This document shows, one piece after another, positions 1 through 64,000 of a stretch of DNA of 64,000 bases. The position numbers and the translations under genes were made by a program. The stretch comes from Escherichia coli (GTDB lineage Bacteria > Pseudomonadota > Gammaproteobacteria > Enterobacterales > Enterobacteriaceae). Numbering within the stretch: the stretch's first letter is position 1; the number at the start of each line of letters is the position of its first letter. The notes under the pieces are model-generated. The model worked only from the letters and a program-made list of their open reading frames with translations. It had not been told where the DNA came from and made no database searches. The stretch lies in NCBI RefSeq assembly GCF_044324875.1, contig NZ_CP172185.1; one strand, written 5' to 3'.

Positions 1-804
1 GCCGACAAATCCACGTTGCTCAAGAGTGCTCTGCCAACCAGGAATCGGTTTATTCACTACACCCTGCCCACGCTCCTCACGCCATTCGCGCATATCCGTA
101 ATGTCGATGAGCGCACCGTCAGTCACGGCCTGCACGGTTTCACGCTGGCTTCCGGCACGGCGATGCATACAGGTGGTGATCTGCAAAGGACCGGCCGAAA
201 AATGGTGCTCGGCAAACAGCATTTCGCCAGCGTCATTAGTCAGTAGCGTACCGCCATCCAGAGAGGCTTTGCCGCCCGACAACCACAGCGCGGTATCCAC
301 CACATGCAGATAATCATCCAGCAACGTGAAATAAAGATCGTGTGGCCCGACGCTATTGCTACGATGTTTATCCATTCTTAGCGAGGCTGCGGTGGCGAGT
401 TGCGTTTTTAACTCACCGTAGAGTGGTGCGAAACGACGGTTAAAACCGACCATCAACGTCAGTTTTTTCCGCGCCGCAAGTTCCACCAGCCGTTCAGCAT
501 CGCGCAGATTTTCTGCCAGCGGTTTATCGACACAGACATGTACCCCCGCATTGAGTAACGTACTGACCACGTCAAAGTGGCTGGCGGTGCTGGAATGCAC
601 AAAAACCGCATCGCAACTGGCGGCAAGGCTGGATAACGAATCGGCATAAGGAATGCGCCAGCTTTCACAAATTGGCAGGGCTTTCGCGCGCGTAGGCGAC
701 CAGGCTCCTTGTAACATCCAGTCAGACGCTGCCGCCAGCACCGGTAACCACGCTTTTTGCGCAATGCCGCCTAATCCCACTACGCCGATACGTAATTTTT
801 TCAC
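1..804 (-). CDS. yceM: Gfo/Idh/MocA-family oxidoreductase YceM (MviM), 5'-proximal part only; gene continues beyond window start
   Basis: Reverse-strand reading from a GTG at 802-804 gives VKKLRIGVVGLGGIAQKAW..., open to position 1; absent from ORF track because no stop lies in the window; synteny with yceH/rimJ. Confidence 0.8.
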   Translation of the reverse strand, partial: MKKLRIGVVGLGGIAQKAWLPVLAAASDWMLQGAWSPTRAKALPICESWRIPYADSLSSLAASCDAVFVHSSTASHFDVVSTLLNAGVHVCVDKPLAENLRDAERLVELAARKKLTLMVGFNRRFAPLYGELKTQLATAASLRMDKHRSNSVGPHDLYFTLLDDYLHVVDTALWLSGGKASLDGGTLLTNDAGEMLFAEHHFSAGPLQITTCMHRRAGSQRETVQAVTDGALIDITDMREWREERGQGVVNKPIPGWQSTLEQRGFVG

Positions 805-805
805 T

Positions 806-2048
<1,243 letters not shown>

Positions 2049-2283
2049 TCTATACCTACTCCTTCCCGTAACGTCTTTAATACGCTGTAAGTATTACTAT
2101 ACCTGCGCAACCAGACCCTGTGAAAAGTCCAGAATGCCATTTTCTGCATTATTCACATATTTGATAAAAACTCTCTATCAAAGCGACGTTTTGATAAAAA
2201 AATATTGTCCCCGAAGTGATGGGAAAAGTCTTAGCGGCAATGCAGAATAGAAAGTGCTCATCTTTTATTTCCCGGGAGGGGAA

Positions 2284-3492
2284 ATGTCCCGCGTGTCGCA
2301 GGCGAGGAACCTGGGTAAATATTTCCTGCTCATCGATAATATGCTGGTCGTGCTGGGGTTCTTTGTTGTCTTCCCGCTGATCTCTATCCGCTTCGTTGAT
2401 CAAATGGGCTGGGCCGCCGTCATGGTCGGTATTGCCCTCGGCCTACGCCAGTTTATTCAGCAAGGTCTGGGTATTTTCGGCGGAGCAATTGCCGACCGCT
2501 TTGGTGCCAAACCGATGATTGTTACCGGTATGCTGATGCGTGCCGCCGGATTCGCCACAATGGGTATCGCCCACGAACCGTGGCTACTGTGGTTTTCATG
2601 CCTGCTTTCGGGACTCGGCGGCACGTTGTTTGATCCGCCGCGTTCGGCGCTGGTGGTGAAATTAATCCGTCCACAGCAGCGTGGTCGTTTTTTCTCGCTG
2701 TTGATGATGCAGGACAGTGCCGGTGCGGTCATTGGCGCATTGTTGGGGAGCTGGCTGTTGCAATACGACTTTCGCCTGGTCTGCGCCACAGGGGCAGTTT
2801 TGTTTGTGCTGTGTGCAGCGTTCAATGCGTGGTTGTTACCGGCATGGAAACTCTCCACCGTACGCACGCCCGTTCGCGAAGGCATGACCCGCGTGATGCG
2901 CGACAAGCGTTTTGTCACCTATGTCCTGACGCTGGCGGGTTACTACATGCTGGCTGTACAAGTGATGCTGATGCTGCCAATTATGGTCAACGACGTGGCG
3001 GGCGCGCCCTCTGCCGTTAAATGGATGTATGCCATTGAAGCGTGTCTGTCGTTAACGTTGCTCTATCCTATCGCCCGCTGGAGTGAAAAGCATTTTCGTC
3101 TGGAACATCGGTTGATGGCTGGGCTGTTGATAATGTCATTAAGCATGATGCCAGTGGGCATGGTCAGCGGCCTGCAACAACTTTTCACCCTGATTTGTCT
3201 GTTTTATATCGGGTCGATCATTGCCGAGCCTGCGCGTGAAACCTTAAGTGCTTCGCTGGCAGACGCAAGAGCTCGCGGCAGCTATATGGGGTTTAGCCGT
3301 CTGGGTCTGGCGATTGGCGGCGCTATTGGTTATATCGGTGGCGGCTGGCTGTTTGACCTGGGCAAATCGGCGCACCAGCCAGAGCTTCCGTGGATGATGC
3401 TGGGCATTATTGGCATCTTCACTTTCCTTGCGCTGGGTTGGCAGTTTAGCCAGAAACGCGCCGCGCGTCGTTTGCTTGAACGCGACGCCTGA
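2284..3492 (+). CDS. mdtH: MFS multidrug efflux transporter MdtH
   Basis: ORF 2254-3492; ATG at 2284 gives [27 protein letters not shown]..., 12-TM MFS pattern. Confidence 0.9.
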
Positions 3493-3555
3493 TTTGATAC
3501 TCCCCCCTGACTCCTCCATACTGAAAGTGAACTGACAGCCAAATGGAGGAGTCAC

Positions 3556-4203
3556 GTGAAGCTATACATTTACGATCACTGCCCTTACTGCCTCAAAGCC
3601 CGCATGATTTTCGGCCTGAAAAATATCCCCGTCGAATTACATGTTCTGCTCAACGACGACGCAGAAACACCCACCCGGATGGTCGGTCAAAAACAGGTTC
3701 CCATTCTGCAAAAAGATGACAGCCGCTATATGCCAGAAAGCATGGACATCGTTCACTATGTCGATAAACTCGACGGCAAACCGTTACTGACCGGCAAACG
3801 TTCCCCTGCCATTGAAGAGTGGCTGCGCAAGGTCAATGGCTACGCCAACAAACTGCTGTTGCCGCGTTTTGCCAAATCGGCATTTGATGAGTTTTCTACT
3901 CCCGCCGCGCGCAAATATTTCGTCGACAAGAAAGAGGCCAGCGCGGGTAATTTTGCCGACCTGCTGGCCCACTCTGACGGTCTGATTAAGAATATCAGCG
4001 ATGATTTACGTGCGCTGGACAAACTGATCGTCAAACCGAACGCCGTGAATGGCGAACTTTCGGAAGATGATATTCAGCTATTTCCGCTCCTGCGTAATCT
4101 GACGCTGGTAGCCGGAATCAACTGGCCAAGCCGCGTTGCTGATTACCGCGATAATATGGCGAAACAGACACAAATCAATTTGTTATCATCAATGGCGATT
4201 TAA
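3556..4203 (+). CDS. grxB: glutaredoxin 2
   Basis: 215-aa ORF with CPYC active site (MKLYIYDHCPYCLKAR...); GTG start preceded by GGAGGA. Confidence 0.92.
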   Translation: MKLYIYDHCPYCLKARMIFGLKNIPVELHVLLNDDAETPTRMVGQKQVPILQKDDSRYMPESMDIVHYVDKLDGKPLLTGKRSPAIEEWLRKVNGYANKLLLPRFAKSAFDEFSTPAARKYFVDKKEASAGNFADLLAHSDGLIKNISDDLRALDKLIVKPNAVNGELSEDDIQLFPLLRNLTLVAGINWPSRVADYRDNMAKQTQINLLSSMAI

Positions 4204-4336
4204 TCCTGACCCGCCGCGGCAGCCTGTATTCGCGGGTTGCCGCCGTTTTCAGTTTTTTCTGCTGGCGCGTTTATCGCTGGTGACACATGCTGCGTTGTGT
4301 CAGGATATTGACGCAGATTTCATGTCGAGGACTACC

Positions 4337-4897
4337 ATGAACAAGTTTTTATTTGCCGCTGCATTGATCGTCAGTGGCCTGCTCGTTGGCTGTAATCAAC
4401 TCACCCAATACACCATCACCGAACAAGAAATTAACCAGTCGCTTGCGAAACATAATAATTTCTCAAAAGATATCGGTTTACCCGGCGTGGCTGACGCCCA
4501 TATTGTTCTGACAAACCTGACCAGCCAAATTGGTCGCGAAGAGCCGAATAAGGTTACCCTAACCGGAGACGCCAATCTGGACATGAACTCCCTGTTCGGT
4601 AGCCAGAAAGCGACCATGAAACTGAAGCTGAAAGCGCTGCCCGTGTTTGATAAAGAAAAAGGTGCGATCTTCCTGAAAGAGATGGAAGTGGTCGATGCGA
4701 CGGTACAACCGGAAAAAATGCAAACGGTGATGCAAACGTTGCTCCCCTATTTGAACCAGGCATTACGCAATTACTTTAACCAGCAACCAGCTTACGTCCT
4801 GCGCGAAGATGGCAGCCAGGGCGAAGCAATGGCGAAGAAACTGGCGAAAGGCATTGAAGTGAAGCCAGGCGAAATTGTCATTCCGTTTACTGATTAA
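4337..4897 (+). CDS. yceB: lipoprotein YceB (DUF1439)
   Basis: Internal ATG of ORF 4136-4897 gives MNKFLFAAALIVSGLLVGC lipobox signal peptide; 186 aa. Confidence 0.9.
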   Translation: MNKFLFAAALIVSGLLVGCNQLTQYTITEQEINQSLAKHNNFSKDIGLPGVADAHIVLTNLTSQIGREEPNKVTLTGDANLDMNSLFGSQKATMKLKLKALPVFDKEKGAIFLKEMEVVDATVQPEKMQTVMQTLLPYLNQALRNYFNQQPAYVLREDGSQGEAMAKKLAKGIEVKPGEIVIPFTD

Positions 4898-4902
4898 TCA
4901 CG

Positions 4903-4928
4903 AGGGCGCATTCGCGCCCTTTATTTTT
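4903..4928 (+). terminator. rho-independent terminator downstream of yceB
   Basis: GC stem agggcgc/gcgccct with 4-nt loop followed by T-run ttatttttcg. Confidence 0.6.
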
Positions 4929-4935
4929 CGTGCAA

Positions 4936-4951
4936 AGGAAAACGTTTCCGC
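4936..4951. promoter_or_regulatory. candidate PurR operator in pyrC control region
   Basis: Palindrome aggaaaacgtttccgc resembles the PurR box (ACGCAAACGTTTGCGT-type); pyrC is a known PurR target. Confidence 0.5.
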
Positions 4952-5002
4952 TTATCCTTTGTGTCCGGCAAAAACATCCCTTCAGCCGGAGCATAGAGAT
5001 TA

Positions 5003-6049
5003 ATGACTGCACCATCCCAGGTATTAAAGATCCGCCGCCCAGACGACTGGCACCTTCACCTCCGCGATGGCGACATGTTAAAAACTGTCGTGCCGTATAC
5101 CAGCGAAATTTATGGACGGGCTATCGTAATGCCCAATCTGGCTCCGCCCGTGACCACCGTTGAGGCTGCCGTGGCTTATCGCCAGCGTATTCTTGACGCC
5201 GTACCTGCCGGGCACGATTTCAGCCCGCTGATGACCTGTTATTTGACAGATTCACTAGACCCTAATGAGCTTGAGCGTGGATTTAACGAAGGCGTGTTCA
5301 CCGCTGCCAAACTTTACCCGGCAAACGCAACCACTAACTCCAGTCACGGCGTGACGTCAGTTGACGCAATCATGCCGGTACTTGAGCGCATGGAAAAAAT
5401 CGGTATGCCGTTACTGGTGCATGGTGAAGTGACACATGCAGATATCGACATTTTTGATCGTGAAGCGCGCTTTATTGAAAGCGTGATGGAACCGCTGCGC
5501 CAGCGCCTGACTGCGCTGAAAGTCGTTTTTGAGCACATCACCACCAAAGATGCTGCCGACTATGTCCGTAACGGAAATGAACGGCTGGCTGCCACCATCA
5601 CTCCGCAGCATCTGATGTTTAACCGCAACCATATGCTGGTTGGTGGCGTGCGTCCACACCTGTATTGTCTACCCATCCTCAAACGCAATATTCACCAACA
5701 GGCACTGCGTGAACTGGTCGCCAGCGGTTTTAATCGCGTATTCCTCGGTACGGATTCTGCGCCGCATGCACGTCATCGCAAAGAGAGCAGCTGCGGCTGC
5801 GCGGGCTGCTTCAACGCCCCCACCGCGCTGGGCAGTTACGCTACCGTCTTTGAAGAGATGAATGCTCTGCAGCACTTTGAAGCATTCTGTTCTGTAAACG
5901 GCCCGCAGTTCTATGGCTTGCCGGTCAACGACACATTCATCGAACTGGTCCGCGAAGAGCAACAGGTTGCTGAAAGCATCGCATTGACTGATGACACACT
6001 GGTGCCATTCCTCGCCGGGGAAACGGTACGCTGGTCCGTTAAACAATAA
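5003..6049 (+). CDS. pyrC: dihydroorotase
   Basis: 348-aa [30 protein letters not shown]... canonical class II dihydroorotase. Confidence 0.95.
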
Positions 6050-6085
6050 AAATCCTAGCTTCCTGTTGTCATTAGGTTATTTTAC

Positions 6086-6101
6086 CTGTATAAATAACCA
6101 G
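6086..6101. promoter_or_regulatory. LexA (SOS) box upstream of dinI
   Basis: CTGTATAAATAACCAG fits CTG-N10-CAG consensus, 22 bp upstream of the dinI start. Confidence 0.75.
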
Positions 6102-6122
6102 TATATTCAACAGGGGGCTATT

Positions 6123-6368
6123 ATGCGAATTGAAGTCACCATAGCGAAAACTTCTCCATTGCCAGCTGGGGCTATTGACGCCCTGGCTGGCGAACTTTCC
6201 CGCCGTATTCAGTATGCGTTTCCTGATAATGAAGGCCACGTATCGGTACGTTATGCCGCAGCGAATAATTTATCGGTTATTGGCGCAACAAAAGAAGATA
6301 AACAGCGCATTAGCGAAATTCTCCAGGAAACGTGGGAAAGCGCCGATGACTGGTTTGTCAGCGAATAA
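6123..6368 (+). CDS. dinI: DNA damage-inducible protein I
   Basis: Internal ATG of ORF 5991-6368 gives 81-aa MRIEVTIAKTSPLPAGAIDALAGELSRR... Confidence 0.92.
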   Translation: MRIEVTIAKTSPLPAGAIDALAGELSRRIQYAFPDNEGHVSVRYAAANNLSVIGATKEDKQRISEILQETWESADDWFVSE

Positions 6369-6389
6369 TATGCAGTGATTTTTGTTTTT

Positions 6390-6416
6390 GCCGGGTCGCC
6401 CCGGCTTTTTTATTTT
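6390..6416 (+). terminator. rho-independent terminator downstream of dinI
   Basis: gccggg-tcgc-cccggc stem-loop followed by ttttttatttt. Confidence 0.6.
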
Positions 6417-6657
6417 ACTTACAAATTTTGAGTACAAAATTTCTACACTTCCTCAAAATAATTGCACAATATGCTAAAAAAATATGAATGACATGCTGTT
6501 TTATTGTTCATATAAATCTTAAAAGCAGAAATTTATCTGTTCCCCCCTTTAAAAATTCGGTGAATACCCTTACTTATTGGTATACTGAAGTTGCTTCAGA
6601 TAAAAACGCATTGAACCTCGAATAACGTTGTCTAGTAACACGAATTAGGGGGCCATG

Positions 6658-6912
6658 ATGGAAAAAAATAATGAAGTCATTCAGACTCATCCGCTCGTAG
6701 GGTGGGACATCAGCACCGTTGATAGCTATGATGCGCTGATGTTGCGTTTGCACTACCAGACCCCAAATAAGTCCGAGCAGGAAGGGACTGAAGTTGGTCA
6801 GACGCTCTGGTTAACCACTGATGTTGCCAGACAATTTATTTCGATATTAGAAGCAGGAATCGCCAAAATTGAATCCGGTGATTTCCCGGTAAACGAGTAT
6901 CGGCGTCATTAA
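6658..6912 (+). CDS. bssS: biofilm regulator BssS
   Basis: ORF 6655-6912, MEKNNEVIQTHPLVGWDISTVDSYDALMLRLHYQ... Confidence 0.9.
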   Translation: MEKNNEVIQTHPLVGWDISTVDSYDALMLRLHYQTPNKSEQEGTEVGQTLWLTTDVARQFISILEAGIAKIESGDFPVNEYRRH

Positions 6913-7026
6913 CATGACATGACCATCCACCCAAAAGGCACCTCACCGGTGCCTTTACCATTTCTGGGTTGTATATCTGCATTCAGTTAATTACTCTGCT
7001 TAAACCATGAGAGCAGAGAGAAAAAA

Positions 7027-8145
7027 ATGAAATACGATCTCATCATTATTGGCAGCGGTTCCGTAGGCGCTGCCGCCGGGTATTATGCAACCCGTGCCGG
7101 TTTAAACGTGCTAATGACCGACGCCCATATGCCACCACATCAACACGGCAGCCACCACGGCGATACGCGATTAATTCGCCATGCTTATGGTGAAGGCGAA
7201 AAGTATGTCCCGCTGGTTCTCCGCGCGCAAACGCTGTGGGATGAACTCTCCCGCCACAACGAAGAAGATCCCATTTTTGTACGCTCTGGCGTCATTAACC
7301 TTGGCCCGGCTGATTCCACATTTCTCGCCAACGTCGCCCACAGCGCCGAACAATGGCAACTCAACGTTGAAAAGCTCGATGCGCAAGGGATTATGGCCCG
7401 CTGGCCGGAAATACGCGTCCCGGACAACTACATCGGCTTATTTGAGACTGATTCCGGTTTTTTGCGCAGCGAACTGGCGATTAAAACCTGGATCCAACTG
7501 GCGAAGGAAGCGGGCTGTGCGCAGCTGTTCAACTGCCCGGTCACCGCAATTCGTCATGACGATGATGGCGTAACTATTGAAACGGCTGACGGTGATTATC
7601 AGGCGAAAAAAGCGATTGTCTGCGCGGGAACATGGGTAAAAGACCTGCTCCCGGAGCTGCCTGTCCAGCCCGTACGCAAAGTATTTGCCTGGTATCAGGC
7701 CGATGGTCGCTATAGCGTGAAGAATAAATTCCCGGCGTTTACCGGTGAACTGCCCAATGGCGATCAATATTATGGTTTTCCGGCAGAAAACGACGCGTTG
7801 AAGATTGGCAAACATAACGGAGGCCAGGTTATCCATTCAGCGGATGAACGTGTTCCGTTTGCGGAAGTGGTCAGCGATGGTTCGGAAGCCTTCCCGTTCT
7901 TGCGCAATGTATTGCCGGGTATCGGTTGCTGCCTGTACGGCGCTGCCTGCACCTATGATAATTCGCCTGACGAAGATTTTATTATCGATACCCTACCCGA
8001 CCACGATAATACACTGCTCATTACCGGCCTGAGTGGGCACGGTTTTAAATTTGCGTCAGTTTTAGGGGAAATAGCTGCCGATTTTGCGCAAGACAAAAAA
8101 AGCGATTTTGATTTGACGCCATTCAGGCTTTCCCGCTTCCAATAA
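7027..8145 (+). CDS. solA: N-methyl-L-tryptophan oxidase
   Basis: 372-aa ORF with N-terminal FAD-binding GSGSVG motif ([20 protein letters not shown]...). Confidence 0.93.
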
Positions 8146-8165
8146 TCATCATTACGGCCTCCAGA

Positions 8166-8306
8166 ATGAGGCCGTTTTTACAGGAGTATTTAATGCGTCG
8201 GCTGTTGCACTATCTCATCAATAATATTCGCGAGCATCTGATGCTTTATCTTTTTCTCTGGGGATTGTTGGCAATTATGGATCTGATCTATGTGTTTTAT
8301 TTTTAG
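8166..8306 (+). CDS. yceO: small protein YceO
   Basis: 46-codon [49 protein letters not shown] read directly from sequence (below ORF-track size cutoff). Confidence 0.7.
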
Positions 8307-8566
8307 TTTTCCGCACTGACATAAACTGACAAATATTTAATCTCCCTTTCATTTAGCGTGAAAAATTGAATGAGATTATTCCTGCTTCTACAGCACTCAC
8401 CAGACATCTCTGATGCTGAACCCACTAAACTTATGAAGATTCTTTCATTATTAATTCAAAATTATTGAAATAAAAATAAATATCATTCAATTTGTTATTT
8501 TTGTGTTGCAATTCATTCTCCGACACGCCATTTTCTTTCTCTCGCAAATTCGTTTTGGATGCACTT

Positions 8567-9133
8567 ATGTCATTCACAAATACCCCTGAACGCTATGGTG
8601 TTATATCTGCGGCCTTCCATTGGCTAAGCGCAATTATTGTCTACGGCATGTTTGCTTTAGGTCTGTGGATGGTCACGCTCAGTTATTACGATGGCTGGTA
8701 TCACAAAGCACCCGAACTGCATAAAAGCATCGGTATTTTGTTAATGATGGGGCTGGTTATTCGCGTTCTGTGGCGCGTCATATCTCCACCGCCGGGTCCG
8801 CTGCAGAGTTATTCGCCCATGACTCGTCTTGGCGCAAAGGCTGGACATCTCGCATTGTACTTATTGCTGTTCGCCATCGGCATCAGCGGCTATCTGATCT
8901 CAACTGCCGATGGTAAACCGATCAGCGTTTTTGGCTGGTTTGACGTCCCCGCGACCCTCGCCGACGCTGGCGCACAGGCTGACTTCGCCGGTGCCCTGCA
9001 TTTTTGGCTCGCGTGGAACGTCGTAGTACTGTCCGTTATGCATGGATTTATGGCCCTGAAGCATCATTTCATCGATAAAGACGACACTCTGAAGCGCATG
9101 CTGGGAAAGTCGTCATCTGACTATGGAGTATAA
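8567..9133 (+). CDS. yceJ: cytochrome b561 family protein YceJ
   Basis: Internal ATG of ORF 8492-9133 gives MSFTNTPERYGVISAAFHWLSAIIVYG..., membrane b-type cytochrome pattern. Confidence 0.9.
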   Translation: MSFTNTPERYGVISAAFHWLSAIIVYGMFALGLWMVTLSYYDGWYHKAPELHKSIGILLMMGLVIRVLWRVISPPPGPLQSYSPMTRLGAKAGHLALYLLLFAIGISGYLISTADGKPISVFGWFDVPATLADAGAQADFAGALHFWLAWNVVVLSVMHGFMALKHHFIDKDDTLKRMLGKSSSDYGV

Positions 9134-9136
9134 AAA

Positions 9137-9712
9137 ATGAAAAAAAGCCTGCTTGGTTTAACCTTCGCTTCCCTGATGTTCTCTGCCGGTTCAGCGGTTG
9201 CCGCCGATTACAAAATTGACAAAGAAGGTCAGCACGCCTTTGTTAACTTTCGCATCCAGCATCTTGGCTATAGCTGGTTATATGGCACCTTTAAAGATTT
9301 CGACGGTACTTTTACCTTTGATGAAAAAAATCCGGCTGCCGATAAAGTGAATGTGACAATTAACACCACCAGCGTCGATACTAATCACGCCGAACGCGAT
9401 AAACATCTTCGCAGTGCAGATTTCCTCAATACTGCAAAATATCCACTGGCAACATTCACCTCCACCAGCGTGAAGAAAGACGGTGACGACCTGGATATTA
9501 CCGGCGATCTGACGCTGAATGGCGTAACCAAACCCGTCACGCTGGAAGCGAAATTAATTGGTCAAGGCGACGACCCGTGGGGTGGTAAACGTGCAGGCTT
9601 CGAGGCCGAAGGCAAAATTAAGCTCAAGGACTTCAATATCAAAACAGATTTAGGTCCAGCTTCTCAGGAAGTGGATCTGATTATTTCAGTGGAAGGCGTA
9701 CAGCAGAAGTAA
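9137..9712 (+). CDS. yceI: periplasmic polyisoprenoid-binding protein YceI
   Basis: 191-aa ORF with signal peptide [22 protein letters not shown]. Confidence 0.92.
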
Positions 9713-9722
9713 GCGTGAAATG

Positions 9723-9747
9723 TTGCCGGATGGCACGCATCCGGCAA
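9723..9747. terminator. bidirectional hairpin between convergent yceI and yceA
   Basis: ttgccggatg-gcacg-catccggcaa perfect 10-bp inverted repeat between the two stop codons. Confidence 0.5.
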
Positions 9748-9753
9748 TGATAT

Positions 9754-10806
9754 TTATTCTGTTGGATCAGGAATGCCCAGTGTTGTATTCAGACGTCCAC
9801 GAGACTTATTAAAGATCTTATTGCCATTTTCACGTCCTGCCCGACGGCGTCGCTGTTCTTCAGGCGGTAACGCGCTTTCTTCGCAGCAAATCTCACTACA
9901 ACAACCTTTGTATTTTTCCGCACATACTGGACACTGAATAAAAAGCAGGTGGCAGCCATCATTTTTACAGTTGGTATGGCTGTCGCACGGCGCACCGCAC
10001 TGGTGGCAATGCGCGATAATCTCATCAGATATACGTTCGCCCATCCGCTCGTCAAAAACAAAATTTTTGCCAATAAAACGTACCGGTAAACCCTGCTCGC
10101 GCGCCTTGCGGGCGTATTCAATAATTCCGCCCTCGATATGCCAGACTTTATTGAATCCGTTATGTTTCATCCAGGCACTGGCTTTTTCACAACGAATGCC
10201 GCCGGTGCAGTACATGACGATTTTTTTATCTTTATGTGCCTGCATCATCTCGACTGCTTTTGGCAACTGCTCACGGAAGGTATCTGCCGGAATTTCCAGC
10301 GCGTTTTCAAAGTGCCCCACTTCATACTCATAGTGGTTACGCATGTCGATAAACAATGCATCGGGATCGTCAAGCATGGCGTTCACTTCCGCCGCTTGCA
10401 GATACTCACCCACATTGCTGGCATCGAAGTGAGGATCGTCAATACCGTCGGCAACGATACGATCACGGACCTTCATGCGCAGTACCCAGAAGGATTTCCC
10501 GTCATCATCCAACGCGATATTCAGGCGTAAGCCCTCTAAAGCCGGGTCGAAGGCATAAAGCTGCGCGCGAAATGTTTCAACATTGCTCGCAGGTACGCTG
10601 ATTTGCGCGTTAATGCCCTCATGCGCCAGATACACTCGCCCAAAAACATCCAGCGCGGTAAACAGCTGATATAAAGCGTCACGGGTCGCCTTAGGATCGG
10701 CGATGTGGAAATACTTGTAAAACGAAATGGTGGTTCGCGGTTCGCTCTCAGCCAACATTTTGGCTTTTAACGCGTCGTTGGAAATGCGGTTGTGTAACAC
10801 TGGCAT
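9754..10806 (-). CDS. yceA: rhodanese-domain tRNA uridine(34) hydroxylase YceA (TrhO)
   Basis: ORF 9754-10860; internal start gives [20 protein letters not shown]...; rhodanese Cys motif [11 protein letters not shown] present. Confidence 0.9.
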
Positions 10807-11030
10807 GGTGTACGGTTCCTGCGAGATGGGAAAGTAAAAATCCGCGGCATGATATAGCAATTATCGATAATTAACATCCACACATTTTACGCTACATTTG
10901 CGCATTAAAAATTATTTGTTATTTACAAGCGCGGCAATTTCGCCCAGTCTTCAGCCACAAATTTTGGTTGCGGGCGAAAAAATGCGACAATACATACAAT
11001 TGCCCGTATAGGTTGAAAAACAGGATTGAT

Positions 11031-11951
11031 ATGACGAATCTACCCAAGTTCTCCACCGCACTGCTTCATCCGCGTTATTGGTTAACCTGGTTGGGTATTG
11101 GCGTACTTTGGTTAGTCGTGCAATTGCCCTACCCGGTTATCTACCGCCTCGGTTGTGGATTAGGAAAACTGGCGTTACGTTTTATGAAACGACGCGCAAA
11201 AATTGTGCATCGCAACCTGGAACTGTGCTTCCCGGAAATGAGCGAACAAGAACGCCGTAAAATGGTGGTGAAGAATTTCGAATCCGTTGGCATGGGACTG
11301 ATGGAAACTGGCATGGCGTGGTTCTGGCCGGACCGCAGAATAGCCCGCTGGACGGAAGTGATCGGCATGGAACACATTCGTGACGTGCAGGCGCAAAAAC
11401 GCGGCATCCTGTTAGTTGGCATCCATTTTCTGACACTGGAGCTGGGTGCGCGGCAGTTTGGTATGCAGGAACCGGGGATTGGCGTTTACCGCCCGAACGA
11501 TAATCCACTGATTGACTGGCTACAAACCTGGGGCCGTTTGCGCTCAAATAAATCGATGCTCGACCGCAAAGATTTAAAAGGCATGATTAAAGCCCTGAAA
11601 AAAGGCGAAGTGGTCTGGTACGCACCGGATCATGATTACGGCCCGCGCTCAAGCGTTTTCGTCCCGTTGTTTGCCGTTGAGCAGGCTGCGACCACGACCG
11701 GAACCTGGATGCTGGCACGGATGTCCGGCGCATGTCTGGTGCCCTTCGTTCCACGCCGTAAGCCAGATGGCAAAGGGTATCAGTTGATTATGCTGCCGCC
11801 AGAGTGTTCTCCGCCGCTGGATGATGCCGAAACCACCGCCGCGTGGATGAACAAAGTGGTCGAAAAATGCATCATGATGGCACCAGAGCAGTATATGTGG
11901 TTACACCGTCGCTTTAAAACACGCCCGGAAGGCGTTCCTTCACGCTATTAA
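11031..11951 (+). CDS. lpxL: lipid A biosynthesis lauroyltransferase
   Basis: Internal ATG of ORF 10968-11951 gives [24 protein letters not shown]..., 306 aa. Confidence 0.93.
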
Positions 11952-12122
11952 ATCTCCCATGCCGGATGCTTCAGAAGGGTATCCGGCATTACCACAGCAA
12001 ATCCCCCTGATTTAGCGATAAAAGCTCTCTGGATTGCGCCCCCTGGAAGTCGGGCGCATAATTAGTGTGCTTATCTTTTCTTCTTATGTTCACCGCGCCT
12101 GGCGCACCAACAGCGGATTGCT

Positions 12123-30180: not shown

Positions 30181-31023
30181 CTATACTGCCAGCATGTCAG
30201 GATAGTGTCTGACGATAATATCATTCAGTCTGTCAACCAGTTCCGGTTTCCTGAACGTGATATGCGCGGAGCCTTTCCTGAAGTATCTGATGCTGAACAT
30301 CTCATCCTCATAGCATGCTTCACCCTGAACGGACCGGATGTGCTCATCCAGACGAATGAGGATATTGTCCCGGTCAGTGGGTATGGGTTTACCGCTGAAC
30401 AGATACAGTATCCTTTCCAGGTCGGCAAGCCGCCCGGCCTGCGGACCATGGTTCAGACCAAATCCCCACCAGTCCCATTTCACCAGGTTGTTGAGGATAA
30501 TCTTACTGCCGAATTTACAGGGTGACCCGCTGTTGTGCGTCCGGCTCAGTCCTCTGAAGAGGTTGATGACGCCCCGTTCAGCCATTTCATCCCTGTTACG
30601 GTGCAGTTGTTCAGACGTACTCAGGATATTCGCTTCGCTGATTTCCGGAAAATTATCCTCCTCCAGTGAACGGTACCATTCATCACGCGCCTGTGCATCC
30701 ATCAGACTCAGCATCCCGGAGCGTTGCATCAGGTCACGCCAGATTTCACGGTCAAGGTTCCGGGTGATGGCTTTCATTGCGGTTTCCGGTTTTTCCATCA
30801 GCCAGCAGCCACAGCGAAAATCCTGTTTCACGGCCCAGTCCCGGGCCGTTTTACCTCCGATGCTTTCTGTCATTACTGAGATTTCTGCCAGTTGCCGGAT
30901 AAGCCTTTCGGTTTGTTGCAGTGCTTCATTCCGTACCGTCACAACGTGCCGGATACTGGTTGAGCAGATAACGTCCGTATGTCCGTTAAGCGTTTCCGGA
31001 CGGGAGACTGTGATATCAGACAT
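30181..31023 (-). CDS. conserved island hypothetical protein, 280 aa (possibly DUF4942-type; family not confirmed)
   Basis: Long ORF MSDITVSRPETLNGHTDVICSTSIRHVVTVRNEALQQTERLIRQ... at the tRNA-proximal edge of the island. Confidence 0.55.
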   Translation of the reverse strand: MSDITVSRPETLNGHTDVICSTSIRHVVTVRNEALQQTERLIRQLAEISVMTESIGGKTARDWAVKQDFRCGCWLMEKPETAMKAITRNLDREIWRDLMQRSGMLSLMDAQARDEWYRSLEEDNFPEISEANILSTSEQLHRNRDEMAERGVINLFRGLSRTHNSGSPCKFGSKIILNNLVKWDWWGFGLNHGPQAGRLADLERILYLFSGKPIPTDRDNILIRLDEHIRSVQGEACYEDEMFSIRYFRKGSAHITFRKPELVDRLNDIIVRHYPDMLAV

Positions 31024-31119
31024 AACCGATATTCCTTTTTGCAGATAAATGAAAACGCCAGCCGTATTCGGACTGGCGTCAGTGGAATGAATCGTGGTGA
31101 GTGAGATGATGAGTGAGAC

Positions 31120-31317
31120 TCACAGGTTCTGGTGCTGAAGCTGCAGCTGGCGCAGGGTGCGGATATCCTCCCTGGCCTGTTCGATACAGGGCAACAGTGC
31201 TGCCGAATCCGTTTTATCCTCATCGTTGTCGAAGATAATGCAGGAGCCGCAGTCGATATTGTCCTGCAGCCACGCAATCAGAATATCCGGTGCTGTTTCT
31301 GTGGTTAATGATTTCAT
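31120..31317 (-). CDS. small hypothetical protein (65 aa)
   Basis: C-terminal in-frame part (MKSLTTETAPDILIAWLQDNIDCGSCIIFDNDEDKTD...) of ORF 31120-31704, directly downstream of the yeeW-like gene; no clear SD. Confidence 0.3.
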   Translation of the reverse strand: MKSLTTETAPDILIAWLQDNIDCGSCIIFDNDEDKTDSAALLPCIEQAREDIRTLRQLQLQHQNL

Positions 31318-31336
31318 ACGGTGTCTTTTGTCCCGG

Positions 31337-31825
31337 TTACCAGTCGAAAGTGGGAAAACCCGGCAGACATTCAGCGCCGGCATCCAGATGAATGAGACTG
31401 ACGCCATAACGCCGGATGAGAGTGACAACCAGACGACGAAACGTTTTTGACAGACCCAGGCGTTTAAGCCGCAGAGCCGGGTACGACCACGCATCAGTAC
31501 GTAACAGATATCCGCTGCCTGTAAAATGAATCCATTCTGATTCGCCGTTGTCATTCGTCTGATGCGACAGCGAGTACAGCCAGGCATTGTCCTGCTCCGT
31601 GATATGTGCGGTACTGCAGCGTATGCCGGTAAGGGCCGCAAATGGTGGCATGCAGTCTGCTGAGGTCCGGTCAGATTCATCAGCAACACGAAGGGAACAG
31701 CCATTATCGCAGACCACGTTAATCAGTTCAGCGAGATTAACACCATCGACGTCAGCGACAATGCGCCCCATGTTCAGTGCCTGTACGTTAACGCTGTCGG
31801 CTTCCAGTGTCAGGGACAGTTTCAT
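31337..31825 (-). CDS. YeeW-like protein (162 aa)
   Basis: [31 protein letters not shown]...; start overlaps cbtA stop (ATGA); position equals yeeW in CP4-44-type modules. Confidence 0.5.
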
Positions 31826-32199
31826 GGTTTCACCTCACAGTGTTTACCCAGGGTGATGTTGTTCACCATTCTGTAGTGGCTGCGGGTCATCAGGCCGGTC
31901 GCCCGGCGGGCCCGGAGAATATCAATGCTGCTGATTAACTGCGATGAAGCTCCTGCGCTGAATCCCGGCTGGTCGGTACGCACCAGCGCGTATTTTTCCA
32001 CAAGAAAGTTCACCGCATCACACAGTGAAATACCCGCCTCAATATGCTGCTCAATCACACGTTCATCGGCGAACGGTGTGTCATTCAGCGTGAGGCCGTA
32101 GTGCTGGTCCAGCAGCCGGGTGAGCAGTGTCTGCCAGATTTCAACCGGAGACGGGCAGCGCGATGTTGCCCGTACGTGTGTGTCGGGGAATGTTTTCAT
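31822..32199 (-). CDS. cbtA: CbtA/YeeV-family toxin (cytoskeleton-binding toxin)
   Basis: ORF 31822-32325; internal start [56 protein letters not shown]... closely resembles YeeV. Confidence 0.85.
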
Positions 32200-32257
32200 C
32201 TTAAGTACTCTGTAACAGGTGATGATAAAGAAGTGCTGTCCGGGGTTATGCGGTGGT

Positions 32258-32623
32258 TCAGGGTGTTGCCGGTGTCGGATAAATGGCGATATACACGTAA
32301 CCACAACTGCCGAGGGTGTCGGCATCGCAGGTCAGCCCTTTCGCATACAGTGTCACGGTATGCTGATGGCGGGGACTGAGTTCACCGCTGGTGAGCATGA
32401 GTTCCAGCTGTTTCATCAGCAGCGGAAAGGCCTGGTCCAGGTGGTACGCATCTGCGTCGCTGAACCGGCCTCTGATACCGGCGCGGTCTGCAAGGTAATG
32501 CAGGCGGTTACCCTCCTGCACCAGACGGGCACCGAAACAGGGCGTCACGGTGCAGGGCAGCCCCCACCAGGGGCGGTCGCTGTTGTCGTCAGGATGCGTT
32601 GTCCCGGTGAGTGTGTCTGACAT
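32258..32623 (-). CDS. cbeA: CbeA/YeeU-family antitoxin
   Basis: 121-aa [53 protein letters not shown]... closely resembles YeeU. Confidence 0.85.
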
Positions 32624-32673
32624 GATAAAGTCCTCACTGATAATCGGTTAAGAATGGTTTTAACAATGACGGG

Positions 32674-33318
32674 TCAGCCGGCGCGCAGACCGGCTTCGGT
32701 GAAGGTGTATCCGTTGATGAGAAGGGCCTCATCCACGGCGTCGTCTGAGGTCAGCCAGTCGTACTCGTTTTCCAGTTGACTGTATAACCAGAAGGCAAGG
32801 TCCCGCAGGGCGTCACAGACAACGGTTTCCGCGCTGGCTGTCATTGCCTGTCCGGTCGGACTGTCCCGGGTGACGGTGATATCCATGCTGTACGGATGGC
32901 AGTAGTGTCCCCGGTGGCGGATTTCAGCCTGAAGCTGCCGGAAGTTACGCTTCTGCACCGCCTGCAGGGCATCCGCGATACGATGAAGCTCACGGTCCTG
33001 CGGGGCATATTCCCTGATTTTCCGGGGTGCCGCTGGCTGCCAGCGCCAGCGTCCTTCAAAACAGGCTCCGTCCCCCTGGCTGCAGAATCCGCTGAACCAG
33101 ATGCACGGCTCTTCCATAAACCTGCCGTTGCTGAGCCGGATAACACGCTGGCGGAGGGCAATCCCGACAATCTCACAGACCGTCCTGAAGTCCTCATACA
33201 CGTTTTCATACCAGTTGCTGTCAGCATGATGCTGACGGTACCATTCACGGGCCTTCTCCCGTGCTGTGGCGGAAAGTTCATCCGGCGTATACACGGTGGT
33301 GATGATAATTCTGCTCAT
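32674..33318 (-). CDS. hypothetical protein (about 214 aa) between yeeT-like and cbeA
   Basis: ORF 32674-33330; ATG at 33318 (MSRIIITTVYTPDELSATAREKAREWYRQHH...) with GGAG 6 nt upstream; protein-like composition, overlapping alternative-frame ORFs look non-coding. Confidence 0.55.
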   Translation of the reverse strand: MSRIIITTVYTPDELSATAREKAREWYRQHHADSNWYENVYEDFRTVCEIVGIALRQRVIRLSNGRFMEEPCIWFSGFCSQGDGACFEGRWRWQPAAPRKIREYAPQDRELHRIADALQAVQKRNFRQLQAEIRHRGHYCHPYSMDITVTRDSPTGQAMTASAETVVCDALRDLAFWLYSQLENEYDWLTSDDAVDEALLINGYTFTEAGLRAG

Positions 33319-33334
33319 CCGCATCTCCACTGAC

Positions 33335-33556
33335 TCAGTTCAGGGTGACGCTCATCAGCCGGACATACGGGCCAAAACTGTCCTTCCGGCGTTCGGCAAA
33401 CACGGCAAGCACACCGGGGATATCCTGCACTTCACGACCGGTATACGCTTCAGCACTGCCGTGCCAGCGGTATTTACCGGTACAGAACGGAAAAAGACGG
33501 GATGACGGATACTGACGGTGAACGCGCATGGCTTCACCACGGGTGATGATTTTCAT
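33335..33556 (-). CDS. yeeT: YeeT-like protein (DUF987)
   Basis: 73-aa ORF MKIITRGEAMRVHRQYPSSRLFPFCTGKYRWHGSAEAYTGREVQDIPGVLAVFAERRKD... Confidence 0.8.
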   Translation of the reverse strand: MKIITRGEAMRVHRQYPSSRLFPFCTGKYRWHGSAEAYTGREVQDIPGVLAVFAERRKDSFGPYVRLMSVTLN

Positions 33557-33645
33557 GAGAACAGTCCTCCTGAATGTGAAAGTGAGAAACAGCTGAGAAA
33601 GAGAAACTGAAGTGACAATATGAAGGTGGCTGTGACGGTGACGGA

Positions 33646-34122
33646 TTAAAGCAGACCGTGTTCCGCAAAGGAGAACACCCGGCTGCCACCGACTATCAAA
33701 TGGTCCGGTACCCGGATATCCACCAGGGCCAGTGCCTGTACCAGACGTTCAGTGATAAGGCGGTCTGCCTTACCGGGTGTGACCTCACCGGACGGATGAT
33801 TGTGCGCCAGCACCACGGCAGCGGCATTGTGGTACAGGGCGCGTTTAACCACCTCCCGGGGATGCACTTCCGTGCGGTTGATGGTGCCGGTGAAGAGGGT
33901 TTCACCGGCAATCAGCTGATTCTGGTTGTTCAGGTACAGCACCCGGAACTCTTCCCGCTCCAGTCCCGCCATGTGCAGAATCAGCCATTCCCGTGCCGCA
34001 TGCGTGGAGGTGAAGGCCACGCCGGGTTCATGAAGATGGCGGTCCAGGGTTTTCAGGGCCCGCTGAATGAGGCTGCGCTCGCCGGGCGTCATCGCGCCGG
34101 GCAGAAAGGAAATCTGTTGCAT
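33646..34122 (-). CDS. RadC-like JAB-domain protein (YeeS/YkfG/YfjY family)
   Basis: ORF 33646-34164 with JAMM-like motif HNHPSGEVTPGKADRLITERL. Confidence 0.85.
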   Translation of the reverse strand: MQQISFLPGAMTPGERSLIQRALKTLDRHLHEPGVAFTSTHAAREWLILHMAGLEREEFRVLYLNNQNQLIAGETLFTGTINRTEVHPREVVKRALYHNAAAVVLAHNHPSGEVTPGKADRLITERLVQALALVDIRVPDHLIVGGSRVFSFAEHGLL

Positions 34123-34133
34123 AACCTCACTCC

Positions 34134-34607
34134 TCAGTCGATGATGCGCATAATGGCGCTGCATTCCGGATGCTGCAGGGCGTAATCCCGCAGCCGGTAA
34201 TAATGGACCGTCATGGCATAATGCTCCGTACGGCAGGCGTGATGACTGTAGGCCATCAGGCAGGCGGCAATGCCGGCGGCTTCAGGGCTCATTTCCGCGC
34301 GGTTGCCGTTCATGGTGTTAAACAGTGCCCATGTTTCGTCATCATCGTCACCCGGTTCGGGAGCCATAAATGCGCCGCCGTTGTTCAGGGTGTACATATT
34401 CCAGATACCCCCACTGTAGTCTTCACACAGACGGTCCATCCAGCCGAAGATTCGGGGCTCAAGGGTCACCCACTGCGGAATGAGGCCAAAGTGCTGCGGC
34501 CAGAAGCTGATGCGCTGTTCGTCAGGCACTGGGCTGGCAACCAGCTGAGGTGGATTATTCCCGGATGCAGTGGTTGCGGAAACAGAGTCATGCGAAACCG
34601 TTTTCAT
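34134..34607 (-). CDS. antirestriction protein (YfjX/YafX, KlcA/ArdB-like family)
   Basis: ORF 34134-34709; family-conserved part starts at ATG 34607 (MKTVSHDSVSATTASG...); tail ...HHACRTEHYAMTVHYYRLRDYALQHPECSAIMRIID; upstream ORF extension runs into IS21 DNA. Confidence 0.8.
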   Translation of the reverse strand: MKTVSHDSVSATTASGNNPPQLVASPVPDEQRISFWPQHFGLIPQWVTLEPRIFGWMDRLCEDYSGGIWNMYTLNNGGAFMAPEPGDDDDETWALFNTMNGNRAEMSPEAAGIAACLMAYSHHACRTEHYAMTVHYYRLRDYALQHPECSAIMRIID

Positions 34608-34825
34608 AAGTGAAATCCTTAAGTGCAAAATGGCATCTGAATCGATCGCAGTTTGGCATTCGAATCGATCATGATTTGGCATCCATCTCCGATCACAGTT
34701 TGGCATCACAATCGATCACGATTTGGCATGCTTCCGATCATTGATTGGCATCCTGCCAGTCACTCCGGGAATTAACTCTTTTCACCACAGTCTCCATTGC
34801 CGTGTTTAAACCAGTGGAGACGTCA

Positions 34826-36391
34826 ATGTCCAGAAAGAGAAAATCCAGGAGCACTATGGAAACCTGTTTTAAGATCCTTCAGCTCAAGTTCGACAAGAAG
34901 CTGACTAACCGTTGTATCGGACTGACGTTACACATCAGCGCCTCAACCGTTTTTGAGGTTCTTGCCCGCTTCAAAGCCTCTTCTCTGTCATGGCCATTAC
35001 CTGCTGATATATCCCATGACACGCTGGAGAAACTCATTTTTCCGCCCAAAGACACCTTTGCATCAGAGCTTGTAATGCCTGACATGTTGTACTTCGATAC
35101 GGAAATGAGAAAACCAGGTGTGACGCGGCAACTGTTGTGGATGGAATACAAGGCACAGGCGGGTAACAAAGCGATGGGATACTCGCACTTCTGCCGTTGC
35201 TACCGGGAGTGGAAAAAAACGCGACGTCTCTCCATGCGCCAGGAGCATCGTGCCGGCGAAAAGCTTTTTATCGACTTCTGTGGTCCTACGGTTCCTGTTA
35301 TTAATCCGGACACCGGTGAGATACGCCGCGTGGCAATCTTCGTGGCCGTAATGGGGGCGTCCAACTATACCTACGTTGAAGCGTGCGAAGGTCAGGACAT
35401 GATGTCATGGTTAAATGCCCACAGCCGTTGCCTGACCTTCCTGGGCGGCGTACCGAAGCTGCTCATCCCCGATAACCTCAGAAGCGCAGTGAAAAAGGCC
35501 GATCGATATGAGCCTGTCATCAACGACAGTTATCAGGCACTGGCTGAGCACTATGGCACGGTTATCATCCCGGCCCGACCACGCAAACCTAAAGATAAAC
35601 CAAAAGCAGAAAACGGCGTCCTCATCGTTGAACGATGGCTTCTTGCCCGCATCCGTAATGAAACCTTCCACACGCTCAGGGCGCTGAATGCGCGCCTTAG
35701 GGAGTTACTGACAGACATGAATAACCGGCCAATGAAGGGGTACGGCAATCAAACCCGTGCAGAACGCTTCCGCATACTGGATGCGCCAGCACTCTCTCCG
35801 CTGCCTCTGGCACCTTATGAATACACGGAATACAAAGCTGTGAAGGTTGGCCCTGACTACCACGTTGAATATGCCCGTCACTGGTACTCCGTTCCACACG
35901 AACTGGTCGGTCAGCGTCTGTCACTGAAGGCGGGGCAGTCGGTGGTACAGCTCTGGCACAAGGGGCAGTGTGTGGCGCAACATCCGCGCAGCACACATGA
36001 ATATAAACACACAACCAATCCGCTTCACATGCCAGAGCGCCACCGGCAGCACGGGACATGGACACCGGAACGCCTGATCGAGCAGGGAAAACGTACGGGC
36101 CCGTCCACAGGCCGGGTGGTTGAATCCATGCTGAAGGCAAAACCCCATCCGGAACTGGCTTATCGTGCAGTTCTGGGGCTGCTGGCACTTCAGAAAAAAT
36201 ACGGCCCGGAACGGCTGGAAAAGGCCTGTTACGTTGCCCTGCACTATAACGCCCCTGACAGACGCTTTATCGACAATCTGCTGCGTCACCATCGGGAGAA
36301 CCTGGAGCTTCCATTATCCCGCCAGGGCGAACAACATCCGGCATATGCTTCAGAGCATGAAAACCTGCGTGGTCCGGGCTACTACCACTGA
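34826..36391 (+). CDS. istA: IS21-family transposase IstA
   Basis: Internal ATG of ORF 34745-36391 (MSRKRKSRSTMETCFKILQLKFDKK...) preceded by GGAGA; HTH plus DDE integrase core. Confidence 0.85.
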   Translation: MSRKRKSRSTMETCFKILQLKFDKKLTNRCIGLTLHISASTVFEVLARFKASSLSWPLPADISHDTLEKLIFPPKDTFASELVMPDMLYFDTEMRKPGVTRQLLWMEYKAQAGNKAMGYSHFCRCYREWKKTRRLSMRQEHRAGEKLFIDFCGPTVPVINPDTGEIRRVAIFVAVMGASNYTYVEACEGQDMMSWLNAHSRCLTFLGGVPKLLIPDNLRSAVKKADRYEPVINDSYQALAEHYGTVIIPARPRKPKDKPKAENGVLIVERWLLARIRNETFHTLRALNARLRELLTDMNNRPMKGYGNQTRAERFRILDAPALSPLPLAPYEYTEYKAVKVGPDYHVEYARHWYSVPHELVGQRLSLKAGQSVVQLWHKGQCVAQHPRSTHEYKHTTNPLHMPERHRQHGTWTPERLIEQGKRTGPSTGRVVESMLKAKPHPELAYRAVLGLLALQKKYGPERLEKACYVALHYNAPDRRFIDNLLRHHRENLELPLSRQGEQHPAYASEHENLRGPGYYH

Positions 36392-36407
36392 CAGAAGGAA
36401 CAACAGT

Positions 36408-37163
36408 ATGAGTGATAACCTGTTAAACAAACTGACCCAACTGAAACTCCCGGCGATGGCCGGGAGCCTGATACGGCAGCGGGAAACGCCTCAGACCTAC
36501 GACGAACTGTCGTTCGAGGAAAGGCTGACGCTGCTGGTTGATGACGAGCTTCTGAGCAGGGAAAACAGCCGTGTGGCACGGTTGAGAAAAAATGCCGGCC
36601 TGAAATACCAGGCAACACCGGAAGGGCTGCGCTATCCGGCCTCAAGAGGTCTGCGGGCTGAACAGATGAGAGAACTGCTGAACGGCCACTACATAACCCA
36701 CAGGAAAAACCTGCTGATAACCGGTCCGACAGGATGTGGCAAGAGCTGGATAGCCAATGCGCTGGGCGAACAGGCATGTCGACAGAAACACAGCGTCCGG
36801 TACTGTAGAACCGGGCGATTACTGGAACAACTGGCTCAGGGACGTGTTGATGGCAGCTGGCTGAAATATCTGAAACAGTTGCAAAAAATACAGGTTCTAA
36901 TCCTGGACGATCTGGGGCTGGAACAGTTAAGTAACGCCCAGTGTAATGACCTTCTGGAGCTCATAGAGGATCGTTACGGACAAAGCAGCACGATAGTGGT
37001 AAGCCAGTTCCCGGTAGATAAATGGCATGGTCTGATGGAGAACCCAACAACAGCAGATGCCATCCTGGACAGACTGGTACATAACTCACACCGAGTGGTC
37101 CTTCAGGGAGAGTCACTGAGGAAAAATCCCCCGGTAGTGGAAAGCAGCGAAAAAACGCGTTAA
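36408..37163 (+). CDS. istB: IS21-family helper ATPase IstB
   Basis: Internal ATG of ORF 36165-37163 (MSDNLLNKLTQLKLPAMAG...); Walker A GPTGCGKS. Confidence 0.85.
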   Translation: MSDNLLNKLTQLKLPAMAGSLIRQRETPQTYDELSFEERLTLLVDDELLSRENSRVARLRKNAGLKYQATPEGLRYPASRGLRAEQMRELLNGHYITHRKNLLITGPTGCGKSWIANALGEQACRQKHSVRYCRTGRLLEQLAQGRVDGSWLKYLKQLQKIQVLILDDLGLEQLSNAQCNDLLELIEDRYGQSSTIVVSQFPVDKWHGLMENPTTADAILDRLVHNSHRVVLQGESLRKNPPVVESSEKTR

Positions 37164-37262
37164 AAAGCGGTAGAAAAAGTTAAGTTCCCGGTTGATCGAA
37201 TGGATGCGAATCGCTGATCGGACTTCGATGCCAATCCGTGATCGAATAGAGCGGAATACGCA

Positions 37263-37330
37263 CTTAAGTGAATAAGTGAACAAGTGAATTAAGGAAATAA
37301 GTGAATGAATAAGTGAATAAGAGAGAAAAG
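37263..37330. repeat. tandem array of 8-bp AAGTGAAT-like units
   Basis: cttaagtgaataagtgaacaagtgaattaaggaaataagtgaatgaataagtgaataag; one more unit (aagtgaaat) lies on the other side of the IS21 element at 34609-34617. Confidence 0.7.
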
Positions 37331-37356
37331 ACAGGGCACTGACAGCGTCGCGTTAA

Positions 37357-38175
37357 TCAGCGCAGGCTCTCCAGCAGCGTTTCCGTCATCACCCACAATG
37401 CGCGGTTGAGCTTAATGTCGGTGTCAATGCTGTGAATGGCCCGGGTGTGGATACGTTTTCCTTTTGCACTGCGCCCCTGAAGACCACCCTTGAGCATATT
37501 CTCCTGGATGGTCTGATAAGCACTCCACAGGTCCTTACCGTAATCCTCCCGGCGTCGTGGCGTCAGAATGTCAGCGGTGGTGACGGGCTGATGTTCGTCA
37601 CCATAACGGTAAGTCAGGGCGGCCTGTGCCAGCGCTTGGCGAGCCGGTGGTGGTAAAATCAGCGACTGCATGGCATCACGCTTCTCCTCAATCCGGTCAA
37701 AAACCCCCACCACTTCGTAAGCCCCTTCGATGACCCTGTCCACCACGTTTCCCCGGTGTGGCACACGCACCTCTCCGAGAGACTGACCGCAGACGCACCC
37801 GTTCTGACACACGAACCGGAAGTAACCCGGCAGCATCTGGTAGCTGGAGGTACCGTCATGGGAGTTGAGCAGAATGATTTCCGGGACATGCTGCCCGTTT
37901 ATCTCCCCGTCACGGCGCAGACGCAGCATGTGCTTTGTGTATCCCCGACGTCCCGGGTCCCGCACGCGGGTCTGGCAGGCAAAGAAGGGCTGAAAGCCTT
38001 CCCGCTGCAGGCTTTCCAGCACGGTAATGGTGGGGATGTATGTATAGTTCCGGCTCCGGGAGGTGTGCTTATCTTCCCCGAAAATCCCGGGCACATGGTG
38101 CATCAGTTCTTCATGTGTCAGCGGACGGTCACGGCGTATCTGGTTCGCATAACCAAAACGACTGGCTAATCGCAT
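37357..38175 (-). CDS. DUF932/UPF0380 family protein (YfjQ/YafZ-like)
   Basis: 272-aa ORF MRLASRFGYANQIRRDRPLTHEELMHHVPGIFGEDKHTSRSRNYTYIPTITVLESLQREGFQPFF... Confidence 0.7.
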   Translation of the reverse strand: MRLASRFGYANQIRRDRPLTHEELMHHVPGIFGEDKHTSRSRNYTYIPTITVLESLQREGFQPFFACQTRVRDPGRRGYTKHMLRLRRDGEINGQHVPEIILLNSHDGTSSYQMLPGYFRFVCQNGCVCGQSLGEVRVPHRGNVVDRVIEGAYEVVGVFDRIEEKRDAMQSLILPPPARQALAQAALTYRYGDEHQPVTTADILTPRRREDYGKDLWSAYQTIQENMLKGGLQGRSAKGKRIHTRAIHSIDTDIKLNRALWVMTETLLESLR

Positions 38176-38699
38176 ACTTTGCTCCTTATCAGTGGTTAAG
38201 ACTGACTGACGTAATCAATGAAAAAGCCGCGTCTCCCGGAGAAGACGCGGCCTGATGGATGAAATGAATGAGGGTTTACCGAAGTCCTTCAGCATTGAGG
38301 TGAAGCCGCCGGAAATGTGTTCCCGGGTCATCTTCGATAAATACATTGCGGTAAGCTGTTATGGCAGAAACCGCCTGCACGTGTGAGAAAGGTCTTCGCT
38401 TAAGACGTACTCTGTGTGATCCGGTATTTCTGGTTTCTCCTGATTAATAGCCTCTGCCACAAAGTGTGGAAGAGGCTGAATCATGGTATTTACTTCTTTC
38501 ATCATGGTGGTATTCCGGTGTATTAACCGGGATCTGATTCCGGAAAATAAGGAATAAACGTAAAGGAGCAGAATGCTCGTTATGCCAGACACGCAGGGGG
38601 TAATGCCTCTTCCGGGTGGTTAACCATATTGCCGGGATGTGATGCTTCATATTCCATAACAGAGCGTTGCCTGATGATACTGACTACCAGTGGTTTGAT

Positions 38700-38927
38700 T
38701 CACATATTGGTCGCTGCCCGTTGCTGTACGCCGGCGGCGAAAATGATCTCCAGAGCATTCTGATCGATAACACGGGCCAGATTCGCGTTCAGATTTTCAG
38801 TTTCATTTTCGGTCAGCAGGAAACTGACGGCAAGCCACGTCACCTGCTCCTGAATCATGGCAGGAATTTTGATGCGCTCCTCTTCAGCCAGAGTACCGGC
38901 AATTTTTCCTGATACCACTGCAATCAT
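38700..38927 (-). CDS. hypothetical small protein (75 aa)
   Basis: ORF MIAVVSGKIAGTLAEEERIKIPAMIQEQ...; start overlaps stop of upstream 76-aa ORF by 4 bp. Confidence 0.3.
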   Translation of the reverse strand: MIAVVSGKIAGTLAEEERIKIPAMIQEQVTWLAVSFLLTENETENLNANLARVIDQNALEIIFAAGVQQRAATNM

Positions 38928-39154
38928 TCCTCCCGGAACGCCGCCCGCCAGCGAATATGAAATAACCGGGGTATGCGTTCAGTGATACAGCCAGCCAGTA
39001 AAGCCGGACCGGACAGACACAGCAATATGAGTCCTGCCAGCACAGACGCTGTGCTGGTTAATGCTCTGAACAAAAAGCGAAGAATGGCAAATCCTGCGAT
39101 AAGCAGGATCAGCACGCCGACTATCTGTAACATAGTCCCCCTGATAAATATCAT
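38924..39154 (-). CDS. hypothetical small membrane protein (76 aa)
   Basis: ORF with two hydrophobic segments (LQIVGVLILLIAGFAILRFLF, ASVLAGLILLCLSGPALLAGC) immediately downstream of flu. Confidence 0.3.
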   Translation of the reverse strand: MIFIRGTMLQIVGVLILLIAGFAILRFLFRALTSTASVLAGLILLCLSGPALLAGCITERIPRLFHIRWRAAFREE

Positions 39155-39253
39155 GTTATTGTTAATGCCAGCGAATGTGGCGTTGAATATCCGTTGCGCC
39201 GGTCCGGGTCCCGATCATGATGACCGGGACCACAAAGAGGCAATGCAGAATTG

Positions 39254-50234: not shown

Positions 50235-50912
50235 ATGTCAGAAATTGCCCTGAGTCTTAATGATGTTCATGTTGTTTATACCAGAAGCAGACAGGTCGTG
50301 TTACAGGGTTTTTCAATGTCCGTTCATAAAGGTGAACTTGTATGTCTGCTTGGCGTTTCAGGTTGTGGAAAAACAACCGTATTACGAACTGTAGCAGGCC
50401 TGGAACGATTACAACAAGGTGAAATATTCATATCACAACGCTGTGTAGCCGGAGCCGGAATTCATCTCCCCCCGGAAAAGCGCAGGGTCGGAATGGTCTT
50501 TCAGGAATATGCTCTGTTTCCCCACCTGACAGTAACACAAAATGTAGCCTTTGGTCTGCGCCATCTGCCTTATGAACTACAGCATGCCAGAGTCACTGAA
50601 CTTCTGAAAATGGTTGAATTATTATCCTGTGCAAAGCGCTATCCTCATGAACTCTCAGGTGGACAGCAACAACGTATTGCACTTGCCAGAGCACTGGCCC
50701 CGGCCCCTGATATTTTGTTACTGGATGAGCCATTTTCCAGTCTGGATAAACAAACCAGTGAATACCTAGTGAAAGAAGTACGGGACCTGTTACGTAGTTC
50801 AGGTCAGACAGCCCTGATCGTTACTCATAATGAATCAGAAGCACTCGAAATATCAAACCGTATTTGTATCATGACGGAGGGTAATATAAGTTCGGTTCAG
50901 TCTGTGGTCTGA
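50235..50912 (+). CDS. afuC: ABC transporter ATP-binding protein (AfuC/FbpC-like), possibly lacking a C-terminal regulatory domain
   Basis: 225-aa ORF with Walker A GVSGCGKTT, signature LSGGQQQR, Walker B ILLLDEPFSSLD; ends right after the NBD. Confidence 0.75.
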   Translation: MSEIALSLNDVHVVYTRSRQVVLQGFSMSVHKGELVCLLGVSGCGKTTVLRTVAGLERLQQGEIFISQRCVAGAGIHLPPEKRRVGMVFQEYALFPHLTVTQNVAFGLRHLPYELQHARVTELLKMVELLSCAKRYPHELSGGQQQRIALARALAPAPDILLLDEPFSSLDKQTSEYLVKEVRDLLRSSGQTALIVTHNESEALEISNRICIMTEGNISSVQSVV

Positions 50913-51720
50913 GACGTAACCGCACATTCAGGATCCCCTGTTCGTCATGGAAGCTGTATTATGTAACTATATGGAGGCATAGCAGATATTGTTGAAGAAA
51001 TACATCAAAAACACTCACATTTCTGGTACAACAGGAGTTGTAGATTTAATGATTATTGGGACGAAGTTACTACAGAAAAGCTGTACCGGGAACAGGTATG
51101 GTAGTTCCTTGTCACGTGTGGATTAAATGAGCATAATGCAGATCAATTACAAAAGGCATTTCGTAATAGCTCTGTTGTTGATTCGGTTACCATGATGGCT
51201 GTGGCAAGAGCCACCATGTGACTATACATGATATAATTATTTGTGTGATGTTGTTATACCTGAACAACAGGCATGAGATAATGGAAAAAATTATACATAT
51301 AACTCGGCTTTCCCATACTCCACTACAGAACAGTATATGATTCTGAACATTTCAATCCAGGCGCATTACATAACTATATTACATGTAACTATCTGGCCCT
51401 CAAATCATCGAGAGAATTGTTTAAAGTCAGCAGTCATAATCTGAATATAGATCATTATCACATAATTTAATTCTTAATTCACTACATTTTCCCTTGAATC
51501 CGGTATAATAAGACAGAGCACATGGCTGATGCTTTGTTTCGGTGTGGATAATCTGGTGGCGTCGGCTATGTGCTCTCAACAGTTAACTTATTATGAATAC
51601 TATTATCAATACAGGTTTTACATAAAAAAATAAAAAGCATCTCCTGATATCAGCCCAGTCTCTTTGGGCTAACCAGAATTATACATAAGCTATGCAGATA
51701 TTAATTTGCATACAAAACCA

Positions 51721-52203
51721 TTATTTTCTTGAGCACACTATACTAATGTATCCCAGAAGAGGTCCTGTGCATAATCCTGTTGCTGCCCATAATACAGCAA
51801 GTGAAATATCAGGACCATCTGTATCCGGATAAAATCCTCCATAATAAACAGCAAATACAGTAGAGTATGCATTGAATGCAGGTAAACTACTGTTCATGCA
51901 CGGTATCTGAAGGAGTAAAAGAAGAACATACACTGTTATTATTACTGATATAATGATTGCCAACATGGCAGAAATGTGCAGGGATATCATGTAATTTATA
52001 GCAGCAATACATAACACAGACGTTGCTATACCGGGAAGTAATGAAGCATAAATTTTCTTTAATATGTCAGGCGTCGCTCCCAGAGCATAGTACCATGCCC
52101 AGCCAATAAATATAGCCCACACAGGAATATTAATCCCCGGCCATGAAGCCAGGCATGACATCCCTGCTAACAGGGCTATGGTAAGATTCATCGGTAATTT
52201 CAT
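51721..52203 (-). CDS. hypothetical polytopic membrane protein (DUF1097/YcdZ-like by composition)
   Basis: 160-aa hydrophobic ORF last in the carboxylase gene string; resemblance to YcdZ is by eye only. Confidence 0.45.
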   Translation of the reverse strand: MKLPMNLTIALLAGMSCLASWPGINIPVWAIFIGWAWYYALGATPDILKKIYASLLPGIATSVLCIAAINYMISLHISAMLAIIISVIITVYVLLLLLQIPCMNSSLPAFNAYSTVFAVYYGGFYPDTDGPDISLAVLWAATGLCTGPLLGYISIVCSRK

Positions 52204-52217
52204 TTCAGACGCACCTG

Positions 52218-53204
52218 TTATGAGCCATAAGATAATGAATTAATGAGAAGGTTGAGTCTTTCATTAAATTCTTTACGGATTTCCAGAGCTTTATCCATAC
52301 TGACTTGTGAAAATGTCACACTGGAGCCGGGTGCAAGTTGAGCCAGAATATCGAGATCAGTACTCACTACTGTCCCCACTGTCATATATCCCCCTCCTGA
52401 TACAGCATCCCTGTGCAAAACTATTGGTGTGCTTCCAGAGGGAACCTGAATTGATCCCACGGGATAACAGGCATCAACGATATTTGATGGATCTGAACCA
52501 GCACCAAATGGCGGGTGCCGATCAACAAAATTAAGTGAGCGCCCTCCCTGAAACCTGAAACCTGTTCTGTCTGAATCCTTACTGATCTTCCATACATCAT
52601 CAAAAAAACTTTCAACTGATTCCTGTTTCAGGCGATGGATATACATTCCGGGTACAACACGTAATTCATTTTCTTTAGTAAAAACTGGACGTAACTCATC
52701 TGGCAGAGTGTAATTTATACGCCCTTTATTACATATTGCTTCCTGTACGGGTAATTCATCTCCGGCCTGTAACCGACGTCCTTTATAACCACCAAGACTG
52801 CCAAGGAGGTAAGTAGAACGACTTCCGGCAATAACAGGGACATTAATACCTCCCGCGATGGCAAGGTAACAGCGTACACCCACCGTGGTGTATGCGATTT
52901 TTAATATCTGTCCTTTCCGGGCTAACAGGGATGTATTCACCGGAACACTCTGATTATCCAGGGTCACCGTAAAAGGGGCACCGCTGACTGCAAAAAGAGT
53001 ATCCTGCTCAAACAAGAGTTCGGGCCCCAGTAATGTGCATTCCAGCGCTGCATCAAACGGGTGATTACCGACAAGCAAATTGGCGGTAACTAACCCTGTA
53101 CGATCTAATGCACCGGATGGCGGGATCCCGAGATGATAAAAGCCTTCTCGTCCTCCGTCCTGAACGGACGTGGATAATCCGGGCGTCAATACTTTAATTC
53201 CCAT
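52218..53204 (-). CDS. KipA/PxpC-family protein (allophanate hydrolase subunit 2-type carboxyltransferase domain)
   Basis: ORF 52218-53252; internal start MGIKVLTPGLSTSVQDGGREGFYHLGIPPSGALD... Confidence 0.8.
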   Translation of the reverse strand: MGIKVLTPGLSTSVQDGGREGFYHLGIPPSGALDRTGLVTANLLVGNHPFDAALECTLLGPELLFEQDTLFAVSGAPFTVTLDNQSVPVNTSLLARKGQILKIAYTTVGVRCYLAIAGGINVPVIAGSRSTYLLGSLGGYKGRRLQAGDELPVQEAICNKGRINYTLPDELRPVFTKENELRVVPGMYIHRLKQESVESFFDDVWKISKDSDRTGFRFQGGRSLNFVDRHPPFGAGSDPSNIVDACYPVGSIQVPSGSTPIVLHRDAVSGGGYMTVGTVVSTDLDILAQLAPGSSVTFSQVSMDKALEIRKEFNERLNLLINSLSYGS

Positions 53205-54078
53205 ACAGTTCTCCCAGTAAATTTTTAGTATAATCTTCAGGATTTTCTTCAAATGCGTTCAAATCAAAATTTACAGGCCTGATAAGTAATTCAAAATTAC
53301 CAGATTCCACATCACTTATACATTGATTATATTGTTCAGTATTGATCGCCCTGAACTTAATGATGTCCCCTGCCCGGAAAAACACCATAGAGTCTTTGAA
53401 ATATGATAATTTCTGTTCTGTGTCATAAATCGGAGCTGGTGTTATACCGAACAATTGATACCCACCTGCCCCCCGGACTGGATATATAGCCCCGAAGCAC
53501 CCGCCATGACCAACAGAATGTTTTGGTGTATCAGTTCTGGGAACAAGATATTTTGGAACCTGGATTTGCTTTTTCCGGTCAACCATCTGATACATAAAAG
53601 GCAGCCCGGCAACGAAGCCAACCATAGAAACAAACCAGGGACTTGAATGATGGGCCTCAATAAACGTCTGAACATCCGGATATCCGTTTATTTCAGCAGC
53701 ATACTCAAGATCGGTTAATGCCGGGTTTTGATGATTATTCCGGAACCGCATCAGGGTTTCATGAGTCCATGGATCATTATACAATACAGGAATTTCAATT
53801 ATACGTGTCTGTAGTGTCATTTCTCCATTCCCGGAGAGCACATTAACATTTCGTATCTGTTGTAACAAATCATCAGGGTGTATAATGTCGGGATTAAATC
53901 TTATCTGACATGATGCATTTGCAAGGCAAATATCGAGCACACCATTAATATTTAATGATTCTATTTTTCTCGTAAGAGACAAGCTGTGAAAAAATGCTTT
54001 AAGAGACATTTCCTCACTGACTTCGATGAAAAGATGCTCATCAGCACCAAATGTATAGCGCAAATTTATATCAGTCAT
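53194..54078 (-). CDS. KipI/PxpB-family protein (allophanate hydrolase subunit 1-type)
   Basis: 294-aa ORF; overlaps downstream KipA-like gene by 11 bp; cyclophilin-like AHS1 pattern. Confidence 0.8.
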   Translation of the reverse strand: MTDINLRYTFGADEHLFIEVSEEMSLKAFFHSLSLTRKIESLNINGVLDICLANASCQIRFNPDIIHPDDLLQQIRNVNVLSGNGEMTLQTRIIEIPVLYNDPWTHETLMRFRNNHQNPALTDLEYAAEINGYPDVQTFIEAHHSSPWFVSMVGFVAGLPFMYQMVDRKKQIQVPKYLVPRTDTPKHSVGHGGCFGAIYPVRGAGGYQLFGITPAPIYDTEQKLSYFKDSMVFFRAGDIIKFRAINTEQYNQCISDVESGNFELLIRPVNFDLNAFEENPEDYTKNLLGELYGN

Positions 54079-54087
54079 ACAGGTTCC

Positions 54088-55449
54088 TCATTTAAATGCA
54101 CCGGTATTCAGCCAGTCTTCAAGCGTTTTATTATGAAACTGAGCATTTCTGAAAAACTCAGCTGATAATAATGCTTCATGAAGAGGTATAGTTGTATGAA
54201 CGCCTTCTATTTGCATATTACCAAGGGTCTCCCGGGCAAGACTTATCGTTTTTTCTCTGCTGTCAGTATGAATAATAAGTTTTGCCAGTAAAGAATCATA
54301 CCAGAGAGGCATCTTATACCCTTCAAACATGTGAGTATCGACTCTTATTCCCTGCCCTTCAGGTATCTGCAATACCGATATTGTTCCGGGACTGGGCATA
54401 AAACCATTGTAAGGATTTTCTGCATTAATCCTCATTTCAATTGCAGCTCCCTGTAACGTAATCTCATCCTGTCCAAACGACAGAGAGTCGCCCCCGGCAA
54501 TTCTCAGCATCCAGTCGATAATATCAATGCCTGTGACCATTTCTGTAACCGGATGTTCAACCTGAATCCGCGTATTCATTTCAATAAAAAAGAATTCCCC
54601 GCTCCGGTCATCGACCAGGTACTCAATAGTTCCTGCGCTTGAATAATTCAGCATTCTGGCGAGATTCAGTGCACTCTGACATAAGGCCTCACGTAGTGAC
54701 GCTGAAACAGAAGGCGATGGCGCTTCTTCTGTCACTTTTTGTCTTTTTCTCTGCAGAGAACACTCTCGTTCAAACAGGTGAACGATGTTTTTTCCGTCTC
54801 CAAGGATCTGAACTTCAACATGACGGGCTTCCGGTATATAACGTTCCAGATATACACCATCGTGCCCGAAAGCTGCTTTTGCTTCAGCACGCGCTACTGT
54901 ATATTCATGCACCAGCTGTTCCGGAGAATGTACAATCCGTATCCCCTTCCCGCCTCCCCCGGCCGAGGCCTTTATCAATAAAGGATATCCGGTAATATCC
55001 GATGCTACTGATAATGCCTCCTCAGGGCTTATAACCTCGCCATTTGAGCCTGGTACAACCGGGACACCTGCCTTTATCGCGCAATCTCTCGCGATTGCTT
55101 TATCCCCCATTTGCTCAATAATCTGAGGAGATGGCCCAACAAAAATAAGCCCTGCATCGAGCACCGCACGGGCAAAAGACGCATTCTCCGACAGAAAACC
55201 ATATCCGGGATGAATGGCCTGAGCGCCAGACTGAAGGGCTGCATCAATTATCTTCTTTCCGTCCAGATAACTGTCATCGGCACGGGATTTACCTATGACA
55301 ATAACTTCATCGGCGCTCTTTGCCGGAAGAGAATTGATGTCTGATTCGCTACATGCCAGCACCGTTTTTATATTCAGCTTCTTTGCACTTCGTATAATTC
55401 GTAATGCAATCTCACCTCTGTTGGCAATAAGCAGTTTTTGAATACTCAT
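54088..55449 (-). CDS. biotin carboxylase (AccC-like ATP-grasp enzyme)
   Basis: 453-aa ORF MSIQKLLIANRGEIALRIIRSAKKLNIKTV...; ATP-grasp and biotin carboxylase signatures. Confidence 0.85.
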   Translation of the reverse strand: MSIQKLLIANRGEIALRIIRSAKKLNIKTVLACSESDINSLPAKSADEVIVIGKSRADDSYLDGKKIIDAALQSGAQAIHPGYGFLSENASFARAVLDAGLIFVGPSPQIIEQMGDKAIARDCAIKAGVPVVPGSNGEVISPEEALSVASDITGYPLLIKASAGGGGKGIRIVHSPEQLVHEYTVARAEAKAAFGHDGVYLERYIPEARHVEVQILGDGKNIVHLFERECSLQRKRQKVTEEAPSPSVSASLREALCQSALNLARMLNYSSAGTIEYLVDDRSGEFFFIEMNTRIQVEHPVTEMVTGIDIIDWMLRIAGGDSLSFGQDEITLQGAAIEMRINAENPYNGFMPSPGTISVLQIPEGQGIRVDTHMFEGYKMPLWYDSLLAKLIIHTDSREKTISLARETLGNMQIEGVHTTIPLHEALLSAEFFRNAQFHNKTLEDWLNTGAFK

Positions 55450-55621
55450 GCTCAGTTCCTTATATTATTTCTATGGTAGCCAGTACCTGACCAGGTTCCA
55501 CTTCCTCCCCATTCTCCACCTTAAACTGGATAGACTGGCCCCCTGAATCTCCAGACAACCAGTATCACTTAAATAAGTGATAGTCTTAATACTAGTTTTT
55601 AGACTAGTCATTGGAGAACAG

Positions 55622-55987
55622 ATGATTGATGTCTTAGGGCCGGAGAAACGCAGACGGCGTACCACACAGGAAAAGATCGCAATTGTTCAGCAGAGCTTTG
55701 AACCGGGGATGACGGTCTCCCTCGTTGCCCGGCAACATGGTGTAGCAGCCAGCCAGTTATTTCTCTGGCGTAAGCAATACCAGGAAGGAAGTCTTACTGC
55801 TGTCGCCGCCGGAGAACAGGTTGTTCCTGCCTCTGAACTTGCTGCCGCCATGAAGCAGATTAAAGAACTCCAGCGCCTGCTCGGCAAGAAAACGATGGAA
55901 AATGAACTCCTCAAAGAAGCCGTTGAATATGGACGGGCAAAAAAGTGGATAGCGCACGCGCCCTTATTGCCCGGGGATGGGGAGTAA
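55622..55987 (+). CDS. insC: IS2 transposase OrfA (InsC)
   Basis: ATG at 55622, [41 protein letters not shown]... Confidence 0.93.
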
Positions 55988-56850
55988 GCTTAGTCAGCCG
56001 TTGTCTCCGGGTGTCGCGTGCGCAGTTGCACGTCATTCTCAGACGAACCGATGACTGGATGGATGGCCGCCGCAGTCGTCACACTGATGATACGGATGTG
56101 CTTCTCCGTATACACCATGTTATCGGAGAGCTGCCAACGTATGGTTATCGTCGGGTATGGGCGCTGCTTCGCAGACAGGCAGAACTTGATGGTATGCCTG
56201 CGATCAATGCCAAACGTGTTTACCGGATCATGCGCCAGAATGCGCTGTTGCTTGAGCGAAAACCTGCTGTACCGCCATCGAAACGGGCACATACAGGCAG
56301 AGTGGCTGTGAAAGAAAGTAATCAGCGATGGTGCTCTGACGGGTTCGAGTTCCGCTGTGATAACGGAGAAAAACTGCGAGTCACGTTCGCGCTGGACTGC
56401 TGTGACCGTGAGGCACTGCACTGGGCGGTCACTACGGGCGGCTTCAACAGTGAAACAGTACAGGACGTCATGCTGGGAGCGGTGGAACGCCGCTTCGGCA
56501 ACGAGCTTCCGGCGTCTCCAGTAGAGTGGCTGACGGATAATGGTTCATGCTACCGGGCTAATGAAACACGGCAGTTTGCCCGGATGTTGGGGCTTGAACC
56601 GAAGAGCACGGCGGTGCGGAGTCCGGAGAGTAACGGCATAGCAGAGAGCTTCGTGAAAACGATAAAGCGTGACTACATCAGTGTCATGCCCAAACCAGAC
56701 GGGTTAACGGCAGCAAAGAACCTTGCAGAGGCGTTCGAGCATTATAACGAATGGCATCCGCATAGTGCACTGGGTTATCGCTCGCCACGGGAATATCTAC
56801 GGCAGCAAGCCAGTAATGGGTTAAGTGATAACAGGTGTCTGGAAATATAG
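55945..56850 (+). CDS. insD: IS2 transposase OrfB (InsD)
   Basis: 301-aa ORF overlapping insC (frameshift fusion arrangement); DDE integrase core. Confidence 0.93.
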
Positions 56851-57058
56851 GGGCAAATCCACTGGATATTAGTCCCGGTTGTTTCAGCATGAATTTCGTT
56901 AAACTGCTTCATTATTTCAATCAACCCAATGACGGTACTCTCCTGAACAGTGTCACCATTCTCCAGAAACGGGGCACTATCAGGTGCTGGTTTCCGATAA
57001 AATACACCAGGTAAAGGTGAAAGAATTTCTGTAACAGCCATAACATCCTCCATGTATA

Positions 57059-57820
57059 TCAGTTTTGAGAATTTACACTTATGTCTGCCTCACGTAAGGC
57101 TTTATTTATTGCAATCAGAAGAGATAAGGCACCGGGCGTATCACTATGGACACAGACAGAAGAGAAATGAATGTCAATATCCTGATCTTCTACAGTACGA
57201 ACTTTTCCCTCCAGACAGGCACGCAGCACTTTTTTTGCGACATCATCAGGATTAAGAGGTTCAGTTCTCCGTATAAATACAATGGAACCGCTTTGATCAT
57301 AATCCCTGTCGGCATAAAACTCACAAATAACAGGATGTCCGATTTGCGTCGCTTCTTTCCAGATGGCACTACCATACATGCAATATATTCTCAATTCAGG
57401 CGCATAACTATGAAGCGTTGAGACAAAATGCTTTGCAGCATCCCGATCATGAGCAAGATGCATATACAACGCGCCATGAGGCTTAACATGGTTTACAGGC
57501 ACATTGTGTAATGTGGCAAATTCACGCAAGGCCCCCAGCTGATAAATCATGTCATTGGTGATTTCCTCTGCGGTGCAGTGAATATGACGCCGGCCAAAAC
57601 CAGCCAGATCACGATAACCGGGATGAGCACCGACAGACACACCACTGTCACGGGCGCTGATTATTGTACGGTGCATAATCCCCGGATCACCTGCATGAAA
57701 ACCTGTCGCTATATTCGCTGAGGAGATGTATGGCATAATATCAATATCCCGGATATCTCCGAGAGTCCATGCTCCAAAGCTTTCCCCCATATCAGAGCTG
57801 ATATCAATACTGCGAAGCAT
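57059..57820 (-). CDS. LamB/YcsF-family protein (PxpA-like lactam utilisation protein)
   Basis: ORF 57059-57868; ATG at 57820 (MLRSIDISSDMGESFGAW...) preceded by GGAGG. Confidence 0.8.
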   Translation of the reverse strand: MLRSIDISSDMGESFGAWTLGDIRDIDIMPYISSANIATGFHAGDPGIMHRTIISARDSGVSVGAHPGYRDLAGFGRRHIHCTAEEITNDMIYQLGALREFATLHNVPVNHVKPHGALYMHLAHDRDAAKHFVSTLHSYAPELRIYCMYGSAIWKEATQIGHPVICEFYADRDYDQSGSIVFIRRTEPLNPDDVAKKVLRACLEGKVRTVEDQDIDIHFSSVCVHSDTPGALSLLIAINKALREADISVNSQN

Positions 57821-57962
57821 TAAAACCTCCGTCTGACAAATACGGTAACAGTATGTCATGTAGCACATTTGTTTCTTTATTGTAAATTATTATTTTTCTA
57901 TGGTAATATATTAAATTTATTTATAATTACTGTTGCAAAAATATCTTTATCAGGAAAATTTG

Positions 57963-58898
57963 ATGAACATCACACTCAGACAGATAAAATATTTCGTATC
58001 AACAGCGGAGTCCGGATCGTTATCAACTGCAGCCAAATCACTCAATATTTCACAGTCTGCGATAACAACAGCAATTCAGGGGCTTGAAAGGGACATCGGT
58101 TATAAATTACTGATTCGCTCAAAATCTGGCGTTGATTTAACAGATGAGGGAAGACTGTTCTTATACAATGCCTACAATATTATCCGGACATATGATGAGG
58201 CAATAAATACAGTGCATGTTCAGAAGCCTTTGCATGGAACAGTTTCCATTGCGGCGACTTATACAATAATGGGATATTTTTTACCTGTTCATCTGAAACA
58301 ATTTTCAAGAATTTATCCACATATAAAGCTGGAGCTTTTTGAAAATCAAAGAAGCATTATTGAAACCGGACTTCTCAGCGGAAAATATGATATTGGGATT
58401 GTAATCAATGATAATCTGACATGTCCCGATATTGTATCAGAAACACTGTTACGGTCGGAGCGCCGTATATGGTTACCATCCGGCCACCCTCTGCTGGAAA
58501 AAGAAATTCTCTCCCTGAATGATATTGTCTCAGAGCCTTTTATTATCCTTGATGTGGATGAAGCATGGGAAACAGCAAAACGTTACTGGAATACGGCCAG
58601 TACCATGCCAGATGTAATTTTACATACGCATTCTATTGAAGCTGTACGAAGTATGGTTGCGAATGATATGGGTATAACCATTCTTTCTGACATGGTTTAT
58701 CGCCCATGGTCGCTTGAAGGGAAACGTATAGAAACACGCGCATTATCTAAATCAGAAGTTTTCCCAATGAGTATTGGCCTGGCATGGCGTAATAATGTTG
58801 AGTTTACGCCTGCAATGCAGGCTTTCATCAATTATTTCAGAAAGATTTTTATGTGTTCTCCCGGTTATCAAAACCGGAATGTTGACCACTTTATCTGA
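57963..58898 (+). CDS. LysR-family transcriptional regulator, divergent from the carboxylase operon
   Basis: ORF 57933-58898; ATG at 57963 gives MNITLRQIKYFVSTAESGSLSTAAKSLNISQSAITTAIQGLE (LysR HTH). Confidence 0.8.
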   Translation: MNITLRQIKYFVSTAESGSLSTAAKSLNISQSAITTAIQGLERDIGYKLLIRSKSGVDLTDEGRLFLYNAYNIIRTYDEAINTVHVQKPLHGTVSIAATYTIMGYFLPVHLKQFSRIYPHIKLELFENQRSIIETGLLSGKYDIGIVINDNLTCPDIVSETLLRSERRIWLPSGHPLLEKEILSLNDIVSEPFIILDVDEAWETAKRYWNTASTMPDVILHTHSIEAVRSMVANDMGITILSDMVYRPWSLEGKRIETRALSKSEVFPMSIGLAWRNNVEFTPAMQAFINYFRKIFMCSPGYQNRNVDHFI

Positions 58899-59039
58899 TG
58901 TGTTAAAGACATCACTTTATTATTACCACTATAGCTGAACTCATTGAAGATGATTAACTACTGTCTGCTCAGAGAAACGATGTAAAGTGAAATGTGAATA
59001 CTCCTGACCAGAGTGTTGTTCCCTCTGTTACCAGCCACC

Positions 59040-60497
59040 TCAGACCTTTACCAGCACCTGAGGGCAGTGATGGCGCAAACAGGTCAGAAGCGTGGCGAAA
59101 GCCTCTTCCATCTGCGCTTCCGGCAGACTCGCAAATCCCATCAACAGTCCTCTTTTACGCTGTGCTGTCAGGTAGTAAAGCGACAGCGGACGCACCAGTA
59201 TATTTTGTGCATTGGCGCTGGCCGCAACCGCAACATCATCAACATCGTCCGGTAAATTTAATATCAGATGCAGCCCGGCATTATCGCTGAAATCTGACAG
59301 TGCCTGTGTTCCACAGTGACGTTCAATCAGTTCACCAAGAAAGGCGCGACGGCGACTGTACAGTAACCGCATACGGCGAATATGAGCAGAATAATGCCCT
59401 CCGTTGATAAACTCAGCCAGTGCCATCTGGATCAGTGTATGCCCGCCACGATAAAGCTCAGCATGGGCACGTTTTAAAGCCTCTTTCAGCGGGCGCGGTA
59501 ATACCAGATAACCCAGCCTCAGTCCGGGATACACTGTCTTGCTGAAAGTACCAATATACACCACTGGTGCATCGTCAATAAGCCCCTGTAGTGCCGGAAC
59601 TGGTTGACCGGAAAAGCGAAATTCACTGTCATAATCATCTTCCACAATCCAGCTTCCATGCTGTCTGGCAAGGGCCAGCAAGCGTTGCCGTCGCTCAAGA
59701 CTCATCACCACGCCCAGAGGGTATTGATGGGATGGCGTGACGAAAATCAGCCTGGGAGGTGGCATCAGGCGTTCGGGAGGTACCAGACCACTGGCATCAA
59801 CGGCAACAGGGGTGATCTGCACAGCATTCATTGCCAGTACATGGCGTATTCCCCAGTAAGACGGCTCTTCCACCCATGCCATATCACCGGCATCTGCCAG
59901 CATGCGTGCAACAAGATCGATCGCCTGATGGATACCTTCGGTGATAAGTATCTGATCAGCCTGACAGCGTACGCCACGCGCAATCCGTAAATAATCAACC
60001 AGTGCATGCTGTAATTCCGGTGTCCCTCCGGTACAGCTATAGCTCAGCCGCTCCGGCTCAGGACGGCGACTGATACGCGCCTGAATCCTGCTGAACAGGG
60101 GGTGGGGAAAGGCACTGACATCCGGGACGCCGGGAATAAATGCCCCCCACTGGCACGGACTGGCGCTGACATGCCGGAGCAGATAATCCCCGCGGTGAGA
60201 AACAGCAGAACTCAGCCTGGCATCTTCACTTTTTTCCGTGTTACTGAACGCCATTAAGAAGGTATCAGGAGCCGTCTGTGCGACGAATGTTCCGCTTCCA
60301 CGACGTGATACCACATATCCTTCCGCCTGTAATTGTTCATAAGTTGTTAATACTGTGTTTCTTGAGATTCCAAGTTCAACTGCAAGTTCCCTGGAGGCAG
60401 GGAGACGGCTGTGCGGCGGTAAAGAGCCATCGAGAATAGCATAGCGAAGCGCATTATAGAGCCGTTTGTGCAGAAGTTTATCCTGCTCCTGACCCAT
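59040..60497 (-). CDS. MocR/GabR-type regulator (GntR HTH fused to PLP aminotransferase-like domain)
   Basis: ORF 59040-60533; N-terminal GntR HTH (RLPASRELAVELGISRNTVLTTYEQLQAEGYV) plus large fold-type I domain; start codon uncertain. Confidence 0.8.
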   Translation of the reverse strand: MGQEQDKLLHKRLYNALRYAILDGSLPPHSRLPASRELAVELGISRNTVLTTYEQLQAEGYVVSRRGSGTFVAQTAPDTFLMAFSNTEKSEDARLSSAVSHRGDYLLRHVSASPCQWGAFIPGVPDVSAFPHPLFSRIQARISRRPEPERLSYSCTGGTPELQHALVDYLRIARGVRCQADQILITEGIHQAIDLVARMLADAGDMAWVEEPSYWGIRHVLAMNAVQITPVAVDASGLVPPERLMPPPRLIFVTPSHQYPLGVVMSLERRQRLLALARQHGSWIVEDDYDSEFRFSGQPVPALQGLIDDAPVVYIGTFSKTVYPGLRLGYLVLPRPLKEALKRAHAELYRGGHTLIQMALAEFINGGHYSAHIRRMRLLYSRRRAFLGELIERHCGTQALSDFSDNAGLHLILNLPDDVDDVAVAASANAQNILVRPLSLYYLTAQRKRGLLMGFASLPEAQMEEAFATLLTCLRHHCPQVLVKV

Positions 60498-60651
60498 TCT
60501 GAACAGCAGCAGATCGCCTATGAATGCCCTCAACTGGATCCCTCAGATAATCAAAATTGGTACTCGATTATAGTGCCATCGCCTGCCTAAATAAACAACA
60601 CAGCGTCTCATTTGTTGCAGTTAAGTGACATATTTAACAGGAGAGTCGGGA

Positions 60652-64000: not shown

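Follow-up and report, generated by a model that had tools for sequence, protein, structure and literature searches.

In the spacer between mdtH and grxB of Escherichia coli, a perfect 12-bp inverted repeat encloses the mapped transcription start of grxB, the gene for glutaredoxin 2. The left arm primarily represents the spacer and -10 element of the grxB promoter, and the right arm carries the Shine-Dalgarno (SD) sequence of the gene. Since the left arm lies upstream of the mapped start, the main grxB transcript cannot form the hairpin, and the element would at most silence read-through RNA, rather than regulate the grxB mRNA. The best-supported reading, which we hold tentatively and at somewhat less than even confidence, is that of a fold-back silencer of mdtH read-through that would have arisen in the Enterobacteriaceae. 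All positions refer to the window, i.e., the whole stretch of 64,000 nucleotides of DNA that was analyzed.

The grxB promoter and its genomic setting

The genes around the element are arranged in the order rimJ (minus strand), mdtH (plus), grxB (plus), yceB and pyrC. mdtH, which encodes an MFS efflux pump, occupies 2284-3492 on the plus strand according to the list of open reading frames (ORFs) and the RefSeq annotation of identical DNA, and its stop codon, listed as TGA at 3490-3492 (plus strand), is separated by a spacer of 63 nt from grxB, a 215-aa ORF on the plus strand (3556-4203; ORF list and RefSeq annotation) that opens with GTG at 3556. An MdtH homologue precedes grxB in nearly all Enterobacteriaceae loci. 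Within the species, the stretch 3380-3680 is present in 5425 of 5426 complete E. coli genomes, and it is 100% identical in O157:H7 and many further strains.

The promoter scan places the -35 hexamer TTGATA at 3494-3499 (plus strand), beginning 1 nt past the mdtH stop codon, and an extended -10 element, CCATACT, at 3516-3522 (plus strand; hexamer CATACT at 3517-3522, C at -13), with a spacer of 17 bp between TTGATA and CATACT. The sole grxB start in a genome-wide map (MG1655 1123304, minus strand, U00096.2; Kim et al., 2012, PMC3415461) falls, after conversion of the coordinates, on the G at 3529 of the window (plus strand), 7 nt after CATACT, and the same source gives grxB a 5′UTR of 27 nt and an upstream sequence ending in ...CTGACTCCTTCATACTGAAAGTG (Kim et al., 2012, PMC3415461, supplementary file 2). 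This start lies in the loop of the repeat, 10 nt past the end of the left arm, and the own 5′UTR of grxB, 3529-3555, does not include that arm. A first-pass annotation of this DNA had proposed that the hairpin controls translation of the grxB mRNA, and had named beforehand the position of the start relative to the left arm as the check by which the proposal would stand or fall; the start maps downstream of the arm, and translational control of the grxB mRNA by the hairpin is not borne out. The map holds no start sites inside mdtH, the next one upstream being that of mdtH itself (Kim et al., 2012, PMC3415461), and the promoter scan returned no other promoter-like site on the plus strand in 3200-3493.

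grxB appears among the genes listed as sigma-S/Crl-dependent and ppGpp-responsive. Its CCATACT element, with C at -13, presumably fits the sigma-S type -10 consensus (CYATAMT), and C at -13 is preferred by sigma-S promoters. By sequence, the features of a sigma-S type promoter are present, with CCATACT at 3516-3522, the start at 3529 and RpoS dependence listed for the gene. As in sigma-S promoters, the 3′ half of the left arm reads CCATACT and the start follows 7 nt downstream; unlike them, the grxB promoter has an extra conserved block, TCTCyT, at -20..-14 (3509-3515 of the window), and we know of no promoter element or regulator site to which this block belongs. K-12 and some further strains have T for C at 3516 (promoter position -13), so that the selectivity of the grxB promoter may be different in K-12.

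The terminator scan returned no terminator-like site in the 63-nt mdtH-grxB spacer, so that RNA from upstream could run into the element. Its three other plus-strand matches inside mdtH (at 3308, 3396, and 3456) have 3-4 G-C pairs each and are weak, and the first strong intrinsic terminator that it finds downstream of the mdtH promoter is situated between grxB and yceB (4216-4243, plus strand; 12-bp stem with 8 G-C, then a T run). For RNA that contains the left arm, mdtH is the sole plausible source. Published start-site, 3′-end and operon datasets (Cappable-seq, ROSE, Conway 2014, Adams 2021, Romero 2014 and the Rend-seq annotation) were searched for mdtH-grxB transcripts, and no RNA data for mdtH transcripts reaching grxB were found in them.

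Further features of the transcripts in this region were observed in passing. The final 30 nt of mdtH (~3462-3491) form a G+C-rich hairpin that reaches the mdtH stop codon and is followed by TGATTTG; this hairpin could act as a weak terminator, or it could be a coincidence of the coding sequence. In other genera the 3′ end of mdtH is different yet self-complementary again, e.g., GCGCCGG...CCGGCGC in Citrobacter. For yceB, the map lists a start site at a distance of 24 nt upstream (Kim et al., 2012, PMC3415461). The grxB mRNA (3529-4243 of the window) would be unusually stable for E. coli, its half-life being estimated at ~26 min, not 0.87 min, on re-analysis of rifampicin decay data (PMC10349824).

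The inverted repeat and its predicted hairpin

The repeat finder delimits a left arm, TGACTCCTCCAT, at 3508-3519 (plus strand), which corresponds to promoter positions -21 to -10, and a right arm, ATGGAGGAGTCA, at 3543-3554 (plus strand), which includes the SD sequence GGAGGAG at 3545-3551. The 23-nt loop between them (3520-3542, plus strand) begins with the final 3 bases of the -10 hexamer, continues through the discriminator, and then takes in the start site along with the leader's first 14 nt. The inverted repeat is perfect over 12 bp, and a single base (C3555) separates the right arm from the GTG codon at 3556. The first-pass annotation had described a perfect repeat of 11 bp; the repeat is real and perfect, while its length is to be corrected to 12 bp and its end to 1 nt before GTG. 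That the SD sequence lies within the right arm and would be occluded was recognized correctly for any RNA in which both arms are present: in such an RNA the SD sequence and the base preceding the start codon are predicted to be buried (the unpaired probability is ~0 for 3544-3553), and folding of the mdtH-grxB intergenic RNA, a check that had been suggested with the original proposal, yields the hairpin, with -26.8 kcal/mol for 3493-3600 (z = -3.5; none of 200 shuffles reached this stability) and a predicted -21.2 kcal/mol for the hairpin alone. Opening the ribosome site (3543-3561) is predicted to cost 19.5-23.1 kcal/mol in RNAs starting at 3300-3493 vs 10.1 kcal/mol in the own transcript of grxB, i.e., an extra ~10-13 kcal/mol in E. 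coli read-through RNA.

Inverted repeats that are perfect over 12 bp and enclose a loop of 3-40 nt occur twice in the window, against 0.12 expected from dinucleotide shuffles, but several such repeats arise by chance per E. coli genome, so that this statistic alone is not decisive. Likewise, among the 531 SD-like sites of the window the one of grxB has the best upstream complement only narrowly, its duplex energy being -22.1 kcal/mol vs -21.8 kcal/mol for the next, unrelated SD-like site. It is through conservation, not through the window statistic, that the repeat exceeds chance. The other perfect short-loop repeat of 12 bp, AAAAATACCGGC at 14030-14041 and 14047-14058 (loop of 5), is probably a terminator stem.

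Several other identities of the element were considered and set aside. It was ruled out as an intrinsic terminator by the missing U-tract and the 23-nt loop, as the stem is followed by CGTGAAGC and the terminator scan is silent on it. A leader peptide from the ATG at 3543 (an out-of-frame ORF of 58 aa) was rejected, given that there is no SD sequence upstream of it in the own leader of grxB and that the ATG is replaced by CTG or CAG in many genera. The two adjacent GGA motifs raised the possibility of a CsrA site, for which no evidence was obtained. An Rfam scan of 3000-4500 at a permissive E-value gave only chance-level matches on the minus strand, the best rows being rdlD (E = 0.35) and mir-186 (E = 1.4).

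The same data bear on the original proposal of a hairpin within the grxB mRNA that tunes translation, for instance as a thermometer-like or factor-opened anti-SD switch. The SD sequence is indeed buried in silico, and the proposal would hold given a second, upstream grxB promoter inside mdtH that is used under some condition. Such a promoter finds no counterpart in the map, in which the start is at 3529 and no further one is recorded up to the mdtH start, nor in the scan of 3200-3493 described above, and the promoter itself supplies the left arm. A match to an Rfam family is also missing (best E = 0.35, on the opposite strand), and the melting switches that are known are far less stable than this perfect stem of 12 bp and -21 kcal/mol. 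We consider this explanation highly improbable.

Conservation of the two arms across families

For comparison across species, 80 species-level loci encoding GrxB were assembled, which together with the window gave 81 sequences, 59 from Enterobacteriaceae and 22 from Erwiniaceae; the matches listed by a GrxB protein search are close relatives, 87-100% identical and mostly from E. coli. TTTG and CATACT are found at equal spacing in all 81 sequences, and a 13-nt block, TCTCyTCCATACT (-20 to -7), is conserved in both families, Escherichia departing from it at -20 and -19 with GA instead of TC. In 11 Pantoea-like loci (Erwiniaceae) mdtH is absent and rimJ lies divergently upstream, so that no co-directional gene precedes grxB. 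The block is retained in these 11 loci as well, which indicates that the left box has a promoter-level function of its own.

The right arm has a narrower distribution. Enterobacteriaceae have a short leader (5′UTR of ~25-42 nt) and a GTG start, and their SD region, (A/C)TGGAGGAGAAAC, pairs with (G)TTTCTCyTCCAT over 10-14 bp. In modeled read-through RNAs beginning 60 nt upstream of the -10 element, the pairs of this register are predicted with P>0.5 for 55 of the 59 Enterobacteriaceae and for 2 of the 22 Erwiniaceae, and the cost of opening the ribosome site in the read-through RNA exceeds that in the own transcript by a median of +9.7 kcal/mol in the former and +0.25 kcal/mol in the latter. 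As Erwiniaceae with the same box do not pair, the long complementarity appears to have been added and is not an automatic by-product of the box; among the families compared, alignment and folding confine it to the Enterobacteriaceae. On a separate note, the grxB leaders of Erwiniaceae are longer (~50-77 nt) and have a stem-loop of their own, which those of Enterobacteriaceae do not. It is located ~20-60 nt upstream of grxB in loci L059-L077 and L079 (e.g., at ~2455-2480 in L067 and ~2460-2482 in L059) and shows apparent covariation, with AAAGGGTGAC...GTCACCCTTT vs CAGCGTGAC...GTCACGCTG.

Within the stem, the columns of the core are invariant, and they are uninformative on pairing because each is constrained anyway, by the sigma-S type -10/spacer box on one side and by the SD sequence on the other. 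Informative columns are those of the outer stem, at -19 to -25 of the promoter, for which no promoter or SD constraint is obvious. Here Escherichia has GAC/GTC, most genera have TTC/GAA, and Citrobacter and Salmonella have a mismatch at that site; relative to the latter two, the right arm of Escherichia has changed at two positions in the pair-creating direction. In taxa whose spacer between SD and start codon is 1 nt shorter (GAGAACGTG), namely Siccibacter turicensis, the Cedecea group and L078, the stem runs over the grxB start codon and a G is found at the matching left position in six of six, the sister species S. colletis having the TTT/AAA form. Across the alignment, the outer 7 pairs are paired in 65.7% vs 57.4% in shuffles (0 of 500 reach 65.7%) and the covariation score is 0.264 vs 0.141 when shuffled and at most 0.175 in slid registers, a control that related sequences can beat without any structure. 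The flank at the top of the stem is at chance level, columns 18-20 being paired in 12-34% of sequences. Judged from the alignment, compensatory change appears real but thin, amounting to two or three independent lineage events.

The main rival explanation is coincidence, namely that a pyrimidine-rich box and a purine-rich SD sequence are complementary by chance and that the two-armed RNA is biologically irrelevant. We regard this as a substantial possibility, although one well below even. The box is conserved to an equal degree in Erwiniaceae, among them Pantoea in which no co-directional gene lies upstream, and this speaks for promoter reasons; with G-U pairs allowed, moreover, a purine tract rich in G can pair with nearly every pyrimidine tract. 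The invariant core, the only marginally best duplex energy among the 531 SD-like sites and the chance-level flank point the same way. Template switching could, in addition, mimic compensation without selection, as quasipalindrome template-switch mutation can copy changes between arms. Coincidence accounts less readily for a contiguous stem of 10-14 bp in 55 of 59 Enterobacteriaceae despite changes at the unconstrained outer positions, for the two pair-creating changes in the right arm of Escherichia, and for the Erwiniaceae that have the same box together with an AGGAGA SD sequence and do not pair.

The pattern of variation also bears on whether the repeat acts as RNA or as DNA. Among genera, the offset between CATACT and GGAGG spans 26-44 nt, with the arms remaining in register, and the commonest arm substitution, a left-arm C>T present at one column in 23 of 50 sequences, leaves a U-G pair in place. 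The varying loop length and the C>T changes that keep U-G pairs favor an RNA hairpin over a protein-binding dyad of fixed spacing. A DNA-level element, modulating the grxB promoter either as a dyad-symmetric protein site or as a cruciform, would be in keeping with arms that flank the start (-21..-10 and +15..+26) in the region covered by RNA polymerase, and with a spacer box conserved beyond the needs of the -10 element. It is nonetheless very unlikely, as an arm-anchor offset of 26-44 bp among genera is incompatible with a rigid dimer, the T opposite G in K-12 and many species is a mismatch in DNA and a pair in RNA, Erwiniaceae keep one arm only, and cruciform extrusion is disfavored by a 23-nt loop. 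A hairpin in minus-strand RNA was considered too and is disfavored, since the frequent U-G pairs would turn into C-A mismatches there, an asymmetry between the strands that rests mostly on one column.

In E. coli itself, 3493-3560 is identical in 3844 of 5415 genomes and differs somewhere in 1571 of 5415. The variants sampled are located in the loop, where polymorphisms cluster at 3528, 3532, and 3536, in the C-run upstream, or at 3516 (the C>T of K-12), and the arms are invariant in the sampled genomes bar this one C>T, which retains a G-U pair. Among other Enterobacteriaceae, the metagenome-assembled genome L040 is the sole locus without any mdtH (rimJ and grxB are ~216 bp apart), and its left arm is degenerate and does not pair; pairing is retained in Cedecea sulfonylureivorans (L054), in which mdtH is replaced, and in Dryocola boscaweniae (L048), in which mdtH is a C-terminal remnant.

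The loss of pairing in L040 would also be expected if the hairpin served mdtH, by protecting its processed mRNA from 3′ exonucleases or as a pause or processing site. The fold is stable, begins 15 nt past the mdtH stop codon and is possible only in mdtH-derived RNA, all of which suits such a role. Lacking a U-tract, however, the hairpin is no intrinsic terminator, no 3′ end at this site is among the entries listed in the Term-seq supplements searched, and the hairpin is missing in Erwiniaceae that have mdtH; in several genera, moreover, the stem covers the grxB start codon, which points to translation rather than to 3′ protection. We consider a role in mdtH expression unlikely.

Possible fold-back silencing of mdtH read-through and related systems

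Fold-back inhibition reportedly protects IS10/Tn10 from external promoters, and read-through transcripts of IS50/Tn5 are said to be subject to it as well. The grxB repeat resembles these cases in that its distal arm covers the SD region (3543-3554, with GTG at 3556), that transcription starts between the arms (3529), leaving the own mRNA without the upstream arm, and that only RNA from outside contains both arms, its translational silence being predicted here. The differences are that grxB is a chromosomal housekeeping gene whose upstream neighbor is fixed, not a mobile element in unknown contexts, and that its proximal arm doubles as spacer and -10 element of a stationary-phase promoter. Fold-back of the IS10/IS50 kind, in which only mdtH-derived RNA has both arms and would be silenced, is the account that we favor with due reserve, placing it a little short of an even chance.

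Hairpins that mask SD sequences are also known from 5′UTRs, and the grxB repeat shares with them (ROSE and fourU thermometers, riboswitch platforms, operators) a CU-rich strand that pairs with the SD sequence and would block the 30S subunit. Unlike in these systems, the anti-SD strand lies outside the gene's own mRNA (5′UTR 3529-3555, left arm ending at 3519), and the stem is perfect and very stable (-21.2 kcal/mol), with no sensor domain and no Rfam match. Masking of the SD sequence therefore seems plausible from the predicted fold, though outside the grxB mRNA proper. Like the hairpins of translational coupling, the stem would mask a downstream SD sequence between two co-directional genes; unlike in coupling, the mdtH stop codon (3490-3492) is located 15 nt before the stem, which begins at 3508. 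At this distance, by the geometry, a terminating ribosome should not unwind the stem, an argument that draws on the size of the ribosome footprint, which is well established, and the geometry favors silencing over coupling. The equal stop-to-stem spacing in other genera is explained by the stop codon abutting the -35 element.

For fold-back silencing, the steps would be as follows. The repeat would represent an overlap of the grxB core promoter (left arm) and the grxB ribosome-binding site (right arm). Transcription from the own promoter, starting between the arms, would yield an mRNA with a short, open leader of 27 nt and a strong SD sequence, whereas RNA arriving from mdtH, the existence of which we infer, would carry both arms and fold in the cell into a stem of ~-21 kcal/mol that buries the SD sequence. 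Translation of grxB from the read-through RNA would be blocked, and this RNA, being untranslated, would probably be exposed to Rho. Synthesis of glutaredoxin 2 would then follow only the gene's own stationary-phase promoter. In evolutionary terms, Enterobacteriaceae may have evolved, on an older grxB promoter, an SD sequence complementary to its spacer and -10 element, giving a built-in insulator that would restrict translation to RNA from this one, sigma-S promoter and would probably trigger Rho termination of mdtH read-through, a scenario that we put forward as possible and at rather less than even probability. Among the points that weigh against fold-back silencing, Erwiniaceae with mdtH upstream show no such hairpin, and mdtH is probably weakly expressed, so that selection for insulation might be weak.

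If the complementarity is a coincidence, the finding is an ordinary one. In either case, it carries a caution for annotation, in that SD-sequestering hairpins predicted from DNA need a start site before they are labeled as riboregulators. If fold-back silencing holds, the output of glutaredoxin 2 would be tied to the gene's own stress-responsive promoter although grxB begins 63 nt past an unterminated neighbor, and one and the same stretch of DNA would be a promoter element and, once transcribed, an anti-SD sequence. It would also provide a chromosomal example of a mechanism that has so far been tied to insertion sequences, and if the arrangement is general, it could likewise serve other closely spaced co-directional genes that have internal promoters.

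Follow-up and report, generated by a model that had tools for sequence, protein, structure and literature searches.

Known pyr leaders and their control

The leader of pyrC, the gene of dihydroorotase, is known from E. coli K-12 and Salmonella and is represented in Rfam by the family PyrC_leader (RF02372). Its pyrimidine control goes in hand with the choice of the transcription start. Two additional Cs at the 5' end of the transcript lead to a stable hairpin that sequesters the ribosome-binding site, and at a low CTP/GTP ratio transcription begins with G and the pyrC mRNA is translated (PMC6524683; PMC7818426). The mechanism of pyrD is the same (PMC6524683; PMC7818426). The pyrD leader of K-12 shares with that of pyrC a C-run followed by G—here 6–9 nt past CATAAT—and a 5'-terminal hairpin with a CCGG core. 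This pyrD hairpin, CCCGGT/ACCGGG, weakens from -10.3 kcal/mol with a C start to -3.1 kcal/mol with a G start. However, the PurR box of pyrD lies approximately 42 nt upstream of the -10 hexamer, whereas the pyrC box sits in the promoter spacer. In addition, the pyrD stem features a loop of 6 nt and stops 6 nt before the Shine-Dalgarno sequence (SD), whereas the pyrC stem overlaps it, and the pyrD leader is no member of RF02372. The two leaders function alike yet are distinct elements. pyrD itself is absent from the window, that is, the whole stretch of 64,000 nt analyzed here.

The leaders of pyrBI, pyrE, and carAB have in common with pyrC that RNA polymerase senses nucleoside triphosphates at initiation and that no dedicated repressor is involved (PMC6524683). 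They are UTP-sensitive and make use of stuttering at a T-run (reiterative transcription) or of a leader peptide combined with a terminator (attenuation), whereas pyrC features neither a T-run at the start, nor a leader ORF, nor a terminator behind the stem.

Purine control is exerted by PurR, the sites of which generally lie between -35 and -10 (PMC3159470) and which directly represses pyrC (PMC3159470; PMC6245113). As relayed in these two papers, in-vitro binding and genetics (Choi & Zalkin 1990; Wilson & Turnbough 1990) put the repression at about 2-fold. The effect on pyrC is described as modest and comparable to that on pyrD and carAB P1 (PMC6245113).

The pyrC locus

The gene order of the locus, mdtH-grxB-yceB-pyrC-dinI-bssS-solA, is the same as in K-12. 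The pyrC coding sequence extends from 5003 to 6049 on the + strand, as judged by the ORF list, the RefSeq annotation, and K-12 b1062; its ATG at 5003 opens an ORF of 348 aa. The preceding gene, yceB, ends with a stop codon at 4895–4897 and is followed by an intrinsic terminator at 4902–4929 (+). This terminator was found in a terminator scan, is the same in K-12, and consists of the stem GAGGGCGC/GCGCCCTT with the loop ATTC and a subsequent T-run. It is the upstream limit of the pyrC control region. A GTG ORF of 77 aa at 4930–5163 (+) begins at the -35-like region, crosses the leader, and overlaps the 5' end of pyrC in another frame; it was treated as a mechanical ORF and not as a gene.

The yceB–pyrC intergenic region together with the first pyrC codons shows 100% identity to that of E. 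coli K-12 MG1655. The single difference in the 141 nt aligned is a synonymous-looking change within yceB, and the alignment with the characterized pyrC leader of K-12 contains no mismatch over the whole intergenic region. This identity bears out the claim of the earlier note that the core region is regulatory-intact. On a larger scale, positions 1–30031 of the window are collinear with K-12 1,127,609–1,097,562 at 98.3%, and the pyrC leader, hence, belongs to the core genome. A megablast search with 4850–5060 against 5426 complete E. coli genomes had matches in 5424 of them, and the RefSeq labels under these matches read 'yceB: lipoprotein' and 'pyrC: dihydroorotase'. Of these 5424 genomes, 5360 carry the 76 bp of 4930–5005 without any change; the one variant inspected, strain ET729, carries a 1-nt deletion in the hairpin loop.

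The pyrC control region almost certainly represents the promoter (sigma-70) and leader (38 nt) that are native to E. coli pyrC, with two layered controls. Compared with the K-12/Salmonella leader (RF02372), it is the same element, with -10 hexamer, start cluster, stem, and SD in register and with no difference from K-12. Promoter and leader are, as such, already known, wild-type, and intact, and dihydroorotase of this strain should be regulated by pyrimidines and purines just as it is in K-12. The locus makes no addition to pyrC biology and serves as a sanity check or positive control.

Promoter elements and the PurR box

The -10 hexamer TATCCT at 4953–4958 (+) coincides with the first six positions of the Rfam PyrC_leader model and matches the consensus in 4/6 positions. 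A -35-like element, GTGCAAA at 4930–4936 (+), was assigned from spacing and conservation. It matches TTGACA in 3/6 positions with a spacer of 17 or 16 bp, and among 23 aligned enterobacterial leaders TGCAAA is invariant, the preceding G being at least 90% conserved. A consensus sigma-70 scan of 4700–5200 detected no promoter. This miss is attributed to a promoter that is weak by consensus in both elements rather than to the absence of a promoter.

The palindrome reported upstream of pyrC in the earlier note is read directly at 4936–4951 as AGGAAAACGTTTCCGC. The interval given there, 4936–5002, runs from the first base of this box through the base before the start codon. The palindrome is imperfect: AAACGTTT alone is perfectly symmetric, and over the full length 10 of 16 positions are symmetric. 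Imperfect symmetry is normal in PurR boxes. Relative to C4965, the box covers -29 to -14; it fills the spacer between -35 and -10 and stops 1 nt short of the -10 hexamer. It was listed as a PurR operator (pur box), without a strand, on the basis of its matrix score and of the literature on direct PurR repression of pyrC.

The underlying log-odds matrix was derived from the 28 motifs that are listed in Table 1 of a ChIP-chip study of PurR (PMC3159470). Since pyrC is outside these 28 training sites, the test is independent. With 17.0 bits, the pyrC box ranks first among the approximately 128,000 positions that the two strands of the window offer. This score is within the training range of 11.8–24.9 bits and under the training median of 20.1 bits. 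If G at position 2 is accepted, the box agrees with the consensus ACGNAAACGTTTGCNT in 13 of the 14 positions specified. Position 13 is C, as opposed to G in 26 of the 28 training sites, and in 22 of the 23 leaders it is C or A—a deviation from the consensus that is conserved across enterics. The core AAACGTTT is invariant in the 23 leaders.

With the operators of the pur regulon, the pyrC box has in common the 16-bp imperfect palindrome, the central CG, the AAACGTTT core, the location between -35 and -10, and a score in the range of bound sites. It differs from this consensus in that C takes the place of G at position 13 and of T at position 16 and is, hence, weaker than the operators of the pur genes. 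In addition, the repression of pyrC is modest, and the site was missed by ChIP-chip (PMC3159470; PMC6245113).

The latter study recovered 13 of 15 known PurR sites; the missed ones were pyrC and glnB, for which the authors gave no reason (PMC3159470). Taken together with the conserved deviation at position 13 and the score below the training median, this could mean that the palindrome does not function in vivo as an operator for PurR. In that case, the palindrome would be kept as promoter spacer or as the site of another protein of the LacI/GalR family, and purine control would be marginal or indirect. This is very unlikely: No position of the window scores higher than the box, which is in the range of bound sites and occupies the usual place of a PurR site between -35 and -10 (PMC3159470). 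The in-vitro binding and genetics relayed in PMC3159470 and PMC6245113 argue for direct, approximately 2-fold repression, and pyrC transcript levels responded to deletion of purR in the very study that missed the site (PMC3159470). An equally slim chance is given to a related reading, in which the invariant AAACGTTT is kept for a non-classical role—as a spacer element in start choice or as the site of a second regulator—with PurR being minor in vivo. The lack of the optimal G at position 13 in all save one lineage and the absence from the ChIP-chip data (PMC3159470) are the grounds for it. The pyrC PurR box is, as such, a weak, sub-consensus site that ChIP-chip missed (PMC3159470).

On the basis of the PurR literature, the dimer of PurR, carrying hypoxanthine or guanine, would bind to 4936–4951. 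Because the box fills the spacer between -35 and -10, PurR would compete with RNA polymerase.

A second inverted repeat, CAAAGGAAAA / TTATCCTTTG at 4933–4942 / 4952–4961, is 9/10 complementary, brackets the PurR core, and takes in the -10 hexamer. It lies upstream of the start sites and is, hence, not part of the RNA; of this repeat, only CAAA/TTTG is conserved in other enterics.

The runner-up of the PurR matrix in the window is ACGAAAACGCTTGAGC at 11647–11662 (-) with 15.0 bits, located approximately inside lpxL by K-12 coordinates. Two exactly tandem matches at 25006–25037 (-), AGGAAACCGCTTGTGT with 14.8 bits and AGGTTATCGTTTGCCC with 14.2 bits, lie inside the 3' end of csgD according to K-12 mapping and rank third and fourth in the window, or second and third if the pyrC box is excluded. 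A third match is found near this pair at 24790. These matches at the csgD 3' end are probably due to chance.

Start-site cluster, leader hairpin, and Shine-Dalgarno sequence

The alternative start cluster T-C-C-G-G is located at 4964–4968 (+); its positions are taken from the sequence, and the starts are predicted. C4965 and C4966 are the seventh and eighth bases past the -10 hexamer and represent the putative CTP starts, and G4967, the ninth base, is the putative GTP start. The locus, hence, features adjacent C and G residues 7–9 nt past -10, with the C start completing the stem—the arrangement of a start switch.

The leader hairpin consists of the 5' arm CCGGC at 4965–4969, a loop of 15 nt, AAAAACATCCCTTCA, at 4970–4984, and the 3' arm GCCGG at 4985–4989 (all +). 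Both arms were assigned from the Rfam consensus structure and from folding. The 5' arm as well as GCCGGAGC, which includes the 3' arm, are invariant in 23/23 leaders. The SD, GGAG at 4988–4991 (+), was read from the sequence and lies 11 nt before the ATG, so that GCCGGAG covers 4985–4991. Pairing across the SD, as claimed in the earlier note, is correct with respect to the CCGGC/GCCGG stem, which is present. As to the SD itself, only its first two bases, G4988 and G4989, are inside the 5-bp stem; the stem overlaps the SD and does not enclose it. A sixth pair, U4964–A4990, is confined to transcripts starting at T4964.

The Rfam model RF02372 matches positions 4953–5002 with 68.7 bits, compared with a gathering score of 50, and is covered over model positions 1–50 of 50. 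For the 64-kb window as a whole, the E-value amounts to 1e-8 (Rfam 15), and the consensus structure of the model is the CCGGC/GCCGG stem. The match ends at 5002, directly before the pyrC ATG at 5003 and on the same strand. Together with the identity to K-12 and the mechanism described in PMC6524683 and PMC7818426, this match supports the earlier assignment to the known nucleotide-sensitive start and hairpin control of pyrC.

Folding with ViennaRNA agrees with this assignment. The minimum free energy structure uses exactly the stem 4965–4969/4985–4989, and the hairpin energy depends on the start: -8.1 kcal/mol from C4965, -5.0 kcal/mol from C4966, -3.0 kcal/mol from G4967, and -1.6 kcal/mol further downstream. 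In transcripts starting with G, too, ViennaRNA predicts that the SD is paired, if weakly, with bases downstream; the contrast between the starts is, hence, one of energy and not a simple call of paired or unpaired. As modeled, these start-dependent energies reproduce the logic of the published CTP/GTP start-site switch.

In this mechanism, RNA polymerase would pick among the adjacent starts 7–9 nt past TATCCT. If CTP is high relative to GTP, transcription would start at C4965 or C4966, and the 5' CCGGC could pair with GCCGG at 4985–4989. The resulting hairpin would overlap the SD GGAG and block ribosome binding. If CTP is low, transcription would start at G4967; the two C residues would be missing, the stem would be reduced to 3 bp, and pyrC would be translated.

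The fold as such is not statistically remarkable. Compared with shuffled sequences, the 28-nt hairpin has a z-score of -2.0, 8 of 200 shuffles folding as well, and for 46 nt the z-score is -1.0. The pattern CCGGC-N10-40-GCCGGAG occurs once in the window versus 0.20 expected, and at least one match is present in 17 of 100 shuffles; the stem motif by itself is weak evidence. It is, hence, identity, the curated model, and conservation that carry the case, and not the folding energy alone. An inverted-repeat search with a minimum seed of 6, which a 5-bp stem does not reach, gave the repeat at 4933–4942 / 4952–4961 described above.

Two other classes of element were considered and rejected. For an intrinsic terminator or attenuator, the stem is followed by AGCATAGAG and no T-run, and the terminator scan detected on this strand no terminator other than that of yceB, placed at 4902–4921. 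For a riboswitch, no riboswitch family was found at 4000–7000 even at E<=10, and the leader has 38 nt and a loop that is variable in length and sequence.

Conservation across enterobacterial leaders

Homologous leaders were collected from two sources. A codon-pattern scan of genome contigs gave mainly non-enteric Proteobacteria among the matches listed and at least three usable enteric loci, from Citrobacter werkmanii, E. albertii, and Superficieibacter electus. All three feature the architecture of the pyrC leader. The RF02372 threshold is reached in Citrobacter and E. albertii; Rfam gave no PyrC_leader match in Superficieibacter, the loop of which is longer and the architecture of which is visible by eye. 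As judged by Rfam and inspection, no pyrC leader is present in the non-enteric loci scanned, among them those of Aliivibrio, Shewanella, Rheinheimera, and Halomonas. A scan of metagenome contigs with an enteric-type PyrC motif yielded 74 loci; it is unbiased for the leader because the search motif lies inside the coding region. Both scans together provided 32 distinct leader sequences, and the alignment comprises 23 leaders. One locus, on CAMDRJ010000024.1 and labelled as a MAG of Klebsiella pneumoniae, was discarded as a non-enteric pyrC. Its pyrC and flanks are GC-rich and lack the pyrC leader; approximately 500 nt from the pyrC motif lies an RNase P RNA. This contig is probably mis-binned.

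The spacing of the elements is the same in all 32 leaders. In each of them, the PurR box ends 1 nt ahead of TAT..T—namely TATCCT, TATGAT, or TATTCT—and CC starts exactly 6 nt past the -10 hexamer, with the arms (T/C)CCGGC and GCCGGAG. The loop is variable in sequence and has a length of 15, 17, 18, 20, 26, 29–30, or 32–34 nt, and the spacing between SD and ATG is 5–11 nt. In the alignment of 23 sequences, the invariant blocks are TGCAAA, AAACGTTT, TAT..T, CCGGCA, and GCCGGAGC. This invariance of elements and spacing in 32 enterobacterial leader variants around a loop of 15–34 nt is a small descriptive addition and no discovery. Compared with the Rfam consensus and other enterics, the E. coli leader carries G in place of U at model position 11, and its loop of 15 nt is the shortest.

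The covariation score of the stem is 0: All 5/5 G-C/C-G pairs never vary in the 23 distinct leaders. Since every stem pair is invariant, the covariation test speaks neither for nor against pairing. In principle, separate constraints could act on the two arms: the context of the start site on the 5' arm and the SD on the 3' arm. The invariant arms around a free loop and the invariant GCC outside the SD fit a structural constraint; this is suggestive and no proof of pairing.

The repeat could also be viewed as a chance by-product of the C/G start cluster and of GGAG with its flank, with pairing that is non-regulatory or that serves only mRNA stability or termination. The zero covariation, the short 5-bp stem with its unremarkable z-score, and the presence of the motif in 17% of shuffled windows fit such a view. 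It is nevertheless hardly credible: The GCC directly 5' of GGAG is invariant in 23/23 leaders even though it is outside the SD, whereas the neighboring loop takes lengths of 15–34 nt. The stem lacks a subsequent T-run and is, hence, not an intrinsic terminator. Furthermore, pyrD independently features a start-dependent 5' hairpin, and the pyrC hairpin is reported to block translation (PMC6524683; PMC7818426). The regulatory hairpin is, thus, by far the preferred reading of the repeat.

The gap between GGAG and ATG is 11 nt in E. coli and E. albertii (4992–5002 here) versus 5–7 nt in the other enterobacterial leaders sampled. The longer gap is due to a 4-nt insertion (CATA-GAGA-TTAATG vs CATATTGATG). 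This insertion after the SD also makes a weak GAG nearer the start. Eight leaders of metagenome loci with long loops (29–34 nt) have in common a core, (A/G)(T/C)GACTGA(T/A), as well as a conserved AACAGCC in the loop. The ATG-like triplet of these loops is ACG or GTG in some leaders and, hence, not maintained as a start codon; the reading frame is not conserved either.

Remainder of the window

The collinearity with K-12 ends at 30031, just past a tRNA (Rfam match at 29941–30025; serX in K-12). The remaining approximately 34 kb are absent from K-12 1,050,001–1,128,000 and have the appearance of a genomic island that integrated at serX. In other E. coli, matches of this island include the Ag43/Cah autotransporter, DUF4942, DUF932, DUF5983, and toxin–antitoxin genes. 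At least 80% of 30026–42000 is covered in one place by only 1 of 5426 genomes. An Rfam match to IS102 RNA (RF00124) at 44845–45041 (-) with 88 bits points to an IS element inside the island.

Two further Rfam matches, both to sRNA families, lie in the part that is collinear with K-12. ES056 (119.7 bits) is found at 24250–24341 (+), which K-12 mapping places in the csgD 5' region, and ES036/CssrF (45.7 bits) at 14110–14152 (+).

Follow-up and report, generated by a model that had tools for sequence, protein, structure and literature searches.

A conserved cbtA-DUF5983 gene overlap in an Escherichia coli genomic island and the likeness of its operon to plasmid leading regions

The stretch of Escherichia coli DNA analysed here (64,000 nucleotides, hereafter the window) carries a toxin gene of the cbtA family whose stop codon overlaps the start of a DUF5983-family gene, and this overlap was confirmed to be real and conserved. 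The region is best explained as the 3'-terminal part of an operon that is conserved, lies on the minus strand and belongs to a CP4-type genomic island beside tRNA-Ser (serX). With a probability of roughly 0.55, we read it as a conserved, coupled island operon that copies the establishment gene set of plasmid leading regions, in which DUF5983 is not a toxin-specific partner.

The Four-Gene Block and Its Surroundings

On the minus strand, the block is ordered cbeA-cbtA-DUF5983-DUF957, and all four genes were shown to be real, conserved and protein-coding. The first encodes a type IV antitoxin of the CbeA/YeeU family (32258-32623, minus strand; 121 aa; Pfam CbeA_antitoxin, E 1.1e-54), and an identical cbeA sequence in NZ_AP045773.1 is named YeeU family antitoxin in the NCBI annotation. 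The cbtA-family toxin gene (31822-32199, minus strand; 125 aa; Pfam CbtA_toxin, E 1.6e-59) follows after 58 nt on the same strand, so that the antitoxin lies upstream as in a type IV CbeA/CbtA pair. Inhibition of FtsZ and MreB by the toxin, countered by the antitoxin, has been described for the K-12 homologues only (PMC5624674, PMC5371832). Next comes the DUF5983-family gene (YeeW-like, Aec77), which is present at full length (31337-31825, minus strand; 162 aa; Pfam PF25638 and PF19419). The block closes with the small ORF that had been recognised downstream of the YeeW-like gene; it is present at 31120-31317 (minus strand; 65 aa), begins 19 nt past the DUF5983 stop, and its product is called DUF957 by NCBI annotation and Aec78 elsewhere.

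Upstream of cbeA, Pfam and NCBI annotation place, all on the minus strand, an antirestriction gene (34134-34709), a RadC gene (33646-34164), a DUF987 gene (33335-33556) and a gene for a 218-aa protein, "DUF8835" (32674-33330). These genes (32674-34709) probably belong to the same operon as the block, which would then run (antirestriction-RadC-DUF987-DUF8835)-cbeA-cbtA-DUF5983-DUF957 and end at an intrinsic terminator. This terminator was found at 31044-31080 (minus strand) as a 10-bp GC-rich stem followed by UUUUCAUUU. Its folding energy has a z-score of -3.2, none of 200 shuffled sequences folds as well, and the hairpin is kept in other genera with compensatory changes. The next gene after the terminator encodes a YdiA-like putative methyltransferase (30181-31023, minus strand; Pfam DUF4942, E 1.5e-60) and has its own AAGGA Shine-Dalgarno sequence; among PHROG families, the protein matches one with the annotation DNA methyltransferase. 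The tRNA-Ser gene serX (29941-30028) abuts the block. An Rfam search over 29500-35000 returned tRNA only, and a promoter scan did no better than on shuffled sequence.

The cbeA-cbtA-DUF5983-DUF957 arrangement is common, routine and already annotated in E. coli islands. Among 5426 complete E. coli genomes, 4960 have a match to the block and 3612 hold at least 80% of it. A YeeW-like gene of full length is nothing special to the window, since full length is the norm in E. coli.

The Overlap Between cbtA and DUF5983

The same reading had pointed to an ATGA shared by the toxin stop and the YeeW-like start, and the sequence bears this out (31822-31825, minus strand). The plus strand reads TCAT at 31822-31825; the TGA of cbtA occupies 31824-31822 and the ATG of DUF5983 occupies 31825-31823. 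A Shine-Dalgarno-like GAGGTG, likewise read from the sequence, lies within the 3' end of cbtA (31831-31836, minus strand), 5 nt upstream of the DUF5983 ATG. Because bacterial genes on the same strand overlap by a 4-nt ATGA more often than in any other way, what counts here is the conservation of the overlap. Eighteen adjacent cbtA/DUF5983 loci from about ten enterobacterial genera were compared, in a scan of related loci based on the narrower of two alignments. The overlap is kept in 15 of these 18 pairs, as 4 nt in all but one (1 nt), with ATG, TTG or GTG as the start codon. The loci that keep it come from Escherichia, Mixta, Tenebrionibacter, Citrobacter, Winslowiella, Erwinia, Cedecea and Rouxiella. 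In the remaining three, a 13-nt spacer with GGAG takes its place. A purine-rich GGAGG, GAGG or GGGG stands at the position matching that of GAGGTG in the other loci, and a Phytobacter gene consisting of the C-terminal domain only (L026) has an ATGA overlap of the same form. The coupling that had been proposed from the overlap is thus backed at the level of sequence signature, by a start on the stop and a Shine-Dalgarno sequence inside cbtA that are both kept across genera.

ATGA-coupled gene pairs such as trpB-trpA are known from many operons, and the present pair resembles them in that the stop overlaps the next start and the Shine-Dalgarno sequence lies within the upstream coding sequence. 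It differs from them in that coupling is read here from the signature, and no occluding mRNA structure is predicted. Ribosomes finishing cbtA would re-initiate, or be recruited, at the DUF5983 start, and the output of DUF5983 would be tied to the translation of cbtA in proportion. Translation of the 65-aa DUF957 gene would begin at an ATG of its own, a short way downstream.

The overlap may instead be ordinary operon compaction, DUF5983 and DUF957 being independently initiated passengers whose adjacency to the toxin gene is a historical accident. Around the junction, no mRNA structure beyond chance masks the DUF5983 start (folding z -0.44), and therefore DUF5983 could start independently from its own Shine-Dalgarno sequence, which is a good one. 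The frequency of ATGA overlaps in general, the 13-nt spacer in three loci, and the shuffling of the gene set in other lineages (Yersinia, Leminorella) are all in keeping with compaction. However, the overlap is retained at protein identities of 84-89% and on down to about 57%, through changes of the start codon among ATG, TTG and GTG, and TTG or GTG starts overlapping a stop would be expected to be weak initiators without an upstream ribosome. We regard simple compaction as unlikely.

Domains and Predicted Fold of DUF5983

Both DUF5983 models of Pfam match the 162-aa protein, with 101.8 and 79.7 bits against gathering cut-offs of 27. The DUF5983_N domain (PF25638; E 1.5e-29) covers aa 4-59 (31649-31816, minus strand), and the C-terminal domain (PF19419; E 2.1e-22) covers aa 69-162 (31340-31621, minus strand). 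An AlphaFold2 model of the whole protein has a mean pLDDT of 84.8; DUF5983_N is predicted as beta-beta-alpha with pLDDT 73-82, and the C-terminal domain reaches pLDDT 87-98. DUF5983_N was seen only in the subfamily directly after cbtA, a restriction that could reflect either a toxin-related role of this subfamily or one shared ancestor. Homology of this domain to the N-terminal region of 188-aa plasmid variants found no support (hhalign probability 0.9%).

It is the C-terminal domain that is conserved and mobile within the protein, and plasmids and a few phages have it on its own, as a protein of about 100 aa. Almost no variation is seen at H74 and D79, and a G124-x-S126 turn and a terminal W are further marks of the domain. 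A helix-turn-helix-like stretch lies at aa 116-140 (31406-31480, minus strand), with predicted helices at 116-122 and 127-140, and K121, G124, S126 and R130 are invariant in the alignment A2. This stretch is a putative DNA-binding motif, and the one outside pointer in the same direction is an HHpred note, "transcriptional regulator" (PMC11541004 Suppl. file 3). Neither in sequence nor in structure did DUF5983 significantly match any known helix-turn-helix or winged-helix DNA-binding domain, and the predicted fold is without counterpart among solved structures. Sequence searches of the DUF5983 profile and of the 65-aa protein against solved structures gave no match of note. Pfam searches with 36 family members, extended to weak hits (E <= 10), showed the two DUF5983 models as the sole recurring matches. 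NCBIfam yielded no models, and neither small protein was matched by PADLOC, whose library consists of defence rather than anti-defence models. Homologues retrieved with the C-domain profile carried no informative protein names. DUF5983 is mentioned in five papers and DUF957 in two, all of them silent on function, in agreement with the earlier remark that the downstream partners of CbtA-type toxins are poorly characterised.

Relatives in Plasmid Leading Regions

Evidence that separates DUF5983 from the toxin comes from plasmids. By tblastn, homologues of its C-terminal domain were found in 248 plasmids (118 mobilizable, 91 conjugative). In all 11 plasmid contexts inspected, traM/SLT or mobA/relaxase is found within 1-4 genes of the C-domain gene, and neither cbtA nor cbeA is nearby. 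Genes for antirestriction, a methyltransferase (N6_Mtase or DUF4942) and DUF932 stand beside the C-domain gene, in some cases with one for DUF957, and where psiB/psiA, antirestriction or methyltransferase genes occur, they share its orientation. A survey of plasmid leading regions lists the same family as its family 72, "Uncharacterized; DUF5983; transcriptional regulator", with 618 members, an FDR p of 6.6e-199, and a median position of 2 from oriT on strand 1 (PMC11541004 Suppl. file 3). Also enriched in leading regions are DUF4942/YdiA (families 24 and 76), DUF932/YubP (3), DUF905 (2) and KlcA-type antirestriction proteins (9) (PMC11541004). The contexts thus show that the family to which the C-terminal domain of DUF5983 belongs is characteristic of leading regions in conjugative and mobilizable plasmids, at the end next to oriT.

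The island shares with the leading-region sets of Samuel et al. (Nature 2024, PMC11541004) homologues of families 72, 24/76, 3, 2 and 9. Unlike leading regions, the present locus sits in the chromosome right beside a tRNA gene, it carries CbeA/CbtA together with RadC/DUF987 between the antirestriction gene and DUF5983, and its DUF5983 has an extra N-terminal domain compared with the plasmid forms. Because no relaxase was noticed beside the block in the part of the window inspected, the term leading region describes the homologues and the ancestry rather than this locus. Since plasmid leading regions contain the C-terminal domain in the absence of cbtA and cbeA, the island operon is best read as a chromosomal copy of an early-entry gene set. 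It would be an "establishment / anti-defence" set in which the CbeA/CbtA pair is embedded. The C-terminal domain may act shortly after the element has entered a cell, either as a small helix-turn-helix-like regulator that binds DNA or in some other establishment role, and not as an antitoxin, a suggestion that we make with reserve.

Is DUF5983 a Partner of the Toxin?

Toxin-antitoxin operons with a third component as a separate regulator are exemplified by omega-epsilon-zeta and PaaR-PaaA-ParE. DUF5983 could likewise be a true third component of the CbtA/CbeA system, namely a second antitoxin, a chaperone or the missing operon regulator, with its output fixed to that of the toxin by coupling. 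As in those operons, a third small gene shares the operon of the toxin and antitoxin: the start of DUF5983 overlaps the toxin stop in a form tightly conserved across genera, a single terminator follows DUF957, and the genes are adjacent in 18 loci. DUF5983_N was found only in genes after cbtA, and an in-silico survey of toxin-antitoxin systems lists DUF5983 as a "partner" always downstream of CbtA_toxin (PMC10790755). Moreover, the K-12 toxins and antitoxins of the CbtA family do not autoregulate their operons, and yeeW is truncated there, so that the role of regulator is vacant (PMC5371832); the HHpred note cited above would fit such a role.

The distribution of the family speaks against this reading. 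DUF5983 does not accompany the toxin everywhere: its family mostly occurs without CbtA, the C-terminal domain is found in 248 plasmids with neither cbtA nor cbeA in the 11 contexts inspected, and Leminorella has the order cbeA-DUF5983C with no cbtA (an orphan cbeA). Its position relative to the toxin also varies, and in Yersinia ruckeri it lies upstream of cbtA (RadC-DUF5983C-cbtA-cbeA). A Klebsiella record has a broken cbtA and keeps DUF5983 and DUF957 intact. In contrast to the regulators of three-component operons, DUF5983 is dispensable for toxin-antitoxin function in K-12, where all three CbtA-family toxins are toxic and each is neutralised by its antitoxin (PMC5371832). CbtA and DUF5983 were also co-folded as a single chain with a 30-residue linker (15 paired and 20 unpaired alignment rows). 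This co-fold, a weak test with a shallow alignment and no interface read-out, gave pTM 0.38 and mean pLDDT 67, the N-terminal domain of DUF5983 lost confidence in it, and a direct CbtA-DUF5983 complex thus gained no support. A dedicated partnership of the toxin with the YeeW-like protein and the small ORF, as implied by the sequence-only reading, is not supported, in view of the plasmid C-domains without cbtA/cbeA, the shuffled gene order and the K-12 pairs that work without DUF5983. A true third component is in our judgement doubtful. A variant of similarly low standing would join the two readings: DUF5983 might, tentatively, be a new early-entry regulator or anti-defence factor with a novel fold, tied to CbtA in CP4-type islands by a lineage-specific N-terminal domain and by coupling, and the missing control element of CbtA/CbeA that K-12 has lost.

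Two Separate Genes Downstream of the Toxin

The 65-aa gene very probably corresponds to AntiFam entry ANF00264, discussed in a 2026 preprint. Programmed ribosomal frameshifting has been hypothesised for ANF00264 (bioRxiv 10.64898/2026.06.09.728211), which would make DUF5983 and the 65-aa region one protein. Some database entries are indeed fusions with both DUF5983 and ANF00264 matches, and in the window the DUF957 frame is open far upstream, as a 194-aa ORF at 31120-31704. However, this upstream open frame is not conserved, and frame-hopping database proteins, e.g. P0366, resemble sequencing errors. In every locus compared, the 65-aa gene begins at a conserved ATG of its own, 11-30 nt past the DUF5983 stop and usually with a purine-rich element upstream, and the two genes stand in relative frame 0, +1 or +2. 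They are non-adjacent on a Citrobacter plasmid, and DUF957 has decayed in several lineages in which DUF5983 is intact. The programmed frameshift is largely refuted, as the relative frame varies, and we give it very little credence.

As for evolutionary constraint, unsaturated comparisons give DUF5983 a dN/dS of 0.23-0.30 and the 65-aa gene one of 0.19-0.31, similar to the values of cbtA and cbeA, and these ratios indicate that purifying selection acts on all four genes of the block. DUF5983 forms 1058 homologue clusters, mostly of 162-163 aa, and the 65-aa protein forms 332, mostly of 65 aa. The sequence-only reading had staked itself on conservation of the YeeW-like frame, which is conserved and in frame in most homologues. 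That both ORFs, of 162 and 65 aa, are spurious or in decay, as K-12 yeeW being a remnant, the listing of ANF00264 as spurious by AntiFam and the failure of any model in the current Pfam copy to match the 65-aa protein even at E <= 5 might suggest, is refuted by these selection and length data together with the confident AlphaFold2 model of DUF5983 and the conservation of both genes across genera and on plasmids, and has a negligible chance of being right.

Comparison with K-12 and Significance

The K-12 CP4-44 locus cbeA-cbtA-yeeW has the same gene order and the same 4-nt overlap with cbtA, and the window proteins are 91% (CbeA) and 83% (CbtA) identical to their K-12 counterparts. The statement that yeeW is probably truncated in K-12 proved correct: it is annotated with 64 aa and is a deletion remnant, keeping only residues 5-55 of the N-terminal domain fused to the C-terminal half of DUF957. 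This deletion removed the C-terminal domain of DUF5983 and the first half of DUF957, both of which are intact in the window, and the window further differs from CP4-44 by the extra 218-aa gene between DUF987 and cbeA. Of the other K-12 genes, ypjF, for which a comparison had been proposed, and ykfI have no downstream DUF5983 or DUF957.

About two thirds of the complete E. coli genomes carry the block in nearly complete form, as a routine arrangement. Studies of CbtA/CbeA have almost all used K-12, which is without intact DUF5983 and DUF957. Homologues of these two genes are among the first to enter the recipient in plasmid conjugation. The locus therefore serves mainly as a pointer to the downstream genes, which may be modulators of the toxin, regulators of the operon or establishment factors.

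Gene order and island setting

The four-gene block is read from the minus strand in the order cbeA (32258-32623), cbtA (31822-32199), a DUF5983 gene of 162 aa (31337-31825) and a 65-aa gene (31120-31317), followed by a hairpin terminator (31044-31080; hairpin 31080-31054 and U tract) and a DUF4942 gene (30181-31023). On the same strand, an antirestriction gene (34134-34709), a RadC gene (33646-34164), a DUF987 gene (33335-33556) and a 218-aa gene (32674-33330) precede cbeA. The last of these matches phrog_5162, is absent from K-12 CP4-44, and its protein had no match in the Pfam copy searched; its NCBI product name, "DUF8835 domain-containing", has a typo in the record.

The genomic island holding the block is bounded by tRNA-Ser(GGA) (29941-30028), identified as serX from the genes on its far side (ghrA, ycdX and csg). 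The DUF4942 end of the island adjoins serX, and the tRNA has no adjoining integrase. At thrW, CP4-6 of K-12 is laid out in the same way, with the toxin end toward the tRNA. An IS21-family element (34745-37263, plus strand) lies between the antirestriction gene and a DUF932 gene (37357-38175, minus strand), and carries istA (34745-36391, plus; rve and Mu-transposase C-terminal domains) and istB (36165-37163, plus; IstB_IS21). E. coli strain 23CRST013 lacks this insertion at the corresponding site, despite 100% identity over 31100-32640. The element may separate the operon from a promoter upstream.

Overlap and conservation of the downstream genes

The sequence-only reading proposed that cbtA is translationally coupled to the YeeW-like gene, that is, the DUF5983 gene. 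The overlap itself was confirmed: plus-strand TCAT at 31822-31825 gives a minus-strand ATGA, in which the TGA stop of cbtA and the start ATG of the 162-aa ORF have three bases in common, and GAGGTG lies within cbtA, 5 nt upstream of this ATG. The protein matches both YeeW-family Pfam models (DUF5983_N, aa 4-59; C-terminal domain, aa 69-162). Scanning a single genome for each species gave 31 loci. Of 18 loci with a full-length DUF5983 gene directly after cbtA, the genes overlap by 4 nt (once 1 nt) in 15, starting with ATG, with TTG (Winslowiella, Erwinia, Rouxiella) or with GTG (Cedecea); the other three have a 13-nt spacer with GGAG instead. Thus, the signature of coupling is both present and conserved. 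Assemblies labelled Collinsella, Lachnospiraceae and Chryseobacterium (L003-L006, L011, L013, L018) contain the locus in an Escherichia- or Citrobacter-like form, almost certainly through contamination or mis-binning.

The block matches in 4960 of 5426 complete E. coli genomes, and at least 80% of it lies at one place in 3612 of them; the median number of places in a genome is three. Protein searches found 1058 clusters of DUF5983 homologues (159-166 aa in about 108 of the best 120) and 332 clusters for the 65-aa protein, mostly 65 aa. In comparisons with unsaturated dS, dN/dS was 0.23-0.30 for DUF5983, 0.19-0.31 for the 65-aa gene, 0.18-0.22 for cbtA and 0.17-0.23 for cbeA. The hairpin 3' of the 65-aa gene has a folding z of -3.2 (0/200 shuffles as good) and is kept in other genera with compensatory changes, e.g., CCAGCC/GGCTGG vs. 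CCATCC/GGATGG; its strength and conservation therefore indicate that the transcription unit ends after the 65-aa gene. In the DUF957-DUF4942 spacers (compared with those of L007-L021), the hairpin is followed in the non-Escherichia loci by a TATATAAAGGA motif that is also conserved across genera. This spacer is longer in L011-L017 (172-184 nt), at least two of which hold decayed DUF957 remnants.

The arrangement cbtA-DUF5983-DUF957 is already known: it was noted in an in-silico toxin-antitoxin survey (PMC10790755), a preprint (bioRxiv 10.64898/2026.06.09.728211) and a Nature supplement (PMC11541004), and sampled genomes are annotated [quoted passage not shown]. The downstream genes are, as had been supposed, uncharacterized.

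The locus in K-12

The suspected truncation of K-12 yeeW is real. The gene is annotated with 64 aa, overlaps cbtA as in the window, and keeps only residues 5-55 (tblastn); the deletion reaches as far as the second half of the small gene that follows. The C-terminal half of DUF957 survives at 4169-4255 of the K-12 locus L001 (2078134-2078931 region), in an unannotated gap between yeeW and yoeD/yoeF, so that these K-12 "genes" are in part remnants left by the yeeW-truncating deletion. Downstream of ypjF and ykfI, the two other CbtA-family toxin genes of K-12, a comparison that had been suggested for ypjF found no trace of DUF5983 or the 65-aa gene. K-12 is thus without intact DUF5983 and DUF957. 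CbtA, YkfI and YpjF are all toxic in K-12, and each is neutralized by an antitoxin (PMC5371832; PMC5624674).

DUF5983 as a possible third component of the toxin-antitoxin system

A live alternative is that DUF5983 is a part of the CbtA/CbeA system. The role of regulator is vacant, since the K-12 operons are autoregulated by neither toxin nor antitoxin (PMC5371832), and DUF5983_N was seen only in genes after cbtA, although this restriction may reflect one inherited event. A co-fold of CbtA and DUF5983 (30-residue linker, 15 locus-paired plus unpaired rows) gave pTM 0.38, a less confident DUF5983 N-terminal domain and no sign of a complex, which is weak negative evidence. The position of DUF5983 relative to the toxin is variable. 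In Yersinia ruckeri (L027, 836-5029), the order is DUF932, antirestriction, RadC, DUF5983C (the C-terminal domain), cbtA, cbeA and DUF4942. Leminorella grimontii (L024, 2134-4273) has RadC, cbeA, DUF5983C and DUF4942 without cbtA; the candidate DUF5983C start overlaps the stop of this orphan antitoxin homologue by 4 nt. In L027, L025, L029 and L030, cbtA precedes cbeA, and the start of a DUF5983C-only gene overlaps the RadC end. In Klebsiella oxytoca "plasmid 4" (L041, NZ_LR890315.1, 4970-6497), cbtA is disrupted into two unannotated tblastn pieces, and cbeA, DUF5983 and DUF957 are intact; this 29-kb "plasmid" carries E. coli-like island genes and kps capsule genes.

AlphaFold2 predicted the C-terminal domain of DUF5983 confidently (pLDDT 87-98; beta-alpha-beta-beta-alpha-alpha-beta) and the N-terminal domain moderately (73-82). 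The most conserved stretch (13 residues) consists of two predicted helices on either side of an invariant G-x-S turn and reads like a helix-turn-helix, below significance. Pfam helix-turn-helix models matched no DUF5983 member searched, and a published supplement holds an HHpred "transcriptional regulator" call (PMC11541004). As to function, the leading but weak guess is a small regulator that binds DNA, or else some other establishment factor, because neither the likeness nor the HHpred call is significant here.

The 65-aa gene

The 65-aa gene, DUF957 in NCBI annotation and Aec78 in some sources, had no model in the Pfam copy searched. AntiFam entry ANF00264, which adjoins DUF5983 and cbtA/cbeA and has a confident homodimer fold, was proposed to be real and perhaps joined to DUF5983 by programmed frameshifting (bioRxiv 10.64898/2026.06.09.728211); from its position, it is very probably the 65-aa gene. 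Such frameshifting is largely ruled out by a relative frame of 0, 1 or 2 among loci, and against it also stand a spacer of 11-30 nt from the DUF5983 stop to the small gene's ATG, the presence of this ATG in every locus, the separation of the two genes on a Citrobacter plasmid, and decayed DUF957 beside intact DUF5983 in several genera. The 65-aa frame is open for 129 codons further upstream (31120-31704, minus; 194 aa), overlapping DUF5983 in another frame; this is probably chance, since it is not conserved in other genera, and may account for over-long or "fused" database gene calls.

DUF5983 on plasmids

DUF5983 is a small family (217 clusters at 50% identity), conserved in the C-terminal domain (nearly invariant H74 and D79, the G-x-S turn and a terminal W), which also occurs alone, in proteins of about 100 aa, or preceded by another N-terminal region, in proteins of about 188 aa. 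A tblastn search with a stand-alone member found DUF5983C in 248 plasmids, most of which are mobilizable or conjugative; their hosts include Serratia, Enterobacter, Klebsiella, Yersinia and Citrobacter. In all 11 plasmid contexts counted, it lies one to four genes from oriT-side genes, which are SLT and traM on F-like plasmids and mobA/nikA and relaxase on MOBP plasmids. Its orientation is that of any psiB, psiA, antirestriction or methyltransferase gene nearby, and it is often adjoined by DUF932; cbtA/cbeA are absent from all 11. A twelfth context, with DUF932 and repA near and no transfer genes, was left out of the count.

These contexts agree with a leading-region table published by Samuel et al. 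(Nature 2024, PMC11541004, Suppl. file 3). Its family 72, [quoted passage not shown], has 618 members, is enriched with an FDR p of 6.6e-199 and is listed with strand 1 and, counted from oriT, a median position of 2. Other leading-region families are DUF4942/YdiA (24, 76), DUF932/YubP (3), DUF905 (2) and KlcA-type antirestriction (9) (PMC11541004); all of these, like DUF5983, have homologues in the window island. The reading implied by the coupling proposal, that the YeeW-like protein and the small ORF are specific partners of the toxin, is not supported, given the plasmid contexts without cbtA/cbeA, the variable gene order and the K-12 pairs that work without them. The downstream genes are part of the set that conjugative elements carry in their leading regions, and the toxin-antitoxin pair lies embedded in this set.

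Follow-up and report, generated by a model that had tools for sequence, protein, structure and literature searches.

A 214-aa gene on the minus strand of the analysed E. coli DNA encodes a member of the DUF8835 (PHROG 5162) family. On balance, DUF8835 proteins are probably entry or establishment factors of mobile elements and candidate anti-defence proteins, rather than part of the CbtA/CbeA toxin-antitoxin pair that lies beside the gene in the window (the whole stretch of 64,000 nucleotides). This reading is based on the occurrence of the family in unrelated types of element, its positions at phage ends, the RadC and antirestriction neighbours shared between contexts, and its decay in resident islands. 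It also draws on the conserved polar loops of the protein, the acidic character of the family and the translocation of CP4-module proteins by the F plasmid. An anti-defence function had been named among several possibilities in the preliminary description, and it gives the best fit to the wider distribution of DUF8835.

The reading frame was taken from the sequence and the list of open reading frames. It runs on the minus strand from an ATG at 33318 to a stop codon at 32674-32676, with a GGAG Shine-Dalgarno motif 6 nt 5' of the ATG, which agrees with the co-directional ORF and good Shine-Dalgarno first reported. An alternative in-frame GTG at 33330 would add 4 residues; the RefSeq start is the ATG. 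The two peptides quoted earlier, CIWFSGFCSQGDGACFEGRWRW and RHRGHYCHPY, both lie within the protein. The stretch has about 60% GC and holds ORFs of 145-146 aa in two other frames, so ORF length is weak proof of coding. Homologues (3,121 at E<=1e-3) were obtained for this frame only, and those with 60-64% identity come from Salmonella and many Alphaproteobacteria. For five E. coli copies, dN/dS was 0.32 when pooled and 0.16-0.40 in pairwise comparisons. The frame is settled by homology and selection, and the ORF is a genuine gene, more than a chance ORF; the protein-like appearance noted at first was correct, and an alternative non-coding frame is ruled out by the homologues and the dN/dS value. 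The window copy is intact and has a good ribosome-binding site.

Features of the neighbourhood were assigned as follows (coordinates, strand, feature and basis of the assignment).

34134..34607, minus strand: antirestriction gene (KlcA/ArdB-type, PF03230 family); phrog_10132 'anti-restriction protein' with E=1.6e-61, RefSeq, and PF03230 on the homologous gene
33646..34122, minus strand: RadC-like JAB-domain gene (YeeS-like); NCBIfam TIGR00608 with 146 bits, above cut-off, and RefSeq
33335..33556, minus strand: DUF987 (YeeT-like) gene, directly upstream of the 214-aa gene; identical RefSeq locus and phrog_14887
33319..33334, minus strand: spacer of 16 nt between the yeeT-like stop and the ATG of the 214-aa gene, holding the GGAG Shine-Dalgarno; sequence
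32674..33318, minus strand: gene in question, DUF8835-family / PHROG 5162 protein, 214 aa; ORF, RefSeq-identical DNA and phrog_5162
32258..32623, minus strand: YeeU/CbeA-family type IV antitoxin, 50 nt downstream of the 214-aa gene; RefSeq, and PF06154 on homologous loci
31822..32199, minus strand: CbtA-family toxin; RefSeq, and PF06755 on homologous loci
31337..31825, minus strand: DUF5983 (YeeW-like) gene; RefSeq annotation
31120..31317, minus strand: DUF957 small gene; coordinates transferred from the identical RefSeq locus L001, 8002-8199
30181..31023, minus strand: DUF4942 (methyltransferase-like) gene, last island gene before tRNA-Ser; RefSeq, and phrog_6263 'DNA methyltransferase' with E=1.9e-16
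29941..30028, plus strand: tRNA-Ser(GGA), attachment side of the island, next to ghrA; ARAGORN and RefSeq

Identical DNA was found in E. coli TUM9803. There, genes for DUF932, antirestriction, RadC, DUF987, a 'DUF8835 domain-containing protein', a YeeU-family antitoxin and a CbtA-family toxin are followed by DUF5983, DUF957, DUF4942, tRNA-Ser and ghrA. The placement of the gene between a yeeT-like gene and cbeA/cbtA, as originally proposed, was borne out by this 100%-identical RefSeq locus and by Pfam assignments on homologous loci. A PADLOC search gave 0 families for the 214-aa protein and its 6 neighbours. The island in the window is damaged, with IS21 and IS66 insertions and a split Ag43 gene.

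The gene had been described as unassigned and without a recognisable family. It does have one: 100% identical RefSeq DNA is labelled 'DUF8835 domain-containing protein', 'hypothetical protein' or 'antitoxin of toxin-antitoxin stability system', and residues 3-210 match PHROG 5162 (unknown function; phrog_5162, E=1.3e-34). Megablast placed the gene at 2,830 sites in 1,967/5,426 complete RefSeq E. coli genomes, with full-length copies in about 1,940 E. coli genomes. Since it is already catalogued and common, the gene is not a new discovery. The accompanying statement that no characterised family fits was upheld, the family being catalogued as of unknown function only. A RefSeq example is WP_045145966.1. 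Window protein and family share full-length homology, and have in common an SQGDGA loop, PxD, YxH and a C-terminal NxYxFTxxG.

Searches with the DUF8835 profile against 1.84 billion representatives gave 6,084 clusters (50% identity) at E<=1e-3 and 1,032 at E<=1e-30. The proteins are mostly single-domain and about 200-225 aa long, as seen for nearly all of the best 150 listed of the 6,084 clusters. A fungal assembly contains a 969-aa 'DUF4326 domain-containing protein' with 62% identity; this apparent domain fusion was discounted as probable bacterial contamination that a eukaryotic gene caller had merged. Pfam-A gave no match for the 214-aa protein, even at E<=10, and none in 124 diverse family members; the release used evidently lacks a DUF8835 model. 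NCBIfam likewise gave no match for the 214-aa protein. Literature searches, which included the 'stability system' and YeeU-like names, returned no paper on the family or its function.

The 80 best genome loci of DUF8835 are almost all alphaproteobacterial and lie on Tn4371-like ICEs and plasmids. Here the gene is part of a co-directional block that starts with ArdC (ArdcN plus zincin peptidase), DUF2958, RadC and a ParB_N protein of roughly 700 aa. The block continues with a 138-aa ORF, the DUF8835 gene, a 1,440-aa helicase, DUF7146-Toprim and YAcAr/DUF2493. The 138-aa ORF overlaps the start of the DUF8835 gene in 74/76 loci with upstream sequence, and the 1,440-aa AAA_34/ResIII/Helicase_C_4 'strawberry notch-like' protein is present in 75/80 loci. 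The alphaproteobacterial loci are 76-86% identical to each other and represent one element family, so their synteny counts as roughly one observation. The 138-aa protein was tested as a hidden YeeT or CbeA homologue and proved to be neither; hhalign showed no relation to the DUF8835 profile, and no Pfam or PDB match was obtained.

The block adjoins a Trb type IV secretion and relaxase backbone. On the Haematobacter plasmid pOT1-2, it is followed by RepA, ParA, a TraF-like peptidase, a DUF3363 protein (a putative relaxase), TraG and trbB-I, a backbone which we take to be of the Tn4371-type conjugative kind (MOBP, MPF_T). DUF8835 matches were present in 108 plasmid records, 41 of them typed conjugative. 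In a further context, on a metagenomic contig, RadC again lies upstream. A RadC gene and an antirestriction gene (KlcA-type or ArdC) thus accompany the DUF8835 gene in both gamma- and alphaproteobacterial contexts. As in an establishment gene set, antirestriction, RadC and ParB-type genes cluster around the DUF8835 gene on conjugative or integrative elements and point in the same direction. Descent of the whole CP4 operon from an establishment cluster of a conjugative element would fit two published observations: the F-plasmid secretion system moves the CP4-module proteins YfjX, CbeA, YagB and YfjZ into recipients (PMC11288057), and polyvalent proteins of conjugative elements include some with CbtA domains (PMC5512222).

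Homologues of DUF8835 were also found in 59 phage records, at 24-38% identity. In Caulobacter phiCbK-like jumbo phages the homologue is located inside the annotated terminal repeats. Among RaK2-like jumbo phages, it is gene 006 of Klebsiella phage Muenster (at a distance of 3 kb from the left end, in a terminal repeat of 20 kb), lies in the direct terminal repeat of fENko-Kae01, and is found 2 kb from the record start of Salmonella phage Munch. Further homologues are carried by Acinetobacter Saclayvirus phages, by Pseudomonas phage Lana and its relatives, and by others; in Lana and Acinetobacter phage CP14 they sit in long runs of small hypothetical genes. On two phage-like metagenome contigs (57 and 62 kb) the homologue is no more than about 1 kb away from the end and is the first of a series of small genes that precede the genes for a DNA polymerase or a DnaA-like protein. 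In the phage contexts examined, the homologue was thus located at genome ends or among small genes. Genes located there are typically early ones with a role in host takeover or anti-defence, as exemplified by T7 gene 0.3 (ocr) and the pre-early region of T5. By analogy, the phage homologues of DUF8835 may belong to the same class.

An AF2 model of the 214-aa protein, computed from a 20-sequence alignment, reached a pLDDT of 82 and a pTM of 0.77; two of five models were poor. The modelled fold starts with a pair of helices at the N-terminus, which lead into an antiparallel region of six strands; two further helices, a beta-hairpin and a long helix follow, and the C-terminus is formed by a short strand and a helix. 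The product is accordingly modelled as a stand-alone, globular alpha/beta protein of roughly 210 aa. Searches of the PDB by sequence, with the single protein and with the profile, gave chance matches only (E>=0.1). The best structural neighbour, the Aha1 N-terminal domain, covers less than half of the 214-aa protein at 9% identity, and was rejected as a homologue with a score under any level implying homology. In these sequence and structure comparisons, DUF8835 showed no known fold or domain.

Conservation was assessed on 130 representatives sharing 36-60% identity with the window protein. The positions kept in 85% or more of them were E14, D43, G77-F78, Q81-G-D83-G-A85, F87, G89, P106, D108, Y139, H141, R172 and N202, together with core hydrophobics; these positions are largely Gly and polar residues in predicted loops. 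Of the residues kept family-wide, the window protein retains E14, L15, D43, G52, Q81-G-D83-G-A, F87 and G89, and also D108, H141, W177, Y179, N202, F206 and G210. The conserved polar loop residues (E14, D43, S-Q81-G-D83-G-A, P106-x-D108, Y139-x-H141, R172, N202) suggest a putative metal or ligand pocket. A Cys metal site was considered and rejected, since C72 and C86 are replaced in distant members. Of the Cys/His-containing sequence that had attracted attention earlier, H141 is conserved; the Cys residues are conserved in close relatives only.

The family is acidic and rich in aromatic residues (median pI 4.77, median net charge -17, 12.5% Trp/Tyr/Phe), and for this reason decoy-type binding by DUF8835 proteins is also possible. 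The window copy (pI 5.55, net charge -6) differs from the family only in being less acidic. As candidates, an enzyme or ligand pocket was rated slightly above an acidic decoy.

If DUF8835 proteins are establishment factors, they would be made early, upon arrival of the element DNA by conjugation, island transfer or phage injection; we infer this timing from gene position. They would then neutralise or exploit some component of the host that is conserved, with defence or DNA surveillance as its most plausible function. The candidate acting surfaces are the conserved polar loop pocket or the generally acidic surface. A more specific form of this proposal is put forward tentatively and with real doubt, namely that DUF8835 is an anti-defence or host-takeover protein of new fold, which would act as an enzyme or as a ligand or decoy binder at the D43/QGDG/PxD/YxH cluster on a target conserved from Alpha- to Gammaproteobacteria. 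On this proposal, integrative islands, Tn4371-type conjugative elements and several unrelated phage groups would have the family in common, the phages at the ends that are presumably injected first.

The K-12 islands show the fate of the gene in resident modules. In CP4-44, CP4-57 and CP4-6 the DUF987 gene is followed directly by the antitoxin without the 214-aa gene, as had been stated in the preliminary description. From this, the gene in the window had been taken for an extra ORF inserted into the module; the direction of change is the reverse. The yeeT-cbeA spacer of K-12 CP4-44 is 73 nt long and starts with ATGAGCAGAATTATCGCCACTACC; this codes for MSRIIATT and corresponds to the first eight codons of the 214-aa gene. 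Fused directly to these remnant codons are the final ~40 nt of the spacer that separates the gene from cbeA in intact loci. Judged by this junction, K-12 CP4-44 is a clean internal deletion, about 640 bp, of the 214-aa gene. The 151-nt junction was found at >=80% coverage in 3,494/5,426 genomes, and the deleted allele is therefore the usual one in CP4-44. In CP4-57 and CP4-6 the junction between DUF987 and antitoxin genes is tight and holds no remnant of the gene.

At megablast sensitivity, the 2,830 places of the 214-aa gene in E. coli genomes compare with 12,911 for yeeT-like and 12,631 for cbeA-like genes; by these counts about a fifth (~22%) of CP4-type modules have the gene. At locus L016, a copy with two internal stops lies beside intact cbeA and cbtA, and at another sampled locus an intact copy lies beside a frameshifted cbtA. 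Many DUF8835 homologues in the databases are fragments, or deletion chimeras with antirestriction or DUF5983 genes. The gene is ancestral to the antirestriction-RadC-YeeT-[gene]-CbeA-CbtA operon, in which it is dispensable, and it decays in islands that have become resident.

That the gene is by now a functionless, decaying passenger in E. coli, which once served an ancestral mobile element, is unlikely. Selection on it is more relaxed than on most neighbours (dN/dS 0.32 vs 0.08-0.23 for six neighbouring genes; DUF4942 has 0.29 from a single pair), internal stops and many truncated or chimeric homologues occur, the deletion scar is fixed in CP4-44, and the IS elements and the Ag43 split have damaged the window's island as well. 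A dN/dS of 0.32 is still purifying selection, however, full-length copies are kept in about 1,940 genomes, and the window copy has both an intact frame and a good ribosome-binding site. Decay would moreover describe the state of the gene in E. coli and not the function of the family, and is compatible with an establishment factor.

An accessory role for the toxin-antitoxin pair, as a second antitoxin, a CbeA chaperone or adaptor, or an operon regulator, is implied by the database name 'antitoxin' and is decidedly improbable. Its support is limited to adjacency, coupling and fusions. The YeeT-gene-CbeA-CbtA order is kept in two E. coli lineages whose 214-aa proteins are only 63% identical. Salmonella (a cluster of 354 member sequences), S. 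diarizonae and Mixta have the order DUF987, CbeA, (CbeA), DUF8835 gene, CbtA, and in this arrangement the cbeA stop and the ATG of the DUF8835 gene overlap by 4 nt. Natural read-through fusions to CbeA (342-343 aa) occur in several clusters. In the Enterobacterales loci examined, the DUF8835 gene always adjoins cbeA, in two different orders. This adjacency is recurrent and not fully explained; as the chief argument for a link to the pair, it leaves room for one.

Against such a role, no sequence or profile relation to CbeA was detected: hhalign of the DUF8835 family profile with the neighbouring CbeA gave a probability of 0.2%, and Pfam showed no PF06154 (CbeA/YeeU) match in the 214-aa protein. 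No relation to DUF5983 was found by hhalign either. DUF8835 genes are abundant on ICEs and plasmids of Alphaproteobacteria, as well as in lytic phages, with no CbtA/CbeA nearby. Only 2/80 best genome loci, both enterobacterial, contain CbtA and CbeA, and the pair was not found in the plasmid and phage contexts examined. No more than about 22% of CP4-type modules carry the gene (2,830 vs about 12,600-12,900). The pair in turn persists intact without the gene in K-12 CP4-44, where it is the experimentally characterised type IV system (PMC5371832), and beside the pseudogenised copy at L016. AF2 of the 214-aa protein concatenated with CbeA, using natural fusions and paired sequences, gave a pLDDT of 37 and a pTM of 0.27 and was uninformative either way. 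With the family common in the absence of the pair, and the pair intact in the absence of the gene, the regulator or addiction role suggested at first is unlikely. CbeA/YeeU (PF06154) and DUF8835 share a common operon and adjacency, an occasional read-through fusion and the label 'antitoxin'. They differ in length (about 120 aa vs 214 aa here), show no sequence or profile similarity, and DUF8835 is widespread without CbtA.

The label 'antitoxin' itself is unsupported, given that Pfam, NCBIfam and PADLOC gave no match, no profile similarity to CbeA was seen and no paper was found. UniProt/AFDB entries of the family also bear the name 'Antitoxin of the YeeV-YeeU toxin-antitoxin system'. The name may stem from the read-through fusions, which carry PF06154, or from the position of the Salmonella gene directly upstream of cbtA. 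Directly upstream of the toxin gene is the usual place of an antitoxin. Gene 006 of Klebsiella phage Muenster is called 'YeeU-like antitoxin' on the basis of a BLAST match to a mislabelled E. coli protein, and this phage label therefore adds nothing in favour of an accessory role. Classical proteic antitoxins are small proteins with a DNA-binding domain, whereas the product here is a 214-aa alpha/beta protein in which Pfam and NCBIfam showed no RHH, HTH, AbrB or Phd domain of the RelB/ParD/Phd-like kind.

It is very improbable that the gene is itself a defence or toxin component, such as an abortive-infection effector of the island: a toxin is present in the island context and regions neighbouring the block on the Haematobacter plasmid contain SIR2, AbiEii and BREX, but PADLOC gave no match, virulent phages carry the gene at genome ends, which is the attacker's side, and it is co-directional and contiguous with antirestriction genes and not with defence cassettes.

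DUF8835 is a huge family (about 6,000 clusters at 50% identity), and its genes occupy the places in which mobile elements store their tools against host defence. A deletion removed the gene from K-12, and for this reason it was never studied in the model strain. The misleading name is spreading into phage annotations, and its correction matters for censuses of toxin-antitoxin systems in E. coli and Salmonella. Should DUF8835 indeed disarm a host function that is conserved, it would be a new anti-defence protein of broad distribution.

Among known systems, ArdA, KlcA/ArdB, ArdC and T7 Ocr share the genomic setting of DUF8835, in clusters with KlcA-type or ArdC and RadC genes or at phage ends. 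They show no homology to DUF8835. No Pfam match to ArdA, ArdB/KlcA or ArdC was present in 124 diverse members, and hhalign of the family profile with the neighbouring KlcA-type protein gave a probability of 0.2%. DNA mimics are acidic, as is the DUF8835 family; the conserved Gly/Asp/His loops of DUF8835, as far as residue patterns indicate, would resemble a pocket more than the surface of a DNA mimic.

The window's island is visibly degraded. An IS21-family element, in which the istA transposase gene is followed by that of the istB helper ATPase, separates the antirestriction gene from the DUF932 gene. In L001, an annotated RefSeq locus of E. coli that is otherwise identical, these two genes adjoin each other. 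The gene for the Ag43/Cah autotransporter is broken up as well, its N- and C-terminal parts forming separate ORFs, and an IS66-family transposase gene lies immediately upstream of it.

34745-37163, IS21-family element (istA, istB)
37357-38175, DUF932 gene
39254-41485, C-terminal part of the Ag43/Cah autotransporter gene
41501-42373, N-terminal part of the same gene
42413-43951, IS66-family transposase gene

In Salmonella and Mixta loci, genes were found in the order cbeA, DUF8835 gene, cbtA (L028, 7633-9086; L110, 4094-6081; L091, 7645-9076), and the cbeA stop overlaps the DUF8835 start by 4 nt. Two annotated CbeA paralogues precede the DUF8835 gene in Salmonella L110, and L028 carries a second, divergent CbeA-like ORF. 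The DUF8835 gene keeps its adjacency to cbeA in two different orders.

E. coli assemblies also encode DUF8835-CbeA read-through fusions of 342-343 aa with the 7-residue linker LPEDFIV (proteins P0006, P0011, P0015, P0017, P0019-P0024 and P0027-P0031). Every fusion forms a singleton cluster; some were found on several contigs. The 'antitoxin' annotation of DUF8835 proteins may have been seeded by these fusions. The label 'YeeU-like antitoxin' is also carried by the homologues of Klebsiella phage Muenster (L104, 3055-3666) and phage K64-1, where its sole source was BLAST similarity to the mislabelled E. coli protein. An Acinetobacter phage homologue is annotated as 'RNA polymerase binding protein'; this label sits within a series of implausible annotations on tiny ORFs.

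In the Tn4371-like elements of alphaproteobacteria, the DUF8835 start is overlapped by 8 nt by a conserved 138-aa ORF (L002, 7592-8008, and 74 other alphaproteobacterial loci), whose motifs include YFTHFSC and GLWGFxYAxxCSxPxxDxFGGGAH. Matches to this ORF were sought in Pfam, PHROG and PDB and none was found, and it is unrelated to YeeT or CbeA. Its product is a possible partner protein of DUF8835. A block of the 138-aa ORF, DUF8835, helicase, Toprim and YAcAr genes, 78-92% identical to the alphaproteobacterial element, was also detected in an actinobacterial assembly, that of Enemella evansiae (L079, 1196-10246), which reflects either contamination or very recent cross-phylum transfer. On the Haematobacter plasmid pOT1-2, the conjugative element holding the DUF8835 block bears defence cargo on both sides: a complete BREX type 1 system at one flank, SIR2 and AbiEii at the other. 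The coordinates are:

L099 (pOT1-2), 27229-43593
L012 (another locus), 1-2955

In CP4-44, a cryptic prophage of E. coli K-12 MG1655, the spacer between yeeT and cbeA is a deletion scar.

L105, 3040-3112 (NC_000913.3, 2077039-2077111), yeeT-cbeA spacer of CP4-44

The first 8 DUF8835 codons (MSRIIATT) are retained there and joined to the final ~40 nt of the gene-to-cbeA spacer, a junction that leaves a 16-codon remnant ORF and recurs in 3,494 of 5,426 complete E. coli genomes.

Follow-up and report, generated by a model that had tools for sequence, protein, structure and literature searches.

In Escherichia coli K-12, the five-gene lfgABCDE operon begins with yfjX (lfgA) and has its promoter region upstream of this gene (PMC10846083). 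Stress induces expression of the operon, and inserting kan into lfgA has a polar effect on lfgB (PMC10846083). Structures of the related antirestriction proteins ArdB of E. coli CFT073 and KlcA are represented by PDB entries 2WJ9 and 2KMG, respectively. The mobile element considered here belongs to the IS21 family, whose members IS21 and IS5376 encode a DDE transposase, IstA, and an AAA+ helper, IstB. Members of this family generate target-site duplications of 4–8 bp.

The DNA analysed here, referred to as the window, is a stretch of 64,000 nucleotides from E. coli which includes a CP4-like island integrated at tRNA-Ser (serX). Within this island, an ISSso4-like IS21 element lies between an ArdB/KlcA-type antirestriction gene (ardB) and its upstream neighbour, which encodes a DUF932 protein (Table 1). 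All of the parts are of known kinds, namely the element, the ArdB/KlcA gene, the CP4-like module, and a simple insertion accompanied by a duplication, making the feature an ordinary textbook IS insertion. The sequence shows that the IstA/IstB element made a simple insertion into the 104-bp DUF932-antirestriction spacer, with staggered cleavage duplicating CTTAAG. The left copy of the duplication rebuilds the TAAGGA motif of the Shine-Dalgarno (SD) sequence and the coding sequence is intact. The native upstream DNA, made up of the DUF932 gene, an array of 8-bp repeats, and any promoter that these have, now stands 2.6 kb away, and a transcript arriving from there would need to run through the entire element in the direction antisense to istB and istA. 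As a result, ardB and the closely spaced radC-like gene, and possibly genes beyond, are most likely transcriptionally uncoupled or strongly down-regulated through a polar effect. A simple insertion that preserves the SD sequence, with uncoupling as its predicted consequence, is considered, with good confidence, the probable account of this locus.

Table 1. Positions of the genes, insertion sequence, and regulatory features at the insertion locus, numbered from the first nucleotide of the window.
Feature	Position	Strand	Basis or remark
RadC/JAB-family gene	33646..34122	-	TIGR00608, 146.3 bits (cut-off 133.85); annotated radC in the IS-free locus L001
ArdB-type antirestriction gene, 157 aa, intact	34134..34607	-	PF03230, 2WJ9, KlcA 2KMG
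Artefactual 5' extension of the antirestriction reading frame (GTG at 34709)	34608..34709	-	runs via the duplication into the IS left end
Shine-Dalgarno TAAGGA	34616..34621	-	8-nt spacer to ATG; intact after insertion
Target-site duplication CTTAAG, 6 bp, left copy	34618..34623	.	sequence; overlaps the SD of the antirestriction gene
ISSso4-like IS21-family insertion sequence, intact, TG...CA termini	34624..37262	+	2639 bp
IS left end, terminal sequence and five ~23-bp direct repeats (consensus ~GATCAcaGTTTGGCATC)	34624..34752	+	repeat search
istA transposase, first ATG 34826, 521 aa	34826..36391	+	NF033546, Pfam, and PDB matches
istB helper AAA+ ATPase, 251 aa	36408..37163	+	NF038214 and PDB matches
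IS right end with inverted copies of the left-end repeat motif	37193..37262	+	inverted repeats I2, I6-I9, I11
Target-site duplication CTTAAG, right copy	37263..37268	.	sequence
Imperfect 8-bp tandem array, TAAGTGAA on the plus strand, ATTCACTT on the gene strand	37265..37321	.	TRF: period 8, 7.5 copies
DUF932 gene, upstream neighbour	37357..38175	-	PGAP annotation of the orthologous locus, ORF list

An earlier note on this DNA had assigned the element to the IS21 family from the letters alone, and profile and structure searches agree. IstA scores 284.6 bits against NF033546 'IS21 family transposase' (cut-off 160), contains the Pfam domains rve and Mu-transpos_C_2, and matches the IS5376 IstA structures 8Q4D and 8B4H (E ~ 1e-13). 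IstB scores 257.8 bits against NF038214 (cut-off 200) and matches the IS5376 IstB structures 8Q3W and 5BQ5 at E = 4e-24. The genes are consecutive, istA followed by istB after a 16-nt gap, which is the gene order of the IS21 family. In identical copies of istA, PGAP places the start 10 codons later, corresponding to 34856. The element extends from TGCAAAATGG to GGAATACGCA, with the TG...CA ends and imperfect terminal inverted repeats that characterise the family. The five ~23-bp direct repeats of the left end span 34641–34752, with TRF reporting a tandem repeat at 34631–34729 (period 23, 4.3 copies), and the repeat search paired right-end positions 37200–37250 with 34642–34752 of the left end as inverted repeats. 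Judged from the sequence, these multiple terminal repeats at both ends form an architecture typical of the IS21 family, and those of the left end are presumed to be IstA-binding sites.

A further observation concerns the left junction, where a weak hybrid promoter-like arrangement on the plus strand (34603–34631) reads into istA. Its first part, TTCATA, lies in the flank and overlaps the start codon of ardB, and a spacer of 17 nt separates it from CAAAAT at IS positions 3–8. This arrangement agrees with 8/12 consensus positions, which is under the scan threshold, and is purely a sequence observation.

The 2639-bp element (query 1–2639) is found as 100% identical full-length copies in many unrelated E. 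coli chromosomes and plasmids. The name ISSso4 is taken from the PGAP annotation of these identical copies, which carry the label 'IS21-like element ISSso4 family helper ATPase IstB'. Across the comparison set of 5426 complete E. coli genomes, near-full-length copies were detected in 225 (297 records), a single genome having as many as 23 of them. The recurrence of identical copies in unrelated surroundings, together with the empty site described below, reflects the mobility expected of an IS21-family element, and the sequence comparisons indicate a known, currently active IS. The same first and last bases are found in five other insertions (L002, L003, L004, L007, and L008), which fixes the boundaries of the window copy at 34624 and 37262, where the earlier note had placed them. 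Target duplications at these sites are GTTACG in L002, GATAC in L003, TTCTGCC in L004, and GGATAC in L007, and copies from metagenomes have duplications of 4–7 bp.

The fifth of these insertions has no target duplication. It is carried by the F-type plasmid pVTB074v-1 (NZ_CP178671; L008 3001–5639), where the IS lies between a 5'-truncated DUF932 gene and traC and abuts a rearrangement. The arrangement points to a deletion or inversion associated with the IS in the leading/transfer region of the plasmid. The 24-nt left terminus of the IS also has exact matches in genomes labelled Buttiauxella warmboldiae and Serratia marcescens and in two MAGs (L009–L012), hence the range of the element extends beyond E. 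coli. One of these MAGs is binned as Collinsella, which is probably a binning artefact. A stand-alone record of 2636 bp, NZ_JBXSPU010000008.1 from E. coli ESDR8, consists of the IS alone (query 1–2636, 100% identity) within an assembly described as 'complete'. This record is either a multicopy-repeat assembly artefact or a circular form of the IS.

The island module has the order DUF905, DUF932, antirestriction, RadC, DUF987, hypothetical protein, CbeA, and CbtA. Its antirestriction protein was identified by Pfam and PDB searches, matching PF03230 Antirestrict at E = 9e-37, 2WJ9 over residues 1–157 at E = 9e-93, and KlcA 2KMG at E = 9e-21. Neither this protein nor the DUF932 protein matched an NCBIfam family. 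On the strength of these matches the predicted product is an ArdB/KlcA-type antirestriction protein, and it is identical to WP_000860015.1 of the IS-free strain 135, which has the same annotated start. The radC-like gene starts 11 nt past the antirestriction stop codon and, given this short gap, the two genes are very probably co-transcribed. The distance from the DUF932 gene to the antirestriction gene is 104 bp in the IS-free island and 2.75 kb in the window. In the IS-free allele, this AT-rich spacer is an imperfect ATTCACTT array that continues through the SD sequence to the ATG. The IS landed in the proximal end of the array, which resumes at 34608–34623 on the other side of the element. 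The earlier note's statement that the gene is cut off from the upstream repeat array agrees with this, the array now lying across 2.6 kb of IS. The octamer array may serve as a promoter or UP-like element or bind a regulator, or it may have arisen by slippage. Strain AR_0085 has a cleaner array of six units, and other paralogues are without any array.

Several features of the surrounding island were observed in passing. A strong terminator-like hairpin on the minus strand (38224–38253), with 13 pairs that include 8 G-C and with a T-run after the stem, lies between the DUF905 gene and the start of the DUF932 gene, ~48 nt before the DUF932 ATG. It is kept in the IS-free strain and suggests a transcription-unit boundary just upstream of DUF932. 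Further along, an Ag43/Cah autotransporter gene (39254–42373, minus strand) has broken into two ORFs, an N-terminal one of 290 aa and a C-terminal one of 743 aa; its counterpart in the orthologous locus has an internal stop and carries a pseudogene annotation. Directly upstream of it is an IS66-family transposase (42413–43951; NF033517, 457 bits), and a match to IS102 RNA is located at 44845–45041. A 218-aa ORF (32674–33330, minus strand) between the DUF987 (yeeT-like) and cbeA-like antitoxin genes has no NCBIfam match. Strain 135 has it annotated as 'hypothetical', whereas in a paralogue the annotation is a frameshifted 'antitoxin of toxin-antitoxin stability system'.

From its position, ardB, probably together with radC, is most likely uncoupled from upstream transcription. 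The native promoter must lie upstream of the SD sequence and is therefore separated from the gene by the 2.6-kb IS, from which we infer the uncoupling. The earlier note described the gene as cut off from its promoter. This holds physically, with 2.6 kb now standing between the gene and all upstream DNA; no promoter was located in either allele, and the regulatory part of the claim is deduced from the arrangement. A sigma-70 scan returned no sites in 34000–38400 of the window and none in the IS-free locus, and a laxer scan (at least 8/12) of the 400 nt upstream of the ATG returned one poor site per allele, far from the gene. These scans are insensitive, as they also missed the promoter of istA, which must exist. 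By analogy, the kan insertion in K-12 lfgA would support a polar effect, with the qualification that the upstream region of this paralogue is unrelated.

The rival account that survives best is that the insertion is selectively and functionally neutral, the module having been silent or dispensable already and the IS having settled in tolerant AT-rich intergenic DNA. AT-rich island DNA can be subject to H-NS-type silencing, and ardB may already have been silent. The target region would suit this, with only 33% GC in the 100 bp around the insertion site and with CTTAAG fitting the weak preference of the IS for TA-containing targets. Decay is also visible elsewhere in the island, where Ag43 is split by an internal stop and has an IS66-family transposase beside it. 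Long-term decay is argued against by the intact state of ardB, radC, and the downstream ORFs, and by the identity of the ardB product in IS-free strains. Expression and stress induction of the paralogous K-12 operon also speak against it (PMC10846083). On balance neutrality is regarded as possible but doubtful, and transcriptional uncoupling is preferred.

It is also conceivable, although unlikely, that the insertion does not silence the gene at all. In such a case, ardB would be transcribed by read-through from the DUF932 side or from a weak outward promoter in the IS left end, and the protein would still be made. The unchanged SD sequence, spacer, and ATG would permit this, and intrinsic terminators are not in excess on the minus strand of the IS, where 6 terminator-like hairpins were counted against 4.4 +/- 2.5 expected from shuffled sequence. 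The insensitivity of the promoter scans, which found nothing anywhere in 34000–38400, even for istA, also counts in favour of this account. However, the IS left end has no outward-facing -35/-10 pair of at least 9/12, and none of 8/12 in the 120 nt nearest the ATG. For IS21-family elements inward and junction promoters are known, but we know of no outward left-end promoters. Rho-dependent termination would work against read-through, since an untranslated antisense RNA of 2.6 kb is one of its classical substrates. Transcriptional uncoupling hence remains the preferred consequence of the insertion.

A third account, in which the insertion destroys the ribosome-binding site (RBS) and leaves the gene translationally dead, is very improbable. 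Its appeal lies in the overlap of the duplication with the SD sequence, which the earlier note had described correctly, with four SD bases (TAAG), or three of those in AAGGA, falling inside CTTAAG. On the gene (minus) strand the start region reads CTTAAGGATTTCACTTATG, with the ATG at 34607–34605. The left copy of the duplication restores exactly this sequence, and identity to the empty site reaches 18 nt upstream of the ATG, leaving the initiation region from -18 unchanged; the sequence thereby refutes loss of the RBS. Because the left CTTAAG copy rebuilds TAAGGA with the same 8-nt spacer as in the empty site, the RBS is seen from the sequence to be adjoined by the insertion, not destroyed. 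The description of an element inserted on the RBS is therefore apt as to position and overlap but not if taken to mean disruption. TAAGGA corresponds to the 5' portion of the SD consensus. In an alignment (A1) of 7 allelic and paralogous upstream regions, AAGGA does not vary, although the regions are otherwise strongly diverged.

The same region bears on the annotation of the gene. The start at 34607, as given in the earlier note, agrees with the annotation of IS-free alleles, and the crystallised ArdB aligns to it from residue 1. The ORF list instead contains a 191-aa frame at 34134–34709 with a GTG start, of which 34624–34709 is IS sequence. In the IS-free allele, this frame is closed by an in-frame TAA 13 codons upstream of the ATG. 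Since the extension consists of IS sequence and the IS-free frame is closed, the 191-aa ORF is an artefact, as had been supposed, and the true gene has 157 aa and starts at 34607.

On the plus strand, the left junction (34600–34647) reads ...gttttCATaagtgaaatcCTTAAG in the flank and TGCAAAATGGCATCTGAATCGATC... in the IS (in a shorter reading, ...gttttCATaagtgaaatcCTTAAG and TGCAAAATGGCATC...). The right junction (37240–37281) reads ...GATCGAATAGAGCGGAATACGCA in the IS and CTTAAGtgaataagtgaac... in the flank (in a shorter reading, ...GCGGAATACGCA and CTTAAGtgaataagtg...). The duplication had been written as CTTAAG(TG). Re-inspection found CTTAAG at both flanks, and only one CTTAAG is present in the empty-site allele. 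The 8-bp version, CTTAAGTG, arises as the IS begins with TG and the target by coincidence also continues with TG. As the five other copies start with TGCAAAATGG, the left TG belongs to the IS and the right TG is a coincidental match in the target. The duplication is thus 6 bp, within the short range typical of the IS21 family.

In-silico excision, a check put forward in the earlier note, gave the predicted junction exactly. With 34624–37268 deleted, the resulting 305-bp query is 100% identical to 8 complete E. coli genomes and matches 3 further genomes at 88–98%. The same note had suggested the upstream regions of yfjX (lfgA) and yafX in K-12 as IS-free comparators. These proved uninformative, having unrelated leaders, no repeat array, and a different junction, and the identical IS-free alleles of other strains were used in their place. 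In the 8.3-kb IS-free locus of strain 135 (L001; NZ_CP080260), BLAST aligned positions 1–4120 with window 30506–34625 at 99.88% and positions 4113–8305 with window 37263–41455 at 99.98%. The two collinear blocks overlap by exactly the 8 bp CTTAAGTG. This locus adjoins the same tRNA-Ser, ghrA, ycdX, ycdY, ycdZ, and csgG as the window and, given these shared flanking genes, its sequence identifies it as the orthologous island at serX and a true empty site, not a paralogue.

A chance 6-mer match flanking the IS has p ~ 2e-4 and, taken with the collinear blocks sharing exactly 8 bp, the CTTAAG match is not a chance one. The last account, in which the CTTAAG match is a coincidence and homologous recombination or a larger rearrangement, not simple transposition, brought in the IS, has a negligible probability: the duplication-free plasmid copy abutting a rearrangement at L008 indicates that such events occur with this IS, but in the window both flanks are collinear with the orthologous empty site at 99.9%, the overlap is exactly the duplicated bases, and no second copy of the IS exists elsewhere in the 64 kb, so that the L001 alignment blocks refute it. 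Neither junction of the window insertion was found in one piece among the 5426 complete E. coli genomes. This absence, together with the 100% identity of the IS to other copies and its perfect duplication, means that the insertion is probably recent and strain-specific.

Insertions of this IS near the same boundary are not limited to the window. Chimeric junction queries in both orientations against the 5426 genomes located four further independent insertions near the DUF932/antirestriction boundary of paralogous islands, giving five clustered hits (window, L002, L003, L004, and L007). Measured from the antirestriction ATG in their respective loci, the five sites range from ~28 nt within the gene to 373 bp upstream, and when mapped on the IS-free sequence of the window they span ~230 bp. 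Of the four, one interrupts the antirestriction coding sequence after ~28 nt and one lies at the DUF932 3' end. The other two, which have the duplications GATAC and GGATAC, are oppositely oriented and share one position ~100 nt short of the DUF932 stop. This pair comes from unrelated strains (L003 3868–6506, NZ_CP087294; L007 3847–6485, NZ_CP053785) and is equivalent to window position ~37455. An apparent same-orientation bias among the junction matches was discarded as an artefact of joining same-strand pieces.

The same-site pair and the clustering may reflect a target preference or a tolerated-site effect. No strong target motif was found among the IS flanks; the target sequences show a weak preference for TA-containing hexamers, in that the final 7 nt of the flanks are 2.4- to 6-fold enriched for TTA, TAA, and ATAC, and both CTTAAG and GGATAC fit this preference. 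That the DUF932 3'/antirestriction 5' boundary of CP4-like islands is a recurrent target of the IS is put forward as an improbable, tentative suggestion. IS copies survive preferentially in dispensable island DNA, making the recurrence suggestive only. Of 58 independent IS flanks recovered from metagenomes and other genera (metagenome and genome contigs), none of the left flanks matched ArdB, DUF932, or RadC. A firm claim of a hot spot was rejected on this count, and as survival bias toward dispensable island DNA could explain the modest enrichment. If there is recurrence, IstB could be steering the IS to some local feature of the DNA, or selection could favour insertions that uncouple the antirestriction-RadC-toxin/antitoxin operon from upstream control.

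The analysis has little importance beyond annotation. The 191-aa ORF is wrong and should be replaced by the 157-aa gene starting at 34607, while the IS is to be seen as a recent, strain-specific arrival that has probably disconnected the ardB-radC module from its native upstream region. Any study of restriction evasion in the source strain, or of the part that its RadC/LfgB-like protease plays in stress, would need to consider this insertion first.

Compared with known systems, the element shares with IS21 and IS5376 the homologous IstA DDE transposase and IstB AAA+ helper, as well as repeated IstA-binding motifs at both ends. It differs in that its IstA is ~130 aa longer (511–521 vs. ~390–400 aa) and the element itself ~0.5 kb longer, and the sequence similarity is remote. 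The likeness to ISSso4 is closer, extending to the istA/istB pair, the length of 2639 bp, the TG...CA ends, the multiple terminal repeats, and variable target duplications of 4–7 bp. However, IstA of the window variant is labelled by PGAP merely 'IS21 family transposase', whereas the L004 copy, which is 96.4% identical to the window IS, bears the ISSso4 label on IstA too. Given this difference in labels, the window element may be an isoform or close relative of ISSso4 rather than ISSso4 itself.

The antirestriction protein is like ArdB of E. coli CFT073 and KlcA without notable difference, and the sole novelty relative to them is the IS left end 16 nt upstream of the ATG. The module as a whole resembles lfgABCDE (yfjX-yfjY-ypjJ-yfjZ-ypjF) of the K-12 CP4-57 island, with the same paralogous order of antirestriction protein, RadC/JAB protease, DUF987, antitoxin, and toxin. 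The upstream regions are unrelated, K-12 having a different leader that lacks the ATTCACTT array. The two insertions also differ in position, as the kan insertion in K-12 lies inside the first gene, lfgA, whereas the IS in the window lies upstream of the first gene.

Follow-up and report, generated by a model that had tools for sequence, protein, structure and literature searches.

The locus analyzed here raises the question of what a tract of tandem octamers is doing at the edge of an IS21-family insertion sequence (IS), directly in front of a gene for an antirestriction protein in a genomic island of Escherichia coli. A preliminary description of the 64,000-nucleotide stretch of DNA under study (hereafter the window) had counted at least six tandem copies of AAGTGAA(T/C) immediately to the right of the IS and one more on its left flank. 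It had placed the array upstream of an operon for antirestriction, RadC and toxin-antitoxin proteins, and had offered two roles for it: binding sites for a regulator specific to the module, or a slipped-strand contingency locus. The explanation that we think probably right is that the tract is what is left of an octanucleotide VNTR, specific to one lineage and located in an intercistronic leader, a remnant that has decayed, has been frozen and has been cut by the IS, and that at most tunes expression. As it stands, the array does not look like the operator of a dedicated regulator, nor does it look like an on/off switch. The features involved are the following, with their coordinates in the window (L numbers are our labels for the loci compared).

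34134-34607, minus strand: antirestriction gene (PF03230, 157 aa), which the IS now parts from the DUF932 gene and the array
34608-34615, minus strand: spacer of 8 nt between the Shine-Dalgarno sequence and the ATG, TTTCACTT, which reads AAGTGAAA on the plus strand
34618-34623, no strand: left target duplication CTTAAG, overlapping the Shine-Dalgarno sequence (TAAGGA, minus strand, 34616-34621)
34624-37262, plus strand: IS21-family element of 2,639 bp with TG...CA ends
34745-36391, plus strand: istA ORF, within the IS
36165-37163, plus strand: istB ORF, within the IS
37263-37268, no strand: right target duplication CTTAAG, overlapping the first array unit
37266-37318, minus strand: decayed 7-unit octanucleotide array with five exact units, a 4-nt half unit and a 9-nt degenerate unit; its reading on the mRNA strand is ATTCACTT ATTC ATTCACTT ATTTCCTTA ATTCACTT GTTCACTT ATTCACTT, the same as in the empty-site allele L001
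37319-37356, minus strand: remaining intercistronic spacer, made up of a pyrimidine tract (CTTTTCTCTCTT on the mRNA strand) and the 26 nt after the DUF932 stop codon
37357-38175, minus strand: DUF932 gene (PF06067), the operon neighbour upstream, with its TGA stop codon at 37357-37359

Read on the plus strand, positions 37263-37330 are CTT AAGTGAAT AAGTGAAC AAGTGAAT TAAGGAAAT AAGTGAAT GAAT AAGTGAAT AAGAGAGAAAAG. Five octamers match AAGTGAA(T/C) exactly (starts at 37266, 37274, 37282, 37299 and 37311) and two units are degenerate, the 9-nt TAAGGAAAT at 37290-37298 and the 4-nt half unit GAAT at 37307-37310, while AAGAGAGA is part of the neighbouring pyrimidine tract and falls outside the array. 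The location first given for the array is therefore retained, and the count of at least six copies is replaced by five exact and two degenerate ones. The unit on the coding strand is ATTCACTT. TRF gave a period of 8 with 7.5 copies and a score of 56. The exact motif was found nine times on both strands of the 64-kb window against 4.1 expected, and five of these nine matches fall inside 53 bp. The octamer array is a real tandem repeat, clustered beyond chance. The supposed extra copy on the left flank is a different matter, being the spacer between the Shine-Dalgarno sequence and the ATG (34608-34615) and not an array unit; it is ancestral, since a paralog that has no array carries a copy too (AAGGATTTCACTCATG in L006).

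The array fills an untranslated spacer of 104 nt that extends on the minus strand from the stop codon of DUF932 to the Shine-Dalgarno sequence of the antirestriction gene. On the coding strand this spacer reads TGA ttaacgcgacgctgtcagtgccctgtCTTTTCTCTCTT ATTCACTT ATTC ATTCACTT ATTTCCTTA ATTCACTT GTTCACTT ATTCACTT AAGGA TTTCACTT ATG, where the AAGGA Shine-Dalgarno sequence stands 8 nt ahead of the antirestriction ATG. The array was correctly described as lying 5' of the antirestriction gene; rather than upstream of an operon, it is located in a spacer between two genes of the same (minus) strand. To the left of the antirestriction gene are found RadC, DUF987, a 214-aa protein, the YeeU/CbtA toxin-antitoxin pair, DUF5983, DUF957 and DUF4942. 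The program-made list of ORFs has a GTG-started antirestriction ORF of 191 aa (34134-34709, minus strand) that runs into the IS. The true start is the ATG at 34607 (157 aa), matching the empty-site alleles.

The module is carried by a CP4-like island located at serX, a tRNA gene of E. coli. The island adjoins tRNA-Ser(GGA) at 29941-30028, and the chromosomal flank (csgDEFG-ycdXYZ-ghrA) is 99.5% identical to that of E. coli strain 135; going by the gene order established beside ghrA, we take this tRNA gene to be serX and the island to be the serX island. Between DUF905 and DUF932 there is a strong terminator-like hairpin (38224-38253, minus strand, a 13-bp stem with 8 G-C pairs and a T-run). 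Only some 48 nt separate it from the start codon of DUF932, so that there is scant room for a DUF932 promoter and the transcription units of the module are uncertain. Further upstream in the island is an ORF of 743 aa (39254-41485, minus strand). At the equivalent position related loci encode a product, also of 743 aa, in which AIDA, Pertactin and Autotransporter domains are present, and the ORF appears shorter than the Ag43/Cah gene of strain 135, a pseudogene of 3,120 nt. Next come ORFs of 290, 512, 115 and 133 aa (to 44746), the sizes of which resemble those of the IS66-type ORFs of L054. Identified by size and position, the ORFs at 39254-44746 suggest, together with the IS21 insertion, an IS-rich and partly degraded island.

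We have looked for the array at the equivalent position of paralogous modules. Of 5,426 complete E. coli genomes, 4,966 have the junction between DUF932 and the antirestriction gene, at about 14,800 places in all, and nearly all of these places align only outside the array, the similarity ending at the DUF932 stop codon. The tandem array was absent from all six E. coli paralog types sampled (L002-L007), the spacers of which measure 54-337 nt and contain, ahead of the Shine-Dalgarno sequence, no more than one ATTCA(C/T)-like unit each. It was equally absent from the 14 homologous loci on IMG/VR viral contigs that were recovered via protein (L061-L074). In L006, one of the single-unit spacers, the sequence reads ...CTCATTTATTCACATTACAAGGATTTCACTCATG, and L006 and L007 look like the single-unit ancestral state (...CTCATTTATTCACATTACAAGGATTTCAC...). 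Judging from the spacers compared, the array is a derived amplification limited to one sub-lineage. Identity of at least 91% across the spacer, taking the best place per genome, was found in 11 of the 5,426 complete genomes, and a twelfth copy of the array is the one in the second, sister-type module of strain LH50-c. This strain has one copy of the window type and one of the sister type with six units (L009, L058), and the assembly GCA_974490245.1 has two copies of the window type in differing upstream contexts (L025, L026). A scan with TTCACTTAAGGATTTCAC of 100,044 species-representative genomes gave 12 matches, none of them enterobacterial and their number near a rough chance estimate, and scans for the array gave no match in JGI metagenomes or among IMG/VR viruses. 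The two variants of the antirestriction protein share one 90% cluster, in which every name listed is E. coli. As for the literature, a search for the unit dimer found no paper containing it, and searches for VNTR or the gene names of the module combined with antirestriction returned nothing relevant.

The array occurs in two alleles, and they behave differently. For the interrupted array of the window type, eight complete genomes showed 100% identity over 551 bp, and in two more its length was equal. A further 17 loci of this type, reached by way of the exact antirestriction and DUF932 proteins, were identical bar one C>T variant, a comparison of length that covered about 20 of the roughly 1,000 contigs carrying the window-type allele. 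No variation in length was found for the window-type copy in these 10 complete genomes and 17 loci. The sister allele is 91% identical to the window type over the 551-bp junction region, and its antirestriction variant is present on 149 contigs against 997 for that of the window type. Its array is perfect, CTCTTATCT(ATTCACTT)nAAGGATTTCACTTATG, and among 16 assemblies the number of units (n) was 3 (three assemblies), 4 (two), 5 (six), 6 (two) or 9 (three), with spacers of 77, 85, 93, 101 and 125 nt for n of 3, 4, 5, 6 and 9, respectively. For L055, TRF reported 9.2 perfect copies and a score of 148. Head-to-tail short units above chance are thus a property of the window array and the sister array alike.

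The flanks of the sister arrays are nearly invariable. Compared with L046, the 834 nt of immediate flank had no mismatch in five of seven loci, one mismatch in another and five in the last, and pairs of sister loci with 4 differences or fewer in 5.2 kb had n of 5 against 9 and of 6 against 5; these copy-number differences are between assemblies, and some values of n may be shared by descent. Differences of whole units over near-identical flanks indicate that the sister array is a true slipped-strand VNTR, changing by replication slippage. Set against this perfect form, the window allele has seven units, a 4-nt deletion, a unit with a substitution plus an insertion and an A>G change. It is stable because it retains no run of more than two near-perfect units: the window copy is decayed and frozen. 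The proposal of a slipped-strand locus therefore holds for the repeat family (n of 3-9 in the sister allele) and fails for the copy in the window, whose length is constant. The preliminary description had also named what would count against it, an invariant repeat number and absence from paralogous modules; this is what we found for the window allele and the distant paralogs, and not for the sister allele.

The islands with the sister allele contain a second tandem repeat, (AAACCAC)3 followed by (AAACTCA)n, located at 1698-1768 in L055, 1712-1760 in L053 and 557-605 in L060, and with no counterpart in the window. The perfect run of (AAACTCA)n has n of 5 in L055 and of 7 in L053 and L060; the seven remaining loci retrieved with these lack the repeat altogether. 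In L055 the heptamer repeat is intergenic, with a YagK/YfjJ-like gene on one side and a gene for 290 aa on the other.

The history that accounts for these data starts with a single ATTCAC-containing unit just 5' of the AAGGA Shine-Dalgarno sequence, which was amplified into an array and which related modules still have once. As long as it is perfect, the array expands and contracts by replication slippage, as in the sister allele. Small mutations broke the array of the window and its length changes stopped, and an ISSso4-like element of the IS21 family then entered the interval from the array to the Shine-Dalgarno sequence, duplicating CTTAAG. The array would be transcribed within a messenger common to DUF932 and the antirestriction gene, as a near G-free, pyrimidine-rich leader. 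We infer this co-transcription from the fact that neither a terminator nor a promoter is predicted between the two genes. Any effect of the array would then be a graded change in the expression of the antirestriction, RadC and toxin-antitoxin genes, possibly through leader length, the access of ribosomes or S1, or Rho loading. The data are fitted just as well by an array that is a neutral by-product of slippage. Since the IS parts the downstream genes from DUF932 and the array, any effect that the array had on them has probably been disabled in the window.

Several analyses bear on how such a leader could act. In L001, L047 and the window a scan with a strict sigma-70 consensus, which would miss weak or alternative promoters, gave no promoter-like site within the array or beside it, and by eye there was no TAnnnT hexamer in the array on either strand. 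No terminator was found between DUF932 and the antirestriction gene in the window type; in the sister allele the same interval gave one weak, G-T-rich candidate of 7 pairs. There is no in-frame start codon upstream of the antirestriction ATG, so the array is non-coding and changes in its units cannot shift a reading frame. A switch by coding or frameshift is ruled out by this and by the position of the array after the DUF932 stop codon. The repeat is found neither in a reading frame nor between -35 and -10 hexamers, and for the contingency locus first proposed, in the sense of an adaptive on/off switch, there is no support, the array being non-coding and outside promoter hexamers. Rfam had no match at E <= 1 over 33000-39500. 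The RNA of the array is predicted to be mostly unpaired, the MFE models pairing a few units with GUGGGUGA or GGUGAGUA at the 3' end of DUF932, and the folding z-scores against shuffled sequence were -0.38 and +0.06. A special RNA structure, or a hairpin like that of hmw1A, was accordingly rejected, the folding energy being no better than for shuffled sequence (z about 0). The G-poorest 78-nt stretch of the spacer has 7 G at n of 3, 2 G at n of 6 and no G at n of 9, with about 20 C. This excess of C over G is compatible with Rho (rut) loading. One published heuristic for rut sites has a C spacing of 11-13 nt, which by our own arithmetic is unattainable in the perfect array. We also noted that TTATTCACT resembles a DnaA box (TTATNCACA, 8 of 9 positions), a reading that is implausible because the boxes would overlap at a period of 8 bp. 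Conceivable roles of a more speculative sort are those of a translational enhancer complementary to 16S rRNA and of RNase E sites.

The alternative that survives best sees the variation as adaptive. According to it the array is a rheostat, a contingency-like locus in which the number of G-free octamers sets the output of the antirestriction, RadC and toxin-antitoxin genes and whose mutability has been selected. A longer untranslated RNA with more C than G might load Rho better, or the access of ribosomes or S1 might shift. We consider this unlikely, although n does range from 3 to 9 over near-identical flanks, the tract is untranslated and directly 5' of the Shine-Dalgarno sequence, where its length could matter, and the G-free stretch lengthens with n. 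The second variable repeat, the heptamer of the sister-allele islands, is also in its favor. The known model is that of Haemophilus influenzae hmw1A and hmw2A, where an SSR, (ATCTTTC)n, is located in the transcribed 5'-UTR and expression falls in inverse proportion to the number of repeats; there a tract of at least 11 repeats forms a long hairpin with a G-rich arm, and this hairpin is cut by RNase III (PMC12721329). Both systems have a pyrimidine-rich unit of 7-8 nt on the sense strand, untranslated and upstream of a start codon, with a number of copies that varies between isolates. They differ in that our array has n of 3-9, folds no better than shuffled sequence (z about 0) and stands between two genes, whereas the hmw tract is downstream of a mapped promoter. 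The same points, no hairpin or structure signal of the hmw1A type and no promoter context, weigh against an adaptive rheostat. So does the sampling of other module lineages, in which no independent array appeared. Besides, the commonest allele of the array (997 contigs versus 149) is the one that is decayed and invariant, which argues against selection for mutability. The narrower claim that a hypermutable leader tract of 3-9 ATTCACTT units is a rheostat for the anti-defence genes of the island, with the window allele as its mutation-locked version, seems to us slightly more doubtful again. If true, such a rheostat would be an SSR-based tuning device for the anti-defence genes of a mobile element in E. 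coli, a species that is thought to rely little on SSR contingency loci.

A second alternative, that of an operator or iteron array bound by an island-encoded regulator of the antirestriction operon, for example one of the ribbon-helix-helix type, we judge improbable. Proteins of this type do bind tandem repeats, which are metboxes of 8 bp for MetJ and arrays of WATCACW heptads, 7 bp each, for the omega repressor. The octamers share with such operators the contiguous, regularly spaced direct repeats of 7-8 bp, and their core TTCAC(T) resembles ATCAC(W); in addition, there are genes for ParD-type antitoxins at the end of the sister islands. However, operators of this kind overlap with promoters and are kept in every element that has their regulator, and our array shows neither property. 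It is missing from modules with the same set of genes (L002-L007, L061-L074), no promoter-like site is adjacent to it, and its units decay and its copy number drifts from 3 to 9 without constraint. Nor were other clusters of the motif found in the island or the window, where a search allowing one mismatch gave 68 matches against 56.7 expected. By the measures of conservation, additional sites and promoter context an operator is not supported by the sequences compared, and the suggestion of binding sites for a regulator finds no support in the 20 paralog spacers read, none of which has the array, in the distribution of the motif, which is not enriched elsewhere in the window, or in the surroundings of the array, which have no promoter context.

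It could also be asked whether the IS is responsible for the repeats. The interrupting element is an ISSso4-like member of the IS21 family. It ends in TGCAAAA...ACGCA, is flanked by a 6-bp duplication and is 99.7% identical to the copy in L011, which is annotated with an IS21 family transposase gene and an IstB of the ISSso4 family. With its istA and istB, TG...CA termini, left-end repeats and 6-bp duplication it resembles the IS21 family (ISSso4, IS100-like) without any relevant difference. At its left end there are direct repeats of 23 bp and 47 bp (34631-34752, TGGCATC...GATCAC...), which we take to be the repeated terminal sequences of IS21-family elements and no feature of the host. The insertion point is precisely where the last array unit gives way to the Shine-Dalgarno sequence, and among the 5,426 complete E. 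coli genomes of the collection none has the insertion of the window at this locus. Eight of them have the locus free of the IS and 100% identical to the window from the IS boundary onward, and empty-site alleles such as L001 show a single CTTAAG where the window has the IS and two. Since these empty sites carry the full array and one CTTAAG, the IS landed in an array that already existed, as the preliminary description had it.

A 99.7%-identical IS has inserted independently in E. coli O166:H15 JNE21-003 (L011, 1475-4113), in a paralogous module without the array, where it is located about 45 bp into the antirestriction coding sequence with a duplication of GTTACG. That two insertions fall within about 60 bp of the antirestriction start could be due to target preference, selection or coincidence. 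The position of the IS precisely at the edge of the array and this second insertion so close to the start codon are what could be adduced for repeats made by an IS21-family element, or attracting it specifically. We hold this to be very improbable, as the complete array is present in IS-free alleles, and the insertion of L011 is in an array-less module, inside a coding sequence and at another target. The empty sites largely refute it, and the IS, an ordinary member of its family, is the context of the repeat and not its cause. The least credible explanation, to which we assign next to no weight, is an AT-rich word clustered by chance in an AT-rich region, already refuted by five exact octamers within 53 bp, when about 4 would be expected over the 128 kb of both strands, and by the TRF scores of the window and sister arrays.

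What is left is a lineage-specific octanucleotide VNTR of a well-known kind. Bacterial VNTR loci mutate by slipped-strand mispairing, and loci with units of 6-9 bp are used for the MLVA typing of E. coli. The present array resembles them in its short head-to-tail units, in the n of 3-9 over constant flanks of the sister allele and in the interruptions that stabilise the tract of the window. It differs from MLVA loci in being on a mobile island in a minority of strains and, in the window, invariant. In our search for papers containing the unit dimer it was not found among the typing loci described. By itself the window copy is of little import, being decayed, invariant and severed by the IS from the downstream gene. 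The locus could nevertheless be of use for typing strains with this lineage of the island. The pair formed by the perfect and the interrupted allele shows point interruptions freezing a VNTR, and the sister series with n of 3, 4, 5, 6 and 9 before the ribosome-binding site of the antirestriction gene is a natural set for asking whether leader length or G-free RNA tunes the anti-defence and toxin-antitoxin genes of the island.

Follow-up and report, generated by a model that had tools for sequence, protein, structure and literature searches.

A gene-free spacer in a rare Escherichia coli genomic island as the probable seam of two convergent cassettes, carrying an unannotated GNAT N-acetyltransferase pseudogene

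Overview

We analyzed a stretch of E. coli DNA of 64,000 nucleotides (NCBI RefSeq assembly GCF_044324875.1, contig NZ_CP172185.1; the whole stretch is referred to as the window), and within it a spacer of 808 nt at 50913-51720. We consider it highly probable that the spacer as a whole is accounted for as a 3'-to-3' seam combining a complete ATPase gene, a dead GNAT gene, orphan DNA and a terminator. On this account two horizontally acquired cassettes would meet at the spacer in a rare E. coli genomic island. Its leftmost part would be an old intergenic region 3' of a complete and naturally short ABC ATPase, followed by an unannotated dead GNAT gene that would once have stood behind the ATPase, and of which the first 87 codons remain clearly recognizable, with four stops and several frameshifts. 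The 3' part of the GNAT gene probably survives only as scraps left after an internal deletion, and some 200 nt of orphan AT-rich DNA, with a strong predicted plus-strand hairpin, would then lead to the last ~100 nt, which would comprise the 3' UTR and intrinsic terminator of a converging carboxylase/DUF1097 operon. We propose that no function is needed for the spacer beyond ending two converging transcription units; the object is of an ordinary and well-understood kind, a pseudogene missed by annotation and set among the converging 3' regions of a mosaic island.

The features of the spacer and its two neighbors are as follows:

50235..50912, plus strand: ABC-transporter ATPase, third and final gene of the cassette SBP (349)-permease (562)-ATPase (225); Pfam ABC_tran at residues 23-167
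50913..51045, plus strand: old afuC-GNAT intergenic region, non-coding; 68% identity to DNA upstream of the intact GNAT gene
51046..51289, plus strand: GNAT N-acetyltransferase pseudogene, codons 1-87 of 144; 74-75% DNA identity to the intact GNAT gene; unannotated
51290..51428, plus strand: probable scrambled 3' remnant of the GNAT pseudogene, uncertain; two collinear DNA matches to the intact GNAT locus L009
51505..51595, plus strand: strong imperfect palindrome or RNA hairpin; arms at 51515-51532 and 51559-51576
51624..51684, minus strand: likely intrinsic terminator of the carboxylase/DUF1097 operon; stem-loop from 51684 to 51637, U5AU7 tract from 51636 to 51624
51721..52203, minus strand: DUF1097 membrane protein gene, last of the cassette LysR / PxpA-BCCP-BC-PxpB-PxpC-DUF1097; Pfam PF06496, in agreement with the RefSeq annotation of the reference island (L001)

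The spacer and its surroundings

The original prediction had described about 0.8 kb of AT-rich DNA free of any ORF of 60 aa or more, and this description held. The GC content is 0.364 over the 808 nt and 0.45-0.52 in the genes on either side. ORFs reach at most 50 aa and stop-free runs, over all frames, at most 55 codons, and each frame contains 12-21 stops where ~19 are expected for the composition. The stop density in the spacer matches that of non-coding DNA of the same composition, and what is unusual is the 0.8-kb gene-free gap itself, not the absence of ORFs inside it. The spacer is devoid of RefSeq annotation in all 11 of the complete genomes that carry it, a search of Rfam 15 over 50000-52500 at E values up to 1 returned zero matches, and a Pfam search with all long stop-free peptides of the spacer returned only noise (E >= 0.087).

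The left neighbor of the spacer is an afuC-like ORF on the plus strand (50235-50912, 225 aa), and the right neighbor is a DUF1097 gene on the minus strand with its 3' end at 51721. In the RefSeq annotation the plus strand carries, in this order, genes for an SBP of 349 aa, a permease of 562 aa and an ATPase of 225 aa; after the 808-nt gap come the minus-strand carboxylase genes, which, counted from the spacer, encode DUF1097, PxpC-like and PxpB-like proteins, biotin carboxylase, BCCP and PxpA, with a LysR regulator gene divergent to them. The two gene groups converge on the spacer, and the carboxylase operon ends, and does not start, there. The suggestion that the spacer might hold promoters for a downstream carboxylase operon fails on orientation, as the operon is on the minus strand and runs toward the spacer.

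The spacer is part of a rare, mosaic E. coli genomic island: the segment 50200-53300 is present in 11 of 5,426 complete genomes, is chromosomal in all of them, and its copies are at least 99.8% identical. A seam between the afu and carboxylase modules had been proposed from the sequence, and such a seam is indeed found, with the GNAT pseudogene at the junction of two separately mobile cassettes. The island segment compared, which includes Ag43, IS66 and GTPase genes, starts about 8 kb downstream of a tRNA-Ser(GGA) gene (29941-30028) that is likely to be a landmark of the island's integration. In E. coli MS 119-7 (NZ_CP146653.1), IS2 interrupts the transporter cassette of this island and the ATPase is annotated as two fragments, an IS2 insertion additional to the one in the window.

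A decayed GNAT N-acetyltransferase gene

When the spacer was compared to complete E. coli genomes by blastn, 51053-51289 (positions 141-377 of the spacer) matched with 75% identity over 253 nt (E = 4e-37). The subject was an annotated intact GNAT gene in five other E. coli genomes, with a shorter match in a sixth, E. coli CS5L (L010), whose copy of the gene is interrupted by an IS3-family element. The intact homologue is WP_053287820.1 (144 aa), and the 5' part of the spacer copy aligns to 5994-6254 of one of its loci (L009). In a frameshift-aware protein-to-DNA alignment, GNAT residues 1-87 aligned to ~51046-51289 with a score of 158, a value reached by none of 100 shuffled DNAs (29 +/- 5), and the decayed, frame-broken gene that had been predicted for the spacer is in this way identified as a GNAT N-acetyltransferase pseudogene.

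The codon-by-codon comparison revealed the lesions directly. Read in the frame of the reference, the remnant has four in-frame stops: K20 is changed to TAG at 51102-04, W to TGA at 51179-81 and again at 51229-31, and L to TGA at 51274-76. Indels are present at 51061 (-1), 51168-71 (-2/+1), 51190-92 (-9/-2), 51216 (+1) and 51251 (-3), of which at least four are frameshifting. The acetyl-CoA-binding motif A (Q/R-x-x-G-x-G/A) is broken, QQGLGYG having become QQA*DNG. With four in-frame stops and several frameshifts, the separate GNAT gene of the spacer is dead, a pseudogene and not a functional member of the family. A second and independent inactivation in this gene family is seen in E. coli CS5L, where the element that splits the intact-type GNAT gene (L010, 5001-6768) is itself frameshifted.

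Two protein-like fragments had been quoted as signs of decay, and both are present, in frame +0, although only part of what they contain is coding in origin. The second fragment (LNEHNADQLQKAFRNSS...AVARA) corresponds to GNAT residues 26-60 and the last nine residues of the first (EKLYREQVW) to GNAT residues 11-19, and these are coding remnants; the remainder of the first (DIVEEIHQKHSHFWYNRSCRFNDYW) combines intergenic DNA with an out-of-frame reading of the initial GNAT codons. The intergenic region itself (50913-51045) gave no stable RNA structure (z = +1.9), no canonical terminator in a consensus scan, and no Pfam match for the quoted peptide.

The intact homologue meets the Pfam model Acetyltransf_1 (PF00583) at 6e-12, with 46 bits against a cutoff of 20.7, while repaired translations of the remnant (78 and 133 aa) had no Pfam match at E values up to 10. 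That the remnant is missed by the Pfam GNAT models probably explains why no pipeline has annotated it, and the GNAT assignment draws on one close homologue family. The analysis adds a GNAT pseudogene that was overlooked both by PGAP and by profile searches of the repaired remnant.

Linkage of the ATPase and GNAT genes

The similarity to the intact GNAT locus begins upstream of the gene. The segment 50796-51008, which consists of the last ~115 nt of afuC and the adjoining intergenic DNA, is 68% identical to the DNA upstream of the intact GNAT gene (L009, 5601-5810). A tblastn search at this locus recovered only the last ~35 codons of the afuC-like gene (TVLIVTHDESASLKRSNRI), at 5601-5717, and nothing of afuA or afuB. 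Since an afuC-like remnant and the intergenic DNA lie 5' of the intact GNAT gene, the linkage of afuC and GNAT looks ancestral, and the unit would have existed in a common ancestor; we infer that the two genes were once co-transcribed.

In some E. coli strains of avian and food origin, the intact GNAT gene (loci L009, L017-L024) is flanked by the sit and lsr clusters, and all E. coli GNAT contexts examined have this position; a Klebsiella GNAT of 58% identity is found in a different genomic context. In the same loci, a 1.65-kb ORF-poor gap runs from sitD to the intact GNAT gene (4351-5994 in L009) and contains the afuC-like remnant. In the intact-GNAT loci the afuC-like gene is cut to ~35 codons, whereas in the window afuC is complete and the GNAT gene is dead. 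This pattern suggests reciprocal decay: GNAT would have been lost and the transporter retained in the lineage of the window, and the transporter lost and GNAT retained in the sit-lsr lineage. An intact afu cassette together with an intact GNAT gene was found in none of the E. coli contexts examined, and a pattern scan of metagenomes brought up nothing beyond the two types already known. As carriers of opposite halves of an ancestral afuC-GNAT unit, the two E. coli island types make a small but clear example of reciprocal decay.

A Logan contig (L011) carries the transporter cassette at 94% nucleotide identity (1541-6171, against 46263-50903 of the window), and there the homology stops 9 nt before the afuC stop, and an FGGY-kinase and sugar-ABC cluster takes the place of the GNAT and carboxylase genes. 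Because the homology of this contig ends at that point and a different cluster follows, the 3' end of afuC is a recurrent recombination boundary.

The short ABC ATPase

The original prediction had afuC stop directly after its nucleotide-binding domain, and gave a length of about 348 aa for the K-12 protein. The length is correct (b0262, 348 aa). In favor of a deletion or frameshift that had shortened the gene, with the fragments in the spacer as its decayed C-terminal regulatory (TOBE-type) domain, the window ATPase aligns only to the first ~220 residues of K-12 AfuC, and the longer NCBIfam ATPase models were all matched over their N-terminal ~215-230 positions only. The window ATPase has the ABC nucleotide-binding domain at 2e-34 (PF00005), and its relatives give a different answer. 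In a search of 5.8 billion proteins from which the best 120 matches were listed, all relatives among these with at least 93% query coverage (57-95% identity) are 216-240 aa long, and those at 57-75% identity come from at least nine other genera and belong to SBP/permease/ATPase cassettes of the same size. The genera with the short ATPase are Buttiauxella, Citrobacter, Salmonella diarizonae, Rahnella, Providencia, Brenneria, Xenorhabdus, Samsonia, Edwardsiella and Variovorax. When ten ATPases were aligned, all of their C-terminal ends fell 7-19 residues past a conserved G216.

The transporter of the window has the same cassette architecture as loci L002-L008 and L011. In Citrobacter, Buttiauxella, Salmonella and L011 (the E. 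coli-like variant island of 94% identity) the cassette is likewise compact, with an SBP of ~345 aa, a permease of 562 aa and an ATPase of ~227 aa, and has a different 3' neighbor each time. A frameshift-tolerant alignment of the C-terminal 128 residues of K-12 AfuC to the spacer scored 30, against a shuffle mean of 32, and with a score at chance no remnant of the ~120-aa TOBE-type C-terminal domain of K-12 AfuC was detectable in the spacer. The fragments can be ruled out as a lost part of afuC, as they belong to the GNAT gene, which has its own start codon region.

In view of the 216-240 aa relatives, their shared C-terminal boundary, the differing 3' neighbors and the chance-level score of the K-12 domain, the ATPase is, as judged from these comparisons, complete, and belongs to a subfamily that is short by nature, with no TOBE-type C-terminal domain. 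Full-length homologues of about 225 aa are common, every full-length relative listed being of 216-240 aa, and the proposed truncation is refuted: the length is normal for the subfamily. We give truncation followed by decay of the C-terminal domain scarcely any weight. A practical consequence for annotation is that a false "truncated afuC" call on a complete short ATPase is averted.

The SBP of the cassette (47498-48547) has a very close match in PDB 1y9u (E = 5.5e-144), an entry that bears the label 'putative iron binding protein' and that we take to be the Bordetella ferric-binding protein (FbpA). The SBP falls far under the NCBIfam cutoffs of the phosphonate and thiamine SBP models. The closeness of the SBP to 1y9u argues that the cassette is a ferric-type transporter of the short-ATPase subfamily and not canonical AfuABC. 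Canonical AfuABC has been shown to transport sugar phosphates (PMC4546632), a function that is not transferable to the cassette in the window, and the 'afu' label is a loose one here.

The converging carboxylase operon and its probable terminator

At the right end of the spacer, the minus strand reads into a candidate terminator (51684-51624) that begins 37 nt past the DUF1097 stop. It consists of an imperfect hairpin (-19.3 kcal/mol, z = -2.2 in the minus-strand fold) followed directly by UUUUUAUUUUUUU, and was not called by a simple consensus terminator scan. We infer that this hairpin and U-tract likely terminate transcription of the DUF1097 operon.

L014 and L015 share the six-gene order of the operon, again with DUF1097 at the end, and their DUF1097 proteins are 56-59% identical to that of the window; these are the closest relatives, and the flanks of such loci are unrelated to the spacer. 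The set LysR / PxpA(LamB/YcsF)-BCCP-biotin carboxylase-PxpB-PxpC-DUF1097 (51721-57868 in the window) is a conserved unit in which DUF1097 is always last, and relatives of DUF1097 in Firmicutes have 44-45% identity. The gene set would be a biotin-dependent version of the 5-oxoprolinase-like system, equipped with its own DUF1097 membrane protein, and as such may merit a separate look. In the window an IS2 copy (55533-56860) lies inside the BCCP (accB-like) gene, which is intact in the reference island (L001), and the remainder of BCCP is a C-terminal ORF of only 32 aa (55460-55558). Because of this insertion, the carboxylase cassette is probably inactive, or disrupted by polarity, in the strain of the window.

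Origin of the right half of the spacer and of the hairpin

The clear GNAT homology ends abruptly at 51289. Beyond it two short DNA matches to the intact GNAT gene were found, 51304-51328 to L009 6343-6366 (the FGFSILTT codons; 21/25) and 51408-51425 to L009 6384-6401 (the SSELLKM codons; 15/18), both on the plus strand, collinear, and in one frame of the window. With thresholds chosen after the matches had been seen, a collinear chain this strong occurred in 0.5% of 400 composition-matched Markov simulations (P about 0.005), and a single best match this strong in 5.5% of 400 under thresholds set in the same manner. An extension of the pseudogene to ~51428 is probable, though short of proof; it would need an internal deletion of ~85 nt at 51289/51300 and about 57 extra nt.

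On the other hand, 51290-51623 might have nothing to do with GNAT, and might instead be the remnant of another gene or of a mobile element that fused the cassettes, with the GNAT gene cut at 51289. The abrupt stop of the homology would be expected of such a cut, protein-level tests of GNAT residues 88-144 against the right half were not significant and gave scores at chance, and an 11-nt direct repeat, AATTATACATA, is present at 51289 and again at 51677. Against this origin stand the collinear, same-strand matches to 3' GNAT codons, the occurrence of such a repeat by chance in 13% of simulations, the lack of terminal inverted repeats, and the lack of similarity of the right half, in any frame, to an E. 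coli IS, plasmid, phage or protein. As a target-site duplication the repeat was rejected (P = 0.13, no terminal inverted repeats). We regard an origin unrelated to GNAT as unlikely, and scraps of the GNAT 3' end as the preferred reading of 51290-51428.

For the non-GNAT remainder of the spacer, searches of E. coli genomes, plasmids and phages, as well as of Rfam and Pfam, revealed no further homology, and DNA searches of the right half against plasmids and phages gave no match. A six-frame concatenation of 51140-51720 had no credible homologue among 1.84 billion proteins, a search of limited sensitivity in which a short GNAT fragment serving as positive control was also missed. The single match that it returned (E = 6e-5, to a T/S/A/G-rich repeat protein) was spurious and of low complexity, its best stretch spanning an artificial X separator. 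Roughly 51430-51623, some 200 nt, is orphan AT-rich DNA without an assigned origin, and it includes the hairpin.

The hairpin at 51505-51595 folds on the plus strand with a minimum free energy of -35.4 kcal/mol (z = -5.2), and none of 200 shuffles was as stable; on the minus strand the values are -21.9 kcal/mol and z = -2.7. The better fold of the plus strand is due to the three differences between the 17-18-nt arms, all of which are transitions that give G-U pairs on that strand. A perfect TATAAT (51504-51509) abuts the hairpin, with no -35 called by the promoter scan, and no U-tract follows the hairpin 3' on the plus strand. These properties raise the question of whether the hairpin is a functional RNA, either an sRNA started from the TATAAT or a 3' stabilizing or terminating stem-loop of a former afu-GNAT transcript that would still protect the afuABC mRNA. 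The stability of the fold, the preference for the plus strand with its G-U-compatible transitions, the character of the hairpin as a GC-rich island in AT-rich DNA, and its location just 3' of the expected GNAT stop (about 51450, if the 3' scraps are real) would all be consistent with such a role. They are countered by the absence of an Rfam 15 family at E values up to 1, of a plus-strand U-tract and of a -35 called with the TATAAT, and by the weakness of the G-U evidence, three out of three such pairs having an estimated chance probability of about 0.04-0.125. Nor does conservation favor it: the 11 complete genomes with the hairpin have it at >=99.8% identity (10 identical) and one metagenome copy is identical, so that there is no usable covariation; there is no other copy in the window or in E. 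coli genomes, plasmids and phages; and no convincing equivalent was found 3' of the intact GNAT gene in L009 (z = -1.5). On balance we think an RNA function of this kind improbable, an sRNA having no positive sign in its favor other than the strong hairpin, and give an even smaller chance to the broader idea that the hairpin could be either an undescribed functional RNA, as an island-borne sRNA or 3' stabilizer of afuABC, or a DNA site at which recombination brought the iron-transporter and carboxylase cassettes together. The hairpin is the sole loose end of the spacer; the seam as a whole raises no new biological question, and only the hairpin might merit a look, provided that transcript data are available.

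Comparison with known systems

Several well-known elements have counterparts at the seam. The intact E. coli GNAT protein WP_053287820.1 (Pfam Acetyltransf_1/7/9/10) has a gene with 74-75% DNA identity to the window over codons 1-87; unlike it, the copy in the window has four stops and frameshifts, has 40% of its length missing or scrambled at the 3' end, and is unannotated. The candidate terminator resembles Rho-independent terminators between convergent operons in having a stem-loop followed directly by a U5AU7 tract, and differs in that its stem is long and imperfect, with internal bulges, and escapes the consensus scanner.

The ATPase can be compared to two types of ABC ATPase. The nucleotide-binding domain of K-12 AfuC (b0262, 348 aa) is homologous to it, with 44% identity over 204 residues, but K-12 AfuC and the FbpC-type ferric ABC ATPases carry a C-terminal regulatory domain that the window ATPase and its whole subfamily lack, and against PRK11432, the NCBIfam ferric ATPase equivalog, the window ATPase scores 195.9 bits where the cutoff is 496. 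It is below every NCBIfam equivalog cutoff. The short ThiQ-type ABC ATPases (about 232 aa, no TOBE domain) are like it in consisting of the nucleotide-binding domain only, and its match spans the TIGR01277 thiQ model from one end to the other (positions 13-211 of 213); however, the score of 162 bits is under the 245-bit thiQ cutoff, and the partner SBP is FbpA-like and not ThiB-like.

What the first reader, a model, noticed from the sequence alone, without database searches (positions are those of the whole stretch)
51721..58898. Uncharacterised split biotin-dependent carboxylase system with urea-carboxylase-like subunits
Six co-directional genes encode a LamB/YcsF (PxpA-like) protein, a small biotinyl-domain carrier (IEIMKQ motif), a biotin carboxylase, KipI- and KipA-type proteins and a hydrophobic membrane protein, with a divergent LysR regulator. 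BC + KipA/KipI + BCCP are the domains fused in urea carboxylase, whereas the canonical 5-oxoprolinase PxpABC needs no biotin. The cluster therefore predicts a multi-subunit ATP- and biotin-dependent carboxylase acting on an unknown amide or lactam substrate, possibly imported by the membrane protein. It is not part of the K-12 core layout and, to my knowledge, has no assigned substrate in E. coli.
Basis: partly seen in the sequence, partly recalled or inferred. Interest (0 to 1): 0.72.

Follow-up and report, generated by a model that had tools for sequence, protein, structure and literature searches.

The report
Biotin-dependent lactam-opening enzyme operon
A rare E. coli island carries a six-gene operon (here broken by an IS2 insertion) that most likely opens the small ring amide 2-pyrrolidinone to GABA by briefly attaching CO2 from biotin, a chemistry known for urea but never shown for ring amides.

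Summary
On the minus strand lie PxpA/LamB, an 81-aa biotin carrier (split by IS2), a biotin carboxylase, urea-carboxylase-type PxpB- and PxpC-like proteins and a DUF1097 membrane protein. A LysR gene lies divergent to them.

These are not spare AccBC and PxpABC copies. They are 29-36% identical to K-12 PxpABC, and the PxpC-like protein's best solved relative is urea carboxylase.

The string is conserved in alpha-, beta- and gammaproteobacteria. Of 77 related loci, 49 have the five-gene core. The other 28, all Pseudomonas, have lost BC and BCCP while keeping every invariant residue.

That three-gene form is P. putida PP_2919-2922, the published butyrolactam-specific hydrolase and regulator. A GABA transaminase gene lies nearby in E. 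coli and directly follows the operon in its closest relative.

I re-analysed the published P. putida fitness data. Biotin-synthesis mutants have a large butyrolactam-specific defect that pyruvate carboxylase does not explain and that is largely absent on GABA.

Best reading: an ATP- and biotin-driven lactam hydrolase. The lactam is N-carboxylated, PxpA opens the ring, and CO2 is lost. BC and BCCP act in cis, or in trans where they were lost. No biochemistry exists for this mechanism. In this strain the operon is probably inactive.

The parts
57963..58898 (+). LysR-family regulator, divergent from the operon; ortholog of P. putida PP_2919, the butyrolactam-responsive activator
   Evidence: NCBIfam returns generic LysR hits only. 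A LysR gene 42-56% identical sits divergently next to pxpA in 77 of 81 loci. PP_2919 is annotated as LysR family and has fitness -4.6/-3.8 on butyrolactam. The reporter responds only to butyrolactam.
57821..57962 (.). AT-rich divergent intergenic region, presumed control region for lysR and the operon
   Evidence: Sequence read. Minus-strand promoter-like hexamers lie at 57914-57879, but the number of such sites in the region is at chance level. The role is inferred only.
57059..57820 (-). PxpA/LamB/YcsF-family protein (253 aa), proposed hydrolase that opens the N-carboxylated lactam ring
   Evidence: NF003814 subfamily at 279 bits; it fails the PxpA equivalog cut-offs. It is 32% identical to K-12 PxpA. 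PDB relatives are the UPF0271/YbgL proteins. Orthologs are 51-63% identical in most of the 78 loci that carry one, and 37-41% in three divergent alphaproteobacterial loci.
56862..57041 (-). 5' fragment of the BCCP gene: codons 1-60, including the biotinyl-lysine motif IEIMKQ
   Evidence: Aligned on AccB EAMKM, Lys122. NF005457 at 88.7 bits, cut-off 87.
55531..56861 (+). IS2 insertion (insC/insD) that splits the BCCP gene; 5-bp target duplication CTGGA at 55526-55530 and 56862-56866
   Evidence: PGAP annotates matching copies as 'IS3-like element IS2 family transposase'. The insertion is absent from all 11 complete E. coli genomes that carry the cluster.
55460..55530 (-). 3' fragment of the BCCP gene: the last 21 codons plus the stop codon
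   Evidence: Comparison with the IS-free allele L001:16561-16806.
54088..55449 (-). Biotin carboxylase (453 aa), the ATP-consuming subunit
   Evidence: NF009471 at 703.7 bits, cut-off 686; it fails accC TIGR00514, 563 against 626.5. It is 47% identical to K-12 AccC, and all AccC catalytic residues are conserved: K116, K159, H209, K238, E276, E288, N290, R292, E296, R338.
53194..54078 (-). PxpB/KipI-like carboxyltransferase part (294 aa, long urea-carboxylase-type form; Pfam CT_C_D)
   Evidence: It aligns over residues 7-272 to K. lactis urea carboxylase 839-1108. Only about 100-150 residues align to YbgJ. It is 29% identical to K-12 PxpB. 104 invariant columns are kept in all forms.
52218..53204 (-). 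PxpC/KipA-like carboxyltransferase part (328 aa; Pfam CT_A_B)
   Evidence: The best PDB match is urea carboxylase 3va7 at 185 bits, ahead of YbgK 5dud at 165 bits. It shares with urea carboxylase the loop FGAGSDPSN, which YbgK and MSMEG_0435 lack. It is 36% identical to K-12 PxpC.
51721..52203 (-). DUF1097 membrane protein (160 aa, six predicted helices), last gene of the operon; role unknown (substrate uptake is possible)
   Evidence: Pfam PF06496, E=1e-18. The same position after PxpC is seen in L095 and L096, and after the BCCP in Bacillota loci L097/L098. The AF2 model has pLDDT 91.6. No significant fold match in the PDB.
59040..60533 (-). MocR/GabR-type PLP-dependent regulator: neighbour and probable downstream module
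   Evidence: NF052282 PdxR-type at 409 bits (cut-off 320); GabR at 285 bits, below cut-off. It is divergent from the aminotransferase gene.
60652..61917 (+). 4-aminobutyrate (GABA) transaminase: neighbour that would consume the proposed product
   Evidence: It passes three GABA-transaminase equivalog cut-offs: NF005272 842 against 725, NF007308 766 against 747, TIGR00700 667 against 507. A 78%-identical gene follows PxpC by 62 nt on the same strand in the closest relative, L002.

Best explanation
The operon encodes an ATP- and biotin-dependent lactam hydrolase, a 'lactam amidolyase' built like a split urea amidolyase. Its most likely substrate is 2-pyrrolidinone (butyrolactam), or a very similar small gamma-lactam.

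Proposed steps:
1. The LysR protein senses the lactam and switches on the operon.
2. Biotin carboxylase uses ATP and bicarbonate to carboxylate the biotin on the 81-aa carrier.
3. The urea-carboxylase-type PxpB/PxpC-like pair transfers the carboxyl group to the lactam nitrogen. This gives an N-carboxy-lactam whose ring carbonyl is activated.
4. The PxpA/LamB-family protein hydrolyses the ring.
5. The resulting N-carboxy-GABA loses CO2 spontaneously.
Net reaction: lactam + ATP + H2O -> GABA + ADP + Pi.
6. GABA is then taken by the adjacent GABA transaminase.

Where BC and BCCP are missing from the operon (many Pseudomonas, one Enterobacteriaceae MAG), or only BC is missing (Bacillota), housekeeping AccC/AccB supply carboxybiotin in trans.

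What is shown: gene content, catalytic residues, orthology, conservation, and the biotin phenotype in P. putida. What is inferred: the N-carboxylation chemistry, the role of PxpA, the substrate in E. coli, and the role of DUF1097.

In the window strain, IS2 truncates the carrier and probably blocks transcription of the four genes downstream. The system is most likely inactive there.
For: Urea-carboxylase-like parts:
- All parts are present and look catalytically competent.
- The PxpC- and PxpB-like proteins resemble the urea carboxylase CT domain more than canonical PxpC/PxpB. This includes a loop shared only with urea carboxylase.

Conservation:
- BCCP and BC lie between pxpA and pxpB in 49 of 77 loci from alpha-, beta- and gammaproteobacteria. 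No AccA/AccD-type partner is present.

Link to the P. putida system:
- The three-gene form is nested inside the five-gene clade and arose several times.
- It keeps 99.9-100% of the invariant residues of all three proteins.
- It is 82-95% identical, LysR included, to the nearest five-gene Pseudomonas loci.
- This three-gene form is PP_2919-2922 of P. putida. That is supported by the synteny treS-LysR-LamB-CT_C_D-CT_A_B...Mqo and by the annotations and fitness of -4.4 only on butyrolactam.
- Deletion, complementation and reporter assays showed it to be specific for butyrolactam.

Biotin requirement in P. putida:
- Across 22 nitrogen sources, bio-mutant fitness tracks pyruvate-carboxylase-mutant fitness (r = 0.79-0.93).
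- On butyrolactam, pyruvate carboxylase is dispensable (-0.03). Yet bioB scores -3.28, which is 10.9 sd off the fit, and bioF/H/C/D score -1.0 to -1.3, which is 3.3-4.4 sd off.
- On GABA, bioB scores -0.78; on valerolactam, -0.97.

Other support:
- Stand-alone KipA/KipI homologs of M. smegmatis capture the biotin of a housekeeping BCCP in a cryo-EM structure (bioRxiv 10.1101/2025.10.28.685139).
- A GABA transaminase gene lies nearby in E. coli and sits in the same gene string in the closest relative, L002.
- A Bacillota variant carries a BCCP but no BC.
Against: - No enzyme of this family has been assayed in vitro for biotin, bicarbonate or avidin sensitivity.
- The literature's working model for PxpABC is ATP-dependent phosphorylation of the lactam by PxpB/PxpC, without biotin (PMC13274462).
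- The P. putida enzyme works without a dedicated BC or BCCP. The biotin link there rests on my re-analysis of one pooled-fitness data set. The bioB effect is much larger than that of bioF/H/C/D. An indirect cause, such as butyrolactam interfering with biotin cross-feeding, is not excluded.
- The E. coli proteins are only 55-65% identical to the Pseudomonas ones, so the substrate could differ.
- The GABA transaminase is adjacent in only 3 of 81 loci.
- N-carboxy-lactam has never been observed.
- The A. nidulans lamA/lamB parallel rests on my memory and could not be checked.
Confidence: 0.6

Rival explanations
1. The PxpABC-like trio is a self-sufficient ATP-dependent lactamase, working by the phosphorylation mechanism assumed in the literature. 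The co-encoded BC and BCCP have an accessory role, for example regulation by biotin sequestration or a side reaction on the product, and are not part of the catalytic cycle.
For: - The three-gene form in P. putida is functional without a dedicated BC or BCCP.
- The published model assigns ATP use to PxpB/PxpC.
- The mycobacterial authors interpret biotin capture as sequestration or regulation.
Against: - BC and BCCP are kept intact, between pxpA and pxpB, in 49 loci across three classes.
- The PxpB/PxpC-like proteins are homologous to a bona fide carboxyltransferase domain.
- The P. putida three-gene form shows a butyrolactam-specific biotin requirement.
- From my own knowledge, unverified here: the Pxp proteins have no recognised nucleotide-binding domain.
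Confidence: 0.15
2. It is a true carboxylase with a stable carboxylated product, acting on a different amide, ureide or cyclic imide such as a hydantoin, succinimide, urea or guanidine derivative. PxpA would then process that product.
For: - The CT parts are closest to urea carboxylase.
- In 28 of the 48 non-E. coli five-gene loci, the next gene is a permease with weak similarity to cytosine permease (NCS1). That family transports cyclic amides.
Against: - No allophanate hydrolase or carboxyguanidine deiminase partner is present.
- No guanidine or other riboswitch was found.
- Pseudomonas five-gene loci are 82-95% identical, LysR included, to the butyrolactam-specific three-gene system.
- PP_2920-2922 mutants show about -4.4 on butyrolactam, and near-zero values in the other columns visible in the excerpts read.
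Confidence: 0.15
3. It is a second 5-oxoprolinase (a pyroglutamate-detoxifying isozyme), that is, an ordinary PxpABC paralog that happens to sit beside spare AccB/AccC copies.
For: PGAP names the genes '5-oxoprolinase subunit ...' and 'acetyl-CoA carboxylase ...'.
Against: - The proteins fail the PxpA/B/C equivalog cut-offs and are 29-36% identical to K-12 PxpABC.
- In P. putida the two systems do not cross-complement, and their regulators respond only to their own lactam.
- The carrier lacks the N-terminal half of AccB, and no AccA/AccD is nearby.
Confidence: 0.07

Closest known systems
Pseudomonas putida KT2440 PP_2919 / PP_2920-2922, butyrolactam hydrolase and its LysR activator (Schmidt et al., bioRxiv 10.1101/2021.12.09.472016)
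   Same: - Same orthologous group. PxpA/B/C-like and LysR are 58/64/55/54% identical to the E. coli proteins, and 82-95% identical to five-gene Pseudomonas loci.
- Same divergent LysR layout.
- All invariant residues are shared.
   Different: - It has no BC, BCCP or membrane-protein gene in the operon.
- Its biotin dependence was never examined by the authors: 'biotin' occurs 0 times in their main text.
- The E. coli version adds BC, BCCP and DUF1097.
Urea carboxylase / urea amidolyase (K. lactis, PDB 3VA7 and 5I8I)
   Same: - Same domain set: BC, a KipA-type and a KipI-type carboxyltransferase part, and BCCP.
- It is the best solved relative of the PxpC-like protein. It is the only solved protein that aligns along the whole PxpB-like protein.
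- It shares the AGxxPSN loop.
   Different: - It is one polypeptide; here there are four.
- Its partner is an amidase-signature allophanate hydrolase; here it is a LamB/YcsF protein.
- Its substrate is urea; here the predicted substrate is a lactam.
- The parts score far below the urea_carbox equivalog cut-off of 1304 bits.
Prokaryotic 5-oxoprolinase PxpABC (E. coli YbgJ/YbgK/YbgL; B. subtilis KipI/KipA/YcsF)
   Same: The same three protein families are encoded together, and the reaction is ATP-dependent opening of a five-membered lactam.
   Different: - Only 29-36% identical.
- Canonical PxpB is short (218 aa against 294 aa), and canonical PxpC lacks the loop shared with urea carboxylase.
- No BC or BCCP is encoded with it.
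- Its substrate is 5-oxoproline.
Aspergillus nidulans lamA-lamB lactam-utilisation locus
   Same: From my own memory, not checked here: lamB is the founding LamB/YcsF protein, and lamA is a urea-carboxylase-like fusion (BC + CT + BCCP). Both are needed to use 2-pyrrolidinone, which is converted to GABA. That is the same parts list and the same substrate as proposed here.
   Different: It is eukaryotic, with BC, CT and BCCP fused in one protein. As far as I know its enzymology was never worked out. I could not retrieve the sequence or the paper with these tools.
[quoted passage not shown]
   Same: These are stand-alone KipA/KipI homologs that bind the biotin of a BCCP domain supplied in trans. 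The biotin is positioned as for carboxyl transfer.
   Different: They are distant relatives (about 92 and 53 bits) and lack the loop shared with urea carboxylase. No substrate is known for them. The authors interpret the complex as regulatory sequestration.

Membership tests
PxpABC-type prokaryotic lactam hydrolases (5-oxoprolinase family) | LamB/YcsF, CT_C_D (AHS1/KipI) and CT_A_B (AHS2/KipA) proteins encoded together | tested here: met
   NCBIfam hits for the E. coli proteins. Pfam PF03746, PF02682 and PF02626 on orthologs.
PxpABC-type prokaryotic lactam hydrolases (5-oxoprolinase family) | Equivalog-level match to PxpA, PxpB and PxpC of 5-oxoprolinase | tested here: not met
   PxpC NF045499: 223.5 bits against a cut-off of 500. 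PxpB TIGR00370: 73.1 against 145.55. PxpA equivalogs: 141-226 against 337-392. Only the PxpA subfamily models pass. Identity to K-12 PxpABC is 29-36%.
PxpABC-type prokaryotic lactam hydrolases (5-oxoprolinase family) | ATP-dependent hydrolysis of a lactam | not testable with these tools
   This needs an enzyme assay. Genetic evidence exists only for the P. putida ortholog.
Butyrolactam hydrolase group (P. putida PP_2919-2922) | Orthology of all three enzyme subunits and of the divergent LysR regulator | tested here: met
   55-65% identity, the same layout in 77 of 81 loci, one clade in the tree, and shared invariant residues.
Butyrolactam hydrolase group (P. putida PP_2919-2922) | Growth on, and induction by, butyrolactam | not testable with these tools
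   Shown for KT2440 only. No E. coli data were found.
Biotin-dependent carboxylases of the urea carboxylase type | Biotin carboxylase with the complete ATP-grasp catalytic residue set | tested here: met
   All AccC catalytic residues are invariant in alignment A2. NF009471 scores above its cut-off.
Biotin-dependent carboxylases of the urea carboxylase type | Biotinyl carrier with the conserved (A/I/V)MK(M/Q) lysine | tested here: met
   The IS-free allele has EIMKQ aligned on AccB K122. In the window itself the gene is split by IS2.
Biotin-dependent carboxylases of the urea carboxylase type | Carboxyltransferase made of KipA-type and KipI-type parts | tested here: met
   3va7 is the best PDB match for the PxpC-like protein, and it aligns along the full length of the PxpB-like protein.
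Biotin-dependent carboxylases of the urea carboxylase type | Single-chain urea carboxylase (equivalog TIGR02712) with an allophanate hydrolase partner | tested here: not met
   There are four separate genes. The parts score 101-507 bits against a cut-off of 1304. No amidase-signature gene appears in the annotated neighbourhoods.
Biotin-dependent carboxylases of the urea carboxylase type | Biotin- and bicarbonate-dependent catalysis | not testable with these tools
   Only indirect support exists: the butyrolactam-specific defect of bio mutants in KT2440.
Housekeeping acetyl-CoA carboxylase AccB/AccC | Equivalog match to AccC and AccB, full-length AccB, and AccA/AccD partners | tested here: not met
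   accC TIGR00514: 563 against 626.5. BCCP TIGR00531: 58.7 against 115.2. The carrier lacks AccB residues 1-76. No AccA/AccD-type carboxyltransferase is in the locus.

The most novel reading that the evidence does not exclude
All PxpABC-type lactam hydrolases may be cryptic biotin enzymes. This would include the widespread 5-oxoprolinase of E. coli K-12 and B. subtilis, and the KipI/KipA proteins of mycobacteria.

On this reading, the ATP they consume is spent by a biotin carboxylase. The PxpB/PxpC pair is a carboxyltransferase that N-carboxylates the lactam using carboxybiotin. The BCCP is encoded in the operon (this cluster, fungal LamA) or borrowed from acetyl-CoA carboxylase.

The E. coli island operon would then be the complete, self-contained version of a mechanism that is hidden elsewhere.
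Probability: 0.3. Interest if true: 0.85.

Novelty: new variant of a known kind. Interest (0 to 1): 0.68.

Why it matters
If the mechanism holds, this is a new reaction type for biotin enzymes: ATP-driven amide-bond hydrolysis through a transient N-carboxylation, applied to lactams. Until now that logic was known only for urea amidolyase.

It would assign a function to a gene string present in at least several hundred species (at least 575 matches in the species scan). It would correct the routine annotations 'acetyl-CoA carboxylase' and '5-oxoprolinase'. It would explain why the fungal lactam locus pairs LamB with a urea-carboxylase-like protein. It would also offer an answer to an open point about PxpABC enzymes: where their ATP dependence comes from.

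Practically, butyrolactam and other lactams are nylon monomers and solvents. A defined, regulated lactam-opening module and its sensor are useful parts for metabolic engineering.

For E. coli, it marks a rare accessory island that links lactam opening to GABA catabolism.

Tried and rejected
- **Ordinary AccBC plus PxpABC copies:** rejected on cut-offs, identities and architecture.
- **Guanidine or another riboswitch, as found with some urea-carboxylase-like genes:** none in the window near the cluster.
- **Promoter and terminator scans:** counts are at chance level, so nothing was built on them.
- **Alignment of the divergent intergenic regions across genera:** no conserved LysR box could be seen.
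- **DUF1097 as a BioY-like biotin importer:** a confident AF2 model (pLDDT 91.6) has no significant PDB neighbour. The best hits have E about 1, with ALMT channel membrane domains at TM 0.5. The idea is unsupported. The island DUF1097 is also unrelated in sequence to the nearby core gene ycdZ.
- **The downstream permease of other genomes:** no Pfam hit, and only a weak cytosine-permease hit at E=1e-6.
- **Literature:** Niehaus 2017 (PxpABC) and Fan 2012 (urea carboxylase structure) are not held. Searches for lamA/lamB and for any paper linking LamB/YcsF or PxpA with biotin gave nothing relevant.
- **Search of 1.84 billion representatives with the PxpB-like protein:** mostly fragments, with no informative fused relatives.
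- **Raw ranks of bio-mutant fitness** were only suggestive. The signal became clear after regression on pyruvate carboxylase fitness.
- **The 5-oxoproline column of the fitness table** is cut off in the stored file, so canonical PxpABC could not be tested in the same way.
- **Modelling an artificial BC-PxpC-PxpB-BCCP fusion:** I decided against it. Agreement with the urea carboxylase structure would be close to circular.

Full report
**1. What is in the sequence**

Six minus-strand ORFs and a divergent LysR gene occupy 51721-58898, as described. Family assignments from NCBIfam and Pfam:
- DUF1097 membrane protein, 51721-52203 (PF06496, E=1e-18).
- PxpC/KipA-like, 52218-53204.
- PxpB/KipI-like, 53194-54078.
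- Biotin carboxylase, 54088-55449.
- A small biotin carrier.
- PxpA/LamB-YcsF, 57059-57820.
- LysR, 57963-58898.

Neighbouring genes are separated by -11 to +17 nt, which indicates one operon.

The carrier gene is cut by a 1331-bp IS2 at 55531-56861 with a 5-bp target duplication, CTGGA. Strain 23CRST013 has the same DNA at 100% identity without the IS. Its carrier is 81 aa and has the motif IEIMKQ.

The cluster occurs in 11 of 5426 complete E. coli genomes. It is intact and chromosomal in all of them. It lies in a low-GC island (GC 0.37-0.47) next to tRNA-Ser(GGA).

**2. Not spare copies of known E. coli genes**

- The PxpC-, PxpB- and PxpA-like proteins are 36, 29 and 32% identical to K-12 PxpC/B/A. 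They fail the 5-oxoprolinase equivalog cut-offs.
- The PxpC-like protein's best solved relative is K. lactis urea carboxylase (185 bits), ahead of E. coli YbgK (165 bits). It shares a loop with urea carboxylase (FGAGSDPSN against GEAGLHPSN) that YbgK and MSMEG_0435 lack.
- The PxpB-like protein aligns end to end only with the urea carboxylase C/D subdomains.
- The biotin carboxylase keeps every AccC catalytic residue. However, it fails the accC equivalog and passes a separate model, NF009471.
- The carrier is a bare biotinyl domain without the N-terminal half of AccB.
- No AccA/AccD-type transferase and no allophanate hydrolase is nearby.

**3. Conservation**

I analysed the best 80 loci.

Mapping the E. 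coli proteins onto these loci gave two layouts:
- LysR | PxpA-BCCP-BC-PxpB-PxpC in 49 of 77 scorable loci. The genera include Rhizobium, Shinella, Paraburkholderia, Burkholderia, Herbaspirillum, Marinomonas, Dickeya, Lonsdalea, Pseudomonas and E. coli.
- LysR | PxpA-PxpB-PxpC in 28 loci, all fluorescent Pseudomonas. One Enterobacteriaceae MAG, L002, also has this layout.

A tree of the concatenated PxpA/B/C proteins places the three-gene loci inside the five-gene clade, in several separate groups. BC and BCCP were therefore lost repeatedly.

The losses left the enzymes untouched. Columns invariant in non-fluorescent five-gene sequences (44, 104 and 92 columns for A, B and C) are kept in 99.9-100% of three-gene cells. 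Nearest three-gene and five-gene Pseudomonas loci are 82-95% identical in all three enzymes and in LysR.

**4. Link to a characterised system**

P. putida-group genomes show the order treS(688 aa)-LysR-LamB-CT_C_D-CT_A_B-DUF4130-radical SAM-Mqo-Ugd. This fits the KT2440 numbering PP_2918 to PP_2926. The identities of PP_2918 and PP_2925/6 come from my memory.

The preprint's own table confirms the rest: PP_2919 is 'LysR family', PP_2922 is 'urea amidolyase-related', and fitness is about -4.4 in the butyrolactam columns.

Schmidt et al. showed the following:
- PP_2920-2922 is required for butyrolactam as nitrogen source.
- It is not interchangeable with the 5-oxoproline or valerolactam enzymes.
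- The promoter upstream of PP_2920, assigned to the regulator PP_2919, responds only to butyrolactam.

The family therefore has a known substrate, and the five-gene Pseudomonas loci almost certainly share it. For E. coli (55-65% identity) this is an inference. It is reinforced by GABA genes:
- An aminotransferase that passes three GABA-transaminase equivalog cut-offs lies two genes away, next to a MocR-type regulator.
- In L002, the closest relative of the E. coli proteins, a 78%-identical GABA transaminase gene follows PxpC by 62 nt.

**5. Is biotin really involved?**

Four lines of evidence:
- The conserved position of BC and BCCP inside the operon.
- The urea-carboxylase-type transferase parts.
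- A Bacillota variant (PxpB-PxpC-PxpA-BCCP-DUF1097) that has a carrier but no BC within 9 kb. This shows the biotin parts can be supplied partly in trans.
- A cryo-EM structure in which stand-alone KipA/KipI homologs of M. smegmatis hold the biotin of the AccA3 carrier 'positioned to participate in a carboxylation reaction'.

The most direct evidence comes from re-reading the KT2440 fitness table:
- Over 22 nitrogen sources, bioB/F/H/C/D fitness follows that of the pyruvate carboxylase mutants PP_5346/7 (r = 0.79-0.93).
- Butyrolactam is the one strong outlier. Pyruvate carboxylase is dispensable there (-0.03), yet bioB scores -3.28, which is 10.9 sd below the regression. bioF/H/C/D score -1.0 to -1.3, which is 3.3-4.4 sd below.
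- On GABA, the product, bioB scores -0.78. On valerolactam and caprolactam, which use the unrelated OplBA enzyme, it scores -0.97 and -0.54.
- Methylcrotonyl-CoA carboxylase mutants are neutral on butyrolactam.

So an operon without BC or BCCP still creates a specific biotin demand when its substrate must be opened. The simplest reading is that it borrows AccB and AccC. For those genes the table I could read has no rows.

The authors did not discuss this: 'biotin' occurs 0 times in their main text. It is one pooled data set and the effect is largest for bioB, so it needs direct confirmation.

**6. Mechanism proposed**

By analogy with urea amidolyase:
1. BC loads CO2 on the carrier.
2. PxpB/PxpC-like proteins carboxylate the lactam nitrogen.
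3. The PxpA/LamB protein hydrolyses the activated ring.
4. The carbamate product loses CO2.

This yields GABA at the cost of one ATP. Only the parts list and the genetics are shown. The chemistry is inferred.

**7. The membrane protein**

- DUF1097 homologs are few (15 clusters).
- All three further contexts examined carry the same operon. Two are enterobacterial-type and identical in order to E. coli. One is the Bacillota variant.
- In 28 of the 48 other five-gene loci, a different permease of about 450 aa follows PxpC. That permease is never found in three-gene loci.

A transport role is plausible but untested. The fold search gave no lead.

**8. State in this strain**

IS2 removes the last 21 residues of the carrier. 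It is inserted in the opposite orientation to the operon, upstream of bc, pxpB-like, pxpC-like and DUF1097. The system is most likely inactive here, unless downstream transcription restarts and AccB substitutes for the carrier.

**9. Verdict**

The cluster is best described as a self-contained, biotin-equipped member of the butyrolactam-hydrolase branch of the PxpABC/urea-carboxylase superfamily. It is a new variant of known kinds and is biochemically uncharacterised. It comes with a testable mechanistic hypothesis that may extend to PxpABC enzymes in general.

Noticed in passing
Public data: P. putida KT2440 fitness table, supplement 4 of bioRxiv 10.1101/2021.12.09.472016: Biotin-synthesis mutants track pyruvate carboxylase mutants across 22 nitrogen sources, except on butyrolactam. 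There bioB scores -3.28 while pyruvate carboxylase is dispensable. GABA is the second-largest, much smaller, negative residual. The authors do not mention this.
   Followed up: yes
L097 5668-9531 and L098 (Bacillota MAG): A variant cluster, PxpB(346 aa)-PxpC-PxpA-BCCP(70 aa)-DUF1097, has no biotin carboxylase within 9 kb. About 1.4 kb of non-coding DNA lies upstream of it.
   Followed up: partly
L003-L080, directly after PxpC (for example L032 11944-13266): A membrane protein of about 440-470 aa follows PxpC in 28 five-gene loci and in no three-gene locus. It has no Pfam match and only a weak cytosine-permease hit (E=1e-6). It looks like an undescribed permease family tied to this operon.
   Followed up: partly
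window 29941-30028 and 30100-47400: The island is inserted next to tRNA-Ser(GGA), downstream of ghrA. It starts with a CP4-44-like module: a CbtA/YeeU toxin-antitoxin pair, RadC, an antirestriction protein, DUF932, an Ag43 adhesin that is a pseudogene in the reference strain, an IS66-family element and a GTPase-family gene.
   Followed up: partly
window about 26800-27300 (ycdZ) versus 51721-52203: The core genome has its own DUF1097 gene, ycdZ, a few kb before the tRNA. The island's DUF1097 is unrelated to it at the sequence level (BLASTP E=0.18). The proximity looks coincidental.
   Followed up: yes
window 47498-50912: An ABC importer (solute-binding protein, fused double permease of 562 aa, PotA/PhnT-like ATPase) converges on the operon. 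It is part of the island in all carriers examined. Its substrate is unknown, and it may belong to the same nitrogen-scavenging module.
   Followed up: no
window 50913-51720: An 800-bp AT-rich stretch (GC about 0.35) with no ORF of 60 aa or more lies between the ABC ATPase gene and DUF1097.
   Followed up: no
window 24000-48500 versus NZ_AP045773.1: This stretch of the window is about 2.6 kb longer than the closest complete genomes, which match in two pieces covering 89%. An Rfam 'IS102 RNA' hit lies at 44845-45041. This suggests a further strain-specific insertion besides the IS2.
   Followed up: no
L012 19385-20840 (Pseudomonas congelans): About 9 kb downstream of a three-gene locus there is a second LysR gene followed by a BCCP-like ORF 40% identical to the E. 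coli carrier, at the end of the fetched stretch. It could be another biotin-dependent cluster.
   Followed up: no
window 4953-5002, 14110-14152, 24250-24341: Rfam gathering-level hits to the PyrC leader and to the ES036 and ES056 sRNAs. These are ordinary core-genome features unrelated to the finding.
   Followed up: no

Follow-up and report, generated by a model that had tools for sequence, protein, structure and literature searches.

IS2, a member of the IS3 family, is described as an element with a 42-bp left inverted repeat (IRL), a 41-bp right inverted repeat (IRR), an A6G frameshift site, transposition through a minicircle and the Pjunc promoter (PMC3299598). The IRR holds an outward-facing -35 hexamer that is able to form fusion promoters, as in the activations of ampC and acrEF (PMC9330008). 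The curated copy IS2A of E. coli K-12 MG1655 (NC_000913.3 381260-382590) is flanked by the 5-bp duplication ATTAC and splits a host gene, yaiX, in two. Activation of ampC by an IS2 fusion promoter was reportedly described by Jaurin and Normark in 1983, and polar IS2 insertions in the gal operon are said to have been described by Saedler et al. in 1974 and by Yarulin and Gorlenko in 1985. Among the enzymes to which the host operon can be compared, urea carboxylase (TIGR02712) is a single chain, and E. coli AccB has an N-terminal and linker region in addition to its biotinyl domain.

The window analyzed here (a stretch of 64,000 nucleotides of E. coli DNA, assembly GCF_044324875.1, contig NZ_CP172185.1) contains a single copy of IS2. 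With high probability, a functional-looking IS2 jumped into codon 64/65 of the biotin-carrier gene of an accessory operon, with loss of the carrier and polarity on the downstream genes. The features of the element and of the split gene are as follows:

55526..55530, no strand: left target-site duplication CTGGA, a single CTGGA in related genomes
55531-55572: IRL, left end of IS2 (repeat length from PMC3299598)
55622..55987, plus strand: IS2 orfA (InsC/TnpA, 121 aa), protein identical to that of K-12
55945..56850, plus strand: IS2 orfB (InsD/TnpB, 301 aa), an open frame
56821-56861: IRR, right end of IS2 (repeat length from PMC3299598)
56862..56866, no strand: right target-site duplication CTGGA, a single CTGGA in related genomes
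56862..57053, minus strand: 5' fragment of the carrier gene, codons 1-64 (M1..Q64), including E-I-M-K49-Q, from translation of the frame
55460..55530, minus strand: 3' fragment of the carrier gene, F65..I85 and stop, severed from its start

The element at 55531..56861 is a complete IS2 of exactly 1331 bp with its transposase genes on the plus strand. A first-pass annotation of this DNA had proposed a complete 1331-bp IS2, and this was borne out by the ends, the ORFs and the alignment with IS2A, which was gap-free over equal lengths with 25 substitutions (98.1% identity). The 5' end is TAGACTGGCCCCCTG (also written TAGACTGGCCCCCTGAATCTCC; short form TAGACTGGCCCCC...) and the 3' end is GGGGCAAATCCA, both termini being the same as in K-12 IS2A, and the IRL and IRR arms, aligned with each other as inverted repeats, match imperfectly with two gaps. 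The orfA product matched the NCBIfam model NF006928 ('IS2 repressor TnpA') with 276 bits (cut-off 229), and the orfB product matched NF006918 ('IS2 transposase TnpB') with 713 bits (cut-off 597). Moreover, the -1 frameshift site A AAA AAG (A6G) is intact at 55939-55945, corresponding to element positions 409-415, and a simulated -1 slip produced an uninterrupted OrfAB fusion. Judged by sequence, the element is a canonical IS2 in which all sequence requirements for transposition are intact, and the copy looks functional. It would have transposed via the copy-out/paste-in pathway of the IS3 family, through a minicircle. Like IS2A, it combines the 1331-bp length, the termini, OrfA, the A6G site and a 5-bp duplication with the splitting of a host gene; the two copies differ in the nucleotide substitutions noted above, in eight OrfB amino-acid changes, in the gene that was hit and in the duplicated sequence (CTGGA vs. 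ATTAC). Copies 100% identical to the window element were found in many other E. coli genomes, and IS2-like sequence was detected by megablast in 4,845 of 5,426 complete E. coli genomes.

The CTGGA direct repeats that the first-pass annotation had placed around IS2 are present at 55526-55530 and 56862-56866, with a single copy in relatives, and the IS2/host junction reads 5'-CCACCTTAAACTGGATAGACTGGCCCCCTG-3'. Duplications of 5 bp also accompany other copies of the element, namely ATTAC at K-12 IS2A and GTGGT and ATCAT at copies near the operon in other strains. A 5-bp match between flanks is expected by chance at about 1/1024; the support that we consider decisive for an insertion, beyond this match, is the empty site seen in the sequences of relatives. 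Searches with the 1.1-kb right flank and the 1.5-kb left flank against the 5,426 complete E. coli genomes returned matches to each flank in just 11 genomes. In all 11, the left and right matches overlap by exactly 5 bp, that is, one CTGGA without IS2, and the empty-site sequence was found in 10/10 operon-bearing loci that were fetched. Furthermore, removal in silico of IS2 and one CTGGA from window positions 46525-64000 left 16,140 bp that matched E. coli 23CRST013 (NZ_AP045773.1) with 100.000% identity and no gap. Since the IS2 insertion is the sole difference from 23CRST013 over these 16 kb, the event was a recent and simple transposition. The insertion itself is simple, flanked by the CTGGA duplication, and recent. 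It is a textbook case of insertional pseudogenization of an accessory gene, real but ordinary.

Excision and re-translation, which the first-pass annotation had set as a check, returned a continuous frame ending in MEDVMAVTEILSPLPGVFYRKPAPDSAPFLENGDTVQESTVIGLIEIMKQFNEIHAETTGTNIQFKVENGEEVEPGQVLATIEII*, as that annotation had written, and retention of both CTGGA copies shifted the frame. The restored product, encoded on the minus strand, is MEDVMAVTE...NIQ|FKVENGEEVEPGQVLATIEII* (85 aa), where the bar marks the insertion point. From M5 on, it is the annotated 81-aa protein WP_000301513.1, named 'acetyl-CoA carboxylase' in RefSeq and started at the second Met; in the public assembly collection, 4,032 blocks list this 81-aa product in intact form. 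Pfam PF00364 (Biotin_lipoyl) covered residues 9-82 of the restored protein at model positions 2-73 of 73 (E = 1.3e-13), a full domain that agrees with the earlier assignment of the target as a small biotinyl-domain gene. The restored protein also passes the cut-off of the small carriers named 'acetyl-CoA carboxylase' in NCBIfam NF005457 (121 bits, cut-off 87). Its alignment with the E. coli AccB biotinyl domain (1BDO, AccB residues 83-156) was gap-free, with about 40% identity over 74 residues, and the motif E-I-M-K49-Q aligned with the biotinylated E-A-M-K122-M of AccB. The M and K of this motif are invariant across 36 homologues, and in an AlphaFold model the biotinyl lysine lies between strands 37-43 and 46-51. 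In contrast to AccB, the restored carrier is a stand-alone domain of 81-85 aa that lacks the N-terminal and linker region, and its gene sits with genes for CT_A_B and CT_C_D subunits rather than with those for AccA and AccD. These comparisons indicate that the small protein is a stand-alone biotin carrier domain, for which biotinylation is predicted.

In the window, IS2 cuts this gene after Q64 (Q60 in RefSeq numbering). The frame of the 5' fragment runs into IS2 for 28 foreign codons and reaches a stop at 56777..56775, giving a chimeric ORF at 57053..56775 of 92 aa, composed of 64 native residues and 28 IS2-coded residues that are unrelated to the carrier and rich in Cys and Arg. The truncated carrier retains the biotinyl-lysine hairpin and spans only positions 1-61 of 80 in the NF005457 profile. 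The 21 of 85 residues that are lost include an invariant Gly and the motif PGQV(L/I)A, which is conserved among the 36 homologues, and they form the last two beta-strands (67-69 and 74-79) in the AlphaFold model (pLDDT 89.4). According to Athappilly and Hendrickson (1995), the N- and C-terminal strands of the biotinyl domain (1BDO) reportedly pair in one barrel, so a C-terminal truncation is expected to abolish both folding and recognition by BirA. The truncated domain therefore likely cannot fold or be biotinylated, which would leave the carboxylase without its carrier. The earlier suggestion that the carboxylase is likely inactive in this strain is reasonable and fits the loss of a quarter of the domain. 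A start within IS2 that would allow the C-terminal fragment to be translated was considered as well and rejected, as no ATG or GTG lies in frame after the last stop.

The split gene is the second of an operon on the minus strand, in the order pxpA-like gene, carrier, biotin carboxylase, CT_C_D, CT_A_B and DUF1097. Its other genes and the divergent regulator are listed below:

57059..57868, minus strand: pxpA-like gene (LamB/YcsF), first gene of the operon, upstream of IS2; RefSeq start 57820
54088..55449, minus strand: biotin carboxylase gene (AccC-like, 453 aa; NF009471), intact, first gene downstream of IS2
53194..54078, minus strand: gene for a PxpB-family / CT_C_D carboxyltransferase subunit (294 aa; Pfam PF02682), intact
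52218..53252, minus strand: gene for a PxpC-family / CT_A_B 'biotin-dependent carboxyltransferase' subunit (Pfam PF02626), intact
51721..52203, minus strand: gene for a DUF1097 membrane protein, last in the operon (Pfam PF06496 and annotation)
57933..58898, plus strand: divergent LysR-family regulator gene; RefSeq start at about 57963

The biotin carboxylase scored 703.7 bits with NCBIfam NF009471 (cut-off 686) and is identical in the empty-site genomes. The CT_A_B protein matched TIGR00724 with 265.9 bits (cut-off 230.2), and alignment with the urea carboxylase model placed this protein at positions 438-767 and the CT_C_D protein at positions 804-1079. The Pfam assignments PF02626 and PF02682 come from identical loci. 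A biotin carboxylase, a carrier, a CT_A_B protein and a CT_C_D protein are thus encoded together, the combination that marks a multi-subunit enzyme of urea-carboxylase type; the domain set is that of the single-chain urea carboxylase, split here into separate subunits. As in PxpABC 5-oxoprolinase, a PxpA-family gene is part of the system, and in the window it heads the operon; its product matched the PxpA subfamily model NF003814 with 278.6 bits (cut-off 226). The match to PxpABC 5-oxoprolinase ends there, with only the PxpA subfamily model passing: the PxpB-like protein scored 73.1 bits with the equivalog TIGR00370 (cut-off 145.55), and the PxpC-like protein scored 223.3 bits with the equivalog NF045499 (cut-off 500). 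Taken together, the profile matches indicate that the most likely product of the operon is a multi-subunit biotin-dependent carboxylase of urea-carboxylase type, plus a PxpA-family protein. The RefSeq name of the PxpC-like protein alternates across genomes between '5-oxoprolinase subunit C family protein' and 'biotin-dependent carboxyltransferase family protein'. A literature search on the function of clusters of the pxpA-accB-accC-pxpB-pxpC type found no characterization, and when the whole window was scanned with Rfam, neither a riboswitch nor a leader turned up near the operon as a hint at the substrate.

The insertion may also affect genes beyond the carrier. Operon transcripts would enter IS2 at the IRR and read the transposase genes in antisense. 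Between the stop of the chimeric ORF and the start of the biotin carboxylase gene, about 1.3 kb remains untranslated, with 6-21 stops per frame, and the antisense IS2 RNA is rich in C, the C/G ratio exceeding 1.3 in 35 of 97 windows; in the adjacent biotin carboxylase gene, 2 of 99 windows exceed this value. An RNA of about 1.3 kb that is both untranslated and C-rich should be a good Rho substrate. Rho would then terminate transcripts inside the antisense IS2 RNA, so that the four downstream genes (biotin carboxylase, both CT genes and DUF1097) would be subject to polarity and under-expressed, whereas the pxpA-like gene (57868..57059), which lies upstream of IS2 and is unaffected by the insertion, would still be expressed. 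Transcription entering at the TGGATTTGCC end, as in the window, is what we take to be the strongly polar 'orientation I' (Ghosal numbering). In the gal-operon insertions, IS2 likewise lies within an operon and parts upstream from downstream genes, and Rho-dependent polarity would be expected here too. We infer that Rho-dependent polarity on the downstream genes is likely. The first-pass annotation had suggested that the insertion may be polar on the upstream-to-downstream order of the operon; the polarity is a reasonable expectation from an untranslated, C-rich antisense RNA without an outward promoter, while the direction needed clarification, since the operon runs on the minus strand and the exposed genes lie at lower coordinates (55449 down to 51721).

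A consensus scan for promoters and terminators over 55300-58000 gave nothing above the shuffle expectation (5 promoter-like sites vs. 4.5 expected), with no promoter leading out of the IRL and none from either IS2 end toward host genes. A fusion promoter at the IRR was considered and rejected, as the flanking sequence C-TGGATA provides no suitable -10 at the 17-bp spacing, the scan showed no plus-strand site there, and such a promoter would point antisense to the operon. Because the outward -35 hexamer in the IRR points away from the downstream genes, no compensating fusion promoter is expected. The element and its IRR with an outward -35 are the same as in the ampC and acrEF cases; in contrast to those cases, the IRR in the window faces the 5' gene fragment and the pxpA-like gene in antisense, and activation would not be expected.

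Two other readings of the insertion were weighed against the loss of the carrier combined with polarity. It is very improbable that the IS2 is an artefact of assembly or propagation, for instance through the false joining of two IS2 copies or as the state of a minority subpopulation. In favor of this reading, IS elements are a frequent source of assembly errors, the allele with IS2 appears in none of the complete RefSeq E. coli genomes, and the chimeric ORF is unrecorded in the assembly collection, where both the 92-aa form and the 88-aa form from the second Met were looked up; this absence may just reflect gene callers skipping such an ORF. Against an artefact, the 5-bp repeats match and the flanks are contiguous in relatives, which argues against IS2-IS2 recombination or a mis-join. 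Moreover, the independent draft contig DBGYFX010000125.1 (GCA_049006665.1; L013) is 100% identical to window 56866-64000 and terminates at 56866, within the duplication. A short-read assembly would be expected to break in this way at the edge of an IS, and the break is consistent with the same IS2 allele in that strain.

A somewhat less remote reading, although still improbable, is that the insertion is functionally mild, with the truncated carrier or the AccB domain shuttling carboxybiotin and with downstream transcription sufficient for the enzyme. The break falls downstream of the EIMKQ biotinyl-lysine motif, the biotinyl domain of the housekeeping AccB, with about 40% identity, might in principle serve in trans, and the biotin carboxylase gene comes with an AAGGAA ribosome-binding site of its own. 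Between IS2 and this gene, the native DNA holds a weak promoter-like site (minus strand, 55493..55464) from which the downstream genes could be transcribed to some extent; however, it belongs to the class found at chance frequency in the scan. For the carrier itself, the loss of 21/85 residues with two beta-strands and conserved motifs, and their replacement by 28 unrelated Cys- and Arg-rich residues, speak against residual function, as does the barrel architecture that 1BDO is said to have, in which a truncated C-terminus would be expected to prevent folding and BirA recognition. In a preprint, a KipA/PxpC homologue was found to bind the biotin of a heterologous BCCP domain (bioRxiv 10.1101/2025.10.28.685139); this would leave room for a carrier acting in trans, and by analogy it also fits the small protein being the carrier of this carboxylase. 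On balance, loss of the carrier with polarity downstream is the preferred reading.

A wider interpretation is that the operon neighborhood is a recurrent target of IS inactivation or modulation in E. coli, pointing to selection against, or switching of, a horizontally acquired carboxylase. Its grounds are the IS2 in the carrier gene, the contig break at the same base, contigs that end at codon 49, an IS in pxpA and further IS2 copies nearby; we consider it unlikely.

Several other loci with this operon carry IS elements or breaks. In other E. coli strains, IS2 lies beside the same operon (L009 2822-4152, L011 2822-4152 and L012 2757-4087), where it separates the LysR gene from the MocR-like regulator gene. 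Both orientations occur, with the duplications GTGGT and ATCAT, and at least two of these insertions are independent. The L012 locus has a second IS2 copy at 11164-12246, downstream of the DUF1097 gene. In GCA_013421655.1 (L006 4383-5983), a DDE_Tnp_1 transposase gene (402 aa) lies directly upstream of a truncated pxpA (131 vs. 253 aa), which suggests another IS disruption of the same operon. Contigs in GCA_047762675.1 and SRR8502380 (L014 and L015) end after carrier codon 49. In CP158450.1 (L007) and JAQRHE010000001.1 (L010), many genes of the locus are broken up into short ORFs or the biotin carboxylase falls into two pieces of 401 and 42 aa, which looks like sequencing-error frameshifts rather than biology.

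For annotation, a single pseudogene interrupted by IS2 is the proper label for the two fragments together with the 92-aa chimeric ORF, and the strain should not be listed as having a functional copy of the accessory carboxylase. Together with 23CRST013, it forms a natural near-isogenic pair that could be used to seek the substrate and role of the operon. Knowledge of IS2, of biotin enzymes and of E. coli is left unchanged by the finding.

The operon lies on a genomic island (window 29941-64000) that starts beside a tRNA-Ser(GGA) gene (29941-30028), next to ghrA. Its GC content is about 43-44%, compared with 53% for IS2, and the locus is rare, its flanks being present in just 11 of the 5,426 complete genomes. 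The island holds CP4-like genes (CbtA/YeeU toxin-antitoxin, RadC and antirestriction), an Ag43 gene that is a pseudogene in the annotation of relatives, ISEc8, an ABC transporter, a MocR/PdxR-like regulator, a GABA-type transaminase and an aromatic amino-acid transporter. A second insertion that is private to the strain relative to 23CRST013 is an IS21-family element of about 2.63 kb at window 34618-37262, located intergenically, with the antirestriction gene of the island on one side and its DUF932 gene on the other. It encodes an IstA-like protein (34745-36391; NF033546, 284 bits) and an IstB-like protein (within 36165-37163; NF038214, 257 bits), and the direct repeat CTTAAGTG borders the element on both sides (34618-34625 and 37255-37262). 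In addition, four Rfam matches at gathering level, all unrelated to the IS2 insertion, were recorded in the window: an IS102 RNA in the island (44845-45041, minus strand), the ES056 sRNA (24250-24341, plus strand), the ES036/CssrF sRNA (14110-14152, plus strand) and a PyrC leader (4953-5002, plus strand).
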